NCBI GenBank assembly: GCA_965249595.1
Contig: OZ252242.1
Coordinates: 197,433-261,432, forward strand
Source of the DNA: Chloroflexota bacterium
GTDB taxonomy: Bacteria > Chloroflexota > UBA11872 > VXNJ01
DNA length: 64,000 nucleotides
Direction: 5' to 3'
A program made the translations under genes and the position numbers. This document shows, piece after piece, positions 1 through 64,000 of the stretch. How positions within the stretch are numbered: the stretch's first letter is position 1; every line of letters begins with the position of its first letter. Below the pieces are notes generated by a model that ran no database searches, was not told the origin of the DNA, and saw only the letters and a list, made by a program, of their open reading frames with translations.

Positions 1-236
1 ACAAGGGCTTCGTGAAGATGATTGCCGATGGTGTCAGCGGCGAACTGTTGGGGGTCCACGTGCTGGGGCCGGAGGGGCCGGACCTGATCCACGAGGCGGT
101 CGTGGCAATGCACTATCGGGCCACCGTGCAGGACTTCTGCCGCATCCCGCACTTGCATCCGACACTGGCCGAAATCATGATTGAACCGGCTGAAATGCTC
201 GCATCGCAGCTATCTCTCGCAACGGCGGCAAATTAG
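1..236 (+). CDS. C-terminal dimerisation domain of a pyridine nucleotide-disulphide oxidoreductase (dihydrolipoamide dehydrogenase-like), 5' end cut by the window edge
   Basis: KGFVKMIAD..GELLGVHVLGP..DLIHE..HPTLAE motif; no C-terminal Cys-Cys, so not MerA. Confidence 0.85.
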   Translation, partial: KGFVKMIADGVSGELLGVHVLGPEGPDLIHEAVVAMHYRATVQDFCRIPHLHPTLAEIMIEPAEMLASQLSLATAAN

Positions 237-1121
237 TTGGCGGCCCGGGCGCGCCGCGATTTGCGCGAACGGATGACCGAAGCTGAACTGATCGGCTGGC
301 AAGAGATTGGCGGGTCCGATTTAGCCCTCTTTCAAATCGCCCGTACCGACGGTGAGCCATTCTTTAATTTCCGGGCCGGTCAGTATGCGCAATTGGCTTT
401 CTGGGACCAACCCGACGACGACCCGCGTCCGCGCCAACTCTCGATTGCTTCGGCGCCGAGCGCCAAGGACACGCTGGAGTTCTACGTCGTTCTGGTTCGT
501 GACGGAGGCGCCAATGGCCAGAGCCTTGGATATTTCACCGGAACTCTCTGGCAGCACCGCACGCCCGGTTCCAAGCTCTTGTACATGGGGCCGGCCGGGC
601 GATTCGACCTGGAGCGCACGAAAGAGGCCGAGGTCATATGCGTGGCCACCGGCACCGGATTGGCCCCGTTCGTGGCAATGGCCCGCGAGCAGCAGATCGA
701 ATTGGCCAACGGGCAGCCGCCCACCCGTCGCCTGACCATCATTCACGGAGTGAGCTATGCCAAGGAACTGGGCTACCGCGAGGAGCTCGAGGCACTGGCG
801 GCCATTCCCGAAATGAACTTGACCTACCTGCCCACCGTCTCGCGCCCGGATCAGGATCCCGATTTTTCACCGGCCATTTCACGCGGACGGGCCAACGACC
901 TTACGCGGTTGCTGCTGGGGGCGCCGCCCAGCGGGCCGGTGGCCCCGGTATTGGCCGGCACCGTACCCGGTAATCTGACCGATAAACTCGGGCCGGGCCG
1001 GTCGGCCTTCTATCTTTGCGGCAACCCGGACATGATCGCCGATATCCAGTTGGTGCTCGGTCCCGATGGGTACGTGCTCAAGGGGCGCGACGCCCAGGTA
1101 ATAACCGAGGATTATTGGTAA
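237..1121 (+). CDS. fpr: Ferredoxin/flavodoxin-NADP+ reductase (bacterial Fpr type)
   Basis: FRAGQY, RxxSIAS, ATGTGLAPF, HGVS, YLCGNPDMI and C-terminal EDYW; alternative ATG at 273. Confidence 0.85.
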   Translation: MAARARRDLRERMTEAELIGWQEIGGSDLALFQIARTDGEPFFNFRAGQYAQLAFWDQPDDDPRPRQLSIASAPSAKDTLEFYVVLVRDGGANGQSLGYFTGTLWQHRTPGSKLLYMGPAGRFDLERTKEAEVICVATGTGLAPFVAMAREQQIELANGQPPTRRLTIIHGVSYAKELGYREELEALAAIPEMNLTYLPTVSRPDQDPDFSPAISRGRANDLTRLLLGAPPSGPVAPVLAGTVPGNLTDKLGPGRSAFYLCGNPDMIADIQLVLGPDGYVLKGRDAQVITEDYW

Positions 1122-1146
1122 TCGTTAAAAAGTACGGAGCAATTCC

Positions 1147-1839
1147 ATGGTTGAAGCACTGCCCGACGGCCTGGTTGAAGAACTGGCCGCCGTCGACAGC
1201 CCGACTATCGCCAACGCAATCGAGCCGATGAACGTGCGCGGGGGCCATGAGGGCTACCTGGGGCCGGATATTGGCTGTTATTTCCCGGAAATGGATTCGG
1301 TCTGCGGATACGCCGTCACCTGCACGATTCAGAGCGTGGACGATGGCGCGGACCAGGCGGTGGATAAGCGATTTGAATTCTTCGAAGCGATAGAGGCGTC
1401 ACCCAAGCCGGTTATCTGTGTCTTTAAGGACGTTTCCGATCAGCCGGCCCGCGCATCGCAATGGGGCGAGATGTTCACCACGTCGGTTAAGGCTCTAGGG
1501 GCGGTTGCGGTAGTTACCGACGGCGTGATTCGCGATCTGGCCGAGATCGAAGAAATCGGCGGAGTTCAGTTTTTCGCCGCCGGCGTCTGCGTCTCGCACG
1601 GCCATCTGGCCACCGTGGCGGTAAATGAACCGGTGCAAATCTCGGGCCTTTGGATACATCCCGGCGACATCCTTCACGGCGATCGCAACGGGGTGGTGAA
1701 GATCCCGCGCGAAGTCGCCGCCGACGTTCCGGCCGCGGTCGCCCAAGTGCGCAAGCGGGAAGGCGGGATTCTGGCCAACATGACACCGCAGATGACGGTG
1801 GCCGAGCTACGCAAGGTCTGGGGCCGCGGCGAGCACTGA
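1147..1839 (+). CDS. RraA/HMG-aldolase family protein
   Basis: SPTIANAIE, GYAVT, WGE, TDGVIRD and PGDILHGDRNGV motifs. Confidence 0.85.
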   Translation: MVEALPDGLVEELAAVDSPTIANAIEPMNVRGGHEGYLGPDIGCYFPEMDSVCGYAVTCTIQSVDDGADQAVDKRFEFFEAIEASPKPVICVFKDVSDQPARASQWGEMFTTSVKALGAVAVVTDGVIRDLAEIEEIGGVQFFAAGVCVSHGHLATVAVNEPVQISGLWIHPGDILHGDRNGVVKIPREVAADVPAAVAQVRKREGGILANMTPQMTVAELRKVWGRGEH

Positions 1840-1885
1840 GCGCAGCGACCGCCGGGAAGCGGCGGCCGCTTTTGCGGCAGGGCGC

Positions 1886-2632
1886 TTGCGTAAATTGCTC
1901 GGCGCCATGGGCGTCGGCGTTGAATATTTGGCGACCGCGACGTCGACTAACGACGTCGCCCGAGCGCGTTTGCGCGAAGGGGCCGACCTGCCACTGGCGG
2001 TCCTGGCCGATTCCCAATCGGCGGGGCGTGGCCGGCGCGGCGCGGCCTGGCAGACACCGCCCGGCGAAGCCCTGGCCCTCACCCTGGCCTGCCGCGCCGC
2101 GCAGGCTGATTCATTCGATCTGACCCGCTGCGCCAGTTTGGCGTTAGCTGCCGCCCTTGAGGACGCCGGTTGTACCCAGGTGGGCATCAAATGGCCCAAC
2201 GACGTGTTGCTCGGTGACGCCAAGATTGGCGGAATCCTGATTGAATCGTTCGGTGACCGTCACGCCATCGGCATTGGCGCCAATCTCAACAACGATTCGT
2301 CGCAATTGGCCGATCTTGCCTATCCGGCCACCTCGGCAGCTGATCAATTGGGCCGGCGCGTCGACCGCGAGCAGGTCGCCGCCGCCGTAATCGGGCAGCT
2401 GGTCGGGCTGATCGCCGAGCTGCCGGCCAACCGCAAATCCCAGCACCGCCGGTGGGTCCGGCGCTCGGTACTCATCGGCCGCCGGATTGAGATGAGTAAG
2501 GCGGGCCGAATCATTACCGGCACCGTCTCCGGCTTGCGTCAGGACGGGGCCATCGGCATCGGCAGCCAGGGAACCATTTGCTGGCACCATTACGGATCCG
2601 TCGACAAGATACTTGCCGAGCCGTCCGCATGA
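1886..2632 (+). CDS. birA: Biotin-[acetyl-CoA carboxylase] ligase without an N-terminal HTH
   Basis: STND, QSAGRGRRG..W, KWPND, KIGGILIE and IGIGAN motifs. Confidence 0.92.
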   Translation: MRKLLGAMGVGVEYLATATSTNDVARARLREGADLPLAVLADSQSAGRGRRGAAWQTPPGEALALTLACRAAQADSFDLTRCASLALAAALEDAGCTQVGIKWPNDVLLGDAKIGGILIESFGDRHAIGIGANLNNDSSQLADLAYPATSAADQLGRRVDREQVAAAVIGQLVGLIAELPANRKSQHRRWVRRSVLIGRRIEMSKAGRIITGTVSGLRQDGAIGIGSQGTICWHHYGSVDKILAEPSA

Positions 2633-2834
2633 TTCCAGCCCCCGGCCGCTGAATCCGACCGGCCAGACGGGTCGGTCGGTGATCGTGTTTGCCGAAATTG
2701 GCCATTGCCACGGCAAAAATATTGCGACTCGGTAAGGGCGATAGGGCAGCGTGTGCCGGACGACCGCCCGAATCGAAACTGAAATAAAATCGGATTCGTC
2801 CGTTTAAACCTTAAAAAAGCCGCCCGGCCAAAAT

Positions 2835-3899
2835 ATGACCCAAACACGCGCCGACCAGGTCATCGATGCGATGCGCGGGGTTTATGACCCCGAGATCCAC
2901 AAAGACCTAGTCACCCTCAATATGGTCCGCAACGTCAAGGTAACTGGCGATGACGTCTCGTTGACCGTCGTCTTAACCACCCCGGCTTGTCCACTCCGCG
3001 GAGAGATCGATTCACGCGTACGCGCCGGATTGGCGACTCTGGGTTGGGTTGGCAGCGCCGATATCGAAATGACCGCCGAAGTCGGATCCCGAACAAATTC
3101 GCCGTCGTCTTCGCTGCCGGGCGTAAAAAACGCGGTTGCCGTGGCATCGGGCAAGGGCGGCGTCGGCAAAAGCACGACCTCGGTAAACCTGGCCGTGGCC
3201 TTACATGCCCAGGGCGCCAAGGTGGGATTGCTAGATGCCGATGTCTACGGACCGAATATCCCGTTGATGATGGGTGCCAGCGGCTCCCCCACCGCCCAGG
3301 GAGGGCGAATCCAGGCAATCGAATCCTATGGAATCAAGCTGATGTCGTTGGGTTTTATGCTCGATGACGACACGCCGGTTATCTGGCGTGGGCCGATGAT
3401 CGCCGGCGCGCTAAAGCAGTTAATCGGCGATGTCGATTGGGGTGATCTCGACTACCTGATCGTCGACTTGCCACCGGGTACCGGCGACGCTTCCCTTTCA
3501 CTGGCCCAATTGATCCCTCTCACCGGGGCGGTAATCGTGTCGACACCGCAGGAAGTGGCGCTGCAAGACGTACGCCGAGCGATTTCGATGTTTGAACGCC
3601 TCAGCGTTGATGTGCTCGGACTTATTGAAAACATGTCGTTCTTCGACAGCCCGGGCGGCGAACGAATTGAGATCTTCGGTCACGGCGGTGCAAGGCGGGC
3701 TGCCGAACGGATGGAGATTCCCTTTTTCGGCGAACTGCCGCTCGATCCGGCAATTCGCGAGGGCGGCGACTCAGGACGCCCGGTGGCGCTGTTTGGCTCG
3801 AATCAACTGGTCGACACTTACCGCGCTATCTCATCGCGCGTGGCGGCTGCAATATCGGTGAAAAACTTAGAGCGCGTAGAACCGCTGCCGATGCTCTAA
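2835..3899 (+). CDS. mrp: Mrp/ApbC (NBP35) Fe-S cluster carrier ATPase with N-terminal DUF59 domain
   Basis: DPEI..LTTPACP, SGKGGVGKST, DADVYGPN, WRGP, DLPPGTGD and ENMS. Confidence 0.95.
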   Translation: MTQTRADQVIDAMRGVYDPEIHKDLVTLNMVRNVKVTGDDVSLTVVLTTPACPLRGEIDSRVRAGLATLGWVGSADIEMTAEVGSRTNSPSSSLPGVKNAVAVASGKGGVGKSTTSVNLAVALHAQGAKVGLLDADVYGPNIPLMMGASGSPTAQGGRIQAIESYGIKLMSLGFMLDDDTPVIWRGPMIAGALKQLIGDVDWGDLDYLIVDLPPGTGDASLSLAQLIPLTGAVIVSTPQEVALQDVRRAISMFERLSVDVLGLIENMSFFDSPGGERIEIFGHGGARRAAERMEIPFFGELPLDPAIREGGDSGRPVALFGSNQLVDTYRAISSRVAAAISVKNLERVEPLPML

Positions 3900-4013
3900 C
3901 CGGGGACGAAACGCCGCTTTGGGCGGGCAACCAATCCCGTGCACCCGAATTGGCCGACCGGCTTTGAATAGAGTACGCACGCGGAACCGATTAAACGGAC
4001 CGAAATCAGGTCG

Positions 4014-4610
4014 TTATACCGATTTGGCTGTGCCGGTGGTATACCAGCGCAGAACAAAAACGCCGGTGAGCATCAGCAGGATAAATCCGATCGCTATCGT
4101 GCCGGTGTAAGCCTCCACCAATCCGCGAATCTGCTCGCCGAATATCAAAAGGGCGGTGCCGACGGCCAGAAATCGGATCGACCGACCGACCAGCGAGACC
4201 ACCATGAACCGGCGAAAGTCGACTCGGCACATTCCGGCGCCGATGGCAAACACCTTGTAGGGAAGCGGCGTAAGGCAGGCCAGCAGTATCGCAAGGGTGT
4301 CATTCTGCTGGTACTTGGCCTCCACCAATGAGACGGTATCCGGGTCAATGAAGCGGTCCACCAGCGGGCGGCCACCACGCAGGCCTATCCAATAGCCGAG
4401 CGCTGCCCCCAGCAGCGAACCGAGGGTGCAGAGCCCGGCCAAGGGAATTGCCAGGCGGGGATCGGCGAGCGCCAAGACGATCAGTAGACCGTCCGGCGGC
4501 ACCGGAAAAAAACTTGAGTCCCAAAACGAGACCACGAAAAGCGCCGCCCAGGCAAAGGGTGAATCGCCCCAGGAAAGAACCCATTGCGAAAGGTCGGCCA
4601 GGACGTCCAT
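4014..4610 (-). CDS. YqaA/DedA (VTT/SNARE-associated) membrane protein
   Basis: SSFFPVPPD, GSLLGA..GY.IG, TPLPYKVF and GRSIRF motifs; hydrophobic. Confidence 0.88.
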   Translation of the reverse strand: MDVLADLSQWVLSWGDSPFAWAALFVVSFWDSSFFPVPPDGLLIVLALADPRLAIPLAGLCTLGSLLGAALGYWIGLRGGRPLVDRFIDPDTVSLVEAKYQQNDTLAILLACLTPLPYKVFAIGAGMCRVDFRRFMVVSLVGRSIRFLAVGTALLIFGEQIRGLVEAYTGTIAIGFILLMLTGVFVLRWYTTGTAKSV

Positions 4611-5285
4611 CTAGCTGCCAACCGGACTCTCGGATAGCCCTGATTCCCAGTTGAGTTGCTGCCGGCAGGGACCGAACGTGAGTCGATGCTGCGTGCTAGG
4701 ACCCAACCGCCGAATTGCCGCTACGTGGTCCAATGTGCCGTATCCAACATTGCGGTCAAAGGTGAATTCGGCAAACAACGGAGCAATCCGATTCATATGG
4801 GCATCACGGGCAACTTTGGCGCAAATGGATGCCGCCGCCACGCTCAATGCTCGGCCATCGGCGCGCGGCAGCGCCAAGAATCGCTCGGGCACCACCGTTC
4901 CGCTCAACACCATCGCGTCAGATATGACGGCCTGCGGACGCGGACGCAGCTGGGCCAATGCAGCAATCATCGCGACCCGCACGGCGGCGGCGATACCGAT
5001 GCGATCGATCATCGACGGTTCAACCCAACCTAACCCCACCGAATTGGCCTGTTGCCAAATTCGCTCGCTGAGGCCGACCCGGCGCGCCGGCGCAACGACC
5101 TTTGAATCATTGACCCCGGCCAAGCGACGGCGATTACGGATCATATTTGCGTCGATTAGCACCGCGCCGGCGCACACCGGGCCGGCCAGGGCGCCGCGTC
5201 CCACCTCATCAACGCCGGCTATCAGGTCGATCCCCTCTTCGAGCAAATCGTGCTCGATAACCAAGCGGGGAAGGGAGCGGGGCAA
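4611..5285 (-). CDS. rnhB: Ribonuclease HII
   Basis: GVDEVGRGALAGPV, DSK, AAASI.AKV.RD and GYGT..H; next to rplS. Confidence 0.95.
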   Translation of the reverse strand: MPRSLPRLVIEHDLLEEGIDLIAGVDEVGRGALAGPVCAGAVLIDANMIRNRRRLAGVNDSKVVAPARRVGLSERIWQQANSVGLGWVEPSMIDRIGIAAAVRVAMIAALAQLRPRPQAVISDAMVLSGTVVPERFLALPRADGRALSVAAASICAKVARDAHMNRIAPLFAEFTFDRNVGYGTLDHVAAIRRLGPSTQHRLTFGPCRQQLNWESGLSESPVGS

Positions 5286-5377
5286 ATTTGGCGCGGCTGT
5301 CGGGGATGGGCTCCCTAACGCACGATCAGTTGCGCTAATTCCTCGCTGAGAAACCCGCTGAAATTACGATCTACGGG

Positions 5378-5731
5378 TCAGCGCCGGGATGCTTCGCGCA
5401 CCCGGGCCGCTCGGCCCTTGCGATCGCGCAGGTAGTAGAGTTTTGCCCGCCGCACGCGGCCCCGCCGTACGACATCGAAGTGGTCGATTACCGGCGAGTG
5501 CAAATGAAAACACCGCTCCACGCCGATTCCGGCGTGCGAGATGCGACGCACCGTAAATGTTTCTTGCAATCCGCCACCGCGGCGCTTTATGACCACGCCC
5601 TCAAAAGCCTGGATGCGCTCGCGTTGACCTTCGCGAACTTTTACGTGCACACGGACCGTATCGCCGGGGCCAAATTCAGGTATGTCGTCGCGCAGTAGCT
5701 CGCGGTCGAGTTCAGCAATGATCAAGGACAT
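5378..5731 (-). CDS. rplS: 50S ribosomal protein L19
   Basis: [33 protein letters not shown] and RRAKLYYLR. Confidence 0.99.
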
Positions 5732-5774
5732 AAAGACAACACGTTATCGGCGGACAGAGGGCATTTGGCGCAAC

Positions 5775-5815
5775 GGCTACGGATTTTAATTCAAACGCCG
5801 GTAGGCTACGGATTT
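5775..5815. repeat. 12-bp direct repeat GGCTACGGATTT x2 upstream of rplS
   Basis: Exact copies at 5775-5786 and 5804-5815. Confidence 0.6.
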
Positions 5816-6525
5816 CAGTCCCAGTCAAAGCCAGAGCCGGCCCGATTGCGCGGACTGGCAATCCGCACTGCTCCGCAATCTAACGTCGCACCAAGCACGG
5901 CGGCCGACGTTTGGGTCCAATCCAGAGCCAATTGGGCGGCCGGCTGCCAAGACTGCGAGGGCTTCATGCCAGCGTCCTCCAATCCCGCGCGCCGGGCCTG
6001 CGCCGCGGCCACGTTTACGACCAGAGCGCGATCTTCGAAAGTGACGGTTGCCACCTGGCGCTCAAATGCGGCGCGCGCGGTGCGCCGTACCTGGCCGATC
6101 CAAGGACCATGGTCGGCGACAAGCTTGGCGGATGTGGCGTTTAACAGCTTGAGTCTTGCGTTTAGGCGATCGGAATCTAAAAGGTCGAGTCGACCGCGCG
6201 CCGGCAGCTCGATCACCGCGGCGATCCAACGTCCGCCGGCGTTAAGGCAGGCGTCAAATAGCGATAGCATCGCCGCAACATCGCCGACTAGCACTTCTCC
6301 TGGTCCGCTCTGGCAGCGCAGGCCCAGCTCGTAGGCCGCCAGCAGGGAATTGACGGCGGCGGCGGCTAGCGGGCGATGGGCAAGATCGTCGGCCGCCTCA
6401 GCGACGACGGCGGGTATGAGGGCTGGTAAGCCGGCTTCCCGCAGCCGAATTCCAGCTGCTGCGAGGTCGGGATTGGAGCCGGCCCGGATATCGCCGGCCC
6501 GGTTAAACGCGTCGGTGAAGGACAT
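5815..6525 (-). CDS. Hypothetical protein resembling a degenerate trans-polyprenyl diphosphate synthase fold without DDxxD motifs
   Basis: LIPAVV, LAAAAVNSL, VLVGD, GRLDL and NATSAKL align by eye with LRPAL, AAAVELLH, ILAGD, GQxLDL and KTAAL. Confidence 0.5.
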   Translation of the reverse strand: MSFTDAFNRAGDIRAGSNPDLAAAGIRLREAGLPALIPAVVAEAADDLAHRPLAAAAVNSLLAAYELGLRCQSGPGEVLVGDVAAMLSLFDACLNAGGRWIAAVIELPARGRLDLLDSDRLNARLKLLNATSAKLVADHGPWIGQVRRTARAAFERQVATVTFEDRALVVNVAAAQARRAGLEDAGMKPSQSWQPAAQLALDWTQTSAAVLGATLDCGAVRIASPRNRAGSGFDWD

Positions 6526-6661
6526 CTGATCGGCTCGGAACGGTTAGCTGGCAAATCTTAAAAGAAAGGGCGGGCAACGCACGGGCAAAGCCCCGGCCGC
6601 AAGTTTTTCTGAAAATCGTTGGCCTTCCTTCCCAGGCGCCACAACCGATGACCAACCCGTA

Positions 6662-8026
6662 ATGATCCCGCCACCGTGCTGGCCGCGTCCGGCCGCGGCG
6701 GTCATCGCCCTATTGATCGGGTTGTTGCTTTCCGGTTGCAGCGAGAGGCCGGAAGGCTCGCTTGAACCGGTTTCGGGTTCAGATTCCAACCCATGGTCGA
6801 CCGCGGCGGCGGCGGATTGGCCCGCTGCCGACGAACCCGCCGAGGGCTACCGCGGGATCGAATTTGCAGTCGTCGCTGCGACCGTGAGCCGGGTACGCGG
6901 CCTTGAACGCGACCTGATGGTCCCGCAGATCATTTCCGTTTCCCAGGCTCGAGCGGACCTGACGCAATACGTTCACGCTGAGGATGCCGAGGCCGCCGAT
7001 CACGGTGACCGGATATACCGATTGCTCGGCGTGCTGGGCCCCGGCGAACGCTACAACGACTTCTATCTGGCCGAATTATCCGATCAAATTTTGGGGTTCT
7101 ACGATTCTGACGATGACGAAATCTTTCTGGTTGACAAGCGGGAATTGCCAACTACATCGGCGGTACTCACGTTTAGCCATGAGTATGTCCACGCCCTCCA
7201 ACAATCCCATTTCGATATCGCCGCGCTGCTCGACGATATCGAACCGCTGGACCATGACCGCCGACTGGCCCTGCTCGCATTGATAGAAGGCGACGCCTCG
7301 ATATTTGGGCTCGAAGCGGTGCGCCAGTTGGCCGCGCTTGACGAAACAGTTGACCTCGGCCAATTGCGCGATATTGAACCGGCATCGACGCGGGATCTCA
7401 CCCGCGCCGGGCAATTGGCGCGAGCGGTCATTGAATACACCTATCTGCGGGGGTCGGCCTTCGCGTTTGCGCTGTACGCCGCTGATGGCATTGCCGCGAT
7501 AAACGCCCTCTATGCGAATCCGCCCCCCACGACTGCCCTAATCAATGGCTTTGCGCCGGCACCCGGTTCAGGCGACCGCGCAGAATTCGACGATCCGCAA
7601 TTCCCCTGCTGGCAGGTAGTCGCCGAAGCCCAATTCGGGCAATTCCTGCTCGGGGCCGTTCTTAGCCAGCGTCCGCATCCTCAAGTCCTTGGCCCGGCCG
7701 GTTGGGTAGACGACCATCTGATGCTCCTAAGCAGCGGATCGCAGGATCTGTTGTTGCTAAGGGTTGTTTTTGACCAAGATCATGCGGCGGCCACATTTAA
7801 GAACGGTCTCGATGACCACATCGCCGGAGGCGGTATTCCTGTTGTTCGGGACAATAACCCGGGTCAGGGAGAAGTTCGGACCGTCTCGACCGCCATTTCC
7901 GGCCACGCGGTGACGCTGGCGGTAGGCGACCACGCCCTCTCGGTCGATCGTGGAATTACAGAACTGAGCAGTAACGGTCGATCGTCGGTCGAAGCGGCCG
8001 ATTTCTGCCCAGATTCAGCCGGCTAG
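6662..8026 (+). CDS. Lipoprotein with a gluzincin-type zinc metallopeptidase motif
   Basis: Lipobox LLSGC; GFYD, HEYVHALQ..HF and ALIEGDA. Confidence 0.75.
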   Translation: MIPPPCWPRPAAAVIALLIGLLLSGCSERPEGSLEPVSGSDSNPWSTAAAADWPAADEPAEGYRGIEFAVVAATVSRVRGLERDLMVPQIISVSQARADLTQYVHAEDAEAADHGDRIYRLLGVLGPGERYNDFYLAELSDQILGFYDSDDDEIFLVDKRELPTTSAVLTFSHEYVHALQQSHFDIAALLDDIEPLDHDRRLALLALIEGDASIFGLEAVRQLAALDETVDLGQLRDIEPASTRDLTRAGQLARAVIEYTYLRGSAFAFALYAADGIAAINALYANPPPTTALINGFAPAPGSGDRAEFDDPQFPCWQVVAEAQFGQFLLGAVLSQRPHPQVLGPAGWVDDHLMLLSSGSQDLLLLRVVFDQDHAAATFKNGLDDHIAGGGIPVVRDNNPGQGEVRTVSTAISGHAVTLAVGDHALSVDRGITELSSNGRSSVEAADFCPDSAG

Positions 8027-8641
8027 AAAGGCCTCCCACAGCAGACCAATTTGCTCCAACAGGTCTGCTTCGCTCTCGCCGTTGAATATCAATCGCGCCG
8101 GCACCCCGGGGCACCGGCTGGCAAACAGGGCCAGCTTATCGCGGGTATTCGACTGGGAATCAACGCGGGCGGCAGCGGCAGCGGGCGAAAGGGATCGGTT
8201 ACGGGCTAAGCGCTGCAGTTGAATGCGGCGCGGACTGGTCAGGATCCAGAGTTCATCGAGCAGCAGGGCGTTGCGTCCCTCGACCAGCTTTATTGCTTCC
8301 ACCACCCGCGGTTGCCCGGGGTCACCGGCGGCCAACCAGTGCGATACGCGATGAAATACACCGGGGTGAACAATCGCTTCCAGTTCGCGCATCGCCGTCG
8401 CGTCGGCAAACGCAATCGCCGCCAATGCCGCCCGATCGATTCCCGTCGGCGTGAGAAGGTCGGCGCCAAAGCGCTCGGCCACGGCCGCGGCCACCGGTTC
8501 GCCAGCCCGGTAAAGATCGCGGACGACCAGGTCAGAATCGATCACGGCAGCGCCGAGATCTCTCAAGTGCCTGCTGACCGTGGTCTTTCCGGTGGCGATA
8601 TTGCCGGTGATGCCCAGTACACGCGGACGCAATCCGTTCAA
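8015..8641 (-). CDS. coaE: Dephospho-CoA kinase
   Basis: GITGNIATGKTTV, IDSD, IDRAAL and LEAIVHP. Confidence 0.93.
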   Translation of the reverse strand: MNGLRPRVLGITGNIATGKTTVSRHLRDLGAAVIDSDLVVRDLYRAGEPVAAAVAERFGADLLTPTGIDRAALAAIAFADATAMRELEAIVHPGVFHRVSHWLAAGDPGQPRVVEAIKLVEGRNALLLDELWILTSPRRIQLQRLARNRSLSPAAAAARVDSQSNTRDKLALFASRCPGVPARLIFNGESEADLLEQIGLLWEAFLAG

Positions 8642-8744
8642 GGTCCGGACCGCCGCTGTCTGAGGTTGGAAGATGGTGGCAAATGTATGCGCATATTGTG
8701 AAGATGATATTTAGCGCCGGCCAAAGACGGAAATTTCGGCGCGA

Positions 8745-9872
8745 GTGGATATCGCCCGGGATAGGCCTTTGTCGCGAAATTCAACCCGACTCATCGATGT
8801 GGCGGCGGCCGTAGGGCGCCGAGCGCTGGGAAGAGTCTCACCGCGACCGGCGGTGGGCGCGGTCGTGGTCCGTGATGGCCAAATAGTCGGCGAAGGCTCA
8901 ACCTCCCCGCAATTTGGTCCACACGCCGAACCGCAGGCGCTTGAAGCGGCCGGCGCGCTGGCCCGCGGGGCCGATCTCTACGTCACTTTGGAACCCTGCG
9001 CCCACTTCGGCCACACGCCTCCTTGCACTCAGGCCATCATCGCGGCCGGTATCGCCCGCTGTCACATTGCCTGCTCCGATCCCAACCCGGTTTCCGGCAA
9101 CGGCGCGGCAATACTCCAAGCGGCCGGTATTGAGGTGACATTTGAAGATTCGGCGGCGGCTCGCGATGGGTTGAAAGGGTATCTCAAAACGTCGGCAACC
9201 GGCATGCCCTATGTAATAGCCAAGTGGGCGATGTCGCTCGACGGCCAGTTGACCAAGCGGGGTGGCGGGTACCTAACCGGTCCGGCGGCGCGGGCTCTGG
9301 TGCATCGTCGTCGATCCGAGGTTGACGCCATTGCAATCGGCTCGGGAACGGCATTGGCGGACGATCCGCTGCTCACGGTTCGATCACCAATCTTTAGCTC
9401 CAAGCAACCGTTGCGAGTAGTGCTCGATGGGCGCGGCCGCATTGGTGCAGACGCGGCAATGCTCAAGCAACCCGGTTCGACGGTGATATTTACCAGCGCC
9501 CCCGAATCCGGCACCCCGTTCCAATTTCGCCCGGATGGCCATCTGAGGGTTCGTGGGATCGAGCCGTCGCCGGCCGGCAATATCGACTCGGTGCTGGAGA
9601 ACCTGGCCGAAATGGGCGTACAGACCATTCTGCTCGAGGGAGGATCGCAAGTCCTGCGCTCGTTTTTTGCCGCCGGTCGAATCGACGAAGTCGAGGTGTT
9701 CTTAGCGGCGATCTTGGCCGATCTCGCTGGCGATGCCCCTGCGCCTTTAGAACCGGGCCAATCGACCGCTACGGATCTTGAATTGATCGAGTGGGCAAAT
9801 TTCGAGGGCGATCTTTGGGCCCGGTACCTGGTAAGGCCGAGCGCGGCTGCGGTCCGATCGGCGGAGAAATAG
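8745..9872 (+). CDS. ribD: Bifunctional riboflavin deaminase/reductase RibD
   Basis: HAE, TLEPCAHFGHTPPC, K.AMSLDG, DDPLLTVR and EGG. Confidence 0.95.
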   Translation: MDIARDRPLSRNSTRLIDVAAAVGRRALGRVSPRPAVGAVVVRDGQIVGEGSTSPQFGPHAEPQALEAAGALARGADLYVTLEPCAHFGHTPPCTQAIIAAGIARCHIACSDPNPVSGNGAAILQAAGIEVTFEDSAAARDGLKGYLKTSATGMPYVIAKWAMSLDGQLTKRGGGYLTGPAARALVHRRRSEVDAIAIGSGTALADDPLLTVRSPIFSSKQPLRVVLDGRGRIGADAAMLKQPGSTVIFTSAPESGTPFQFRPDGHLRVRGIEPSPAGNIDSVLENLAEMGVQTILLEGGSQVLRSFFAAGRIDEVEVFLAAILADLAGDAPAPLEPGQSTATDLELIEWANFEGDLWARYLVRPSAAAVRSAEK

Positions 9873-9979
9873 CCATCGCCGGGTCGGGTGCGGGCCGGGC
9901 AGGTACCAACAATTGCCAGAGGGCGACTTGTGGCGCACAACGCAATTCAATTGGCGCCGTTGCGGCCTAACATCGGCGT

Positions 9980-10579
9980 ATGTTTACCGGCTTGATCGAA
10001 GAAATAGGTCCCGTACTCGGTGTCGCCAGCGGGAAGGGCTTGACCGAGTTCCGGCTGGGTGCCCGATTTGCCGGCGATCTGTCGATCGGTGAGAGCGTGG
10101 CCGTTAACGGAGCCTGCCTGACAGTGACCGAAGTTTTCACGAACGGATTTGCAACACAGGTGGTACCGGAGACTTTGCGGCGAACAAACCTGGGGCAGAT
10201 CGGCAACGGCGACTGCGTCAATCTTGAGCGGGCCCTGCGCGCCGACGGGCGCCTGGGCGGACACATAGTCCAGGGCCATGTCGATTGTTCCGCCAAATTG
10301 GCCACGATCCAACCGGACGGCGACGCAAAAATTCTCTCCTTCACCCACGACCCGGAATATTCACCGCAAATCGTTGAGAAGGGGTTTGTGGCCCTCAACG
10401 GCACCAGCCTCACCGTTACCAGCGCCGGCGATGGCAACTTTTCCGTAGCCTTGATCCCGCACACTTTGAAAGTGACCACGTTCGGCGCCTTAACCGCTGG
10501 TGACGAGTGCAACCTGGAGACTGATATCTTGGCCAAATACATCGTTCGGCTGGCCGCTGCGGCCGGTTCCGCCGCCTAA
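9980..10579 (+). CDS. ribE: Riboflavin synthase
   Basis: MFTGLIEE, NGACLTV, NLERAL and GGHIVQGHVD. Confidence 0.97.
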   Translation: MFTGLIEEIGPVLGVASGKGLTEFRLGARFAGDLSIGESVAVNGACLTVTEVFTNGFATQVVPETLRRTNLGQIGNGDCVNLERALRADGRLGGHIVQGHVDCSAKLATIQPDGDAKILSFTHDPEYSPQIVEKGFVALNGTSLTVTSAGDGNFSVALIPHTLKVTTFGALTAGDECNLETDILAKYIVRLAAAAGSAA

Positions 10580-11785
10580 ATGACCGATTCGGTAACCGCC
10601 GCCGCCGAACGCCTGGCCCAAGGCGAATCCGTGCTGATCACAACCACCGGAACGCGTGAGTATTCGGCCTATCTGACACTGGCGGCCAATGCTGCCTCGG
10701 CATCCAACCTGCTTTCGTTGACCCGGGCAGCGGGCGGCTATTTTGTTGTCGCCGGAGCATCGGTGCTTGAACCACTGCACATTTCGCTCGAGCGCAACAG
10801 TGGCGCCGGCGGTCCGCAGCCGGCGCCGGCGTTCTGCGAATCGGTTGATTTGATCGCTCCGGATCCACATTCATTTGCGGGCCAGGCCGCGACCGTTAGG
10901 GCTCTGGGCAGCGTTCAATCGCAACCGGGTCACTTTAAAAAACCGGGCATCATCCGCCCGTTGCGCGCATTCGAAGGCGGCGTGCTGCGCCGTCCGGGGC
11001 TGCCCGAGGCGGCCACCGATCTGGTGACACTGGCTGGACTTGCCCCGGTGGCCGTGATCGGGCGTCTGCTGGGCGCCGATGGGCGAGATCTGAGCCCGGC
11101 TGAGGCCGGCCAACTGGCCGAGCAACGCTCGACCGCGACCACATCGGTTACCGCCCTGATTCACCATCGACGCCAGAGCGAAAAACTCATTGAACGTCAG
11201 GCCTCGGCCGAAATTCCAACGCCCTGGGGCACCTTCCAGGCAACCGCTTTTCGTGACTCGGTGACCGGCGACGACCACCTGGCGATGGTCTACGGTCAAC
11301 TGCAGCCGGGGGCACCGACCCTGGTGCGGGTGCATGACGAATGTCTCACCGGTGACGTATTTGAATCGCTGCGCTGCGATTGCGGACCGCAGCTAAAAAC
11401 GGCACTGCAGCAGGTGGCCGCGGAGGGCTGCGGGGTGGTCCTTTACATGCGGCAGGAGGGCCGCGGAATCGGATTGGCCAACAAGCTGCAGGCCTATGCC
11501 CTGCAGCAGCAGGATGGGCTGGACACCGTCGATGCCAACATCGCCCTGGGATTTGCGGCTGATGAGCGGGACTACGGGATTGGCGCCCAGATCTTGGCTG
11601 AAATGGGGGTCACCAAACTTCGATTGCTCACCAACAATCCGCGCAAACGATCCGAGATCGCCGGCTACGGGCTCGAAATTGTCGAACAGGTCAAATTACA
11701 GATAGAGCCCAACGAGCACAACGCCGCTTACATGTCCACCAAGAAACATCGCCTCGGTCACGACGTTATCGAGCGGGATTCATAA
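10580..11785 (+). CDS. ribA: RibBA-type fusion: degenerate DHBP synthase domain plus intact GTP cyclohydrolase II
   Basis: C-terminal RVHDECLTGDVF.SLRCDC, QEGRGIGL and TNNPRK are intact; the N-terminal domain lacks DDEDRENEGD and GHTE. Confidence 0.92.
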   Translation: MTDSVTAAAERLAQGESVLITTTGTREYSAYLTLAANAASASNLLSLTRAAGGYFVVAGASVLEPLHISLERNSGAGGPQPAPAFCESVDLIAPDPHSFAGQAATVRALGSVQSQPGHFKKPGIIRPLRAFEGGVLRRPGLPEAATDLVTLAGLAPVAVIGRLLGADGRDLSPAEAGQLAEQRSTATTSVTALIHHRRQSEKLIERQASAEIPTPWGTFQATAFRDSVTGDDHLAMVYGQLQPGAPTLVRVHDECLTGDVFESLRCDCGPQLKTALQQVAAEGCGVVLYMRQEGRGIGLANKLQAYALQQQDGLDTVDANIALGFAADERDYGIGAQILAEMGVTKLRLLTNNPRKRSEIAGYGLEIVEQVKLQIEPNEHNAAYMSTKKHRLGHDVIERDS

Positions 11786-11786
11786 A

Positions 11787-12287
11787 TTGACGGCCAAGCC
11801 AAGCCAGGTTGCGATCGTCGTTTCCGACTACCACCGCAATTACACCGATAAACTGCTCGCCGGCGCCCGGCGCGGGGTGCGGGCGGTTCTAGATCGCCAA
11901 ACCGAAAGTCCCGATACCGTTGCTGGCACAGCGACCGATATCCGGGTGCTCCGCGCCCCGGGCGCCTTCGAACTGCCGCTGCTGGCCAAAATCACGGCCG
12001 CCCGCTCCGAAATCGACGCGGTGATCTGCCTGGGCTGCATCATCCGTTCCGATACCCCGCATTTTGATTTCGTGGCCGGCGAGTGCGCGCGCGGCATCAT
12101 GCAGGCGGGGCTTGACACCGGAGTGCCGGTGATATTTGGCGTGCTCACGCTCGAAAACGAAGCCCAGGCGATCGAGCGCACCAAAGGCGATGACAGCAAT
12201 CGCGGCTTTGAGGCCGGGATGGCGGCCGGCGCAATGGTGCTAACGATCAGGTCGCAGCAAGAGGGATCAACGGGAAACCTCCAGTAG
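11787..12287 (+). CDS. ribH: 6,7-dimethyl-8-ribityllumazine synthase
   Basis: PGAFELP, CLGCIIR.DTPHFD, PVIFGVLT and QAIER. Confidence 0.95.
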   Translation: MTAKPSQVAIVVSDYHRNYTDKLLAGARRGVRAVLDRQTESPDTVAGTATDIRVLRAPGAFELPLLAKITAARSEIDAVICLGCIIRSDTPHFDFVAGECARGIMQAGLDTGVPVIFGVLTLENEAQAIERTKGDDSNRGFEAGMAAGAMVLTIRSQQEGSTGNLQ

Positions 12288-12968
12288 CTCCAGGGCCGCC
12301 AACAGATCGGCGGCAACTATCGGCTCTTTTTTGTAGCGTTCTTTACCGGTGGCGCCGTCGCGGTCGATGAGCACGGCAAAAAATCCGGCGGCGCTGGCGC
12401 CTTGGTAATCCTCGGGGTAGGAGTTGCCCAGGTGGGCGATGCGATCGACGCGGCAATTGGCCTGGGCCCGGGCCAGCTCGAAGATTGCGAAATCGGGCTT
12501 GGCCACCCCGACCAGAGCGGAACACACCACGAAGTCGATCATTTCTTCGATTCCCAGGAAATTGAGCCAATCGATGAGCTTGAATGAGAAATTCGACAGC
12601 ACGCCGACCCGCAGACCCATCGCGCGGGCGCGAATCAGCGCGGCGGTAGTCTCGGGGTAAAGCCGCGGAGGAAAAGACTCGGCAATGGCCTCGCCGACCA
12701 AAAGCGGATCGAGCATCGCACCCTTAGCGCCCATCGAGTCAATTACCATCTGCCCGCAACGCCGGTGCAGGTCGCTAAGCTGTCCCTGGTTTACGGCAAA
12801 TTTGTGGTGGGCGCGATAGTACGGGTATTCGGCGGCAAGACCCTCGGCTACCCCCGCCCGGCCGCCCCTGTAACCGTATTCAGCCAGGCGCTCGGCGACG
12901 GCCTTGACCGGCGAACCGTCCCCCATTGAAAAGAGGGTTCCGAAACCGTCGAAAGTTACCGCCTCGAT
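12267..12968 (-). CDS. HAD-superfamily (IA) hydrolase; true start lies upstream of the called ATG (5' boundary approximate)
   Basis: In-frame motif I IEAVTFDGFGTL upstream of the ATG at 12926; LSN, KPD..IF and HLGNS..ED. Confidence 0.8.
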   Translation of the reverse strand: MEAVTFDGFGTLFSMGDGSPVKAVAERLAEYGYRGGRAGVAEGLAAEYPYYRAHHKFAVNQGQLSDLHRRCGQMVIDSMGAKGAMLDPLLVGEAIAESFPPRLYPETTAALIRARAMGLRVGVLSNFSFKLIDWLNFLGIEEMIDFVVCSALVGVAKPDFAIFELARAQANCRVDRIAHLGNSYPEDYQGASAAGFFAVLIDRDGATGKERYKKEPIVAADLLAALELLEVSR

Positions 12969-13076
12969 AGGGCCGAAAGTGTTTCCGCCCGAACGCGACC
13001 GGCGATGTTCATCCGCCTCTAGAATTTTTTTACCGCCAATTGGCTACCAATTGATCCAGAATCCAAATTACCGCCC

Positions 13077-13895
13077 ATGTTATGCAATTCCAACGAACTA
13101 CAGACCTGGATCGGCGGCGACCGCAAGCTGGCCATCCTTGACCTGCGCAGCCCCGCCGAATATGAGGCGGGCCACATCCCAGGCGCCGTAAACATTGACG
13201 TGCGCTCCTATCACCCCATTATTCGCAGCGAAGAACAACGGGCCGAGGCGACCCGCTTTCTAGTGGACTTGTTCCGTTCCTGCGGGGTGGATAACGATTC
13301 GACCGTCATCCTCTACCAGGCATTTACCGGCTGGGCCTCTTGCCGGGCCTACTGGATGCTCGAATATCTTGGCCAACGCCCCAACTTCGTCCTTGACGGC
13401 GGCTACCGCAACTGGATCGACAGCGGTGGCGCGAGCGAGACCGAGGTCAGGCCGCTGCCGGGCGCAGGCAATCTTTCGCCGGCACCGCGCAGGCGGCTGC
13501 TGGCAACCGCCGATTACATCAGTTCCCGGGTCGGCGATCCCGATGTCCAAATCATTGACATGCGAACCATTGCCGAATATGACGGCACTGACGATCGCGA
13601 CAACCCGCGTCACGGGCATATTCCCGGGGCGATCTGGATGAATTGGGAGATGCTGATCGGCCCTGACGGGACGATGCGCGACGCCAAGGAAGTCGCGGCC
13701 GAATTTGCGCAGCGGGACGTGCAGCCCGACAAAGAAGTGATCGTCTACTGCAACGGCGGGGCGCGATCGGCCTGCGGATTTATTGCCCTCCACCAAGCCG
13801 GCCACCAGAATTTCCGCAACTATTTCGGATCCTGGCACGAATGGTCGCGGCAATATGACCTGCCGATCGAACAGCCTGTCTACGTCGCCAAATAG
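13077..13895 (+). CDS. Two-domain rhodanese / sulfurtransferase
   Basis: GHIPGA occurs twice; VLDGG, active-site YCNGGAR and Y.GSW.EW. Confidence 0.93.
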   Translation: MLCNSNELQTWIGGDRKLAILDLRSPAEYEAGHIPGAVNIDVRSYHPIIRSEEQRAEATRFLVDLFRSCGVDNDSTVILYQAFTGWASCRAYWMLEYLGQRPNFVLDGGYRNWIDSGGASETEVRPLPGAGNLSPAPRRRLLATADYISSRVGDPDVQIIDMRTIAEYDGTDDRDNPRHGHIPGAIWMNWEMLIGPDGTMRDAKEVAAEFAQRDVQPDKEVIVYCNGGARSACGFIALHQAGHQNFRNYFGSWHEWSRQYDLPIEQPVYVAK

Positions 13896-14296
13896 CAATT
13901 CGCGCGACCGGTTTTACCTCGCAAATCAATTGAGCAATACGTGGCCCCGGCAGATTCGGACGGTAAATCATTACATCATCGAATTTCGCATTTCGATGAT
14001 TGCGGCAGGGTCGCGTAGACTGAATTCGCACCACCTCCGATTACGCCGCCGAAACCGGGCATCGATGCCTGCGGCAACGCCCGCCAGGGGTTGACCTACC
14101 GGTAGGTCAATATCCGATTCGGCGGGAACGGACATTTGCTCGATAGCCCGTATTCCCTTTGGCAAGAGGGTGATCGTCAGCATCGCCGGCGGCTGCCACC
14201 GCGCAGTTTGGCTATGGACGGTCTGAGCGAGCCTGCCGCGCGGTCGATTTCCAGCGATTGCGACCATCCCGATCCGTGCTTTTTTTAAGTACGCCT

Positions 14297-14743
14297 TCAG
14301 CCCGCGGCTAACGAGCGCAAGAATTCTTCCTGCTGACGCGATTCGATTGCCCCCGGCCGCACCTTCCGAACCCGGTCGATTGCGGTTTGGCAGTCCTGGC
14401 CCTGCCCGATGAGGATGGCCGCCAGAACAACCCCGGCCCGGCCCCGTCCACCAAAGCAATGAACGAAAACGGCCTTTTCGGCAGCGTTGCAATCGGTAAC
14501 CATCTTCGAGGCCGCGGCGAGCTGGGTCAACGTTGGAACCGCGGATTCGACCACCGGCAGATGGAGCCCCATCTGACCGGCCGACCCCAGGGCGCCGGGG
14601 TCAAGCGGTTCGCCGGTCAGGGTGATCAACGCGTCGAATCCCAGGCGCTTGAGCAGCTTTAGCGAACCGGACAGATCGCCCGAGCGCGCCGGATGAGCGC
14701 CGCCGCCAAGTCGTTTGGGTTGCACCCAGAAATGATCGATCAA
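14297..14743 (-). CDS. Dual-specificity / protein-tyrosine phosphatase-like (CX5R) protein
   Basis: VHCFGGRGRAG and AIDRVRKVRPGAIES..Q. Confidence 0.88.
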   Translation of the reverse strand: MIDHFWVQPKRLGGGAHPARSGDLSGSLKLLKRLGFDALITLTGEPLDPGALGSAGQMGLHLPVVESAVPTLTQLAAASKMVTDCNAAEKAVFVHCFGGRGRAGVVLAAILIGQGQDCQTAIDRVRKVRPGAIESRQQEEFLRSLAAG

Positions 14744-14761
14744 TTCAAGTCAATATTTCAA

Positions 14762-14790
14762 TTTACCGCCGGCTATACGAATGTTATAAC
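14762..14790 (+). promoter_or_regulatory. Putative sigma70 promoter of the sugar ABC operon
   Basis: TTTACC-N17-TATAAC with extended -10 TG; GGGAGGGGA SD before the ATG at 14847. Confidence 0.5.
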
Positions 14791-14846
14791 TGCTTATCTA
14801 TCCAAATGGCACTTGTTTTTCGTCCAGTGTTGGGAGGGGATTGACT

Positions 14847-16334
14847 ATGGGTAAATCGACTATTACGAGGCGACGATTTTTGGCCGGCGGGCTGGCCGGC
14901 GGTGCGGCAGCCATCCTTGCGGCTTGTGGCGAGACGGAGATCGTCGAAAGAATCGTAACCCAGGTCGTCAAGGAGACGATTGTTGAGACCATTGAGGTCG
15001 AACGAATCGTAGAGGTTGAAGCGGTACGAGACGTCGAGGGCGGCCGCGATGTCGCCTATGAGGCGGCAGCCGTCGACTGGCGCAAATACGCCGGCCAGGA
15101 GATTAACGTGCTGGGCGTCCAGGGCTTTGTAACTACCTGGCAGCAGGGCCTGCTGAGTGAATTTGAAGAACTTACCGGCGTAACGGTCAACTACGAACTG
15201 CTCGGTGAAATCCAGCTATTCGATAAGACCAACCTTGAATTGACGTCTAGATCCGCCAATTACGACCTGTTCTGGTCGGCGGCGTTCAACATCCCGCGCT
15301 GGCTCTCCGGCGGTCTGATCCAGGATCTCGCCGTCTACATCAACGACCCCGAGAAAACTGACCTCGAGTGGTACGACTTCGACGACCTGCATCCCTCGGT
15401 GCGGGGAGCGGTCTCGGCCGGGCCGGAGGTCGGCGCCCTGCCGTTCGACGCCGTCACCCATGGTCTGTTCTACCGCCAGGACGTGTTCGAAGAGAAGGGC
15501 ATCACCGATCTGCCCACCTCAATGGACGAGATGGAAGAGGTGGCCGCCAAGCTTCACGACCCCGATAACAATTTTTATGGCATCAGCCTGCGCGGCGCTT
15601 TCCTGCAGATCATGTACCCGGCATTCCCGTACACCTACGGTGGCGGTTACCTCAACGATGCCTGGGAACCGATCATGGATTCTCCCGAGAGCATGGCCGG
15701 CACCCAAAAGTACGTCGATCTGGTTACCAAATACGGGCCGCCGGGGTCATCGACCAAGATTTGGAGAGATGTGCTGGAAGACTTCCGCGGCGGCACGAGC
15801 GGCATGCTGCCAGACACATTCGGTTTTACGCCAGCATTCGAAGCCGCGGATGCCTCATCGATAGTCGGCAAAGCCGGCGTGACATACTTCCCCGGGGTCG
15901 AGCCAGGCTCGAAGGGCGAGCACGGTTTTTGGACCTGGACGGTATGCATGAACGCTTTCTCCGAGCGCAAGGATCCGGCCTGGCTGTACATGCAGTGGGC
16001 GTCATCGAAGCTGACCGCGCTGCGCTTTGCCCTCCTGCGCTGGGTAACGGCCCGCAAATGGGTCACCGAGCAAGCGGTCTGGCAGGACGTCGTCAAAGAC
16101 AAGAACTTTGGCGAGTGGCCGACCGTCTTCGGTTATGGAATCGCCACCGCCCGGCCCGACTATCTGGTCACATCGATTAACGGACGCCCGATTCCCGAAG
16201 CCCAGGACATCCTGCGCACCCAGGGCATTGAGGTTTCCTCAATGGTTGCCGGCGAAAAATCGGTCGAGGATGGCTCCAGGGCCACCGCCGATGCGGTGCG
16301 CGACCTGATGACCAACGCCGGTTATTACTCCTAG
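14847..16334 (+). CDS. Carbohydrate ABC transporter substrate-binding lipoprotein (Tat signal)
   Basis: TRRRFL twin-arginine signal, LAAC lipobox, V/E/T-rich linker and CUT1 SBP motifs (LFYRQDVFE). Confidence 0.92.
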   Translation: MGKSTITRRRFLAGGLAGGAAAILAACGETEIVERIVTQVVKETIVETIEVERIVEVEAVRDVEGGRDVAYEAAAVDWRKYAGQEINVLGVQGFVTTWQQGLLSEFEELTGVTVNYELLGEIQLFDKTNLELTSRSANYDLFWSAAFNIPRWLSGGLIQDLAVYINDPEKTDLEWYDFDDLHPSVRGAVSAGPEVGALPFDAVTHGLFYRQDVFEEKGITDLPTSMDEMEEVAAKLHDPDNNFYGISLRGAFLQIMYPAFPYTYGGGYLNDAWEPIMDSPESMAGTQKYVDLVTKYGPPGSSTKIWRDVLEDFRGGTSGMLPDTFGFTPAFEAADASSIVGKAGVTYFPGVEPGSKGEHGFWTWTVCMNAFSERKDPAWLYMQWASSKLTALRFALLRWVTARKWVTEQAVWQDVVKDKNFGEWPTVFGYGIATARPDYLVTSINGRPIPEAQDILRTQGIEVSSMVAGEKSVEDGSRATADAVRDLMTNAGYYS

Positions 16335-16357
16335 GTAACAAGGCGCCTATTGCGATA

Positions 16358-16388
16358 CCCCGCCCGGAATTTCAATATCCGGGCGGGG
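16358..16388 (+). terminator. Intercistronic stem-loop after the SBP gene (mRNA stabiliser or attenuator)
   Basis: 11-bp stem CCCCGCCCGGA/TCCGGGCGGGG; no U tract. Confidence 0.6.
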
Positions 16389-16495
16389 CGCCCAAGCTCT
16401 TTGGCCCAGACCGTTAGTTGCCCAGTCTCCGCAAGCGCTCTGCAACCGGGTAATCGGCATCGCCCGGCGTCAATCGATTGTTGTAGGGCCGCTCG

Positions 16496-17377
16496 ATGAG
16501 ATTTGGCGGTCGTTCAATCGGCATCGGCATCGGCTTGATGCCGGCCATCGTGGTGCTGTTCGTACTCACGCTGTCGCCGATGCTCCTGAACCTGTACCTG
16601 GCATTCACGTTCTGGCGCGGCGGCATCCAGGACCCGAATTGGATCGGCCTCGGCAATTTCGAATTCCTGCTGGCCGACGCCAACTTTCTAAATTCCATAA
16701 TTCGATCTGCGACCTTTACGTTTTCAGCGGTGATCTTCGAGCTGCTGCTGGGCCTGATCACGGCGATCATGCTCACCCGCCGCCTGCGCGGACGGTCCAT
16801 CTTTCGCGTCGCCATCCTGCTGCCAATGGTGATGACGCCGGTGGTCTCGGCCCTGACCTGGAAAACCCTCATTTACGACCCCAGCTGGGGTCTGACCGGA
16901 TATCTATTCGATCTAGCCGGTTTTGGTCGCGTCGCCGTAGTCGCCGATGTGAATCTCTCGATATTGGGGGTGATCATCGTTGATATTTGGCACTGGACGC
17001 CGTTTGTGACCATCGTCCTCTTCGCCGGGCTCCTCTCGGTGCCCTCTGAGCCACTGGAAGCGGCCCACATTGACGGCGCCAACGCCTGGCAACGCTTCCG
17101 CTACGTGATCCTGCCGATGGTCATGCCCGTGTTGCTGGTGGTGACGATGCTGCGCACGCTTGATGCGTTCCGCACCTTCGACATGATCTACGTAATGACC
17201 CAGGGCGGTCCCGGCCGGGTGACCCAGACCCTGCCGATCTACATTTACGAAACGATGTTCTCGTTTTCCAACTTCGGTGGAGCGGCCGCGGTTGGCTTAT
17301 CCATGACCCTCTTCTCGTTCGTCATGATCGCCATTTTTTCCAAGGCCCTGGCGGCCTCGCGCGGAGCCCAGCACTAA
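16496..17377 (+). CDS. Carbohydrate ABC transporter permease (MalF-like)
   Basis: WIGLGNF, WHWTPF and EAA.IDGA loop. Confidence 0.93.
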   Translation: MRFGGRSIGIGIGLMPAIVVLFVLTLSPMLLNLYLAFTFWRGGIQDPNWIGLGNFEFLLADANFLNSIIRSATFTFSAVIFELLLGLITAIMLTRRLRGRSIFRVAILLPMVMTPVVSALTWKTLIYDPSWGLTGYLFDLAGFGRVAVVADVNLSILGVIIVDIWHWTPFVTIVLFAGLLSVPSEPLEAAHIDGANAWQRFRYVILPMVMPVLLVVTMLRTLDAFRTFDMIYVMTQGGPGRVTQTLPIYIYETMFSFSNFGGAAAVGLSMTLFSFVMIAIFSKALAASRGAQH

Positions 17378-17407
17378 CCGTGGCGGCAACGGCGGAGTCG
17401 GCTTAAC

Positions 17408-18244
17408 GTGCGCACGCGGCGGCGTATCGTGGACGGCCTGGTCTATGCCGGCCTGGTGCTGGCGCTGATCTGGGCCGTGCTGCCAATGTATCTGGTGCTA
17501 ACAACATCGATCAAGATTGGCACCGACGCGTTTACCCTAACGCCCAAACTGATCGGCTTCGAGCCGACGTTCAAGCACTACGAATTTGTAATCAAAGGCG
17601 TGCACCAGGAATTCCTAAGGTTTTTCATCAACTCGATCATCGTATCCACCGGTTCGGTGATCATCGCCCTCGGCGTTTCGATACCGGCCGGCTACGTACT
17701 GGCCCGCTACAACTTCAGCGGCAAACGTCTGTTTGGAATTTTTCTGCTGCTGCCACGGGCGATCCCGCCCATCGCCATGTTGCTGCCGTTCTTCTTCTTC
17801 TATTCGCGGGTCGGACTCATGGATTCGCTGGTTGGCCTGATCCTGGTATATGTCCAGCTGAATCTGTCGATCGGGGTCTGGATGCTGCGTGAATTCATCG
17901 CCGAAATCCCGCTCGAGCTCGAAGAGGCGGCGCTGGTTGACGGCTGCACGCGGCTGGGGTTGATTCGCCGGATAGTCCTGCCGCTGGCGGCCCCGGGAAT
18001 CGCAGCCACGGCCATTCTGCTGCTCATCTTCTCTTGGAACGAGTTTCTTTTCGCGTTCTCGCTGGCCGGCGCCCGGGCCCGCACGGCGCCGGTCAGCGTC
18101 TACAACTTTGTCGGCGTGGAAGAGGTTCTCTGGGGTGAATTGCACGCTGCCGGAACGATGGTCGTGTTGCCGGTGATCATTTTCTCGCTGCTGGTCCAGC
18201 GCCGCATGGCGGCCGGTTTGACGGCCGGCGCGGTCACCGGTTGA
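17408..18244 (+). CDS. Carbohydrate ABC transporter permease (MalG-like)
   Basis: IP.ELEEAALVDG, SWNEFLFA and GLTAGAV. Confidence 0.93.
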   Translation: MRTRRRIVDGLVYAGLVLALIWAVLPMYLVLTTSIKIGTDAFTLTPKLIGFEPTFKHYEFVIKGVHQEFLRFFINSIIVSTGSVIIALGVSIPAGYVLARYNFSGKRLFGIFLLLPRAIPPIAMLLPFFFFYSRVGLMDSLVGLILVYVQLNLSIGVWMLREFIAEIPLELEEAALVDGCTRLGLIRRIVLPLAAPGIAATAILLLIFSWNEFLFAFSLAGARARTAPVSVYNFVGVEEVLWGELHAAGTMVVLPVIIFSLLVQRRMAAGLTAGAVTG

Positions 18245-18446
18245 TCGATCCGCCAGAGCAGAAGCCGCGTTCGCTTCGATTAAGCTAGGTACAGGAGTGT
18301 CTCTGGCGCTCTGGCAAGACACGGCGGTAAGCCGAAGAGTTCTGGTTTTGCCGGATCGTTAATGGGTCGCAAGCGGCCCGGCAGCGGTTCAAGCGATGCG
18401 CGGACGGATTAATGGCCGGGCGCGCGGAAAGGATGCAATTGTCTAT

Positions 18447-19574
18447 ATGGCAAGCGTCACCCTAGACAGCGTCACCAAGCGATTTGGTGAAGTAGTCGCC
18501 GTCAACAATCTGACCCTTGAGGTCGAGGATCAGGAATTCCTGGTTCTGGTGGGACCGTCCGGTTGCGGAAAATCCACCACTCTGCGGCTTATTGCCGGGC
18601 TGGAAGAGATCAGCGAAGGCAACATCTACATCGGCGATCGCGTCGTAAATGATGTGGCCCCCAAGGACCGCGACATCGCCATGGTGTTCCAGAGCTACGC
18701 GCTCTACCCGCACATGTCGGTTTATGACAACCTGGCATTCGGTCTGCGCCTGCGCAAGACCGCCAAGGCCGAGATAACCCGTCGGGTACAGGAAGCCGCC
18801 GAGCTTTTGGCCATCGGCGAACTCCTTGACCGCAAGCCCAAGGAACTGTCCGGTGGGCAGCGCCAGCGAGTCGCCCTCGGTCGGGCGATCGTGCGCGAGC
18901 CCAAGGCGTTCCTCATGGACGAGCCACTCTCCAACCTGGACGCCAAGCTGCGGGTGCAGACCCGTGCCGAGCTAATTCGCCTGCACGAGCGCCTGCAAAC
19001 TACGGTCATTTACGTAACCCACGACCAGACCGAAGCCATGACCATGGGATCGCGAATTGCGGTTCTGCGTGACGGTGTGCTGCAGCAATGCGGGAACCCG
19101 CAGGGGGTCTACGACCATCCGGCCAACATGTTTGTCGCCGGATTTATTGGCAGTCCGTCAATGAACTTCTTCGACGCCAAAGTCGTCGGCACTGCGGACA
19201 ACCTGCAGATTGAAGCCTTTGAAGGCCAATTGCTTGACGTTCCGCCCGACCGTCGCCAGGCCTACGCGACGCACATCGGCCAGGACGTAATCTTCGGGCT
19301 TCGCCCCGAGGACCTCTGGACGCCGGTATTTGCGCCTGACCGGGCTACCAAGGACCAGACCATCCAAAGCAAGGTCGACGTGTTCGAGCCGCTTGGTTCT
19401 GAGATTTATCTGTACCTGGTCACCGATGACAATTCGTACATCGCCCGGGTTGACCCGCGGACCGATGCGCACGCTGGTGAGGACTTCACGGTCGTCTTTG
19501 ACATGAATCACATGCACCTGTTCGACCCGATGACCCAAGAGATCATCGGCGAGGAGCCGGCCGGCATTTCATAA
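18447..19574 (+). CDS. Carbohydrate ABC transporter ATPase (UgpC/MsmX/MsiK type)
   Basis: GPSGCGKST, LSGGQRQR, DEPLSNLDAKLR and C-terminal TOBE-like region; GAAAGGA SD. Confidence 0.96.
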   Translation: MASVTLDSVTKRFGEVVAVNNLTLEVEDQEFLVLVGPSGCGKSTTLRLIAGLEEISEGNIYIGDRVVNDVAPKDRDIAMVFQSYALYPHMSVYDNLAFGLRLRKTAKAEITRRVQEAAELLAIGELLDRKPKELSGGQRQRVALGRAIVREPKAFLMDEPLSNLDAKLRVQTRAELIRLHERLQTTVIYVTHDQTEAMTMGSRIAVLRDGVLQQCGNPQGVYDHPANMFVAGFIGSPSMNFFDAKVVGTADNLQIEAFEGQLLDVPPDRRQAYATHIGQDVIFGLRPEDLWTPVFAPDRATKDQTIQSKVDVFEPLGSEIYLYLVTDDNSYIARVDPRTDAHAGEDFTVVFDMNHMHLFDPMTQEIIGEEPAGIS

Positions 19575-19612
19575 ATGCCACGGCGTTGATAGTTTTTAAC
19601 GCTTGATTCAAG

Positions 19613-19654
19613 AGAGGCTGGGGTTAATCGCCCCAGCCTCTTCGTCTACTTTTT
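19613..19654 (+). terminator. Rho-independent terminator
   Basis: 11-bp stem AGAGGCTGGGG/CCCCAGCCTCT followed by a T-rich tail. Confidence 0.7.
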
Positions 19655-19693
19655 GGTCTTGACCTCGACCCACCCAGAATCTCGGCCCCGTTA

Positions 19694-20839
19694 GTGGCCG
19701 TCATCGGCATAAATGCCGCCTGCATGCATTCGGGCACCACTTATCGCAACGCCGGCGTGTCCGTCTACGCCCAGCGCCTGCTGGCGACCTTGCTACCAAT
19801 GGGGAGCGATGAGCATCAATTCGTGGTATTCGTCAACTCCGACTTTGCCACCGCCAGCCTCCCGCAACTGGCACTGGCCAAAGTGGTGCGTTCACCCTTT
19901 AGCGGCAGCAGCCGGCTGCTGCGTATTGGATGGGAACAAAGTGGCCTAGCCTTGGCCGCCCACCGTCACGGCGTAGAGGTTCTTCACGGCCTGCTCGACA
20001 TCTCGGTCCTGCTCTACCGTGGCCCGCAGGTGATTACCGTCCACGATTTGACCTACGTCCTAACCCCCCAGGCCCACCCACGTTCGCGCCGGGCTTGGTT
20101 TGCGCTCGCCGCGCCCCGCTCGGCCCGTCGCGCAAAGGCCATCCTGGCGGTCTCGGAGGCTACCGGGCGCGATTTGATCAAACATTACGACCTAGATCCC
20201 GGCCGCCTGATCATCGCCCACCATGGCCGCGACCAACATATGACCCGCGTGACGGATCACGCCGCCCTGGCTGCATTTCGCAAGCGCAACGGATTGCCGG
20301 AACGATTCCTGCTGTTCCTCGGCACAATCGAACCGCGTAAGAACTTGGAAAGGTTAATTCGGGCCTTCGCCGGGCTTTGCGATCGCGGCTACCCCGGCAA
20401 GCTGGTGATCGCCGGTGGGCTGGGCTGGGGCGATATCGATATCACCGCTCTGGCCACGGCAGCCGGAGTTGAGCACGCGGTGCTGACCCCCGGATACGTC
20501 ATCGAAAACGAAAAGAGGTTCTGGTACTCGGCGGCCGAGGCGTTTGTCTTTCCATCGCTTTATGAAGGATTCGGCCTTCCCGTCCTAGAGGCGATGTCCT
20601 GCGGAACCCCGGTGGCCGTGGCCAATATTTCTGCTTTGCCCGAGGTGGTCGGTGAAACCGGTCAAATGTTTGATCCGCTTGACGTAGATTCAATGATTGC
20701 CGCTCTAACTAAGATTTGTGGCGATCCGACTAAATCACTAGCCCACGCCCAGGCCGCGATGGCTCGCTCGCTCCAGTTTTCGTGGGACCGAGCCGCCCAA
20801 GGCGCCCTGGCCGCATACCGCCGGGCCCTCTCTGATTGA
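19694..20839 (+). CDS. GT4 family glycosyltransferase
   Basis: TVHDL, LGTIEPRKN and PSLYEGFGLPVLEAM. Confidence 0.93.
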   Translation: MAVIGINAACMHSGTTYRNAGVSVYAQRLLATLLPMGSDEHQFVVFVNSDFATASLPQLALAKVVRSPFSGSSRLLRIGWEQSGLALAAHRHGVEVLHGLLDISVLLYRGPQVITVHDLTYVLTPQAHPRSRRAWFALAAPRSARRAKAILAVSEATGRDLIKHYDLDPGRLIIAHHGRDQHMTRVTDHAALAAFRKRNGLPERFLLFLGTIEPRKNLERLIRAFAGLCDRGYPGKLVIAGGLGWGDIDITALATAAGVEHAVLTPGYVIENEKRFWYSAAEAFVFPSLYEGFGLPVLEAMSCGTPVAVANISALPEVVGETGQMFDPLDVDSMIAALTKICGDPTKSLAHAQAAMARSLQFSWDRAAQGALAAYRRALSD

Positions 20840-20860
20840 ACCGGACCACGATACACAAAA

Positions 20861-22306
20861 ATGCCCGAGACATCTAGCCCAGTTGCCGCGCGACGCCTGC
20901 AGCGGCGGCGCTGTATCACCACGGCTTTGGACCTGGTGGGCATCCTTGCCGCTTTCGCAATTGCCCATTGGCTTCGCTATGAATTCCAACTGGGCGGAGA
21001 GGTGGCCGATCCAAATCTAATACCAGTATCCGATTTCGCCTCGATTGGAGCCGCCTATCTGATCGTCATGCTGGCTGCGCTGCGAATGTGGGGGCTATAT
21101 AGCCGGCAGCAACTCTCATCGTGGCTTGATCAGGTCGGCCGCATCGTGATTTCGGCCCTGCTGGCCGAGGCGGCCATCATCGTAATGTCCTACTTGGCCC
21201 GTGAGGCCTTTCCGCCCTCCTCGCGGCTCATGTTCGCTTATCTGGGCCTCCTGAGCGTGGCCATTCCAGCGTCCCTGCGGCTCGTTGCCCATCGCTTTTA
21301 CGTGTCCCGCTACCGACGTGGTCTGGGGTGTGAAAGGGTTCTGGTGGCCGGGCGCGGCGTGTTAGCCAAGATGCTCATGCAACAGATCCGCGGCAACGTT
21401 GGTGCCGGCCTGGTGATGGTCGGATTCTTCGATCATCTGGACGACCAATCGGACTTCGGCCGGTTCCCGCGGCTTGGCGATCTCTCGGCCGTTGAGGAAA
21501 CGTTGATCGACAGACACGCCGATCGCTTGATCATCGCCCTGCCCTTTCGCCAGAGCGCACGAATCAACGAACTAATCGAAATCTGCCGCCGCTTGGGCAT
21601 CCGCTACACCGTTGTGCCCGATCTGTTGGCACTGCAGACCGGCCGTGTTCACACCGAGACGATTGCCGGAATTCCTCTGTTTACCCTCACCGCCAATCGG
21701 ATCACAGGCATCAACGCCATGTCCAAGCGGGCTTTGGATCTATTGCTCTCGACCTTGCTACTGGTTCTCCTTAGTCCCGTGCTGGCGTTTCTGGCTTTGG
21801 CAATCCGCCTCGATTCAGATGGTCCCGCATTGTTCGGGCAGACCCGAATCGGTCGTGGCAACCATCCATTTAGGATGCTCAAATTCCGCTCGATGGTAAA
21901 AAGCGCCTCGCTGACCCGCTATGAGATATTTCCGCAAGCTGCCAAGGAGGCGCTGTTTAAGCCGCGAACGGATCCACGCACCACGCGTGTCGGCCGTTTC
22001 CTGCGGCGCACATCGCTCGATGAAATGCCACAGTTGATCAACGTAATTCGCGGCGAAATGAGCCTGGTTGGACCGCGCGCGCAGATTCCGGATGAAGTCT
22101 CAAACTATGACGACTACGCCCATAATCGCCTTTTGGTATCCCCAGGGCTAACCGGACTGTGGCAGGTCTCCGGGCGCAGCAATCTGGGATTTGAGGAAAT
22201 GGTCATGCTCGATACCTATTACGTCGGCCACTGGTCGCTGGGGCTGGATCTAAAAATCCTGCTCCGTACCATTCCGGCGGTCATCGGCGGTGAGGGGGCC
22301 TATTGA
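20861..22306 (+). CDS. Polyprenyl-phosphate sugar phosphotransferase (WcaJ/WbaP-type priming transferase)
   Basis: N-terminal TM helices, KFRSM, SLDE.PQL.NV..GEMSLVGPR and PGLTGLWQVSGR. Confidence 0.95.
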   Translation: MPETSSPVAARRLQRRRCITTALDLVGILAAFAIAHWLRYEFQLGGEVADPNLIPVSDFASIGAAYLIVMLAALRMWGLYSRQQLSSWLDQVGRIVISALLAEAAIIVMSYLAREAFPPSSRLMFAYLGLLSVAIPASLRLVAHRFYVSRYRRGLGCERVLVAGRGVLAKMLMQQIRGNVGAGLVMVGFFDHLDDQSDFGRFPRLGDLSAVEETLIDRHADRLIIALPFRQSARINELIEICRRLGIRYTVVPDLLALQTGRVHTETIAGIPLFTLTANRITGINAMSKRALDLLLSTLLLVLLSPVLAFLALAIRLDSDGPALFGQTRIGRGNHPFRMLKFRSMVKSASLTRYEIFPQAAKEALFKPRTDPRTTRVGRFLRRTSLDEMPQLINVIRGEMSLVGPRAQIPDEVSNYDDYAHNRLLVSPGLTGLWQVSGRSNLGFEEMVMLDTYYVGHWSLGLDLKILLRTIPAVIGGEGAY

Positions 22307-23418
22307 ATTCCCCAGGCATTTCGAGTCCGCGGGTGGCGCTGGTCCACGATTGGCTCAACCAGATGGGCGGAGCCGAAAACGTCCTGCTCGAGCTCACCCG
22401 GATCTGGCCCGAAGCACCGATCTATACGTCAATTTTTGATCCGGCGGCGCTCGATGCCGAGTTTGAAGACTTAGACGTTAGAACCTCGTTCATGCAGGTT
22501 ATCCCGGGCATTTTTGAACGCCATCGGGTCTTTCTGCCGGTGTACGCGGGAATGTTTGCGCGCTGGTGGATCCCCGATTGCGACCTGATCATCTCCAACG
22601 CCTCGGGGTTCTGCCGTTGGATCCCCAGCCATCCTTCGACAACCCACGTCTGTTATTGCCTGACCCCGCCACGCTATCTATGGGACAGCAAGCGCTACCT
22701 GGCCGCCGAACGCGATTTCCCGCCATCCTTTGACCCGGCGGTGCAAGCTGCCCTGGCCGGACTGCGCCGATTGGATGTCATCATGGCCGACCGCACCGAT
22801 GATTTCATTGCCATCTCCACCGCCGTGGCCGAGAGAATCGCCCGCTATTACGGGCGCCCGGCGACGGTAATCTATCCACCCGTCCGCACTGCCGATTACG
22901 CCCCGGCCGCACCGGCCGCTATAGGTGAACATTTCCTGCTGGTGTCCCGCCTGGCCCCCTACAAAAGGATCGACTTGGCGATCCGTGCCTGCAATCGCCT
23001 TGGCGTTCGTCTCCGCATCGTGGGATCGGGCCGCGCCGAAAGTGACCTGCAGGCGATCGCCGGCAAAACGATTGAATTTGCTGGTCGGATATCGTCGGAA
23101 CGCCTGCGCGACGAGCTGGCCCGCTGCCGGGCCCTGATATTCCCAGGCGAGGAAGATTTCGGCCTGGTGCCGGTAGAAGCCCAGGCGGCGGGCCGGCCGG
23201 TTGTTGCCTTCGCCGGTGGCGGAGCGCTGGAGACCGTGCGGGCCGGAGTAACCGGGGAGTTCTTTCACCATCCGACCACTGCTGCCTTGGCTGATGTCCT
23301 GGCCTCCTTTGACGAGAGCGGTTACGACCCGGCCGCGATACGGGAGAACGCTGAGCGCTTCGGCCTGGCCCGGTTTCGCACTCAGCTAACCGGCCACATC
23401 CAAAAATTGCTCGGTTAG
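22303..23418 (+). CDS. GT4 family glycosyltransferase (WbaZ-like)
   Basis: VHDWL..GGAE, SRLAPYKRID and EEDFGLVPVEAQAAG. Confidence 0.92.
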   Translation: MNSPGISSPRVALVHDWLNQMGGAENVLLELTRIWPEAPIYTSIFDPAALDAEFEDLDVRTSFMQVIPGIFERHRVFLPVYAGMFARWWIPDCDLIISNASGFCRWIPSHPSTTHVCYCLTPPRYLWDSKRYLAAERDFPPSFDPAVQAALAGLRRLDVIMADRTDDFIAISTAVAERIARYYGRPATVIYPPVRTADYAPAAPAAIGEHFLLVSRLAPYKRIDLAIRACNRLGVRLRIVGSGRAESDLQAIAGKTIEFAGRISSERLRDELARCRALIFPGEEDFGLVPVEAQAAGRPVVAFAGGGALETVRAGVTGEFFHHPTTAALADVLASFDESGYDPAAIRENAERFGLARFRTQLTGHIQKLLG

Positions 23419-23577
23419 TCGATCTCGATCGGGCAATCCATTACGCCGCGCGCGGAGCCTAAGGGTCGATCAGCTGGTCGGTGCTTGGGATACTTGATAT
23501 GCGCCGGGTGGGGTATCCCGCCGGCATGAAATCTTCGTGAACTAGGGACTCAAAAGACGCTGTACGCCGATATTCTC

Positions 23578-24234
23578 TTGGCGATTCTTGCCCGCAACAG
23601 CCGGCCCATCGCGGCCGTGACCGTCGTGGCCCTGGTTCTGGCTACCTGGTGGGCGGTGGCCAATGTTCGGCCGGACTTGGCCAGAGTGCAGATCCTGATG
23701 AGCCCGCGGATCATCGAATCGGTTGACTCGCCCAACTACCAGGTCGAGGCATCACGCACGATTGCCGTTGACCACCTAATGGACAGCCTGCAACAGGTGG
23801 TCACTGGCAGCTCGTTCGTCCAGCTGGTTGCCGACAAAGTGTCGGCCGAACACGGGGTCAACATTAATCCGGAAGAACTGGTCGGAGCGATAGAGGCTGA
23901 TCGAACCCACCGCGGTCTCACGATTTACGTAACCCTTGCTTCGGCCCGCGAATCGCGCTTGGCCGCCGCCGCCGCCGGCGCCCTTATCGACGGCGATGTT
24001 GGAGGGCTGATTCCCTCCTTCGGGACGATCACCAACGCCCGGGTCATCGATGTTGAATCGCGCACCGACCTAGCCGGTCTGTTGATTAATGGAATCGTGG
24101 TGGTCCTGGCCGCCATCGTCGGCTTCCTGGGATCCCTTTTGGCGTCAGTTGTCGGGGCCGCCCGACGCGACCGCCTCTATTTGCGCGAGCGGCCCCGGGC
24201 CGGCGACGTGCCGCTGCTGGCGCGACTGGATTGA
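23578..24234 (+). CDS. Polysaccharide co-polymerase-like (Wzz/CpsC) membrane protein; start uncertain
   Basis: Two TM segments flanking an extracellular loop; lies between the GT genes and a CpsD-like gene. Confidence 0.55.
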   Translation: MAILARNSRPIAAVTVVALVLATWWAVANVRPDLARVQILMSPRIIESVDSPNYQVEASRTIAVDHLMDSLQQVVTGSSFVQLVADKVSAEHGVNINPEELVGAIEADRTHRGLTIYVTLASARESRLAAAAAGALIDGDVGGLIPSFGTITNARVIDVESRTDLAGLLINGIVVVLAAIVGFLGSLLASVVGAARRDRLYLRERPRAGDVPLLARLD

Positions 24235-24797
24235 CGTCTCCGATGCAATCAGAGTTTGCCCTTGCCCAGCTTAGGGCCAGAGTCCTATCCCAGTTGCCTG
24301 ACGGTTGCGGCGTGATCTTGATTGCCGCGCCCGGAAAACAAGCCGATGCTTCGGTTGTAGCCGTCAGATTAGCCAATGCGATAGCTGACTCGGGGCGGCC
24401 GGCGCTGCTGGTCGAGGCTGCCTCGATCCCCACCGGCTTAGATGACTCGGCCGGGGTTGGAATCGAAAGCCTGGCTCACGCCCTCCAATCGAATGCTCCC
24501 GCGCCGGCGCCCGGCGAATTGGCGATATACGGCGGCCCGCTAGATTCCGGCCAAATCGCAGGTCCGACGCTTCAGAGCTTTTTGCGCGCCGCCGCCGGCG
24601 CCGCCGCAGTTGTCCTGCTCACAAGCCAAATGGCCGGTTCGGCTGATGCGCTGGCCCTTGCTCCCTGCGCCGATTTGACCCTGCTGGCAGTCTGTGACGG
24701 GCAAAGCCGCCGCCGCCAGTACAGCGAGGCGGTCAACACCCTCACCGCTGCCGGATTGGCCCCGCTAGGGATGGTGGCGGCACCGGCGACCCAGTAG
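24231..24797 (+). CDS. Degenerate CpsD/CapB BY-kinase-like protein without Walker motifs
   Basis: LRA..L, A.RLA.AIADSGR.ALLVEA, DALALA...D.TLLAV and LGMV skeleton; TTGA overlap with the upstream gene. Confidence 0.6.
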   Translation: MTSPMQSEFALAQLRARVLSQLPDGCGVILIAAPGKQADASVVAVRLANAIADSGRPALLVEAASIPTGLDDSAGVGIESLAHALQSNAPAPAPGELAIYGGPLDSGQIAGPTLQSFLRAAAGAAAVVLLTSQMAGSADALALAPCADLTLLAVCDGQSRRRQYSEAVNTLTAAGLAPLGMVAAPATQ

Positions 24798-24832
24798 GGT
24801 CGACCTACGGCAGAGTCAGTCGGAGAAAGGCC

Positions 24833-25672
24833 TTAACAGCGGGCCAATTTGTATAGCTTGCTGTCGGCCTGGACCTCGACAACATAGAGATTGCCGCTGG
24901 CATCGAGCCAGATCCCGTGCGGTGCCCGCGGGTCGGGCAGGCCGAACCGTTCAACGATCTTGCCGTCCAGATCAACGACGGAGAGGTAACCGCCAAGCTC
25001 ACAGACGTATACCAGGTCGCCCTCGGTTACAAAGTCGCCCGGACGGGCAAACCCGGTCCAGGATTCAAGATGATTGCCGTCGGCATCAAATATCTCCACT
25101 CGGTTGTTTTCGCGATCGGCCACCCAGACCCGGCCGCGCAGATCATAGTGGACGGAATGCGGCAGGTTGAATTGGCCCGGGCCGTCACCACGACCGCCCC
25201 AGGTCTTAATCAGCGAGTAGTCGGGCGCGAGGTGGTGAATGTGGCTGTTGCCATAGCCATCTGAGACATAAAAGCCGGCATCGCCAGCCAATGCGATGTC
25301 GGTGGGTTCGTTAAACGGCATTCCGTCGCTGGCCCCTGGCTGACCTTCGTTGCCGATGTGGTCAAGGATCTCTCCCTGTTCATTGCAGATCCAGATCACG
25401 TGCGCCTTCTGGTCGGTAAGCCAGAGACGATCATCAGCATCAACCCAAACTGCATGGGCGTGCTTGAATCGAGGATCGTCCCATGTTTCGAGCAACTCGC
25501 CGGAATCGCCGTCAAAGACGACCATCGGGAAGTCGCCGCGGTTGTAGATATAGACCCGGTTGGAACTGGTGACCCCGACCCCGCCTATCCAGCCAAGGTT
25601 TAGGTCTGCCGGTCGCTTGGGCCATCCGTCGACCAGTTCAAATCTAAAGTTCCCGCTGCCCATCTTCATCAC
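24833..25672 (-). CDS. NHL-repeat beta-propeller, peptidyl-alpha-hydroxyglycine alpha-amidating lyase-like
   Basis: FNEPTDIA, YVSDGYGN, WGG.GDGPGQFNLPH and VWVADRENNRV. Confidence 0.88.
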   Translation of the reverse strand: MMKMGSGNFRFELVDGWPKRPADLNLGWIGGVGVTSSNRVYIYNRGDFPMVVFDGDSGELLETWDDPRFKHAHAVWVDADDRLWLTDQKAHVIWICNEQGEILDHIGNEGQPGASDGMPFNEPTDIALAGDAGFYVSDGYGNSHIHHLAPDYSLIKTWGGRGDGPGQFNLPHSVHYDLRGRVWVADRENNRVEIFDADGNHLESWTGFARPGDFVTEGDLVYVCELGGYLSVVDLDGKIVERFGLPDPRAPHGIWLDASGNLYVVEVQADSKLYKLARC

Positions 25673-26700
25673 GTCTAACCCGCCTCGTGGTCGTCAAATT
25701 GCCAATTCACCGCCGCCGGGGGCGCCGAGTTGCTCCCTTGCGGCAGCGGTTGACCCGTTCAATTTTGGACTCATGCATGTTTACCGTCGGTAATTTGAGT
25801 GCGGCGGAACGCAAAGGGGCTATCTTTGATCCCGAAACCGGCGCGGAGCTCATTGACGACTCATAGTGCGCTGAGGACGGCGGTGACGACTTCACCGTAA
25901 CCGCCGCCGATCTGTTCGCCCGACAACCCGTTGCTCGACTGGCTAGAGCGGCGCGTTGTGCGTGGTCACCGAGATCCTTCAAAGGGGCTAAAGAGACTCC
26001 GAACGCCGTCACCCTATATCGGAATCGATTCAGGCTCAGAAGGAGAGTTCAACGTAGAAACAGGCGCACCCCATTTGGCACGTGCGCGCCGTCATGCCCA
26101 TATTTGTCCAGTGGTGAGAGGACTCGTCGGTAGACCCAAGGTAGGATCACCCTTCCCACACTCCTGCCAGGGCGAGCGTCGGTTCGATGGGGCCACGCAT
26201 GCTGCCGGCGGTTCCCTGGGTCACGGCACAAAGCACTGCGCCTCGGGCCAGCACCATTTGGATCGACACCGCCCAGCGAAAACTTCGCGATACAGTATGT
26301 GTAGGCTCCCCGGCGACACCCGATCGCAAACCAATACCGTCGCCGAAGACTCCAGTGTCCCGTTTCGATCCTTGCAGCCGAGATTGCGCAGCAGGAAATC
26401 AAATTCCCGGTCGGGTTTTGAGGCGACTCGCTGCCAATCGGACGCCCAGGACCCGGAAAATCTTCCCTTAAGTACCGGGGTCGGAAATCTCTTCCGACCG
26501 CGCAGCCGGGACATGCGAGTTTGATCTGATCCAAATGCTCTGGGCGCGTGCCTGGAAATGCGATTTCCTCGTGTTGCCGCGGGCGATGATCAAGGCGCAG
26601 TGGCGGCCGGGCTGCGGGCTAACCGGCTGCCCGAAGTTAGGATCGGGTTCGAGGCGCACGGGCTGCAAAATTGCATTCCAGAGCGACGGCGGGGGAGCCG

Positions 26701-27840
26701 ATGAAGGTCACTGGGGTCAAGACGATGGTCGTCGAGGCCGAACCGCCCTACATCGGCGGCAAATATTTCCTCTTCCTCGAACTCCAGACCGACGAAGGTA
26801 TCGCTGGTATCGGTGAGCGCATCGCCGGCAGTGCCTACTCCAACAACCCCGGCGATCTCAAATCGCAAGTCAGCCTGATCGAGGAGTTTGTAGGTCAGTT
26901 CGTGCTCGGCCAGAACCCGCTCAACATCGAGTTGATCTGGGACCGCATGTACGGCACTCGCCACGATTTGCGCCATCCCGGCCTATTTTCAACGCCTGTG
27001 ATCAGCGCGATCGACATGGCCCTGTGGGACATCGCCGGCAAGGCTGCGAACCAGCCAATCTACAACCTGCTAGGTGGCCGCTATCACGAGCAGTTGCGCG
27101 CCTACGCCTACATGCCCAACACCGGTTTTGATGAGCACCCCGAGAAGGCCGGCGAAGTCGCCGCCCAACTCCTGGCCGAGGGAAATTCGGCCTGCAAGAT
27201 CGATCCCTTCATGCCCCTTCACCCCATTCGCGACATCTCGCTAGCGGAGATCGAGCACGCGGCCAAGATCTTTGAGAGCATCCGCAACGCGGTCGGCAGC
27301 CAGCTGGAGGTCGGCATCGGGACCCACGGTCAGATGCCGACATACAGCGCAATCCGCGTGGCCAATTACCTGGAACCATACCACCCGTTCTGGTTCGAGG
27401 AGCCGGTGATGCCGGAGAAAGTCGAGGAAATGGCCCGCGTCGCCGCCCACACATGCATCCCGATCGCGACCGGCGAGCGCCTGGTCACCAAGTACGAGTT
27501 CGCGCGCGTGCTCGAGCAACAGGCAGCCCAGATCATCCAGCTCGACGTCGGTCAGTGCGGAGGCATAACCGAGGCGAAGAAGATCGCGGGCATGGCTGAG
27601 GCGCATTACGCGATGATCGCCCCGCACATGTACTGCGGGCCGGTGGCTGCGGCTGCCGCGATCCAGATCGATACCTGCTCGCCGAATTTCCTGATTCAGG
27701 AAGCCAACCAGGGGCCGCTGCACAAAACGATCTTCAAGGAGCCGCTGGTGGTGGAGAACGGGGTCATCATTCCGCCCACCGGCCCCGGCCTGGGAGTCGA
27801 GTTCGACGAGGATGTGCTCCGGGCACACCTAGTGGCCTAG
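26701..27840 (+). CDS. Mandelate racemase / muconate-lactonising enzyme family (acid-sugar dehydratase-like)
   Basis: SAIDMALWDIAGK, KID, WFEEP, ATGE, APH and GPGLG; GGGGGAG SD before the ATG at 26701. Confidence 0.93.
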   Translation: MKVTGVKTMVVEAEPPYIGGKYFLFLELQTDEGIAGIGERIAGSAYSNNPGDLKSQVSLIEEFVGQFVLGQNPLNIELIWDRMYGTRHDLRHPGLFSTPVISAIDMALWDIAGKAANQPIYNLLGGRYHEQLRAYAYMPNTGFDEHPEKAGEVAAQLLAEGNSACKIDPFMPLHPIRDISLAEIEHAAKIFESIRNAVGSQLEVGIGTHGQMPTYSAIRVANYLEPYHPFWFEEPVMPEKVEEMARVAAHTCIPIATGERLVTKYEFARVLEQQAAQIIQLDVGQCGGITEAKKIAGMAEAHYAMIAPHMYCGPVAAAAAIQIDTCSPNFLIQEANQGPLHKTIFKEPLVVENGVIIPPTGPGLGVEFDEDVLRAHLVA

Positions 27841-28344
27841 GCGGTTTGCGCCTGGCGGCGCCCCATGGCCGAGGGACTTTGTATTGCACCGACGCCGGCC
27901 CGGTCTCAAATCCTCTGATCATTCGTCCAACCGCACCGCCGATGGGTGGCGGGGCGCCCGCCCACGACAGTCTGGCGAGCACCACCCCGCCGGCAGCGGC
28001 CGGTACCGTTCCGGTTCAGCGTCCACTGCCAGGTGGCCGAACGCTTGTTCGCCATGCTCGAGGTCTTTGCCGAAGACATGTCTGGGGGCGAAGGCTTTCC
28101 GCCACCTCGGGCGGCAGTGCCGCTGATACTTGGTCCTAAATGATTGGTGGCAACTGGCGAAAGGCATGACGTGACGAAATCCGCAGCGCGCGGCGGTTTC
28201 GATTACCTGGTTCTGCCACGCGATTACGACGCACTGGCGCCGGTCGTGCTTACGAGCAAGCTACCGATTTCAGTCGTCATCCGCGGCTGTGATTTCTGGC
28301 CCCGGCATGCCCGTTTTCGCTGACGATAAAGACCCAAGGGCACG

Positions 28345-30735
28345 GTGACGGCCGCTGCCGGCGGGGTGGTGCTCCCCAAACTTCTGGGGGCGCGCGTGAA
28401 ACGTCGCGAGGACCCGCGCTTAATCCAGGGCCAGGCGACTTACGTCGACGATCTCAAGCTCCCGGGCATGTTGCATGCCGCGTTCAAGCGCTCGGATATC
28501 GCCCACGGGATCATTTCCAATATCGACACCGGCGCGGCCTCATCGATCGAGGGAGTCGAGTTGGTGATGACAGGCGCCCAGCTGGCCGAACACATCGGCC
28601 CGATGCCCAGGGTGACAGCCTTTCGGGCACCGGACCAACCACCCGTGGCCATCGACCGGGTGCGCTACGTAGGCGAGCCTGTGGCCGTGGTGGTGGCAAC
28701 CGATCGCTACGTCGCCCGCGACGCCGTCGACGCCATCTTGGTGGAGTACTCAGAACTCCCGGCCGTGGTTGATCCGGAGCATGCAGTGTCCGGTGATGCG
28801 GCCACCCTACACGAAGGCTTTGACCGCAACATCGCGGTTGAGATCCGCAGCGGCGGCACCGCGGTCGATCCTGCAACCACCCTTCCCTCCGCCGAGAGCA
28901 CCCTCGAGAACGCCTTTGCCCGGGCCGATGTAATCGTCAGGCAGAAGATGCTTAACCAGCGTCTTGCCCCCAACGCGACCGAGCCCCGCGGGGTCGTCGC
29001 GCGGTTCGAGCACGGAACCAATTACCTGACCATCTGGAGCTCCACCCAGACCCCGCATCTGTTGCGCCAAATGGTGGCCAGGGTGCTGGGGCTCGGAGAA
29101 CATCAGGTAAGGGCCATTGCCCCGGAGGTTGGGGGCGGATTCGGGGCCAAGAAGATCTACGGTGAGGACTACGTGATCGCCGCGCTGGCGAGGATTGCCC
29201 GGGCCCCGACCAAGTGGATCGAGGACCGCACCGAGGCCTTCCTGGCCACCTCCCACGGTCGCGATATACACGGCGACATCGAGATCGCCGCCCAGCGCGA
29301 CGGCAAGATTCTGGCTCTGCGGGCCAAACTCGTCGCCGACATCGGCGCCTACCAGGCGCTGCTGACCGCGGGAATCCCCACCAACGCCGGGCGGATGATC
29401 AACGGCGTCTATTCGATTCCCATCATCTGGCACCAATTGACCGAGGTGTACACCAACAAGACCCCCACCGACGCCTACCGCGGCGCCGGCCGACCCGAGG
29501 GCATCTATTTCCTGGAACGCTCCATCGACATCTTGGCCCACGAACTGGGCCTTGATCCGGCTGAAATCCGACGCCGCAATTTCATCCCCGCCGACCAGTT
29601 CCCCTACAAGACCGCGACCGGCCTTCTCTACGATTCCGGCGACTATGCCCCGACCCTCGATCGAGCGCTCGCCATCGCCGACTGGGAGGGGCTGCTTGCC
29701 AAACGCGATGCCGCCCGCGCCGAAGGCCGAATAATCGGCGTGGGTATTTCGTTCTACGTCGAGATCTGCGGCCGCGGCCCATCGACCAAAGGCGGGACCG
29801 GCGGCTGGGAACACTCGGCGGTGACGATCGAGCGCGGCGGGACGATTACCGCCACCACCGGAACCACCTCCCACGGCCAGGGTCACGAGACTACTTTCGC
29901 TCAGATGCTGGCCGACCACTTCTCGATTCCGATGCAGGACGTGACCATCCTGCACGGCGATACCGGCGTGGTAAAGCAGGGCGTAGGCACTTTCGGGAGC
30001 CGCTCGCAGGCCGTTGGCGGACCCGCGCTGTTGGCGGCGGCAGCCAAGGCCGGCGCAAAGATGAAGAGGTTCGCAGCCGCCCTCATGGCCGATGACGAGA
30101 TCGACCCCGAGGATTTGGAATTTGCCCACGGACGCATCCACGTCGCCGGTCGACCCGAAATCTCGCTCTCGTTTGCCGAAGTCGCCGACTTCGCCTACAT
30201 TCCGGTGCCGTTGCCGCCGGGGCTGGAGCCCGGCCTCTCGGAAGAGGCGTTTTTTGAGCCCGCGAACAACACATACCCATTTGGGTGCCACATTTCGATG
30301 GTTGAGATAGACCGCGAGACCGGCCAGCCCAGTCTGCTCAAGCTGATCGCGGTCGACGACTGCGGCAACGTCATTAACCCCCTCATAGTCGATGGCCAGG
30401 TCCACGGCGGACTGGCCCAGGGCATCGGGCAGGCGTTGTGCGAGGAAGTTCTCTTCGACCAACACGGGCAACCGCTGACGGCCAGCTTCATGGACTACGT
30501 GATGCCGCGGGCGGCTGATCTTCCGGTGTTTGAGCTGGATCGTACCGTCACCCCCACTCCCTTGAACCCGCTGGGGGCCAAGGGCGTGGGCGAGGCAGGC
30601 ACGATCGGCGCCGCGCCTTGTTTGATGAACGCCGCTGTCGACGCGCTTTCCCCGCTCGGGGTCAAGCACATCGACATGCCGCTGCGCCCTGAACGGTTGT
30701 GGCGACTGATCCAGCAGGGCCGGCGCGGCCCTTGA
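28345..30735 (+). CDS. coxL: Xanthine-oxidase family molybdopterin large subunit, form II CoxL/CutA-like (copy 1)
   Basis: [35 protein letters not shown] and KGVGEAG. Confidence 0.9.
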   Translation: MTAAAGGVVLPKLLGARVKRREDPRLIQGQATYVDDLKLPGMLHAAFKRSDIAHGIISNIDTGAASSIEGVELVMTGAQLAEHIGPMPRVTAFRAPDQPPVAIDRVRYVGEPVAVVVATDRYVARDAVDAILVEYSELPAVVDPEHAVSGDAATLHEGFDRNIAVEIRSGGTAVDPATTLPSAESTLENAFARADVIVRQKMLNQRLAPNATEPRGVVARFEHGTNYLTIWSSTQTPHLLRQMVARVLGLGEHQVRAIAPEVGGGFGAKKIYGEDYVIAALARIARAPTKWIEDRTEAFLATSHGRDIHGDIEIAAQRDGKILALRAKLVADIGAYQALLTAGIPTNAGRMINGVYSIPIIWHQLTEVYTNKTPTDAYRGAGRPEGIYFLERSIDILAHELGLDPAEIRRRNFIPADQFPYKTATGLLYDSGDYAPTLDRALAIADWEGLLAKRDAARAEGRIIGVGISFYVEICGRGPSTKGGTGGWEHSAVTIERGGTITATTGTTSHGQGHETTFAQMLADHFSIPMQDVTILHGDTGVVKQGVGTFGSRSQAVGGPALLAAAAKAGAKMKRFAAALMADDEIDPEDLEFAHGRIHVAGRPEISLSFAEVADFAYIPVPLPPGLEPGLSEEAFFEPANNTYPFGCHISMVEIDRETGQPSLLKLIAVDDCGNVINPLIVDGQVHGGLAQGIGQALCEEVLFDQHGQPLTASFMDYVMPRAADLPVFELDRTVTPTPLNPLGAKGVGEAGTIGAAPCLMNAAVDALSPLGVKHIDMPLRPERLWRLIQQGRRGP

Positions 30736-30861
30736 CCTGGAATTGTTGAACCGGTATCTTCCGGTCCCACGGAGCGGGTCTTGATTGATGGCCAGCAAAG
30801 TTGCTAACCGGCGTGCAAAGACATCGCCGTAAAACGTGAAATCGGCTCGGATAGAATCGGG

Positions 30862-31000
30862 CGGCTCGGTCCAAAACCAATAGTTCGATCCGCTTGCCGG
30901 AAGGGTGTAAATCCCCCTGTTTCGGCAAAAAGCATCCGAAGGCGTTGGTTTGGGCGGCACCTGGCTGAGCTGGCGTTGACCGTGCCGGCAGGAGGGGATT
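30862..31000 (+). promoter_or_regulatory. Candidate structured 5' leader / translational RNA switch for coxG-S-L-M
   Basis: Long nested helix at 30862-30972; segment 30910-30927 can alternatively pair with the SD region at 30983-31000. Confidence 0.45.
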
Positions 31001-31004
31001 CGAG

Positions 31005-31451
31005 GTGGAGATAACCGGTGAACACCGATTTGCCGGACCGCGACCATTGCTTTATCGGATGCTTTTGGATCCAGAAGTGCTGGCCGCCACGCTGCCCGGG
31101 GTGGAGAGCTTTGATTTAGTTGACCCCGACACCTATGAGTCCAGCATGCGGGTGGGAATTGCCGCTGTACGCGGCACCTACCAGGGGCGTGTGGAGGTCC
31201 TTGAGCGGGTTCCGAACGAGTCATTCCGGCTTCGCATCGAAGGCGCCGGTCGGCCCGGTGGCGGTACCGCCGACGCGCGCATTCAGCTGGAGGAATCCGG
31301 CGCCGAAACCGTCATGCGTTACCGGGCCGAGGTGCGCGCAAGGGGCACCATTGCTCGCCTTGGCAACCGCCTGATGGGCGGGGCCGCCCGATTGTTGATC
31401 GGGCAGTTCTGCAAGGAAATCGAACAAAGAATTGAGAAAAGCGCCGCTTAG
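31005..31451 (+). CDS. coxG: CoxG / SRPBCC accessory protein
   Basis: L.DPEVL...[12 protein letters not shown] and G.IARLG.RL. Confidence 0.88.
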
Positions 31452-31483
31452 GCGGCACTGACACCGGCGACAAGGAGGTCGTA

Positions 31484-31963
31484 ATGTCTGATCCGGTTCC
31501 TATCTCCGTCCGCGTCAATGGAATAGTGCGGAAAGCCGCGGTCGAGCCGCGCTTGCTGCTGGCGTATTTCCTGCGCGAAGACCTCAACCTAACCGGCACC
31601 CATTTGGGCTGCGATACCAGCCAGTGCGGGGCCTGTACGGTACTGGTCGACGGGCAAAGCGTTAAGTCGTGCACGGCTTTTGCGGTCCAGGCCGACGGCG
31701 CCGAAGTAACCACTATTGAGGGCCTGGCCCAGAACGGCAAATTGCACGCCCTTCAGGACGGATTCTGGGAAGAGCACGGCCTGCAGTGCGGCTACTGCAC
31801 CCCCGGCATGATCATCTCGGCGCTTGATCTGCTGCAGAACAACCCCGACCCCAGCGACGCCGAGATCCGGGCCGGTATCTCCGGCAACTTCTGTCGCTGC
31901 ACCGGCTACCAGCACATTGTCAATTCGATCCGACACGCGGCCGAAAGGATGGCCAACCAATGA
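31484..31963 (+). CDS. coxS: 2x[2Fe-2S] small subunit
   Basis: [20 protein letters not shown] and GNFCRCTGY. Confidence 0.95.
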
Positions 31964-34350
31964 GTACCCAAGTTGGATCGGTCCTGCCCAAGCTCATCGG
32001 CGAACGCGTCCGGCGCCGCGAGGACCCGCGTCTGATCCAGGGCCTGGCGACCTATGTCGACGACGTGAAGTTGCCCGGCATGCTGCACTTGGCGTTCAAG
32101 CGCTCTGATATCGCCCACGGGATCATCCGAAGCATCGACACCAGCGCCGCCGAAGCAATGGACGGCGTGGAACTTGTCATCACCGGCGCTCAACTGGCCG
32201 AGCACCTCGGCCCGATGCCGATCGGCACCCCATTCCCGGCTCCAGACCACCATTCGGCCGCCACCGACCGGGTGCGCTACGTCGGTGAACCGGTTGCCGC
32301 AGTGGTGGCTGAAGACCGCTACCTGGCCCGCGACGCCGCCGACGCGATCATGGTCGATATCGAAGAATTGCCTGCGGTTGTGGACCCCGAAGCGGCGATG
32401 GCCGCTGGCGCCGCCCTGATCCATTCCGATTTCGAGCGCAATGTCGCAGTCGATGGCGTATTCGGCGGCACCGGCGTAAACGCCGAGACCGCTCAGCCCG
32501 AGGACGACAGCGCCCTTGATGCGGCCTTCGCCGAGGCGGACGTGGTGATAAAGCAGCGAATGCTGAATCAGCGTCTGGCGCCAAGCGCGATGGAACCGCG
32601 CGGCGTCGTGGCCCACTACGAGACCGGCCGCGATTACCTGACGATCTGGAGCGCGACCCAGAACCCGCACATCCTGCGCACCCTGGTTGCCGGGATGCTC
32701 GGAATCGGCGAGCACCAGGTGCGTGCGATCGCCCCCGAAGTGGGAGGCGGGTTTGGCTGCAAGATCAATATCTACGGAGAGGAATACACCGCCGCCGTCC
32801 TATCGCGGATGACCGGGGCGCCGATCAAGTGGATCGAGGACCGCACCGAAGCGTTCCTGGCCACAACCCACGGACGTGATTTGCTCGGCGATATCGAGAT
32901 TGCGGCCAAGCGCGACGGGACGATCACCGCCATCCGGGCCGGTTTACTGGTCGACATCGGCGCCTACCAGATGCTGTTAACGGCGATCATCCCGACACTT
33001 ACCGGGTTGATGATGAACGGCGTCTACCAGGTTCCGGTGGTGCGCCATGGACTGACCGAGGTCTACACCAACAAGACCCCGACCGACGCCTACCGCGGCG
33101 CCGGCCGTCCCGAGGCGATCTATTTCCTGGAGCGGATAGTCGATATGCTGGCACGCGAGTTGGAGATGGATCCGGCCGAGCTGCGACGCAAGAACTTCAT
33201 GCCCGCCGAGGAGTTTCCATACGCGACCCAGACCGGACTGGTCTACGACTCCGGCAACTACGCCGCCGCTCTGGACAAGGCGCTGGATGTGGCCGATTGG
33301 AATGGGTTGCTCGCCGAACGCGACGCGGCCCGCGCCGAAGGCCGCATCGTCGGCGTGGGGATGTCTTTTTATGTCGAAGTCTGTGGGCTGGGGCCCTCCT
33401 CGACCGTACCGGTCGGCGGCTGGGAACATGCCGGTGTGACCATCGAGCGCGGTGGCAAGGTCACCGCCACCACCGGCGCGTCGCCGCACGGCCAGGGCAA
33501 CGAGACCACGTTTGCGCAGATGCTGGCCGACCACTTCTCAATCCCCATTGACGACATAACGATCCTGCACGGGGATACCGGCATCGTTAAGCAGGGGGTT
33601 GGGACCTTTGGCAGTCGTTCACAGGCAGTCGGTGGGGCGGCGCTGATGCTCGCCGCCGGCAAGACCAGTGACAAGATGAAGCAGTTTGCGGCTGCGCTGC
33701 TATCTGACCAGGAGGTTTCGACCGAAGACCTGGAGTTCGTCGACGGGCAAATCCGGGCAAGTGGGCGACCCGAGGTGAGCAAGACGTTTGCCGAGGTGGC
33801 CGACTTTGCCTACATCCCGGTGCCGCTGCCGCCGGGGATGGAACCCGGACTCTCGGAAGAGGCGTTTTACGAGCCCGAGAACAACACCTACCCATTCGGG
33901 TGCCACATCTCGATGATCGAGGTCGATCGTGACACGGGCGAGCCGCGCCTGCTCAAGGTTGTTGCCGTAGATGACTGCGGCAACGTGATCAATCCGCTGA
34001 TCGTCGAGGGTCAGGTGCATGGCGGACTGGCCCAGGGCATCGGCCAGGCGATGTTCGAAGAGGTTCTATTCGACCAGGAAGGGCAGCCGCTTACGGCCAG
34101 TTTCATGGACTACGTGATGCCGCGCGCGGCCGACCTGCCGCACTTCGAACTCGATCGCACAGTCACCCCCACCCCGGTCAACCCTCTCGGGACCAAGGGA
34201 GTCGGCGAAGCCGGCACCATCGGCGTCACACCCTGCGTGATGAACGCTGCCGTGGACGCCCTGGCGCCGTTTGGCGTCAAGCACATCGACATGCCGCTGC
34301 GGCCCGAGCGCCTGTGGCGCCTGATCCAGCAGAACGGAGGCCAATCGTGA
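31960..34350 (+). CDS. coxL: Xanthine-oxidase family molybdopterin large subunit, form II CoxL/CutA-like (copy 2)
   Basis: AYRGAGRPE (form II signature), GGGFGCK and KGVGEAG; ATGA overlap with coxS. Confidence 0.92.
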
Positions 34351-35198
34351 TTCCAACTTCGTTTGATTACCGCCGCGCCGGCAGCATCGGCGAAGCCCTT
34401 TCGCTGCTGCGTGACGGCGGCGAAGAGGCCAAGTTGCTGGCCGGCGGACACAGCCTGATCCCCATCATGAAACATCGCCTGGCCGAGCCGGGACTGCTGA
34501 TTGATATCGGCGGGATTGCCGAGTTGCGGGGGATTTCCTGCGACGGTAAGCAAATCTCGATCGGTTCGGGAACCACCCACGCCGAACTGGCCGGTTCCGA
34601 CCTCCTGCGGGCGTACGCCCCGATCGTGTCGGAGACAGCGGCTGAAATCGGCGACATGCAGGTCCGCAACCGCGGCACGATCGGCGGAAGCCTTGCCCAT
34701 GCCGATCCGGGCGCCGACCTTCCGGCGGTGCTGGTGGCGCTCAATGCCCGGATTGATCTGCAGGGCCCCGGCGGCCAACGGACCGTGTCAGCCGATGATT
34801 TCTTCCAAGACATCCTCACCGTCGATCTGGGTGAGGACGAGATCATCATCGGGGTCCGCTTTAACGGTCGTCGATCCGCCGCTTACGCAAAGCTGGAGCA
34901 ACGCGCATCGCGTTTTGCCCTGGTCGGAGTGGCGGCGGCGCTTGATATCAGCGGCGGCATCTGCCGCTCGGCCAGCGTTGCCGTAACCGGAGCCTCAAGC
35001 CACGCCCAGCGCCTTGTGGCGGTGGAGGGCGCCTTAAGCGGTGCCGGGCTGCCCGCAGGGGCGGCCGCGGCGGCGGCGGGCGCCGGCGCCGGGCTCGAAT
35101 TCGTCAACGCCGACCTGCACGGCAGCGAGCAATATCGCCGCGCCATGGTCTCTGTTTTTGCTCGCCGGGCGATCGAGGCCGCTGCCGCCAGAGGCTAA
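34347..35198 (+). CDS. coxM: FAD-binding medium subunit
   Basis: F.Y.R, LAGGHSLIP, IGD.QVRNRGTIGG and ADL.GS..YR; GTGA overlap with GGAGG SD. Confidence 0.93.
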   Translation: MIPTSFDYRRAGSIGEALSLLRDGGEEAKLLAGGHSLIPIMKHRLAEPGLLIDIGGIAELRGISCDGKQISIGSGTTHAELAGSDLLRAYAPIVSETAAEIGDMQVRNRGTIGGSLAHADPGADLPAVLVALNARIDLQGPGGQRTVSADDFFQDILTVDLGEDEIIIGVRFNGRRSAAYAKLEQRASRFALVGVAAALDISGGICRSASVAVTGASSHAQRLVAVEGALSGAGLPAGAAAAAAGAGAGLEFVNADLHGSEQYRRAMVSVFARRAIEAAAARG

Positions 35199-35216
35199 GC
35201 AGCTAAAAACTTAGTC

Positions 35217-35248
35217 CCATAACTCCCCGGCCGGCCGGGGAGTTATGG
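35217..35248. terminator. Perfect 32-bp palindrome, probable terminator between convergent coxM and the fhs remnant
   Basis: CCATAACTCCCCGGCCGGCCGGGGAGTTATGG equals its own reverse complement. Confidence 0.6.
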
Positions 35249-35345
35249 CTGCCATTTACGGGCCGTCGGCGCCGATTCCGGTGCCTGCAGAAGGTCGTCT
35301 GCTCCGGGAAAGCTCGCCCCTGACAAGCCGGCAACAGCCGGGCGA

Positions 35346-35686
35346 TTAGAGCCCGACGATGTCGCCCGCGGCGTCCACATCCAGTGCCCGCGGAATCTTG
35401 GGCCGGCCGGGCATGGTCATGATGGAGCTGGCGATCGGATATGCGAAGCCGGCGCCGGTGGAGGCACGGCAGTCATCGATCTCGAATGTGCCAGGTAGGG
35501 CGGCTGCGGCGTCGCGGGTCGTGCGACAACGACATTGGGGTTTTGGGCCATACACACCGGCAGGTCTGATAGCCCCTGTCGCTCATAACGCCGCCGCTGG
35601 CGCGCCGCGCGCGGGCTCCAGCGGACATTTCGCGCACCGTAGATCTTGGTTGCCAACGCTTCTACTTTCGCGCTGATCGACAAATC
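35346..35686 (-). pseudogene. fhs: C-terminal remnant of formate-tetrahydrofolate ligase with two frameshifts
   Basis: Across three frames: SISAKVEALATKIYGA..LPVCMA / KTPMSLSHDP / GAGF..IMTMPG.PK.P.ALDVD..G.IVGL. Confidence 0.85.
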
Positions 35687-35918
35687 CGATTTCACTATCA
35701 CCGAGCGCCTGATTGCCAATCAGGCCCATCAACTCCTCGACGCCCGCGTTGCAGATCTGACCCGCCGCGGCCTGGCGCTGGAGACGTTCCTGGCAAAACG
35801 CGGCATGGACAACCAATCTCTCCAACAGCAGGCCCACGAGGACGCCGAAAAAATGATCCGCAATTCGCCCATCATCCGCGAATTTGCAGACGCCCGTGAG
35901 ATCGAGGTCGCCCCCTGA
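35670..35918 (+). pseudogene. tig: Internal fragment of the trigger factor C-terminal domain
   Basis: ALIDKSDFTI..RLI......L.RRGL.LETFL...G........A...AEK.IR.S.I...A....IEV pattern; no N-terminal or PPIase domain. Confidence 0.65.
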
Positions 35919-36137
35919 CCGCCACACTGCAATTGACAATCTACGCGGTTGCTCTGTGCCCAGCACCATTTGTTGCAATCGTTCCAGCTGAAGCGCCGCG
36001 ACCGCCCCTCTGTCACCCTAACGAGTTGACCATTCCGGCGCCGGGCGGGTCATTTGATTGATAATTTCACTTGCGTGATCGGCCGATCGGTCGGCTTGCC
36101 GAGTAATTCTTAAATCCATCAGGACCTGCAGACCAGC

Positions 36138-37454
36138 TTGCGCCGACGACTTCTAGTAATGGCGGCCTCCATCATCGCTTTGGTTGCGATGGCGGTCTAT
36201 ATCGACTACCCCGATACGCCCGGTTTTCCCGGCGAAGTCCTGGGGCGCGACCTCTCCGACCTTTCCTTTCGCCAGGGGCTAGATCTACAGGGTGGATTGC
36301 ACGTTGTCTTCCAGGCCGATCTGGCCGACGGACAGACCCTCGAGGACGGATCGATGGACGCCGTCCGGCAGATCCTGGAGAACCGGGTCGACGCATTGGG
36401 GGTGGCCGAACCACAGGTTCAACTTGAGGGTGAAGACCGGGTAATCGTCGAACTGCCGGGAATTGAAGATCCCGATGAGGCCATTGCCCTTTTCAAGCAA
36501 ACCGGACGATTGCAGATCATCAACACTGGCCGCGAGTACATACCGCCCGGCGAGACGGTGGACCCGGCAGGGCGGGGGTTCGAGGTTGTCTTGACCGGAT
36601 CCCATCTTCAGGGCGCTGATCTAAGTTACGACCAGATCGGAAACCCGGTAGTCCAGTTTCAAATCAATGAGGAGGGCGCCGAAATATTCGGCGAACACAC
36701 CGGGTCTAATTTGGGCCAGCTGCTCTCGGTGGTGGTTGACGGAGTTGTGATCAATTCCGCCAACATTGCCGCCCGAATCACCGACAGTGGTCAGATTGAC
36801 GGCATAGAGTCGCTCGTTGAAGCCCGCAATCTGATGATTCAGCTGCGCTACGGTGCGCTACCGGTTCCCCTAAAAGTCATCCGCAACATCTCGGTGGGGC
36901 CGACCCTGGGAGCCGATTCACTCGATAAGAGCGTTCGCGCCGGCCTGGTCGGATTCGCCATGGTTATCCTCTTCATGATTGCCTATTACCGCCTGCCCGG
37001 CGCAGTGGCGGCCGTCGCCCTGATCATCTACGCGCTGTTGGTGTTCGCAGCGTTCAAATTGATCCCGGTAACCCTCACCCTGGCCGGAATCGCCGGATTC
37101 ATCCTGTCGATCGGCATGGCCGTTGATGCCAATATCCTCATCTTTGAACGGACTCGCGAGGAACTGCGCAACGGAGTCTCGCTAACCCGGGCTATTCATA
37201 TCGGGTTCCGGCGGGCCTGGTCCTCCATTCGCGATTCAAATATCGCCACGCTCATTACCTGCCTGGTGCTTTGGTACTTCGGCACCGGTTTGGTCAAGGG
37301 GTTCGCGCTAACCCTGGGTATCGGGGTATTGATTTCCATGTTTTCGGCCATCTCCATCAGCCGAACGATCCTGCTGCTGCTGGTGCGCACCCGACGTTGG
37401 GATCCCGGGCGACTCTTCGGGGTTGAGGTCTCCGATTCCCGAGGCGGCGGCTAA
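36138..37454 (+). CDS. secD: Protein translocase subunit SecD
   Basis: GLDLQGG, RVDALGVAEP, GALP, VGPTLG and GMAVDANILIFER. Confidence 0.97.
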   Translation: MRRRLLVMAASIIALVAMAVYIDYPDTPGFPGEVLGRDLSDLSFRQGLDLQGGLHVVFQADLADGQTLEDGSMDAVRQILENRVDALGVAEPQVQLEGEDRVIVELPGIEDPDEAIALFKQTGRLQIINTGREYIPPGETVDPAGRGFEVVLTGSHLQGADLSYDQIGNPVVQFQINEEGAEIFGEHTGSNLGQLLSVVVDGVVINSANIAARITDSGQIDGIESLVEARNLMIQLRYGALPVPLKVIRNISVGPTLGADSLDKSVRAGLVGFAMVILFMIAYYRLPGAVAAVALIIYALLVFAAFKLIPVTLTLAGIAGFILSIGMAVDANILIFERTREELRNGVSLTRAIHIGFRRAWSSIRDSNIATLITCLVLWYFGTGLVKGFALTLGIGVLISMFSAISISRTILLLLVRTRRWDPGRLFGVEVSDSRGGG

Positions 37455-37460
37455 GTCCTG

Positions 37461-38381
37461 ATGTTTCCTTTAATCGCGCCGCGCCGCTGGCTGCTCAGCT
37501 TCTCCGCTCTGGTCGTGATCGCCTCGGCGGCCCTGTTGCTCACCTACGGCGTCAATTTAGGAATCGACTTTACGTCAGGGTCCCTGGCGCGCATCGAGTT
37601 GGGTGAACCAGACCAGCGCGAACGGGCCGAATCGATCCTGCAATCGGCCGAAATCCCGGGAGCCGAGGTCCAGGCATCGGACGGGACCACCTACCTGATT
37701 CGCACCGCCGAACTGAGCGCGGATCAAAAGGACCGCCTGGAGTCGGCGTTGGCGGATCAGTTTCCATCTTTTGAAATGATCTCATTCGATTTCGTCGGAC
37801 CGGTGGTGGGTGAAGAGCTCACCCGCAACGCCGCCCTGGCCGTCGCCGGCGCTTCAATCGCCATCCTGCTCTATCTGACATGGTCGTTTCGCACCGTGGC
37901 CAATTCATTTCGCTTTGGTCTGGTCGCGGTGCTTACCTTGGTCCACGATGTGTTGGTGTTGCTTGGCGTGTTTGCGATTCTGGGGCAGACGATGGGAGTC
38001 CAGGTTGACTCGATGTTCGTAACCGCCGCCCTTACGGTGGCCGGGTTCTCCGTCCACGACACCATCGTGGTGTTCGACCGTATCCGTGAAAACCAATCTC
38101 GCTATCGCGGCACGGCGTTCTCGTTGATTGTTAATTTTTCGCTAAATCAATCCCTCGATCGTTCCCTGAACACATCGGTGACCGCGATATTTGTACTCGT
38201 CGCCCTACTGCTGTTGGGTGGGCCCACAATCCGTGAATTCGTTCTCGCCTTGCTCATCGGGATCGTGGTCGGCACTTGGTCGTCAATATTTACGGCGGCG
38301 CAGTTGTTGGTGGTCTGGGAGGAGAGCGTAGGCGAAGGGGGCGTTGGCTCCCGACTGGCCGGCGCCTTCAAGCGCCGCTAA
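37461..38381 (+). CDS. secF: Protein translocase subunit SecF
   Basis: LGIDFTSG, VGP.VG.EL, HD, SVHDTIVVFDRIREN and RS.NTS. Confidence 0.97.
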   Translation: MFPLIAPRRWLLSFSALVVIASAALLLTYGVNLGIDFTSGSLARIELGEPDQRERAESILQSAEIPGAEVQASDGTTYLIRTAELSADQKDRLESALADQFPSFEMISFDFVGPVVGEELTRNAALAVAGASIAILLYLTWSFRTVANSFRFGLVAVLTLVHDVLVLLGVFAILGQTMGVQVDSMFVTAALTVAGFSVHDTIVVFDRIRENQSRYRGTAFSLIVNFSLNQSLDRSLNTSVTAIFVLVALLLLGGPTIREFVLALLIGIVVGTWSSIFTAAQLLVVWEESVGEGGVGSRLAGAFKRR

Positions 38382-38428
38382 GCACCGGCGGGTCTGGATC
38401 CGAACTTTAAGTTCGCTTGCGGGGCGGC

Positions 38429-38872
38429 CTAACGCGGCTGGATGCGGGCCACTTTCTGGCCGTATTCAACCGTTTCGGCATCCTCGGCGAAGAACCCCAT
38501 CAGCTCGCCAGCCTTGGTCGCGGCAACCGGATGGTAATGATCCAGGGTATCTATAAAGCCAATCGGCTGACCGGCCTCAACCAGCGAGCCGATTCGGGCG
38601 GCGACCTCTTCGCCATCCCTATCACCGCGGCGAAAGATCCCGACGTTGCGGCTGACGACCTCTATTGCCGTGGCGGCCTCGATCTCCTCGGCAGTGGGGG
38701 CGGGGGCTTGATCCTCGGCCCGTGCATCGGGCTGCAGCTGCACGCGGATCGATCCCTGCTCCGAACTTATCGTCACCTCTTCGATATCGGTCCCGGCCAC
38801 CGTCTCCAGGATGGAACTCAAAGTTTCATCGAGCAGGCGGTTCCAATCGGCGCGACGTACGTTGTTATTCAT
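38429..38872 (-). CDS. AccB/BCCP-like biotinyl-domain protein lacking the biotinylated lysine
   Basis: S..VGIF, G..V..GQ.IGFI and VEYGQ; the EAMK position reads DTLD; ATGA-coupled to efp. Confidence 0.8.
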   Translation of the reverse strand: MNNNVRRADWNRLLDETLSSILETVAGTDIEEVTISSEQGSIRVQLQPDARAEDQAPAPTAEEIEAATAIEVVSRNVGIFRRGDRDGEEVAARIGSLVEAGQPIGFIDTLDHYHPVAATKAGELMGFFAEDAETVEYGQKVARIQPR

Positions 38873-39432
38873 CGGCGGCGGCGCTCGATATAGGCGCCGG
38901 TCGATGTCGATACGACGACCGTTTCGCCGGTGGTGATAAAAAGCGGCACCTGGGTCGTCAGGCCGGTTTCGAGCAGGGCCGGCTTGGTCACGCCGGTGGC
39001 GGTATCGCCCCGGTGCCCGGGGTCGGTCGATTCAATCTTTGCCGCGACCGTGGCTGGCAGCTGGCAGGCAAGGATGTCATCGCCCTCGGTTAGCAGATCA
39101 ATCATCAACTGCGGAACCAGATAGTTGACGCCATCGCCCAGCATGGCGGCGTCCAAGATGATCTCCTCGAAGTTTTCCATGTCCATAAAGTGGTGACCGG
39201 CGCCATCGGAATAGAGGAACTGCACCTGGCGGGTTTTCGTGCGTACGCGCTCGAAGCGGCGGGTGGCCGAAAAGGACCGGTCAGTCGTTGAACCGGTCGC
39301 CATATTGCGCAGGCGCACGTTCAACTTGGCTCCGCCGCGGCCAATCTTCTGATGGCGTGCATCGACCACTTGGACCCGCTCACCATCGAGTCGAATGATC
39401 ATTCCGTTGCGGACTTCATTGGATGAGAGCAT
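38869..39432 (-). CDS. efp: Elongation factor P (Arg-type loop HQKIGRGGA)
   Basis: QFLY, FMD.E.FE, PG.RGDTA, KPA.LETG and VPLFI. Confidence 0.97.
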   Translation of the reverse strand: MLSSNEVRNGMIIRLDGERVQVVDARHQKIGRGGAKLNVRLRNMATGSTTDRSFSATRRFERVRTKTRQVQFLYSDGAGHHFMDMENFEEIILDAAMLGDGVNYLVPQLMIDLLTEGDDILACQLPATVAAKIESTDPGHRGDTATGVTKPALLETGLTTQVPLFITTGETVVVSTSTGAYIERRRR

Positions 39433-39465
39433 GGCAGTCGCTTACTGAGTTATTAAAAAGCGGGC

Positions 39466-40521
39466 TCAACGGGGCGTGGCAGTGAGAATCTCGGGTCCGC
39501 CAGAGCCTATCAGGACAAGGTCTTCGATGCGGATCCCGCCCCAGTCGGGCAAGTATATTCCCGGCTCAATTGAATGAACCATTCCAACTCCCAAGGTATC
39601 GGTGGAAGTGGCGGCCAGGCGCGGGGCTTCGTGAATTTCCAATCCCACGCCATGTCCCAAACCGTGTCCGAAGAAGTCGCCATAGCCGGCACCGTCAATT
39701 ACCGCTCGCGCTGCCGCATCGGCGGCCTTGCCGCCGGCCCCGGCTACGGAAGCTTCGATTCCGGCGCGATTGGCGGCGAGCACGATTTGATAGATCTCAC
39801 AAAACCGGGCGCCGGGTTGCCCGGCACAAAAGGTCCGTGTGATGTCGGAATGGTATCCGTCAAGCAGCGCCCCCAAATCCACGACCACCGCGTCGCCTTT
39901 GGCGATTACTGTGTTCGAAGGCATATGGTGCGGACGCGCCGAATTTATTCCGGTGGCCACGATGATGTCAAAACCGGCTTTCTCGGCCCCGGCGTCCAAA
40001 AAAGCAGAATACAGGTTGGCGGCGACAGCCCGTTCGGTGACCCCCGGAGCGACCAATTTGGCGGCCATTCCCATGACTTCATCGGCGATGGCCACGGCTT
40101 GCCGCAGCGTTGCGATTTCAGCTTCATCTTTGTATAAGCGCAGCTCTTCAACCCACCCGGCCGCACTCACCAGGCGAGGACCAGCAGCGCTGATTCGTCG
40201 GTGTCGGCGCACCGACAGATCGGCATCGTCAAACCCAACCTGATCCTGACCGTCAGCCAGCGCCCAGGCCAGCGCCATCAACGCCGGATCGCCGCTGCCG
40301 ATATGGGTGTTAAAACCCTGGGCCTGGGCCGCCGATTGGACCTCGTACCGCCCGTCGGTAAACAACTCGCGTCGCCCGGGTCCCACCAAAAGGGCGCCGG
40401 CGGACCCCGAAAAACCGGAGAGGTAGCGCCGGTTGGGGTCCGCCGTAACAAGCAGCGACGAGACCTCGGCTTGCCGACAGCGATCGTCGATCCTGAGGCA
40501 GCGGTTAAGCGCTTCCGTCAT
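39466..40521 (-). CDS. Xaa-Pro aminopeptidase (M24B)
   Basis: YLSGFSGS, TDGRY, DLG...GY.SDITRT, HGLGHGVGLEIHE and EPGIY..GIRIED. Confidence 0.95.
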   Translation of the reverse strand: MTEALNRCLRIDDRCRQAEVSSLLVTADPNRRYLSGFSGSAGALLVGPGRRELFTDGRYEVQSAAQAQGFNTHIGSGDPALMALAWALADGQDQVGFDDADLSVRRHRRISAAGPRLVSAAGWVEELRLYKDEAEIATLRQAVAIADEVMGMAAKLVAPGVTERAVAANLYSAFLDAGAEKAGFDIIVATGINSARPHHMPSNTVIAKGDAVVVDLGALLDGYHSDITRTFCAGQPGARFCEIYQIVLAANRAGIEASVAGAGGKAADAAARAVIDGAGYGDFFGHGLGHGVGLEIHEAPRLAATSTDTLGVGMVHSIEPGIYLPDWGGIRIEDLVLIGSGGPEILTATPR

Positions 40522-41573
40522 GGGTTAGACCCTCTCTGGCCAATAAATCTTGCCACATTTTGCAGGTGCTCTTCGTAGGTCGCGGCAAATGCGTGGGAGC
40601 CATCGCCACGGGCGACAAAGAAAAGGTAATCGGTAAGGGCCGGTTCTAAAACGGCACGAATTGAGGCCGCTCCGGGGCTGGCGATGGGGCCCGGCGGCAG
40701 CCCGCCATGAACGTACGTGTTGTAGGACGAGTCAAATTCCAAATCAGCCGATGTGAGATCGGCCTTCCACCAATTTCCGCCGGCAACATCGGCGACCGCG
40801 TACTGAACCGTCGGGTCGGCTTGAAGCAGAAATCCTTGGTCGAGACGATTGAGATAAACGCTGGCGATAAGCGGGCGCTCCTCGTCTAAGACGGCTTCGC
40901 GCTCGATGATCGACGCCAAAGTGACGACCTGGTGATCGCTCAGTCCCAAGGCGGCGGCGGCCTGCCGCTGCTGTGGGCCATATATCTCACCAAATCGATC
41001 CAGCATGGCGTCGACAAACTCACGGGTCGTTGTCTGGACGCCGACAAAGTAGGTGTCGGGAAACAGATATCCCTCAAGATTCGCGCCGCTGGTTGGATCG
41101 GGCAAGAAATCATGCGGAAATTCACTCAGGTCAAGATCGACCAATTCGAGAAATTCATCACTGAAAAAGACCCCGGTGGATTCAAGCTGGTCGGCCACCT
41201 GTTCGGCCCGCCACCCTTCGATTACGGTGACCACCCGGTCGGCGACCTGCCCTCCCTGCAGTTCATCGATGATCTCGTCCATCGACATGCTCGACCGCAA
41301 GAGATACTGGCCCGGTTGCAGCGAATTGATCAATCCGCGGCGCTCCAGGGCCAGCCGAAATATCAGATCAGAAAGGATTAGCCCTTCCTCTTGCAGATCG
41401 GCCCCGATTTCCGCTGCGCCGGACCCTGACTCCACGGTAAAGAGCACCGAATAATCCGAACTTTCGTCCGGCGGGCGGGCCAGGATGCTGACCGCCGAAT
41501 AGACCAAATAGACGACTAAGACCAAACTGACCAGCGCCAGGATCAGGATTTGGGCAGATCGCAACAGACCCAT
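40518..41573 (-). CDS. mltG: Endolytic transglycosylase MltG
   Basis: N-terminal TM, LEGYLFPDTY, LASIIERE, LQADPTVQY, GLPPGPI and YLFFVA. Confidence 0.96.
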   Translation of the reverse strand: MGLLRSAQILILALVSLVLVVYLVYSAVSILARPPDESSDYSVLFTVESGSGAAEIGADLQEEGLILSDLIFRLALERRGLINSLQPGQYLLRSSMSMDEIIDELQGGQVADRVVTVIEGWRAEQVADQLESTGVFFSDEFLELVDLDLSEFPHDFLPDPTSGANLEGYLFPDTYFVGVQTTTREFVDAMLDRFGEIYGPQQRQAAAALGLSDHQVVTLASIIEREAVLDEERPLIASVYLNRLDQGFLLQADPTVQYAVADVAGGNWWKADLTSADLEFDSSYNTYVHGGLPPGPIASPGAASIRAVLEPALTDYLFFVARGDGSHAFAATYEEHLQNVARFIGQRGSNP

Positions 41574-41575
41574 CT

Positions 41576-41977
41576 TTAGCCTTCCGGCCGCTGGCTGCTC
41601 AGGAAGTGTTCGAGCAGGACTACGGCCGCGATCGCATCATCGGCTTTGGGTCCGTGGCGATATTTGGCCTCCGCAGTGGTAAAGCTCTCGTTGACATATT
41701 CGACCGGTTCTTTGCGCCCCAAGAGCAGCTGCTGGGCCATAGCCCGGATGCGCGCTGAAGAATCGGTGACGCCGTCGTTCCGATCGAGTGGCAATCCAAC
41801 TAGCAACAGATCGGCTCTTTGATCGTCGAGCACTTCGGCCAATTCGGCCCGACCGCCCGAACGCGTCCGGCGATCGATTACCGTTTGCGGGGTGATAAGC
41901 GTGCCGGTCGGGTCACACCGCGCGACACCGATGCGGCGGCCCGATATGTCCAGGGCCACGATCACGCCGTAACTCAA
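41576..41977 (-). CDS. ruvX: YqgF/RuvX family nuclease
   Basis: ALD....RIGVA.CD, VGLP, ESFTT and DAIAA..LL. Confidence 0.9.
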   Translation of the reverse strand: MSYGVIVALDISGRRIGVARCDPTGTLITPQTVIDRRTRSGGRAELAEVLDDQRADLLLVGLPLDRNDGVTDSSARIRAMAQQLLLGRKEPVEYVNESFTTAEAKYRHGPKADDAIAAVVLLEHFLSSQRPEG

Positions 41978-43698
41978 GCCAGCCTGACCACATTTACCGC
42001 AATGCGGGCGGGTAAAAGAGTTATCGAATCGCCAAATGGCGACCAGATACGCAACTGCGAATCAGCCACCCCAGGTAGCGAATCCACAAAGGCGGCGGCA
42101 ACTGAAGTTGGTTGGCCGGCGATCTGTCGACGGATCAAATCGGGTTCGATCAGGTTCTCCAACTCTCCTTGGGCCTGATATGAAATTGTCACCGTATTGC
42201 CCAAGGTCGCCGACAGGTTGGGCTCACTAACGGTCAGCGAACCAGGCAGCAGCCGGTACTGGGCCGGGCCATCGCTCCAATCCTCGAGTGAGGCGACGGC
42301 GAGACGTTCTAAGTCAGCACGGTCAAAGGCGGTGGCATTAATGCTCAATTCGACACCATAGGTAAAGGTGACGACCCCGTCATCACCCAGTTGCGACGAG
42401 TAAACGGAAGTAAATTCGGGGCGCAGCTGCGATCCCGGCAACACCTGCGCGTATTCGCCGCCGGTCAGCTGAGCTCGGAGCTGGTCCTGGGCCTGGGTCC
42501 GCAACCGGGCGGTCAATTCATCGAGCGCAGTGAGACGATCGTTCGCGGTTACGAACGCGCTACTGGTATCGGCGCCGCCGGTAAGCGGCTCGGGCTGGGA
42601 CACTTCAATCAGCCCTCCAAAGGATCCGGCCGCCGTCGCTATGGCACCGCTCGCCAGGTTGGAGTCGGCGCCGGCGATCTCGGCCTCGATGGTTACCCGC
42701 ATCCCGCCAACGGAGCGAATTGCCACCACCGGTGGCAGATCGCTGGCGCCATAGGGATAGTTTTCCAAAATCTCAATTCCGTCCAAAGCTTCGGCCAGCG
42801 CCTGCGCTGACTCTGCTTGATCGTCTTCGGGCGTCGGGTCGTCTTGGGGCGGCGTCGGGTCGTCTTCGGGCGTCGGGTCGTCTTGCGGCGGCGAAATCGG
42901 ATCAACGGTCGGAAGCACTAAATCTTGCAGTTGGGCCTGCGGCGGCAGGGCGAGGGCTGCGGCAGTTAGAAAACGCCTTCCGTCGGCGGTCACCAGGACC
43001 GTGCCCTGTGGGACGGTAAGAATCGCGCTGGTCAGATTGGTGAGCAACACTGCCCCGCTGGCGCGTGATGATTCGATAACCCGGGCCCCGGTACCGCTTC
43101 GGCTAATCCGGCCGCTGGCGGTTCCGCTGATCACCCGGCCGGGCAACAGGCGCTGGCGCGGGCTCACATCGGCAAAGCTGGGGTTGGCGTAAGCGGTCAA
43201 ATGAACTTGCTGGACCCATCGTGTCGGTACTATATCGACCTGTGCGCTGGGATAGAGGACCAGCAGCCAGAGCGCCAGAGTGCCCAGCAGGATTCCCGTG
43301 AGCAATAGCGGACCGCCCAGCCACAACCCCAGCGATCTTCGGCCGTCGGGCACGCCGGCGAGATTCATCAGCATCAGGGTGCGCCGGATCGGCGCGATAA
43401 GTCCGGATGGACGGGACTGGTCGATCCGGGCATTTATTCCCTCCCGGCGGGCTAACTCGACCACCTCTCGATCCGGACTTTCAAGCACCAGATCCCAGCC
43501 AGATTTGCCGCTGGCAGCGGCCAATCGCATAATCCCCACGCTCTCGGCCAGCGGCGCGCCCCACCGTCCAACAACCACCGTCAGCGATTCCCCGGTGGCG
43601 GCCCGCGCCGCCACCCTCGCTAGGGCCGCAGCAGTGGATTCTTGCGCGGAAATTGAGAGGCGTAGGCGGCCCGCGCGGCCCGCAGCGGAGAGTTTCAT
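41974..43698 (-). CDS. Membrane-anchored baseplate J/gp47-like domain protein
   Basis: N-terminal ~110-aa domain, one TM, then ASG.V...N....VPQGT.L.T.DG.RF.T, V.IEA...G...N...G.I and V....P.TGG.D. Confidence 0.7.
   Translation of the reverse strand: MKLSAAGRAGRLRLSISAQESTAAALARVAARAATGESLTVVVGRWGAPLAESVGIMRLAAASGKSGWDLVLESPDREVVELARREGINARIDQSRPSGLIAPIRRTLMLMNLAGVPDGRRSLGLWLGGPLLLTGILLGTLALWLLVLYPSAQVDIVPTRWVQQVHLTAYANPSFADVSPRQRLLPGRVISGTASGRISRSGTGARVIESSRASGAVLLTNLTSAILTVPQGTVLVTADGRRFLTAAALALPPQAQLQDLVLPTVDPISPPQDDPTPEDDPTPPQDDPTPEDDQAESAQALAEALDGIEILENYPYGASDLPPVVAIRSVGGMRVTIEAEIAGADSNLASGAIATAAGSFGGLIEVSQPEPLTGGADTSSAFVTANDRLTALDELTARLRTQAQDQLRAQLTGGEYAQVLPGSQLRPEFTSVYSSQLGDDGVVTFTYGVELSINATAFDRADLERLAVASLEDWSDGPAQYRLLPGSLTVSEPNLSATLGNTVTISYQAQGELENLIEPDLIRRQIAGQPTSVAAAFVDSLPGVADSQLRIWSPFGDSITLLPARIAVNVVRLA
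42821..42893. repeat. 39-bp tandem repeat (about 1.9 copies) encoding PPQDDPTPEDDPTPPQDDPTPEDD
   Basis: TCGTCTTCGGGCGTCGGGTCGTCTTG(G/C)GGCGGCG at 42821 and 42860. Confidence 0.85.
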
Positions 43699-43712
43699 TC
43701 CCGCTGCTACGG

Positions 43713-46349
43713 TCAGTCGTCTCTCTCGTGGAGCTGTCCGACGAGAACCTCTCGCCCGGCACTGAGAGCCCTCGACAAGGATTCGGCGTCGCCGCCGCCG
43801 CCGCTGGCCCGATCCGCTCGGCCGCCGCCGCCGCCGCCGAGGACGGCTGAAGCGCTACGTACCACGGCCGCTGAATCGGCCCCCCGGGCAACCGCCAACG
43901 AAGACGCGGTCGCCAGAACCTGCGGCCTACCGTCAATTACCGATCCCAACAAGAAGGCGTGGTCCAGACCCAATCGAGCGGACAGACTGGCCGAGATCTG
44001 CTGCAGCGTCTCCGAATCATCGGCATCGACCCTTTTGACCAGCAATTCCAGGCCCCGGCAGTCGACGGCCTCGGCGGCCAATTCACGCGCAACAGCAGCG
44101 GCGATTTGGGATTTCAGGCGCGTCAGCTCGCGTTGGTTGGCATTTCGTTCTTCCATCAATTGCTTAACGCGCCCCGGCGCGTCGCCAGGGCTGGCCCCGA
44201 GCAGGTGGGCAACCGCCTCAAGATCGGCGCTGGCCTGACGAGCCGTCGTCGCGGCGCTGCTACCGGTAACCGCCTCAATGCGGCGCACGCCGGAGCCGAT
44301 GCTCTGGTGGCCGGTGATGAGGAAGAGGCCTACCTGGGCCGTATTGGCCACATGCGTACCCCCACAAAGTTCGAGTGACTGCTCACCGATCCGGACCATT
44401 CGCACCCGCTCGCCGTATTTTTCGCCAAACAGCGCTATGGCGCCCTGCTCGATCGCCGCTTCCACTTCGGTCAAATCGGTTTCCACCGGCAATGCCGATA
44501 GCACCGCCGCGTTTACCGCCGCCTCGATTTCGGCCAATCGCGGTCCATCAATTGGATCTGAGTAGTTAAAGTCAAACCGCAAGTGATCGGGGGCCACCAG
44601 CGATCCGGCCTGCCGGGCATGGTCACTTAGCGACTCGCGCAATGCGGCGTGCAGAAGATGGGTTGCGGTGTGATTGCGACAGATCGCCGCCCGTCGCCCA
44701 GCGTCGATTGATGCGGCGACTCTGGTACCGCTGGAGAGGCTGCCTTTGGCAATTTCGGCCCGATGGAATATCGTTCCTTCATCGTTCTTTTGGGCGTCGG
44801 TCACGGTGGCCTCGCCACCGTCCCAGGAAATCGTCCCAGCATCGCCCAGTTGGCCGCCGGCCTCGCCATAGAACGGAGTCTGATCGAGTACGATTTGCAG
44901 TTGCTCTCCCTCACTGGCGCTGTCCCTGCTCTCGCCATCGACATACAGCGCAATAACGGTCGCCGAATCGGAGGCGATCCCGTCATAGCCAGCGAAAACA
45001 CTCGGGTCAAGCCCGCCGGGCAGTTGAGCGGCGGTGCGGGTCCCGCGCCGCGATCGTTCCTGCTGGGCGGCCATGGCCTCGGCGTAGCCCTGTTCGTCGA
45101 CGGAAAGTTGACGGGCGGCGGCGGCCAAACGCAGGTGTTCGATGGGCAATCCCAACGTGTCGTGCAGGTGAAAGGCCAATTCGCCGCTTATGACCTTTTC
45201 CACTCCTTGCCCGGTAATTTCATCATCGAGGATGGAAATCGCCCGCCGCATTGTTCCACCGAATCGATCCTCCTCCTCGGCCACCACGGCCAGGATTTGG
45301 TCCGAGCGATTGGCCACCTCCGGATAGGCTCCTGCTACCGCCTCTATGGCGGCCTGGCAGACGTCTTCCATCAACGGCCCGTCCACCCCCATCTGGCGCG
45401 CCGTACCGACCGCCCGCCGGAGCAATCGGCGCAGGATGAAACCACGACCGGTGTTGGAAGGCAGCACGCCATCGGCAATTAGGAAAGGTAGGGCGCGCCC
45501 GTGTTCGGCTACCGTACGCAGGGCTCGAACATGATCCCGGTTGCCCATATCGGGCTTAAGCGCTGCTGCGGCGGCGGCCACGATATCGCGGTACAGATCG
45601 GTTTCATACACCGACGCGCAGTCCTGCATGAGCACCACCCAGCGCTCGAATCCGGCGCCGGTGTCGACGCCGTTGGTGGGCAATTCACTGAGACTGCCGT
45701 CCGGGCCCTGTTCGAATTGATTAAAGACCAAATTCCAAAGCTCAATGAATCGGTCGTCGCCGCTGGCCGTACCGGTCTCTGGTTGGCCAGGTTCCGGGGG
45801 ACGCAAACGGTAGTGGATTTCGCTGTCCGGCCCACACGGCCCCGACTGGCCGGTCGGGCCCCAAAAGTTGTCGACCCGTCCATGGAATTCGATTCGCTCA
45901 GCCGGTATCCCGATCTCATCGTGCCAGATTCGAAATGACTCCATATCGCGCGGCAGATTGCCTTCGCCGGCAAAGCAGGTGATCCAGATCTCATCTGGAT
46001 CGAGCCCAACTTTGGAAGTTAATAACTCATAGGCCCAGGTGATCGCCTCGCGTTTGAAGTAATCGCCGAAAGTGAAATTGCCCAGCATCTCAAACAGCGT
46101 GAGGTGCGAGGCATCGCCAACCGATTCGATATCCGAAGTCCGGAAGCACTTTTGCGCGGTCGCAATTCGCGGATGAGGGGAAGTCGTCGATCCGGAATAG
46201 TAGGGTTTAAATTGCTGCATTCCAGCCGACGTGAAAAGCACGCTCGGATCGTTTTGGGGCACCAGTGATGAACTGGGCAGGACCAGGTGATCGCGGGCCG
46301 CGAAGAAATCTAGGAATATGCGGCGAACCGTATCGGCCGGAAATGTCAA
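43713..46349 (-). CDS. alaS: Alanine-tRNA ligase
   Basis: FTSAGMQQFK, FEMLGNF, GPCGP.SEI, ELWNLVF, TPFY.E.GGQ, NHTATHLL and ELCGGTH. Confidence 0.99.
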   Translation of the reverse strand: MTFPADTVRRIFLDFFAARDHLVLPSSSLVPQNDPSVLFTSAGMQQFKPYYSGSTTSPHPRIATAQKCFRTSDIESVGDASHLTLFEMLGNFTFGDYFKREAITWAYELLTSKVGLDPDEIWITCFAGEGNLPRDMESFRIWHDEIGIPAERIEFHGRVDNFWGPTGQSGPCGPDSEIHYRLRPPEPGQPETGTASGDDRFIELWNLVFNQFEQGPDGSLSELPTNGVDTGAGFERWVVLMQDCASVYETDLYRDIVAAAAAALKPDMGNRDHVRALRTVAEHGRALPFLIADGVLPSNTGRGFILRRLLRRAVGTARQMGVDGPLMEDVCQAAIEAVAGAYPEVANRSDQILAVVAEEEDRFGGTMRRAISILDDEITGQGVEKVISGELAFHLHDTLGLPIEHLRLAAAARQLSVDEQGYAEAMAAQQERSRRGTRTAAQLPGGLDPSVFAGYDGIASDSATVIALYVDGESRDSASEGEQLQIVLDQTPFYGEAGGQLGDAGTISWDGGEATVTDAQKNDEGTIFHRAEIAKGSLSSGTRVAASIDAGRRAAICRNHTATHLLHAALRESLSDHARQAGSLVAPDHLRFDFNYSDPIDGPRLAEIEAAVNAAVLSALPVETDLTEVEAAIEQGAIALFGEKYGERVRMVRIGEQSLELCGGTHVANTAQVGLFLITGHQSIGSGVRRIEAVTGSSAATTARQASADLEAVAHLLGASPGDAPGRVKQLMEERNANQRELTRLKSQIAAAVARELAAEAVDCRGLELLVKRVDADDSETLQQISASLSARLGLDHAFLLGSVIDGRPQVLATASSLAVARGADSAAVVRSASAVLGGGGGGRADRASGGGGDAESLSRALSAGREVLVGQLHERDD

Positions 46350-46444
46350 TTTAATTGGTTGCCTGGCAGCTCAATGAAGGCTTGAAGTGTTGGCGGCCAC
46401 GCAAAAAATTATGCTGTGGCGCCGGGTGCCGGCCGCCGGAACGA

Positions 46445-46555
46445 TTAGCGCGGGCGTGCCTGCGCCACAAATTTGGCGCCCGCTTCGTCACGCAGAATTC
46501 GATAAGCGGCGCCGACTATTAACGCCAATGCAAGCGAGAGGAGGAATTTACTCAT
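46445..46555 (-). CDS. Small 36-aa single-TM protein (MSKFLLSLALALIVGAAYRILRDEAGAKFVAQARPR)
   Basis: ATG at 46555 to TAA at 46445; hydrophobic N-terminus; lies just downstream of a good promoter. Confidence 0.5.
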   Translation of the reverse strand: MSKFLLSLALALIVGAAYRILRDEAGAKFVAQARPR

Positions 46556-46608
46556 AGCGCCACTGTTCCAAGCGGTGAGCTTTGGCAGTTGTCTGCCTTT
46601 GGACCGCA

Positions 46609-46638
46609 ATTATAGAAATGCCCCAAATTTTTTAGCAA
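46609..46638 (-). promoter_or_regulatory. Putative sigma70 promoter for the small ORF / alaS operon
   Basis: TTGCTA-N18-TATAAT on the minus strand with an A-tract spacer. Confidence 0.55.
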
Positions 46639-46646
46639 CGTTGACG

Positions 46647-46922
46647 TTAGGCCATTACCAAGTGCAAAAGGATTAGCACCACGACAGCCCCGGCCAGCGC
46701 CGATAAGGCCTGCACGTCTCCCAATTGCAACGCGTTAACGCCCAATGTGTCGCCGGCCCAATCGCCCGCAAAGAAGCCGATCAAGCCAGCTGGGGCATAC
46801 AGTATCAATGGCCGGTCGCGGTGGCCAAATAGGGCATAGAAGAGCAATGAAACTATCAGGGCAAGTGTTGTCGCCAGAAAAATCCAAGGCGGGATTTCTA
46901 CCAGCAGATCAAAGGCTTGCAA
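46647..46922 (-). CDS. Small integral membrane protein (about 3 TM)
   Basis: 91 aa, highly hydrophobic, G.IGF..G motif. Confidence 0.65.
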   Translation of the reverse strand: MQAFDLLVEIPPWIFLATTLALIVSLLFYALFGHRDRPLILYAPAGLIGFFAGDWAGDTLGVNALQLGDVQALSALAGAVVVLILLHLVMA

Positions 46923-47002
46923 GCTGCTATCACTCCTATGCGGCCTGACATAAACTGACGGGTCCTGCCACCAAGCAGCCGCGAGTAAACGATAACGGGA
47001 AA

Positions 47003-48019
47003 ATGGAAAGTTACCGCCAACAATGGAACTCCTTGAATCCGATGGCTGACCGGCCCAAAACAGAGTCCATCCAGGGCAATGATCTAATCGATATCGCCAA
47101 TATCAATGCCCCGCAGTTGAAAATGCTGCTCGATGGTGCCGATCTGCTCAAACGGGCATTGAGCGGCGGCGTTCCCCACCGCCTGCTTGAATCCAGGTCG
47201 CTGGCGATGATTTTTGAAAAACCATCCCTGCGGACCCGTACCACCTTCCAAGTCGGCATGGCGCACTTGGGCGGGGTGACCATCGACTTGGGTCAAGAGC
47301 ACATGCAGATGGGCGTGCGGGAGACCATTAGTGACGTTGGGCACAATCTAGAGCGCTGGGTAGATGCAATCATGGCCCGCGTTTTTGATCACCAAACGCT
47401 AACCATATTGGCCGCCAGTTGCAGTGTCCCCATAATCAACGGACTCTCCGACCATTCCCATCCTTGCCAGGTGTTGGCCGATCTACAAACGATGCGTGAA
47501 TACTTTGGACAACTCGACGGATTGCCGGTCGCCTACGTCGGTGACGGTTTCAACATGGCAATTTCCCTGGTGCAGGCTGCTCCGTTGGCGGGCCTGGATC
47601 TTCGCTTGGCCTGCCCCGTCGGATATCAGCCGGCGGAAGCCGAGGTGGCCACGGCCCGATCGGCCGGAGGCAACATCTTAGTGACCGATTCGGTGGCCGA
47701 GGCGGTGGCCGGCAGCCGGGTCGTGTACACCGATTCCTGGATTTCGATGGGATTGGAGGCGGAATCATCGGCTCGCCGCGCCGCCTTCGCCTCATACCAG
47801 GTTGATGACAAGGTGATGAGCATGGCCGCCCCCGATGCGATATTTATGCACTGCCTGCCTGCCCACCGCGGCGAAGAGGTCACAAATTCGGTCCTTGACG
47901 GCAGCCAGTCGGTGGTCTTTAATCAGGCTGAGAATCGGCTGCACGCCCAAAAGTCGCTTTTGGTGCATTTGGTGCGTGGCGGCCAGGCCCTAACTGGGTT
48001 AGATGTCTTTACGCGATAG
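47003..48019 (+). CDS. argF: Ornithine carbamoyltransferase
   Basis: FEKPSLRTR, HPCQ, YTD.WISMG, MHCLPAHRG and QAENRLH; alternative start at 47042. Confidence 0.96.
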   Translation: MESYRQQWNSLNPMADRPKTESIQGNDLIDIANINAPQLKMLLDGADLLKRALSGGVPHRLLESRSLAMIFEKPSLRTRTTFQVGMAHLGGVTIDLGQEHMQMGVRETISDVGHNLERWVDAIMARVFDHQTLTILAASCSVPIINGLSDHSHPCQVLADLQTMREYFGQLDGLPVAYVGDGFNMAISLVQAAPLAGLDLRLACPVGYQPAEAEVATARSAGGNILVTDSVAEAVAGSRVVYTDSWISMGLEAESSARRAAFASYQVDDKVMSMAAPDAIFMHCLPAHRGEEVTNSVLDGSQSVVFNQAENRLHAQKSLLVHLVRGGQALTGLDVFTR

Positions 48020-48037
48020 AGAGGGCCCGCCTCTGCC

Positions 48038-48868
48038 ATGACCGAGCAGGTGACATATCTGGCGGGGCAATTTTCACCCTTTGCCGTACTCCAAATTGTC
48101 ATCGTAACGCTGGTCGTGTACACCGGTTTGCTGGTCTTTCAAAACACCCTGGCCGATATATTGCTGCGCGGTGTGATGGTCTTGGTGCTGTTGGTATTCG
48201 TGTTGGGATTCTTCTTCCAGCTCCCGTTGGCGGGCTGGATCGCCGACGCCGCACCTTCGCTGTTCCTGGTGGTGGCGGTCGTTTTCGCGCCCGAGATTCG
48301 ACGGGTATTGGAACGCCTGGGACGCTCAAGCACAACGCTCGGGATGGCTTGGAGCAGCACGGGCTGGGAGGATGAAGAAACGATCGACGCCATTGCCCGG
48401 GCGGCTTCGGACCTCTCACGGCGATCTTGGGGGGCACTCATGGTGATCGAGCGTGACGTCGGCCTGGCCGACTTTGCCAGCGCCGGAACACTCATCAACG
48501 GGCGAGTTTCGCCCGCCCTGCTGCTGACCATATTTTTCCCCAGCTCAGAGTTGCACGACTTGGCAGTAATCATTCGCCGTCACACCATAATCTCGGCTGG
48601 CTCAATGCTGCCGATGACCTCTGAGAGCGTGCCCCGTCACCTGGGTTCGCGTCACTGTGCGGCATTGGGCATAACCGAACAGACTGACGCCGTATCGGTC
48701 GTGGTGTCGGAGGAGACCGGCGGAATCTCCCTAGCAGTTGATGGACGTCTAGCTGAACACTTAACCGAAGAGCAATTGCGGCGGCGGCTCCAGGCGATCC
48801 TGACCCCTGGCCGCAGCGCCCGGCGTCGCGGTTGGCTGCGTCTTCCGCACAGGGCGGCCCGGTATTAG
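48038..48868 (+). CDS. dacA: Membrane diadenylate cyclase CdaA/DacA with variant motifs
   Basis: 3 TM, F.PEIRR.LE.LG, GAL.VIER, LHDLAV, GSRHCAA and VVSEETG.IS. Confidence 0.88.
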   Translation: MTEQVTYLAGQFSPFAVLQIVIVTLVVYTGLLVFQNTLADILLRGVMVLVLLVFVLGFFFQLPLAGWIADAAPSLFLVVAVVFAPEIRRVLERLGRSSTTLGMAWSSTGWEDEETIDAIARAASDLSRRSWGALMVIERDVGLADFASAGTLINGRVSPALLLTIFFPSSELHDLAVIIRRHTIISAGSMLPMTSESVPRHLGSRHCAALGITEQTDAVSVVVSEETGGISLAVDGRLAEHLTEEQLRRRLQAILTPGRSARRRGWLRLPHRAARY

Positions 48869-50237
48869 CAACTACTTTGATCGGGAGCACCTCCGGCGGG
48901 TTGGTCTGCGCGTCCTGCGCCTCGTCCAAAGCAGCGCCAACTGGCGATTTTGGGTCGCCATCGGATTTGGAATCGCAGTCTGGATCGCGTTGACATTAGA
49001 GCAAAATCCGCGCGTTACCGCCTTTACGGTTACCAATATTCCGGTCGATTTGACCGATCTCCAACCGGGGTTGATAGCGGTTTCCGACCCGATCCCGGTC
49101 GCGGTTGTGCTACAGGGGCTGCGCGACGATCTCGAGCAGGTCACGATCCGCAATTTCCGCGCAACTCTGCCGCTTGACGATCTTGCAGCCGGCAGCCATT
49201 TCGTAGAGGTTGCTTTGGACGTATCCGCGGCTACCTCGGTGGAAGTGGTGCGGGTCGTCCCCGCCGAACTACCCGTGACTTTAGAGGCGCTGGTTACTCG
49301 AGCGATCCCAATTGAATTGATCAGCTCCGGTCAACCGCAATCGGGCTTCGCGATTGACGCCGGTGGGATTACGGTGACACCGGCGGAGGCTACCATGACG
49401 GGCCGTGAAAGTCTCCTCCAGACCGCCGACCGCGTGAAGATCGAATTGGATCTCGATGAATCTGCGCGTACTTCAGCTATACAGCTAACTGGGCGACCGG
49501 TTGACGCCGCCGGAAATGAAATCTTCGGGCTGAGCCTTGTTCCCAGGTTGTTTACGGTTTTGGTGCCGGTCAGCCCAATCAGAGTCACGCGCAACGTCCC
49601 GGTCGCAGTTGAATTGTTCGGTAATCCGGCACCCGGATTTGCGGTGGGGTCGGTGGATGTGAATCCTCCAACGACGCGCATCAGTGGATTGCCGGAGGCG
49701 GTAGCCACGGTGGAGAGCGTGAGCACCGAAACGGTGGTCGTGCGCGGCCAGCGCCAACTTTCAACCGTAGAAGTAACACTGGTGGCGCCCGACGGCGTGA
49801 CCCTTGTTAATCCCGGCGTACGCCATAGTGTGACCGTCGATGTCGACACGATAGTGTCGACTGCGTCATTGGCGGACGTGATCGAGATCAATCTGCCCGA
49901 TGAATTCCTCGTCTCCATCTCCCCGCCGATTGCCTCCATCGTGGTAGAAGGAACAAGCCAAGCCGTTTTGGGATTGACGCCGCAACAGCTTGAAACCTCG
50001 GTAGATATCGCGGACCAGCCGATCATCGGCGTGCACATCCTCACGCCGAGGGTTGTTGCTCCAGCCAGCGTGAGGGTCATATCGATAGATCCGGTGGTTG
50101 TAACAGTCACCGTTACCAACGCCCCAGCGGCGCCGACGCCAGTCCCGACGGCCGAAGCGCCGGAAACATCCGAAGATCCAAACGCCGCAGCATCAGGTCC
50201 GCAACCGGACACCGGGGAACCTGCAGCGGCGCAATAA
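48864..50237 (+). CDS. cdaR: CdaR/YbbR-repeat regulator of the diadenylate cyclase (start probably non-canonical)
   Basis: YbbR-like repeats (G.P..GFA....V.P....I.G); TM anchor lies in frame upstream of the called TTG at 48990; follows dacA. Confidence 0.85.
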   Translation: MSNYFDREHLRRVGLRVLRLVQSSANWRFWVAIGFGIAVWIALTLEQNPRVTAFTVTNIPVDLTDLQPGLIAVSDPIPVAVVLQGLRDDLEQVTIRNFRATLPLDDLAAGSHFVEVALDVSAATSVEVVRVVPAELPVTLEALVTRAIPIELISSGQPQSGFAIDAGGITVTPAEATMTGRESLLQTADRVKIELDLDESARTSAIQLTGRPVDAAGNEIFGLSLVPRLFTVLVPVSPIRVTRNVPVAVELFGNPAPGFAVGSVDVNPPTTRISGLPEAVATVESVSTETVVVRGQRQLSTVEVTLVAPDGVTLVNPGVRHSVTVDVDTIVSTASLADVIEINLPDEFLVSISPPIASIVVEGTSQAVLGLTPQQLETSVDIADQPIIGVHILTPRVVAPASVRVISIDPVVVTVTVTNAPAAPTPVPTAEAPETSEDPNAAASGPQPDTGEPAAAQ

Positions 50238-50310
50238 AAAAGAACCAACGGGCGACCCGCATCCTGAGTGACGACCACTTGTGCGGGGGCTGGCAAGGCT
50301 ATTCTGACCC

Positions 50311-51636
50311 ATGACCCGATCGCAACCCAATCCCGATCTCGGCATGCGTGGCATGTTCGATGACCCGACCGAAGTAGACCGCTCCGCGCCACTGGCCGCG
50401 CGGATGCGGCCACGTGTCCTCGACGAGATCATCGGGCAGGTCCATCTCGTCGGCCGCGACGGCCCACTGCGGCGCGCCCTTGAAGTCGACTCGCTTCCAT
50501 CGTGCATCCTCTGGGGACCACCGGGCAGCGGCAAGACCTCAATTGCGCAGGTCATCGCGCGCCTTGTCGACGCCCGCTACGTAACCCTTTCGGCCGTCTC
50601 CAGCGGAGTTGCCGACCTGCGCAAGACCATCGCCGGCGCCGAGATCGGGCGTCGCGAATTACGGTCCCGCACGCTGCTCTTCATTGACGAGATCCATCGT
50701 TTCAACAAGGCCCAGCAGGACGCCGTTCTACCCGCCGTCGAGGACGGCACGATCATCCTGATCGGCGCAACAACCGAGAACCCCTCCTTCGAAGTTATCG
50801 CCCCGCTGCTCAGTCGCGCCCGCGTCTTCAGGCTCGAACCGCTCGGCCAGGACGACATCGCGGTGCTGTTGCGCAGGGCGATCGCCGACGAACAGCGCGG
50901 GCTGGGACCGGATCAGCCCTGCATCGCGGATGCCGCCATAAACGCGCTGGCGACCTTCGGCGCCGGCGATGCGCGGGTCGCCCTCAACGCACTCGAAACC
51001 GCGGCCAGCTACGCTCGGGCCCGGGGACAAGCGCTTGATGTCGAGACCGTCACCACGGTCGTCCAGCGGGCCCTGCCCTATGACAAGGGCGGCGACGCCC
51101 ACTTCGACACCATCTCGGCCTTCATCAAGTCGGTGCGGGGCTCGGATCCGCAGGCCGCGGTCTACTGGCTCGCCAGAATGATCGAGGCGGGCGAGGACCC
51201 GATGTTTATTGCTCGCCGGATCGTCATTCTTGCGGCCGAGGATGTCGGACTCGCCGATCCCCAGGCGCTACCGATCGCCGTCGCCGCGCAACAGGCGACC
51301 CACCTGATCGGAATGCCCGAGTGCTCGCTCGTGCTTTCCGAAGCCGCTATCTATCTGGCGCGCGCGCCCAAGAGCAACTCGTCGATGAAGGCCTACGCTG
51401 CTGCTGCCCGGGCGGTACGCGATCTGGGCGCGCTGCCGGTGCCACTGCACCTGCGAAACGCCGCAACCGGGCTGATGGCCGCCCATGGCTACGGGAAGGG
51501 CTACCGGTACGCCCACGACTACGCGGCGGCGATCGCCCCCGACCAGCAGCATCTGCCTGATGATCTGCATGATGCCGCGTTCTACGAGCCGACCGATCGC
51601 GACGCCAATCCCGAAACCAAGGACATGGACCGGTAA
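50311..51636 (+). CDS. rarA: Replication-associated recombination protein A (MgsA/RarA)
   Basis: PLAARMRP, WGPPGSGKT, DEIHRFNKAQQD, SAFIKSVRGSD and VP.HLRNA. Confidence 0.97.
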   Translation: MTRSQPNPDLGMRGMFDDPTEVDRSAPLAARMRPRVLDEIIGQVHLVGRDGPLRRALEVDSLPSCILWGPPGSGKTSIAQVIARLVDARYVTLSAVSSGVADLRKTIAGAEIGRRELRSRTLLFIDEIHRFNKAQQDAVLPAVEDGTIILIGATTENPSFEVIAPLLSRARVFRLEPLGQDDIAVLLRRAIADEQRGLGPDQPCIADAAINALATFGAGDARVALNALETAASYARARGQALDVETVTTVVQRALPYDKGGDAHFDTISAFIKSVRGSDPQAAVYWLARMIEAGEDPMFIARRIVILAAEDVGLADPQALPIAVAAQQATHLIGMPECSLVLSEAAIYLARAPKSNSSMKAYAAAARAVRDLGALPVPLHLRNAATGLMAAHGYGKGYRYAHDYAAAIAPDQQHLPDDLHDAAFYEPTDRDANPETKDMDR

Positions 51637-51662
51637 ACCTGCGGCGATCGCTCGAATCCGAT

Positions 51663-51730
51663 TCTGTCGGCACCATGCGCCGGCAGAAGTTGGAGCGCTG
51701 GACGGTTTGCGGGCAGATTGTCTGCCCGGG
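51663..51730. terminator. Two stem-loops between convergent rarA and the GT4 gene
   Basis: TTCTGTCGGC/GCCGGCAGAA and CGGGCAGA/TCTGCCCG stems. Confidence 0.4.
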
Positions 51731-51886
51731 CACCCGGTCCAAGGTCCTGAGGGCTATTGCGGCTCTTGGCGGTTGATGGGGACGATTCCGGCAGCGCCTG
51801 CATCGACGCCCTGTCGCGTTGCAGTCAATTCAAAGTCCGCCGGTTAATTCCTGCTGGCCTGCAAAAGGTCGCCGTTGGACACATCC

Positions 51887-53110
51887 CTAACTGGCAATGA
51901 CCCGTTGGTATACACGCTCAAGGCTGCGAGCGGCGCTGTCGGGCGACAAATCCCCACTGATGCGCATCCGGCTGTAGTGATCGACATCGCGCCGCCGCGG
52001 CTGTTCGATCAGCTCGCCGATTGCTCCCGCCAACTGCCGGGGACCGGCCGATGGCGGGAGCAGGCGCCCGTTGCGGCCGGGCATAACGTAAGTCGGCGCC
52101 TCGCCAACGTTATGGGCCACAACCGGCAGCCCGACCACCAACAGATCGACGAATCGAATCGGGCAGGCCGCCGCATTGACCGGAGTGTCCAGCGCCGGCA
52201 GGCAGGCGACGTCACAACTGGCCAGGATTGCCGGAAGCAAATCCCGCTCAACCCAGCCTAGGTGCAGGACATCATCGGTGACGCCGGACCGATTAAGTAC
52301 GCCGCGCAGGCGATCGGATTCAGATTGACCGCCATCTCCCAAGACCACGATTCGGGTTCCCGGCAAGGTGGTCCGTATCGCTTCGATCAGTGCTGCATAG
52401 GAATCGACCGGGTACTCCGCAAATCGGGTGTAGAAAAGAACAACTTTTTGGTCCAGGTCTAAGCCCAGCGCCTTGCGGCCGCTCGTGCGCAGATCCTCGC
52501 GCGCCCAATCGTGATAGCGTTCCTGATCGTAAAAATTGGCGACTTTGGTTTGCAGTTGGGTTCGGCCGAGCCGCTCTAACAGGCGGTTACTGGCAGCGGT
52601 CACCGCGTCGTTGGTTCGCAGGTAGACCTGCTCCTGCAATCTGCCCCAAGCGCGCCGCAGCGAGGACGGGAATTTTAGAGGTGACCATGCCTCCGGGCCC
52701 TCCCAGGCGTCAGTGTCCAATATCACCGCCGGGGCTGCCCGAATTGCCCAGAGCAGGGCCAGCGCCAGGCCGGTGGCACCGGTGGGTTTGAAGATGTGGA
52801 TCGCATCGTAATCACCCGTCGCCAAGCGCCAGAATCCGCCCAGCGCCAGACCCACCTGATACAGCGGTCGTCGGAAGGGCGATGTCGGACCCCGACCGGT
52901 TCCTGGCAGCGCGACGAAGTTCAATGTCTGATTCGCCGCCGATCCGGTCAATCGATCGTTCGTTAGTGGGTCGGCCGGGCCGGGCAGAAACACGTCGACC
53001 TGATGTCCACTGGCAGCCAGGGCCCGGGCCATCGGTAATACGCGGCCCGAGGTGGTACCGCCCGGGCCGACCGGGGTGGGGGCCAAGATTCCTATGCGCA
53101 AATTAGGCAT
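51887..53110 (-). CDS. GT4-like glycosyltransferase
   Basis: GT-B pattern: ARALA..GHQV, LGWV, DVACLP and GLPVVA..VGE. Confidence 0.8.
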   Translation of the reverse strand: MPNLRIGILAPTPVGPGGTTSGRVLPMARALAASGHQVDVFLPGPADPLTNDRLTGSAANQTLNFVALPGTGRGPTSPFRRPLYQVGLALGGFWRLATGDYDAIHIFKPTGATGLALALLWAIRAAPAVILDTDAWEGPEAWSPLKFPSSLRRAWGRLQEQVYLRTNDAVTAASNRLLERLGRTQLQTKVANFYDQERYHDWAREDLRTSGRKALGLDLDQKVVLFYTRFAEYPVDSYAALIEAIRTTLPGTRIVVLGDGGQSESDRLRGVLNRSGVTDDVLHLGWVERDLLPAILASCDVACLPALDTPVNAAACPIRFVDLLVVGLPVVAHNVGEAPTYVMPGRNGRLLPPSAGPRQLAGAIGELIEQPRRRDVDHYSRMRISGDLSPDSAARSLERVYQRVIAS

Positions 53111-55877
53111 GACGTCGACGCGAACGCCAAAGGCCGGCGGCGAACAGCAATACCGTTAACACCCCGGCGACGCCGGCGACGATAGTGCCAGCCATCAGGC
53201 GCGGTTCCTCATATTCGAACCGGACCAGAGAGGCGTCCACCGGCACTTCGACGGATAGGAACATCTCGTCGGCCGGATTAACTTCCACTGCTTCCTCCCC
53301 AATAAATGCCTGCCAACCCCCGTAATAAGTCTGACGCAGGACGAGATTACCGCCGCCATCTTCCACAGCGATGACCACCCTCTCCGCCGCGGCGCTTATC
53401 ACCGTAGCGCCGTTGATGACCGGGAAGCCGCCGCGCATCAATACCGCCGGCGGTTCAGGGAGCAATTGCCGGTAGATTCTCAATGAGCCAATCTCATCGA
53501 CTTGGAATGTCGGGCCGCTGACGATTCCTGCCTTGTCGGCGGTCAGACCGGCCAGCGGTAGCGAACGGATCGAATCGCCGTCGATTAAGGCCAGACCCAG
53601 TATTTCAAGCGGCGCTTCCGCCGACACTGCCAGCGAGGAAATCACATTCGGCGTGGGCAGGGTTATGAATTCGACCACCGAATCAAGAATTACCGGCGCG
53701 CTGTCGGGCGATGCCAGCGGCCCCACCTCGGTGGCCGCCTTATTTGTGCGAATTGGCGTCCCCAGACCATCTAGGAAGCCGGCGTCAACTACGGTATCGG
53801 ACTCGCCCGCCACCACCACCGTGGCCAACGGTCCGCTCGCCGACGTTCGCACCGCCAACGCAAGTGAATCGATGGATGCCGGTGGATCGACCCGCAGATT
53901 CAGTCGCCCGCCGGCTGAAATTGCAACCGATGCATCGGAGTTGATCGCAACCGGCTGTCCGCTTGGGTCCTGGGTTCGGACGTCGGAGTAGTCGTCCGCA
54001 ATTACCACCGAAGTACCCAGCGCTGAGAGCAATTGTGGCGACGGGAATTGGCCACGAATGACAAACTCGTGCTGCAGCAGGGAATCCTCCTTGCCCGGTC
54101 TAGGTTCTAAAAAGCGGTCGCGGTAGGCGACGTAGGAACCCAGCGGCAGCAGTCCGCCATCGAATCCATCGGCGCTGGGGACGGAGAAGGCCGAAGACTG
54201 ATTGGGCGAAAGCGAATCCCGGTTCTTTATCACCGTGGCGTAGGCACCAAGCACGGTCGGGCCGTAGTGCTGAAATGGTTGGTAAATTTCTTGCTGGAAT
54301 CGTTGGGCGTCGACGGAATAGAAAACGTCAACTATTGAGAGCGTGCGCGGGGCGGACGGGCCACGCTCCAGTCGCTCGACAACCGGGCCCGGCTCGGTGT
54401 AGGCATCCGGCGGAATCGCCAGCTTGTTCATATCCAATGGCTGCTGGGCCAATAGCAACTCGGCAGCAACCAAGACGGGCAGACCAATTCGGGCCAGACC
54501 TTCCCCGCTGGCGCAGTTGCGGAGGGTGATGAAACCGGCGGCGGCGGCGGCAAGCCAGGCCACCAGGGTCAAATCCGAAACCGCACCGGTACCCCAGCTG
54601 GTAAATGCGAGAACGAATATCGCGGCGCCGATTAGGGCCAGGGCTCGCCCGGCCCCGGCGTACCAGGTCGCCCGCGAGATGTGAACGGCACGATCGGTGC
54701 CGATCGCGGCCAGCGCGCTTAGCGAGAAAGTCGTTAACAATAACCATCGGGCAGGGACCCTAAATTGATCAAATCCGGGCAATTCGTCTGAGAGTAACCC
54801 AAATAACGGGGTGGTCAATCCAAGTGCAATCCAGACTCCCAGCACACTTAAGCCCAGAAACAAGAACCCCTCAGACCGGCGCTGTTTGTCAAGCAATGCG
54901 AGGGCCGCCAGGAGGATCGTGATCACCCCGACATAAGAGACAAACTCCTCGCTGAACGGTCGCTCGACAAACGTCGGCAGCAGCGCCGACCCAATCAATT
55001 CCTTGGGCAAGGCAAATGCGTTTTGATGCCAGATCGGCAAGCCTTCGGCGCGCAGCGAAAGCGACCGCAAAGTCAATCCCGGCAGCAATTGGGCGGCGCT
55101 CAATCCCAGACCCAAGGCCGCTGCGACCACAAATGCCCCCAATGCCCGGGCCAAGCCGGGTAAGGCCTCCGCGCCGGAGACGATTGATATTCGAAAGATT
55201 CGGGCCGTTAGATAGAGGCCGGTCAGGGCCAGTGAAATGTACTGCGCCTGCGGGTGACCGGCCAGATATTGCAATGCGAACAGCACCGCCAATATCGCGG
55301 TCGTCGTCAGCTGCGGTCGCGCCAGCAGGCGGTCAACGCAGAGGAGGATCAACGGCAACCAGGCCAGCACTGCCAGTTGGTTTGGCAGTCCCATCCGGGC
55401 GGCCAGGTAACCGCCCAGAGCGAACGCCATCGCACCAACTAAGGCACCCAGCCACCCGGTTCGCAGGGCCCGACGGCAGAAGGCCATCATCCCTAGCCCG
55501 GCGATGTAGGTGTGCAGTACCAGGCCGGAGGTCAGAACCGCGATCGGCTCCGCCCACGACAGGGCCAGGTTGACTGGATAGAGGACAGCCGTTTGCGGGT
55601 TGGCCAAAAATGGAACCCCCAGCAAACGATACGGATCCCAGAGCGGCAAACGGCCGTCGGCCAAGGCGGCGTAGAGGTGGGTCAGGTTGGCCAGGGCGTA
55701 GTTTTGCAGGTCGCTGCCGCCAGGGGCCAACCCCTCAAATAGGAAGCGCCGAAAAAACAGCGCCAATACGACCGTAAAAGCGGCGATCGCCAGCACGCCG
55801 GGTCTGTCAGCGGCAGCGGCCGGCAGGTTACCCAGCACCGCGCGCACCCGGTCGCCCCGGCGCAAGTTGGCCATCAA
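53103..55877 (-). CDS. YfhO-family multi-TM protein (GT-C-like)
   Basis: LPLWDPY..LG.PFLANPQ...LYP, LAGHPQ, AAQLLP, FR.PARW and C-terminal Y..GW.A....YE.P. Confidence 0.85.
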   Translation of the reverse strand: MMANLRRGDRVRAVLGNLPAAAADRPGVLAIAAFTVVLALFFRRFLFEGLAPGGSDLQNYALANLTHLYAALADGRLPLWDPYRLLGVPFLANPQTAVLYPVNLALSWAEPIAVLTSGLVLHTYIAGLGMMAFCRRALRTGWLGALVGAMAFALGGYLAARMGLPNQLAVLAWLPLILLCVDRLLARPQLTTTAILAVLFALQYLAGHPQAQYISLALTGLYLTARIFRISIVSGAEALPGLARALGAFVVAAALGLGLSAAQLLPGLTLRSLSLRAEGLPIWHQNAFALPKELIGSALLPTFVERPFSEEFVSYVGVITILLAALALLDKQRRSEGFLFLGLSVLGVWIALGLTTPLFGLLSDELPGFDQFRVPARWLLLTTFSLSALAAIGTDRAVHISRATWYAGAGRALALIGAAIFVLAFTSWGTGAVSDLTLVAWLAAAAAGFITLRNCASGEGLARIGLPVLVAAELLLAQQPLDMNKLAIPPDAYTEPGPVVERLERGPSAPRTLSIVDVFYSVDAQRFQQEIYQPFQHYGPTVLGAYATVIKNRDSLSPNQSSAFSVPSADGFDGGLLPLGSYVAYRDRFLEPRPGKEDSLLQHEFVIRGQFPSPQLLSALGTSVVIADDYSDVRTQDPSGQPVAINSDASVAISAGGRLNLRVDPPASIDSLALAVRTSASGPLATVVVAGESDTVVDAGFLDGLGTPIRTNKAATEVGPLASPDSAPVILDSVVEFITLPTPNVISSLAVSAEAPLEILGLALIDGDSIRSLPLAGLTADKAGIVSGPTFQVDEIGSLRIYRQLLPEPPAVLMRGGFPVINGATVISAAAERVVIAVEDGGGNLVLRQTYYGGWQAFIGEEAVEVNPADEMFLSVEVPVDASLVRFEYEEPRLMAGTIVAGVAGVLTVLLFAAGLWRSRRRHA

Positions 55878-55889
55878 ACTTTGCGTGGT

Positions 55890-56501
55890 CTAGAGGTTGT
55901 CAGCCAGCAGCAGGGCCTTGGCCACCTGCTTCATGGGAATCCGGCGATCCATACTCAGCCGCTGAATGCGCTGGAAGGCATCCTGTTCGGTTATCGAGTG
56001 TTTGTTCATCAACAGCCCCTTAGCGCGCTCAATCAACTTGCGCGTCTCAAGGCGCTCGTTTAGATCAGTGACCTCTTTAGCCAGGAGGCGAAATTCGCGA
56101 AAGCGTGACACCGCCACGCCAATTGCCGGCACCAAGTCGTTGTCACGAATCGGTTTGAGCACGTAGGCCATCACTCCGGCACCGACCGCCTGCTCGACCA
56201 ATTCGAAGTCGGAAAACGCCGTCACCAGTACCACCGGGGCCACCGATTCGCGCGTGAGTAGGTCGGCCGCCGCAATCCCGTCGAGGATCGGCATCTTGAT
56301 ATCCATCACCACGACATCGGGTTTGGTTTCGCGGGCGATGTTGACTGCAGTCTGGCCATCGGCCACATCGGCGATGATGCGATGGCCCATGTTCTCCAGC
56401 CGCTCGCGCAGATCGATCCGAATGATCGTCTCATCCTCGGCGAGCAATATTCGAAGCGCTGACGGTGACGGGCTTGGGCGGTCTTGGCTCATCTGATCCA
56501 T
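55890..56501 (-). CDS. Response regulator with ANTAR RNA-binding domain (PdtaR/NasT type)
   Basis: AEDE, MDIKMP..DG, LE.RKLIERAKG.LM and EQDAF..IQR.SMD.R. Confidence 0.95.
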   Translation of the reverse strand: MDQMSQDRPSPSPSALRILLAEDETIIRIDLRERLENMGHRIIADVADGQTAVNIARETKPDVVVMDIKMPILDGIAAADLLTRESVAPVVLVTAFSDFELVEQAVGAGVMAYVLKPIRDNDLVPAIGVAVSRFREFRLLAKEVTDLNERLETRKLIERAKGLLMNKHSITEQDAFQRIQRLSMDRRIPMKQVAKALLLADNL

Positions 56502-56531
56502 CTGGCGCCAAATTAGTGCGAAGTCATTCTA

Positions 56532-56565
56532 TTGACGCACGCCGCCTTCTGGCGGCGTGCGTCAA
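56532..56565. promoter_or_regulatory. Perfect 15-bp inverted repeat between the divergent ANTAR regulator and dnaN
   Basis: TTGACGCACGCCGCC-TTCT-GGCGGCGTGCGTCAA. Confidence 0.55.
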
Positions 56566-56625
56566 GCGCCGCCATTCGCGACAGATAATAATTGCAGCCA
56601 CAAGATATTTGCCCTGGAGGCTCGT

Positions 56626-57762
56626 TTGAAAATCAGCTGTCCGCGAGATTTGTTAGCCGACGCCCTAAGTACGATCTCGCGTGCCGTTGCCACTCGTGGG
56701 GCGTTGCCGGTTCTGGCCAATATCCTGCTGCGCGCTGAAGATGGTCAGTTGTCGTTAGCAGCCACCAATACCGAGGTGGCAATGACCCAGACGCTGCCCT
56801 GCCAAGTTGATTCGCCCGGCTCCATCACGGTGCCGGCACGGTTGTTGGTCGAATACGTCGCGACGTTGCCAGCCGGGGCGGCCGAAATTGAAACCGACGT
56901 CGAACGGCTGGAGCTAAAAATCAGCGCCAACCGCTCGGGATCAACATTCAAAGGCATTGATGCGGCCGACTTTCCGCCCTTGCCCGAAGTGGGAGACGAC
57001 GCGATCCTGACTGTCGATCCGGCCTTTCTCAAGCGAATGATCGACATGACCGTCGGCTGCTGCGGCGACTCCTCGCGGCCGGTGCTAGCCGGCGTGTGCA
57101 TAAGTATTCGACCGGACGAATTGGTCCTGGCGGCGGCCGACGGTTACCGCTTGGCGGTCAACCGCCTGGCCTGTGATACCGGCGTCGATGAGGTGATCGA
57201 TGTGGTCGTACCGCAAGGGTCGATGCAGGAACTCTCCCGCGTCTTGGGAAATACCCGCGGCGATGTCGACATCGCGATCGCCGGCGAACGTTCGCATATC
57301 CAGTTCGACACCGGCCGGGTGCGGCTAATATCCAACCTGATCGAAGAGCAATACCCCAATTTCGAGTCGCTAATCCCCAAAGAGCACGCAACCCGGATAG
57401 TTGTCAACCGACAAGAACTTGAAGACGCCGCCAAACGGGCGGCGATATTCGCCCGCAGCGGCTCGCGGATCATTCAATTGGAAACCGAAGAACCGGAGAC
57501 CTTGGTGGTGTCAGCTAACAGCGCCGAGGTCGGAAATCACGTGGAACGGCTGGCCGCTTCAATTGAGGGCGACGACGCCCTGGTGGCATTCAACACGCGA
57601 TTTATGACCGACGTTGTTTCGCTAATTGGCAGCGCCGAAGCGGTCGAGATAAAACTATCCGGATCAACCAATCCCGGCCTTTTTGCCGACCAAGCCGACG
57701 ATAACGAGACTGACAAGAAGCGCTATTCGCAAGTGATCATGCCAATGCACGTGGCGCGCTAA
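56626..57762 (+). CDS. dnaN: DNA polymerase III beta sliding clamp
   Basis: LPVL.NILL, SRPVL.G, A.DGYRL, YPN...IP and C-terminal IMPM; TTG start after GGAGG. Confidence 0.96.
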   Translation: MKISCPRDLLADALSTISRAVATRGALPVLANILLRAEDGQLSLAATNTEVAMTQTLPCQVDSPGSITVPARLLVEYVATLPAGAAEIETDVERLELKISANRSGSTFKGIDAADFPPLPEVGDDAILTVDPAFLKRMIDMTVGCCGDSSRPVLAGVCISIRPDELVLAAADGYRLAVNRLACDTGVDEVIDVVVPQGSMQELSRVLGNTRGDVDIAIAGERSHIQFDTGRVRLISNLIEEQYPNFESLIPKEHATRIVVNRQELEDAAKRAAIFARSGSRIIQLETEEPETLVVSANSAEVGNHVERLAASIEGDDALVAFNTRFMTDVVSLIGSAEAVEIKLSGSTNPGLFADQADDNETDKKRYSQVIMPMHVAR

Positions 57763-57816
57763 CAATCGTTTATTCGGTTGTGCGCCGCAAATGCAAGGGG
57801 CACATCAAGCGCTCAA

Positions 57817-58692
57817 TTAAGCCGCCAGGTCGCGCCGCTGGAAGAACCAAACCGCGGCCAGCGGGCCAACGATTGCGAACACGCCAAAAATGATGAACGG
57901 CGACCAGAACCAATCGAAGGATTCAAGGATCCGGCCAGGGTCGTAGTAATGGAACAGCGTATACGGTGCGATCCATTCCCAATCGGCCGAGATCTTTGAC
58001 ACGACATCCATTACGTATTGGGCAATCACGATCACCGCCAGGATCATCTGCGACCGCTGTGACGAAAGCGTGACCACCGAAAGCAGGATTCCGACACCGG
58101 CAAAAGCCGATCCAAACAGGCCCATGATTGCGCCCAGGTACAGGAAACGATTGACCGGCACCTCCAGGCCCTGGAGCAGCCCGCCAGCGGCCGCGAATCC
58201 GCCACAGACCAGGCCGATGATCAACAGCGGTACCAGCAACCCCAGGAATTTTGAAATTACGTAAACCCAGCGCGGCACCGGATTGGCCAGCACCATGTCC
58301 ATCGTCCCGTTCTCAACCTCGCTGGCAACTTGTGATCCGGAGGCCACAAGAGCATAAATCACCAGGGCGATCCCAAACCAGGGGAAAAACTCAAACGACA
58401 TGAACCCGGCATAGGTGATCTCGGTCGTACCGAGGATGTTGCTGCTCATTCCGAAGGCGGCCAGCATCTCAGGCGGGAATTCATTGAGGTACGAGGCGAG
58501 ATCGATCCGCTCGACGATGGACGAATAGATCATGCCGATTGCGATCGCCAACAATCCGCCGGCCAGCGAATACCAAATCATGGCCGTGCGGCGGGTGCGC
58601 ATCGATGAAATAAGGATCCCGCGGGCGGCAGCCCAACCGGCCCCGTTCATCGCCGGCAGGACTGCCCCGGCGGGGATCGGTTTGGTGCTCAT
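57817..58692 (-). CDS. ABC-2 type transporter permease
   Basis: E.ENGTMD..LA.PV.R, PY.LF.YY and F.RRDL. Confidence 0.88.
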   Translation of the reverse strand: MSTKPIPAGAVLPAMNGAGWAAARGILISSMRTRRTAMIWYSLAGGLLAIAIGMIYSSIVERIDLASYLNEFPPEMLAAFGMSSNILGTTEITYAGFMSFEFFPWFGIALVIYALVASGSQVASEVENGTMDMVLANPVPRWVYVISKFLGLLVPLLIIGLVCGGFAAAGGLLQGLEVPVNRFLYLGAIMGLFGSAFAGVGILLSVVTLSSQRSQMILAVIVIAQYVMDVVSKISADWEWIAPYTLFHYYDPGRILESFDWFWSPFIIFGVFAIVGPLAAVWFFQRRDLAA

Positions 58693-59606
58693 TCCGCTTC
58701 CCCATTCTGACCCTCATAAAAGTGCAAAAAGGTCTCTTCCAATGACGGTGATGATGATTCGATATCGGTTACTTCAAAGTTCGCCAGGGTTTTGACAAGC
58801 GAATCCATTCCGGCGGTTACGGCAAACGTAACCGTATCGGCTGAGGCCTCCGTCACCGCGACACCCTCGATCGACGCAAAGTTTGCCGGATCGACCGGCT
58901 GGCCAAATTGCACTGTAACCGGTTTGACAAGGCGCGATTTGAGATCGGCAATCCGATCGACGGTAACGATTTGACCGCCGCGGATGAACGCCACTCGATC
59001 ACAGAGTTCTTCGACCTCGGAGAGGACGTGGGATGAGAAAAACACGGTCGTCCCGCGGCCCGCCGCTTCACGCAAATACGCGTGCAGGGCCTGTTGGATC
59101 AAGGGGTCAAGGCCGCTGGTCGGTTCATCTAAGACAAGCAGCTGTGGATCCGATTGCATGGCCCCGACCAATGCCAGCTTCTGCCGCATCCCGCGGGAGA
59201 ACGATCCCACCCGACCGCGGGGATCCAGCTCCAACCGTTCCAACAATTCATCGCGCCGAGTCGACGTCCGGCCGGACAATGAAGCGAGCAGGTTTAGCGT
59301 CTGCCGCCCGCTTAGCTGATCGTAGAACGAGACCTCGCCAGGGAGATAGCCGGTCAGATTGCGGATCGCGATCGAGTCGGCGCGCGAGCCGTAGCCATGC
59401 ACTTTGACAATCCCGCGCGTGGGCCGTATCAGATCCAGCATGACGCGGATGGCGGTCGATTTACCAGCGCCATTTGGTCCCAAAAACCCAAATATTTCGC
59501 CTGACGAAACCTGCAGATTGATGCCGTCGAGGGCCAGGGTCGAGCCATAGTACTTGGTGAGCGATTCAATTTCAATCGCCGGTGCGAGAGTTGAAGGATC
59601 GTTCAT
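58689..59606 (-). CDS. ABC-2 exporter ATP-binding protein
   Basis: GPNGAGKST, FSRGMRQK, LDEPTSGLD and SSHVLSEVE. Confidence 0.94.
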   Translation of the reverse strand: MNDPSTLAPAIEIESLTKYYGSTLALDGINLQVSSGEIFGFLGPNGAGKSTAIRVMLDLIRPTRGIVKVHGYGSRADSIAIRNLTGYLPGEVSFYDQLSGRQTLNLLASLSGRTSTRRDELLERLELDPRGRVGSFSRGMRQKLALVGAMQSDPQLLVLDEPTSGLDPLIQQALHAYLREAAGRGTTVFFSSHVLSEVEELCDRVAFIRGGQIVTVDRIADLKSRLVKPVTVQFGQPVDPANFASIEGVAVTEASADTVTFAVTAGMDSLVKTLANFEVTDIESSSPSLEETFLHFYEGQNGEAE

Positions 59607-59657
59607 GGTCGGATCATTGTCGACACCTCGCCCAAGAAAAGTTGAGCGTAGTTCACA

Positions 59658-60521
59658 TCAAGACAGGATGATATTCATCATACGGCGGCTAAATTCACCC
59701 GCCTCGATATCTTCCATCAACTCGGCCGACCGCTGCCCGGGCACCAGTCGCATGCGGGCGTCAATCAACTCGGCCGCGATCCCGGTTCGTTGCCAGGAAT
59801 AGAGCTCCGGCCAAATCAGGGCCCCGAGCGTGGCCGGATCAAACATCGGCGTCTGCTGGCGCGACCGGCCGTTTAGATACTGCTCGAGCATGCCGGCCAA
59901 ACTCTCTCCGGACGCGGTGCCGGCTCGACGCAGCCGCGCTGCTTGGTCGAAGCCGATCTGGGCTCGCCGCGTGGGGCCGATGAGGCCAATGGCAATTTCC
60001 GCATCGGACTGAACGACTTTGCAGGCGGCGACGGGATCACAGTTGAAGTTCCATTCGCCCTGCGGGCCGTCGGGAAACCGTCCGCCCATGATTAGCAACT
60101 GTCCCACCTGGCCGGCAAAGGCGGGAAAGCGCCGGATCGCCTCAGCGATATTGGTTAACGGCCCCACCGCGCAAACCACCACCACTCCGGGCCGCTGTTT
60201 TACGAGTTCGATCATCACATCAACGCCGTCGCTCTCGCCCACCGCGGCGCTGTCGGGAACGAAACCCTTGCCCGATTCCATCGATGTGGTGGCCAACACG
60301 TCCGAGCGGTTGATACCGTGACCGGCAAAAACCGGTACATCCTTGCGGCCGGCCTCATCGAGAACCCGCCGCGCCAATTTGGCTCGTAAGCCGGTGTCGC
60401 CGTGGGCGGTGATAACTGCCAGAAGGTCAATTGCCTCGGCCTTGGCGGCCAAGGCTATTGCAAAAACGTCATCGACGTCATCGCCGGTGTCGGTATCGAG
60501 TATTACCGGCCGCTTATCCAT
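59658..60521 (-). CDS. Nucleoside hydrolase (IU-NH family)
   Basis: DTDTGDDVDD, GPLTNIA, IMGG, EWNF.CDP and FDP. Confidence 0.88.
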   Translation of the reverse strand: MDKRPVILDTDTGDDVDDVFAIALAAKAEAIDLLAVITAHGDTGLRAKLARRVLDEAGRKDVPVFAGHGINRSDVLATTSMESGKGFVPDSAAVGESDGVDVMIELVKQRPGVVVVCAVGPLTNIAEAIRRFPAFAGQVGQLLIMGGRFPDGPQGEWNFNCDPVAACKVVQSDAEIAIGLIGPTRRAQIGFDQAARLRRAGTASGESLAGMLEQYLNGRSRQQTPMFDPATLGALIWPELYSWQRTGIAAELIDARMRLVPGQRSAELMEDIEAGEFSRRMMNIILS

Positions 60522-60599
60522 AACGGGCCCTCTTTTGGATGGGTGCTGGGTCTGCTTTGCCCGCCGCGCCTGGACCGCGGCGGGCAATAATTTCGATTA

Positions 60600-62198
60600 A
60601 TGCGATTATCATTGCCGCCTTTTGACTGTTCGCCGCGCCGCGGACCAACCGCCGTTCGCGGGATGGTTGCCGCCGGCCAGCCGTTGGCCGCCAGCGTCGG
60701 GCTTCAGATACTGGCCGGCGGCGGAAATGCTTACGACGCTGCGCTGGCGATGGCGGCCGCCATCGCCGTCGTCGAACCGGCCATGAATTCAATTGGTGGC
60801 GATGCCTTCTGCATCGCCCATCGAGCCGGTGGACGGCCGTACGCCCTCAACGCCTCGGGACCCGCACCCTTGGGCGCGAGCGCCCAGTCCTACGGCGAGA
60901 GGATAAATCCGCTGGGCCTGGCCGCCGCATCCATCCCGGGCGCGATCAGGGCCTGGCAAGCGCTACATAGCGCCGGTTGCAGTAAATCCTGGGCCGACCT
61001 GCTGGCCCCGGCTATCTCGTATGCTCGCGAGGGCATTGCGACCTCGGCCTCACTGGCGGCCCATTGCCGCCAGTTTGCCGGCGATTTGGCCCGTTTCCCG
61101 GCCAGCGCAGCGGTATTTTTGCCCCAAGGCCAACCGCTGCTGGAAGGCCAGCTGCTAGTCCAGGGCGACCTGGCCCGGACCCTGGAAGAAATATCGGCCA
61201 GTGGTGACGCATCAGGGTTCTATGACGGATCGTTTGCCGCCAATCTGGAAGCCCACGCCCGACGCAGCGGCCAACCCCATCGGGCCAGCGATCTGCAGTT
61301 GGCCCGCTGCGATCAACTCGACCCGTTGGCCGTCTCCTACCTCGACCACCGCGTCTGCGCCCAGCCGCCGGTCAGCCAGGGCTACGTAACCCTGGCCGCA
61401 CTGCGAATTGGCCAATTGGCCGGCGCCGGCCAATTGGAGTTCGCCGACCCGCAGCGCATCCATCTGGCAATCGAGGCCAAAAAGGCGGCTTTCGGTCTAC
61501 GCCACAGGTTCCTCGGCGATCCTGCCTTTGAGGGTGGCGACGGCGCCGAATACCTAAGTGACGATCACCTGGCGGAAGCCGCGGCAAGCATCAATCCGGC
61601 CAGTGCCAGCCAACCTCCAGTCCGCCGCGTTCTCGCCGGCAGCGACACCACCTGCCTGGCGGCCGCCGATGACCGGGGCAACTCCATCGCCTACATCCAG
61701 AGCATCTTCGCCGCCTTCGGGTGCCGTGAAATGATTCCCGATACCGGCGTAATGATGAACAACCGGATTACCGGGTTTTCACTCGATCCGGCAAGTCCCA
61801 ACTTTCTGCGCGGCGGCCGCCGGCCGGCCCATACGCTCATGACCTGGATGGCCCTGCAGGGGTCGTCGGCGGTGGCTTTTGGCTCCACTGCCGGCGGGCA
61901 CTACCAGGTCCAGACCAATCAGCAATTGATCGAATCGCACCTGCGTTACCGGCTTCCCTTACAGAGCTGTTTCGAAGCCCCGCGCTGGGGTCACGACGAG
62001 GAAACCGGCCATGTCTTCATCGAGGATCGATTCGGCCGGCCCGTAGCTGAGGTTCTTCAAGCCATGGGGCACAACGCCCATTCGGCGGGTCTTTGGGGTG
62101 CCGGCTCACGTGGGCTGGCAATCGGGCGGAATCTGACCGCCAACACCCTTACCGCCGGCTGTGACCCACGCTGGCACGGTACCGCCATCGGGTACTAG
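60600..62198 (+). CDS. ggt: Gamma-glutamyltransferase family Ntn-hydrolase
   Basis: GGNA.DAA, VEP...IGGD.F, DTT nucleophile, GN, NNR..GF and DPR..G. Confidence 0.9.
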   Translation: MRLSLPPFDCSPRRGPTAVRGMVAAGQPLAASVGLQILAGGGNAYDAALAMAAAIAVVEPAMNSIGGDAFCIAHRAGGRPYALNASGPAPLGASAQSYGERINPLGLAAASIPGAIRAWQALHSAGCSKSWADLLAPAISYAREGIATSASLAAHCRQFAGDLARFPASAAVFLPQGQPLLEGQLLVQGDLARTLEEISASGDASGFYDGSFAANLEAHARRSGQPHRASDLQLARCDQLDPLAVSYLDHRVCAQPPVSQGYVTLAALRIGQLAGAGQLEFADPQRIHLAIEAKKAAFGLRHRFLGDPAFEGGDGAEYLSDDHLAEAAASINPASASQPPVRRVLAGSDTTCLAAADDRGNSIAYIQSIFAAFGCREMIPDTGVMMNNRITGFSLDPASPNFLRGGRRPAHTLMTWMALQGSSAVAFGSTAGGHYQVQTNQQLIESHLRYRLPLQSCFEAPRWGHDEETGHVFIEDRFGRPVAEVLQAMGHNAHSAGLWGAGSRGLAIGRNLTANTLTAGCDPRWHGTAIGY

Positions 62199-64000
62199 AG
62201 ACCCGGCCGAAAAGTCCCTGTACAAAGGGCTGATTCATACTCTAACAATTAAAATATCCATGAGGTTTAAAACCTCTTTCGTCAAGAGTAATTGAAACCA
62301 GGTTGGGAAGCTTAAAGATGCTCGGATCACACTCCCCGCGGGGATTTGACCAGGCCGACCAGCGCCACCTTGACTACGCCGGTGAAAACACCTTTTACGG
62401 GCTATTGGCAAAGATGCGCGGGGAACTGTTTCGGGACGAGGACTTTGCCGACCTCTACTGCCCCGACAACAGACGGGTAAGCGTCCCGCCATCCATCCTG
62501 GCCACCGCCCTGCTATTACAGACCTACGACCGGGTATCTGACGAAGAGGCCAAGCGCCGGGCCGACTTTGACCTGCAGTGGAAGGTGGCGCTGGGGATCG
62601 AACTGCGCGAGCGCGCCTTCGCCAAGTCCACCCCGCAGCTGTTTCGCAGCCAGCTGATCCTGCACGGAAAGCTGCGGGCGGTCTTTAAGCGCTCCCTGCA
62701 ATACGCCCGCCAATCCGGGCTTCTAAAGGGCCGCCGCATGAAGCTGGCGGTTGATACCACCGCCATCCTGGGCAAGGGGCGGTAAGGGACACCTACAACC
62801 TGATCGGCGACGGGACCGTCCAGCTCGCCCGCGCCCTGGCCGAGCTGGACGGTCGGGACGCTGCCGACTGGGCCGGCGAGAACGGCTACGCCCTCTACTT
62901 CGGCACGAGCCTTAAGGGAGCGGCCGCCATTGACTGGTCCGACCGCAAGCAGAGGCGCAGGCTGCTCCGGCGCGTCGTTAGCGACGCCGACGCCCTGCTT
63001 AGCCGGGCCAGGAGTGTTAACGCCGGATTGGATCCCGGCGATAAGCACTCCCGGAAACTTACCCAGGCATCCTCGCTGCTTCTTAAGATCATGCTCCAGG
63101 ACATAGAGCGCGCGCCGGACCGCGAACCCGGCGCTAAAGAACCCGACCGGGACCTGCCCGACATCGCCAGGGGCGGACGGAATCGCCTGCTCTCGCTCAG
63201 CGACCCCGACATGCGCCATGGACGCAAGAGCTCGGCCAATGGCTTTGCCGGCCACAAGGCGTCGGTCATCACCGACACCGACACCGGTCTTATCACCGCG
63301 GTCGCGGTACTGCCCGGCAACTCCCCCGACGCCGAGGGTGCGCTGGATCTGGTTAGAGAGTCGGAAGCGAACGCCTCAGTTACCGCCGAGCCAGGTCATC
63401 GGCGACTGCGCCTATGGCGACGGGCAGACCCGTCAGGCGTTCTCTGACGCCGGCTACGACCTGGCGGCCCGGGTTCCGGGCAGACCGCGCTCGTCCTACT
63501 TCGTCAAGGGCGACTTCGACATCGACCTTAAGGACCTCACCGGCACCTGTCCGGCCGGGCAGACGACATCCGACCTGCGCAGTGGCGGCTATCGCCGCAG
63601 CGCCTCGGGGGACAACATTCCCAACCGTCAGTTCGTCTTTGCCCGCTCTGTCTGCGGGGCCTGTGAATTGAGGCGCTCCTGCCTGCGGGCAAAAAGCAAA
63701 TGGGGGCGTCGGGTGAGACTTCATCCCCAGGAAGGCTTGCTGCAGCGGGCCAGGATGCTGCCGCGGAGCGCTCAATACCCCGAGATCGCCCGCCGCCGCC
63801 GCGTCATCGAGCACCGCCTGGCCAGGCTTGTCCAGTTGGGGGTAAGGCGAACGCGTTTCTTCGGGCGAACCAAGACCGCCTACCAACTGCTGATGGCGGC
63901 AACGGTCGCCAACCTCACCCTGACCGCCGGCAAGGTGGGCGCATTGGGCCCAGGAGGTCCAGATACGGGGCCGAGTAGCGGAAAGTGCCCCCGATCGGGC
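62199..64000 (+). mobile_element. IS1182-family insertion sequence (right end outside the window)
   Basis: Starts immediately after CTAG at the ggt stop codon; AT-rich leader; DDE transposase with zinc-finger-like C-terminus. Confidence 0.8.
62318..64000 (+). pseudogene. IS1182-family transposase with two frameshifts
   Basis: F.DLY.PD..R.S.PP, LQ.YD.VSD.EA, VDTT, S..DPDMRHGRK, GD.AYG, CPAG and IEH.LA.L; shifts near 62780 and 63391. Confidence 0.85.

Follow-up and report, generated by a model that had tools for sequence, protein, structure and literature searches.

An open reading frame between alaS and ruvX of a Chloroflexota genome, here called gene X, is a conserved cellular gene and is neither a prophage remnant nor a part of a contractile machine. 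It encodes a bitopic membrane protein, the ectodomain of which contains a β-barrel sharing ancestry with the core of phage Baseplate_J proteins; the rest of the ectodomain has no significant match. With moderate confidence, X is considered to be a phylum-wide bitopic envelope protein, in which the ectodomain would be a wall-binding or wall-sensing module carried on interchangeable cytoplasmic domains.

X was found in a window of 64,000 nucleotides (the whole stretch of DNA that was analysed), where it belongs to a tight cluster on the minus strand, to which all coordinates given here refer. The cluster begins with alaS (43713..46349), encoding an alanyl-tRNA synthetase of 878 aa (PF01411, tRNA-synt_2c, 2e-157; tRNA_SAD, 9e-16; DHHA1, 1.6e-5), which is followed by X (41974..43698; 574 aa), by ruvX for a YqgF-type nuclease of 133 aa (41576..41977; PF03652, 8.6e-22) and by mltG for a YceG-family peptidoglycan lytic transglycosylase of 351 aa (40518..41573; PF02618, YceG, 6.7e-88). 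MltG matches PF02618 over its full length (profile positions 1-275 of 275) and has an N-terminal TM helix (hydropathy window 1-19). According to the coordinates, the gene of an M24 (Xaa-Pro type) peptidase (39466..40521; PF00557, Peptidase_M24, 8.5e-64) overlaps mltG by 4 bp. The placement of X given in the first-pass annotation agrees with both the open reading frames and the junction sequences: the TGA of alaS is separated by 14 nt from the ATG of X, X terminates with GCT TGA, the stop codon of which is shared by the TTG start of ruvX (TTGA), and the TAA of ruvX is separated by 2 nt from the ATG of mltG. The overlap of the X stop with the ruvX start suggests translational coupling. A promoter-like site upstream of alaS (TTGCTA-18-TATAAT, 10/12; 46609..46638) might serve as the operon promoter; it was detected by a consensus scan that gave 7 sites as against 2.7 expected in shuffles.

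X is divided into a cytoplasmic α/β domain and a large ectodomain, with a single TM helix between them. The cytoplasmic domain (residues 9-96; 43411..43674) is modelled as a STAS- or flavodoxin-like fold in the order b-a-b-a-b-a-b (pLDDT 83-96). In VIA-align it matches STAS, receiver, B12-binding and Rossmann-like folds unspecifically (Z 5-7.5), STAS chains (Z 5.6-6.9) being level with the others. No Pfam match, STAS included, was obtained for this domain, a search of the Atlas with the domain alone gave no usable match, and the relative P0031 has a weak STAS_2 match (7e-4) below the cut-off; the STAS-like identity suggested by the model is weak. The TM helix (residues 123-147; 43258..43332) is placed at 123-141 by hydropathy and at 128-147 by AF2. 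It is followed by membrane-proximal β-strands (residues 151-203; 43090..43248), modelled at 151-201 with pLDDT ~96, which are left uncovered by the VIA structural matches spanning 6-96 and 206-571. The barrel homologous to the Baseplate_J core (residues 204-382; 42553..43089) is interrupted by a genus-specific insertion (residues 252-325; 42724..42945) composed of a Pro/Asp-rich low-complexity stretch and a helix, in which pLDDT falls below 50 at 273-287 and which P0007 and P0009, relatives at a greater distance, lack in the alignment. With the single protein as a query, this insertion produced a low-complexity match at L014, which was rejected as spurious. Residues 383-574 (41977..42552) form a long helix and α/β domains conserved within the family. 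Modelled alone, this part has a pLDDT of 87.3 and resembles no known fold significantly (best E 0.25 in Foldseek; best Z 4.5 in VIA-align against 48,161 chains), although its last 30 residues lose the strands present in the full-length AF2 model and the isolated model may be imperfect. NCBIfam gives a weak choice_anch_R match to X (0.029). Across the family, conservation is highest in the ectodomain rather than in the cytoplasmic domain, and the TM helix and ectodomain are constant, whereas the N-domain is absent or replaced in some lineages.

The baseplate-J signal noticed earlier in the distal region of X is weak in Pfam but firm when the family profile and structures are considered. X matches Baseplate_J (PF04865) at residues 326-378 with an E-value of 0.0012 and 18.6 bits, under the gathering threshold of 21.1 bits, and matches the PHROG family phrog_6, 'baseplate wedge subunit', at residues 211-378 (6.8e-9). 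PF04865 is matched at E<=0.01 by 39 of 48 members of the X family (best 3.7e-14). Among PDB chains, the family profile finds phiCD508 gp65, phi812 ORF62 and Mu gp47 with E-values from 9.4e-8 to 3.5e-5, and the profile alignment reveals GxxGN and GGxD motifs common to the family and the phage J chains; G343, N347, G374 and G375 of X are invariant or nearly so across the family. Residues 79-181 of Mu gp47 (9ki1_H) are superimposed by VIA-align on residues 204-382 of X (Z 12.1; rmsd 2.8 Å over 99 residues; 25% identity), with baseplate J-type chains in 15 of the top 18 rows, and baseplate structures account for all of the top 10 matches in Foldseek. A structural match to baseplate J proteins thus exists, and it is limited to the barrel at 204-382. 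The X family covers about positions 11-113 of the 255 positions of PF04865 (up to 155 in one case), and a canonical cyanobacterial J protein used as a control (gp25-J-gpI locus L111) covers 10-253. The barrel of X is homologous to that of the PF04865 wedge proteins, baseplate J, P2 gpJ, Mu gp47, T4 gp6 and TssF; X is set apart from these by its TM helix, its cytoplasmic domain, its place in a housekeeping operon, the absence of gp25, gpI, sheath and spike genes, and a C-terminal half in which, when modelled alone, no J similarity was detected.

In one other family of the phylum, paralogues have been found in which a Pkinase domain (PF00069, 8.5e-46 and 2e-40), one TM helix (about 440-460) and an X ectodomain are fused. 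Full-length, single-frame proteins of this kind give 11 matches in 9 of the 41 genomes of that family, representing 7 genera. The kinase domain is present in none of 24 long representatives of the wider X family, nor is it found by Pfam in the X of the window. Because the kinase must be cytoplasmic, the ectodomain of these paralogues lies outside, and an N-in topology would apply to X as well. The fusions suggest a module for binding or sensing and not a machine. PASTA repeats serve PknB-type kinases, and the paralogues have the same layout as the PASTA-domain Hanks kinases (PknB/PrkC/StkP/IreK type), with a cytoplasmic Pkinase domain, a TM helix and an ectodomain, on account of which the X ectodomain is read as a probable wall-sensing module. 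In contrast to these kinases, the X-type ectodomain consists of a Baseplate_J-type barrel and α/β domains and has no PASTA repeats. A replacement of PASTA by X in the phylum was considered and ruled out, since PASTA repeats are present in all five genomes tested, including that of the window.

A relation to the cell wall is also seen in the distribution of X. Among 301 genomes, X and MltG occur together in 232 and are both missing from 33, while X occurs without MltG in 2 and MltG without X in 34; X is thus missing in 33 of the 35 MltG-less genomes. No SEDS protein (FtsW/RodA) was found in any of the 10 genomes examined that lack both MltG and X (ten families, 97-100% complete), and SEDS proteins are present in G000 and in four X-less genomes with MltG. 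X is confined to wall-bearing genomes. It is dispensable for peptidoglycan growth, as indicated by the 34 wall-bearing, MltG-positive genomes that lack it, and the wall-less, X-less genomes may form one clade, in which case the co-absence would be a single evolutionary event. The architecture alone suggests that the X ectodomain may bind or sense some component of an envelope that contains peptidoglycan. The ectodomain would then relay information, or anchor the envelope component, to the interchangeable cytoplasmic domains, presumably the small STAS-like α/β domain in the alaS/ruvX form and the Hanks-type Ser/Thr kinase in the paralogues; ligand binding and signalling by X would both be parts of this scheme. 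Co-expression of X with ruvX, and usually with mltG, from the tightly packed predicted operon would tie the level of X to growth and wall turnover.

Among the alternatives, the one that survives best is that X is an envelope anchor or adhesin, the ectodomain of which passively ties the membrane to an outer layer of the wall (S-layer, sheath or polysaccharide) without any signalling. A big, well-folded ectodomain on one TM helix would suit such a role, as would the limitation of X to wall-bearing genomes and the variable Pro/Asp-rich low-complexity insertion, which is of a type frequent in surface proteins. The barrel fold is also found at residues 148-256 of GlxA of Streptomyces lividans (PDB 4unm, 5lxz, 5lqi), which aligns with the X barrel in VIA-align with Z 10.4-10.8 and rmsd 2.7-4.9 Å over 94-99 residues at 18% identity. 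In its monoderm host, GlxA is tethered to the membrane, lies outside the cytoplasm and has a role in glycan deposition at hyphal tips, which would likewise fit an anchor. The barrel is an accessory domain of GlxA, a copper radical oxidase; X has neither an oxidase domain nor a Pfam GlxA match. Passive anchoring leaves the conserved, folded cytoplasmic domain and the kinase-fused paralogues unexplained, as well as the constant position of X among housekeeping genes, and is considered unlikely.

The first-pass annotation regarded X as a domesticated, ring-forming baseplate module with a role in the envelope or in division, possibly together with MltG. On this reading, X would oligomerise in the manner of baseplate J wedges, and the resulting envelope ring, which might surround MltG, would organise division or the synthesis of the wall. 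The barrel is truly homologous to J proteins, and full-length Foldseek alignments of X with J proteins extend over 401-442 columns, with a probability of 0.94-1.0 for the top eight. Moreover, X and MltG are both bitopic, and in 96 of the 106 genomes with both positions listed, mltG follows X on its strand at a distance of 163-1483 bp. The full-length alignments, however, have TM-scores of only 0.14-0.25 and rmsd of 29-44 Å, those reaching residue 573 having an rmsd of around 30 Å, and the claim of ring formation is weakened further in that only the barrel matches J and the C-terminal half alone matches nothing significantly. In J proteins, the C-terminal part provides the inter-wedge ring or dimer contacts and the N-terminal helical part joins gp7, gpI or TssG; in X, the latter part is replaced by the TM helix and β-strands, and neither a gpI nor a gp25 partner is encoded in the genome. 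The fusion of the ectodomain to kinases is also easier to reconcile with a sensor than with a subunit of a ring. A specific tie to MltG was not upheld: among the neighbours, alaS and ruvX are the best conserved, and mltG is located elsewhere in several families. Prediction of a complex of X 118-574 (54-row alignment) with MltG had a score of 0.00, which is no answer and counts neither for nor against. The link between X and MltG is one of synteny and co-absence only, from which contact between the two proteins might be surmised. Ring formation ranks below passive anchoring and is improbable.

Phylogenetic profile and synteny, which had been suggested as a check, reveal that X is phylum-wide and that its operon context is held. 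X is matched in 41/41 genomes of the order and in 234 of the 301 genomes sampled from the phylum Chloroflexota (207/269 of the high-quality ones), and the family comprises 1376 cluster representatives at E<=1e-3. The order is nearly always alaS-X-ruvX(-mltG), with ruvX and/or mltG directly downstream of X at 29 of 30 phylum loci; even on a low-GC metagenome contig (L105), X-ruvX-mltG adjoins alaS. An M24 peptidase homologue follows mltG also at L056, L057, L058 and L064. In X-less families (L059, L060), alaS-ruvX-mltG is found with nothing between. This three-gene cluster is old in its own right, occurring in Bacillota and Actinomycetota, and the position of X may therefore be historical inertia. 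The backbone of three genes is common to the X locus and the cluster of monoderm bacteria, but small cytoplasmic proteins are encoded between alaS and ruvX in Bacillota (in Bacillus subtilis, presumably in the order alaS-yrzL-yrrK-yrzB-yrrL), whereas the phylum of X has a large membrane-protein gene there. The divergent families f13, f29 and f49 (3 loci) keep alaS-X-ruvX, and f52 and f63 (2 loci) keep alaS-X, with mltG elsewhere in each case. The persistence of these adjacencies beyond that of X and mltG, together with the overlap of the X stop and the ruvX start, would fit a function related to AlaRS or RuvX and not to the wall, in which X, by means of its N-domain, regulates a cytoplasmic activity in RNA processing or translation or tethers it to the membrane. 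Such a function is quite improbable, however, as the ectodomain rather than the cytoplasmic domain is most conserved, the N-domain is dispensed with or exchanged in some lineages, mltG comes straight after X without ruvX at 6 of 54 loci, and wall-less genomes without X still need AlaRS and rRNA processing.

X, for which a role in binding or sensing the wall is preferred here, is a cellular protein. A scan of 60 ORFs of the window at E<=1e-5 agrees with the earlier statement that no tail, sheath, capsid or T6SS family occurs there except for X itself. In the whole genome (2.10 Mb, single contig, 96.6% complete), X is the sole match to PF04865, and Phage_sheath_1 (PF04984), GPW_gp25 (PF04965), Tail_P2_I (PF09684) and Phage_GPD (PF05954) are absent at E<=0.1. 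The homologues of X sit in a phylum-wide housekeeping locus and are not restricted to prophage or contractile-injection loci. The descent from a phage proposed earlier is left without footing. The data give no direction of descent, the TM helix and ectodomain had no tblastn match at E<=1e-3 in 50,697 phage records, and a membrane enzyme of cellular origin, GlxA, shares the barrel fold. A prophage or contractile-injection-system remnant fallen into the operon, to which the weak Pfam and the PHROG matches might have pointed, is refuted by the conservation of X in all 41 relatives and at the same locus throughout the phylum, and X also has an intact reading frame, no further phage gene in its window or genome, and a GC content within the 0.59-0.66 range of its neighbours in a profile without a foreign island.

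No paper on the gene X family was found in a full-text literature search. Relatives of X carry the precomputed PF04865 annotation 'Baseplate J-like', by which prophage finders can flag a core housekeeping operon, and the recognition of X as a phylum-wide wall-associated membrane protein corrects this label. More tentatively, the Baseplate_J barrel with its α/β domains may represent an undescribed class of bacterial extracytoplasmic wall sensors, ancient in the phylum and possibly present in candidate-phyla-radiation bacteria (from an Atlas lead only), feeding a STAS-like transducer, encoded in the alaS-ruvX-mltG operon, and dedicated Ser/Thr kinases; the barrel of phages and injection systems might then be a wall- or glycan-recognition element and not purely structural. 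Given the homology, one may also ask which function the barrel has in baseplates proper. The cell envelope of the phylum is poorly understood, and X is a testable candidate for sensing it; through ligand-dependent phosphorylation, the kinase fusions could be approached directly by experiment.

The gene X (41974-43698, minus strand, an ORF of 574 aa) lies in a compact cluster on the minus strand, between alaS (43713-46349; PF01411, 2e-157) and ruvX (41576-41977; PF03652, 8.6e-22), which are followed by mltG (40518-41573; PF02618, 6.7e-88) and an M24 peptidase gene (39466-40521; PF00557, 8.5e-64). Read from the sequence, the TGA stop of alaS is followed by a 14-nt gap and the ATG start of X; X ends in GCT TGA, the stop being overlapped by the TTG start of ruvX; and the TAA of ruvX is separated by 2 nt from the ATG of mltG, which overlaps the M24 peptidase gene by 4 bp according to the ORF coordinates. 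ORFs, Pfam matches and junctions thus show that the gene order, the 14-nt gap and the TTGA overlap were described correctly in the first-pass annotation. A promoter-like site (10/12 consensus) is present upstream of alaS at 46638-46609 (minus strand), and a scan for terminator-like sites inside the cluster found nine, with 9.0 expected, and so none above chance. Near the alaS operon, a YbbR-repeat gene comes after one with a DAC domain (c-di-AMP synthase type; the two span 48038-50237, plus strand), and we take them to be another envelope-homeostasis signalling pair. Envelope-glycan genes are numerous in the window: a GT4 glycosyltransferase adjoins a 924-aa YfhO-family membrane protein (51887-55877, minus strand), and further glycosyltransferases are found at 19694-23418 (plus strand). 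Two large ORFs, one of 805 aa (28807-31224, minus strand) and one of 454 aa (6662-8026, plus strand), match no Pfam family at E<=1e-5.

X was modelled with AlphaFold2 from an alignment of 48 sequences, and the prediction is confident (mean pLDDT 87.5, with 398 residues reaching at least 90). In the model, a b-a-b-a-b-a-b domain forms the N-terminus (residues 12-92); after it come a helix (98-115), a hydrophobic helix (128-147, in agreement with the hydropathy window 123-141), a beta-rich region (151-251), a disordered Pro/Asp-rich insertion followed by a helix (252-325, window 42724-42945; pLDDT <50 at 273-287), further beta structure (309-382), a long helix (385-410) and alpha/beta domains from there to the C-terminus. 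The insertion, which lies within the barrel, contains a PPQDDPTPEDD-like near-repeat and is genus-specific, being missing from P0007 and P0009, which are more distantly related. An apparent match to X in a cyanobacterial MAG (locus L014) was rejected as spurious, having been caused by this insertion. The N-terminal domain bears a weak likeness to STAS, receiver and flavodoxin-like folds (VIA-align, Z 5-7.5), and one relative has a sub-threshold STAS_2 match.

The topology of X is indicated by its paralogues in family f22 of the phylum, the genomes of which have about five X-type matches each. Tandem arrays of three X-type genes occur in two genomes of one genus (L053:97-8305 and L055:7192-15588), in the order of one long form with a STAS-like N-terminal domain and then two kinase-fused forms, a layout that suggests, for this one genus, a kinase/substrate module. 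In the products of the kinase-fused genes, two of the three in each array, a Ser/Thr kinase domain at the N-terminus precedes a single TM helix (around residues 440-460) and an X ectodomain; the two genes scanned in L053 match PF00069 at 8.5e-46 and 2e-40. Full-length, single-frame fusions of kinase and ectodomain account for 11 matches in 9 of 41 f22 genomes and in 7 genera (39 searched). Since the kinase domain is necessarily cytoplasmic, the X ectodomain must be outside. The cytoplasmic part of other X-type proteins is the small alpha/beta domain seen in the window's X, either alone or with an insert of about 350 aa; in the sister family f2 it is absent or divergent, and a single member of the 48 aligned has a zinc ribbon there. 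The TM helix and the ectodomain stay constant while the cytoplasmic part varies, a pattern that fits a sensing or binding domain on the outside and not a component of a fixed machine. PASTA repeats play such a part in PknB-type kinases, whose layout the X-type kinase paralogues share. Elsewhere on its chromosome, the window's genome has a reading frame with four PASTA repeats (G000:C1:1077202-1077987). In a family in which X is not beside mltG, an 846-aa kinase-domain protein is encoded about 1.7 kb downstream of mltG (L045:10524-13061, plus strand); it matches the L053 kinase (blastp, 6e-36) and is not X-type at E<=1e-3.

A library of 1.84 billion proteins yields 1376 cluster representatives of the family (E<=1e-3). 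X is present in all 41 genomes of the window's order and, in an even sample of the phylum, in 234 of 301 genomes (207/269 high-quality genomes; 120/166 genera). Its nearest ESM Atlas clusters are mostly from Chloroflexota, and weaker ones are labelled Absconditibacteriota and Saccharimonadota; these labels serve as leads. Of the 301 genomes sampled, 266 encode MltG (PF02618): 232 have both X and MltG, 34 have MltG only, 33 have neither and two, both fragmented (G221 and G274), have X only. These genomes are kin rather than independent, and the wall-less ones may be a single clade; without five genomes flagged as unpublished, the count for X becomes 229/296 and the table 228, 34, 33 and one. 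SEDS glycosyltransferases (FtsW/RodA) are absent from all ten MltG-less, X-less genomes tested (ten families, 97-100% complete, 1.3-2.4 Mb) and present in the window's genome and in four X-less MltG-positive genomes. From the cross-table and this absence of SEDS, X is confined to peptidoglycan-bearing members and is not universal among them.

On our best reading, to which we give even chances, X is an envelope-exposed module whose ectodomain would bind or sense a wall component, the putative ligand, on the outside; the small cytoplasmic domain may act as a signal transducer, and X would be co-expressed with ruvX and mltG, possibly with some contact between X and MltG. On the other hand, kinase fusions were seen in just a single family, X is missing from 34 wall-bearing genomes, PASTA domains occur alongside X, and the position in the operon could reflect historical inertia. 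A passive envelope anchor seems unlikely.

The first-pass annotation had proposed a domesticated, ring-forming baseplate J module, and the resemblance itself is confirmed by family profile and structure comparison. It is firm at the level of the X family, although marginal for the window protein alone: X matches Pfam Baseplate_J (PF04865) at 18.6 bits (E 0.0012, residues 326-378; cut-off 21.1 bits) and PHROG phrog_6 'baseplate wedge subunit' at 6.8e-9, whereas 39 of 48 aligned relatives match PF04865 at E<=0.01 (best 3.7e-14). The family profile detects solved baseplate proteins (phiCD508 gp65, 9.4e-8; phi812 ORF62, 1.1e-7; Mu gp47, 3.5e-5), and profile alignments show GxxGN and GGxD motifs in common, at positions that are invariant or nearly so in the X family (G343, N347, G374, G375). 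Foldseek places nothing but baseplate structures among the ten best matches to the model (E 8e-5 to 1.7e-3), and VIA-align superposes residues 204-382 on Mu gp47 79-181 with Z 12.1 and an rmsd of 2.8 A over 99 residues (25% identity). Baseplate J-type chains make up 15 of the top 18 VIA-align rows; the other three are the barrel domain of a cellular enzyme, GlxA of Streptomyces lividans (Z 10.4-10.8). There are limits to the homology: PF04865 is covered only at profile positions about 11-113 of 255 in seven of nine matching proteins of one set (in a second set, with 10 of 24 matching, one reaches position 155), TM-scores lie at 0.14-0.25 when Foldseek aligns the full length, and for residues 383-574 modelled alone (pLDDT 87.3) neither Foldseek (best E 0.25) nor VIA-align on 48,161 chains (best Z 4.5) finds a significant match. 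The barrel is thus the one domain for which kinship between X and baseplate J was established.

A true wedge module looks different. As a control, the X-family profile was run against 101 genomes from the phylum to which a cyanobacterial MAG belongs; matches were obtained in only five, confined to profile positions 205-293 in ORFs of 370-393 aa, and the best of them (L111) is a J protein of canonical form, 393 aa long, that covers positions 10-253 of the 255 of PF04865 and is flanked by gp25 and P2 gpI genes. In the window's genome (2.10 Mb, single contig, 96.6% complete), X is the sole PF04865 match, and Phage_sheath_1, GPW_gp25, Tail_P2_I and Phage_GPD give no match at E<=0.1, so that the earlier statement that the window lacks tail, sheath, capsid and T6SS genes, borne out for the 60 ORFs scanned except X, extends to the whole genome for these four families. 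What stands of the proposal is a cellular membrane protein with a true baseplate J barrel in the alaS-ruvX-mltG operon; a ring-forming domesticated baseplate, with the likeness established for the barrel and wedge partners absent, is a shade less probable even than the anchor.

Among 11 close relatives, alaS-X-ruvX-mltG is conserved in nine, the other two being cut by contig ends, and ruvX and/or mltG is immediately downstream in 29 of the 30 best-scoring phylum loci (1.5-kb flanks). mltG follows X on the same strand at 163-1483 bp (median 632 bp) in 96 of 106 genomes with both positions listed. ruvX lies between them in 48 of 54 loci, all selected for X and mltG and 40 of them drawn from the 96 adjacent pairs, so this count is not an independent test. 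In 16-kb regions, family f49 has alaS-X-ruvX with mltG elsewhere and one genus of f9 has X-ruvX; among divergent families, f13 and f29 show alaS-X-ruvX and f52 and f63 show alaS-X, whereas in families f16 and f4, which lack X, the genes alaS, ruvX and mltG follow one another directly. A distant relative on a low-GC (40-46%) metagenome contig is found as X-ruvX-mltG beside a divergently oriented alaS, which encodes a short AlaRS of 617 aa without the C-terminal DHHA1 (L105:4180-6033, minus strand); RNase J, FtsK and HTH_25 (RodZ-like) genes are nearby. From this synteny, including the families that keep alaS-X(-ruvX), alaS and ruvX are the oldest and most stable neighbours of X, and mltG is the usual third, not an obligatory one. 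A function tied to AlaRS or RuvX is improbable.

A prophage remnant has next to no probability, as tblastn of the TM helix and ectodomain against 50,697 phage records gave nothing at E<=1e-3; X is neither a phage nor a contractile-machine component. A full-text literature search, subscription journals excluded, found no paper describing the X family, and PMC4122934 deals with genuine phage-like tail clusters, some in Chloroflexi, and not with gene X. Built on a phage-associated domain that was already known, X is a new variant that is cellular and anchored in the membrane.
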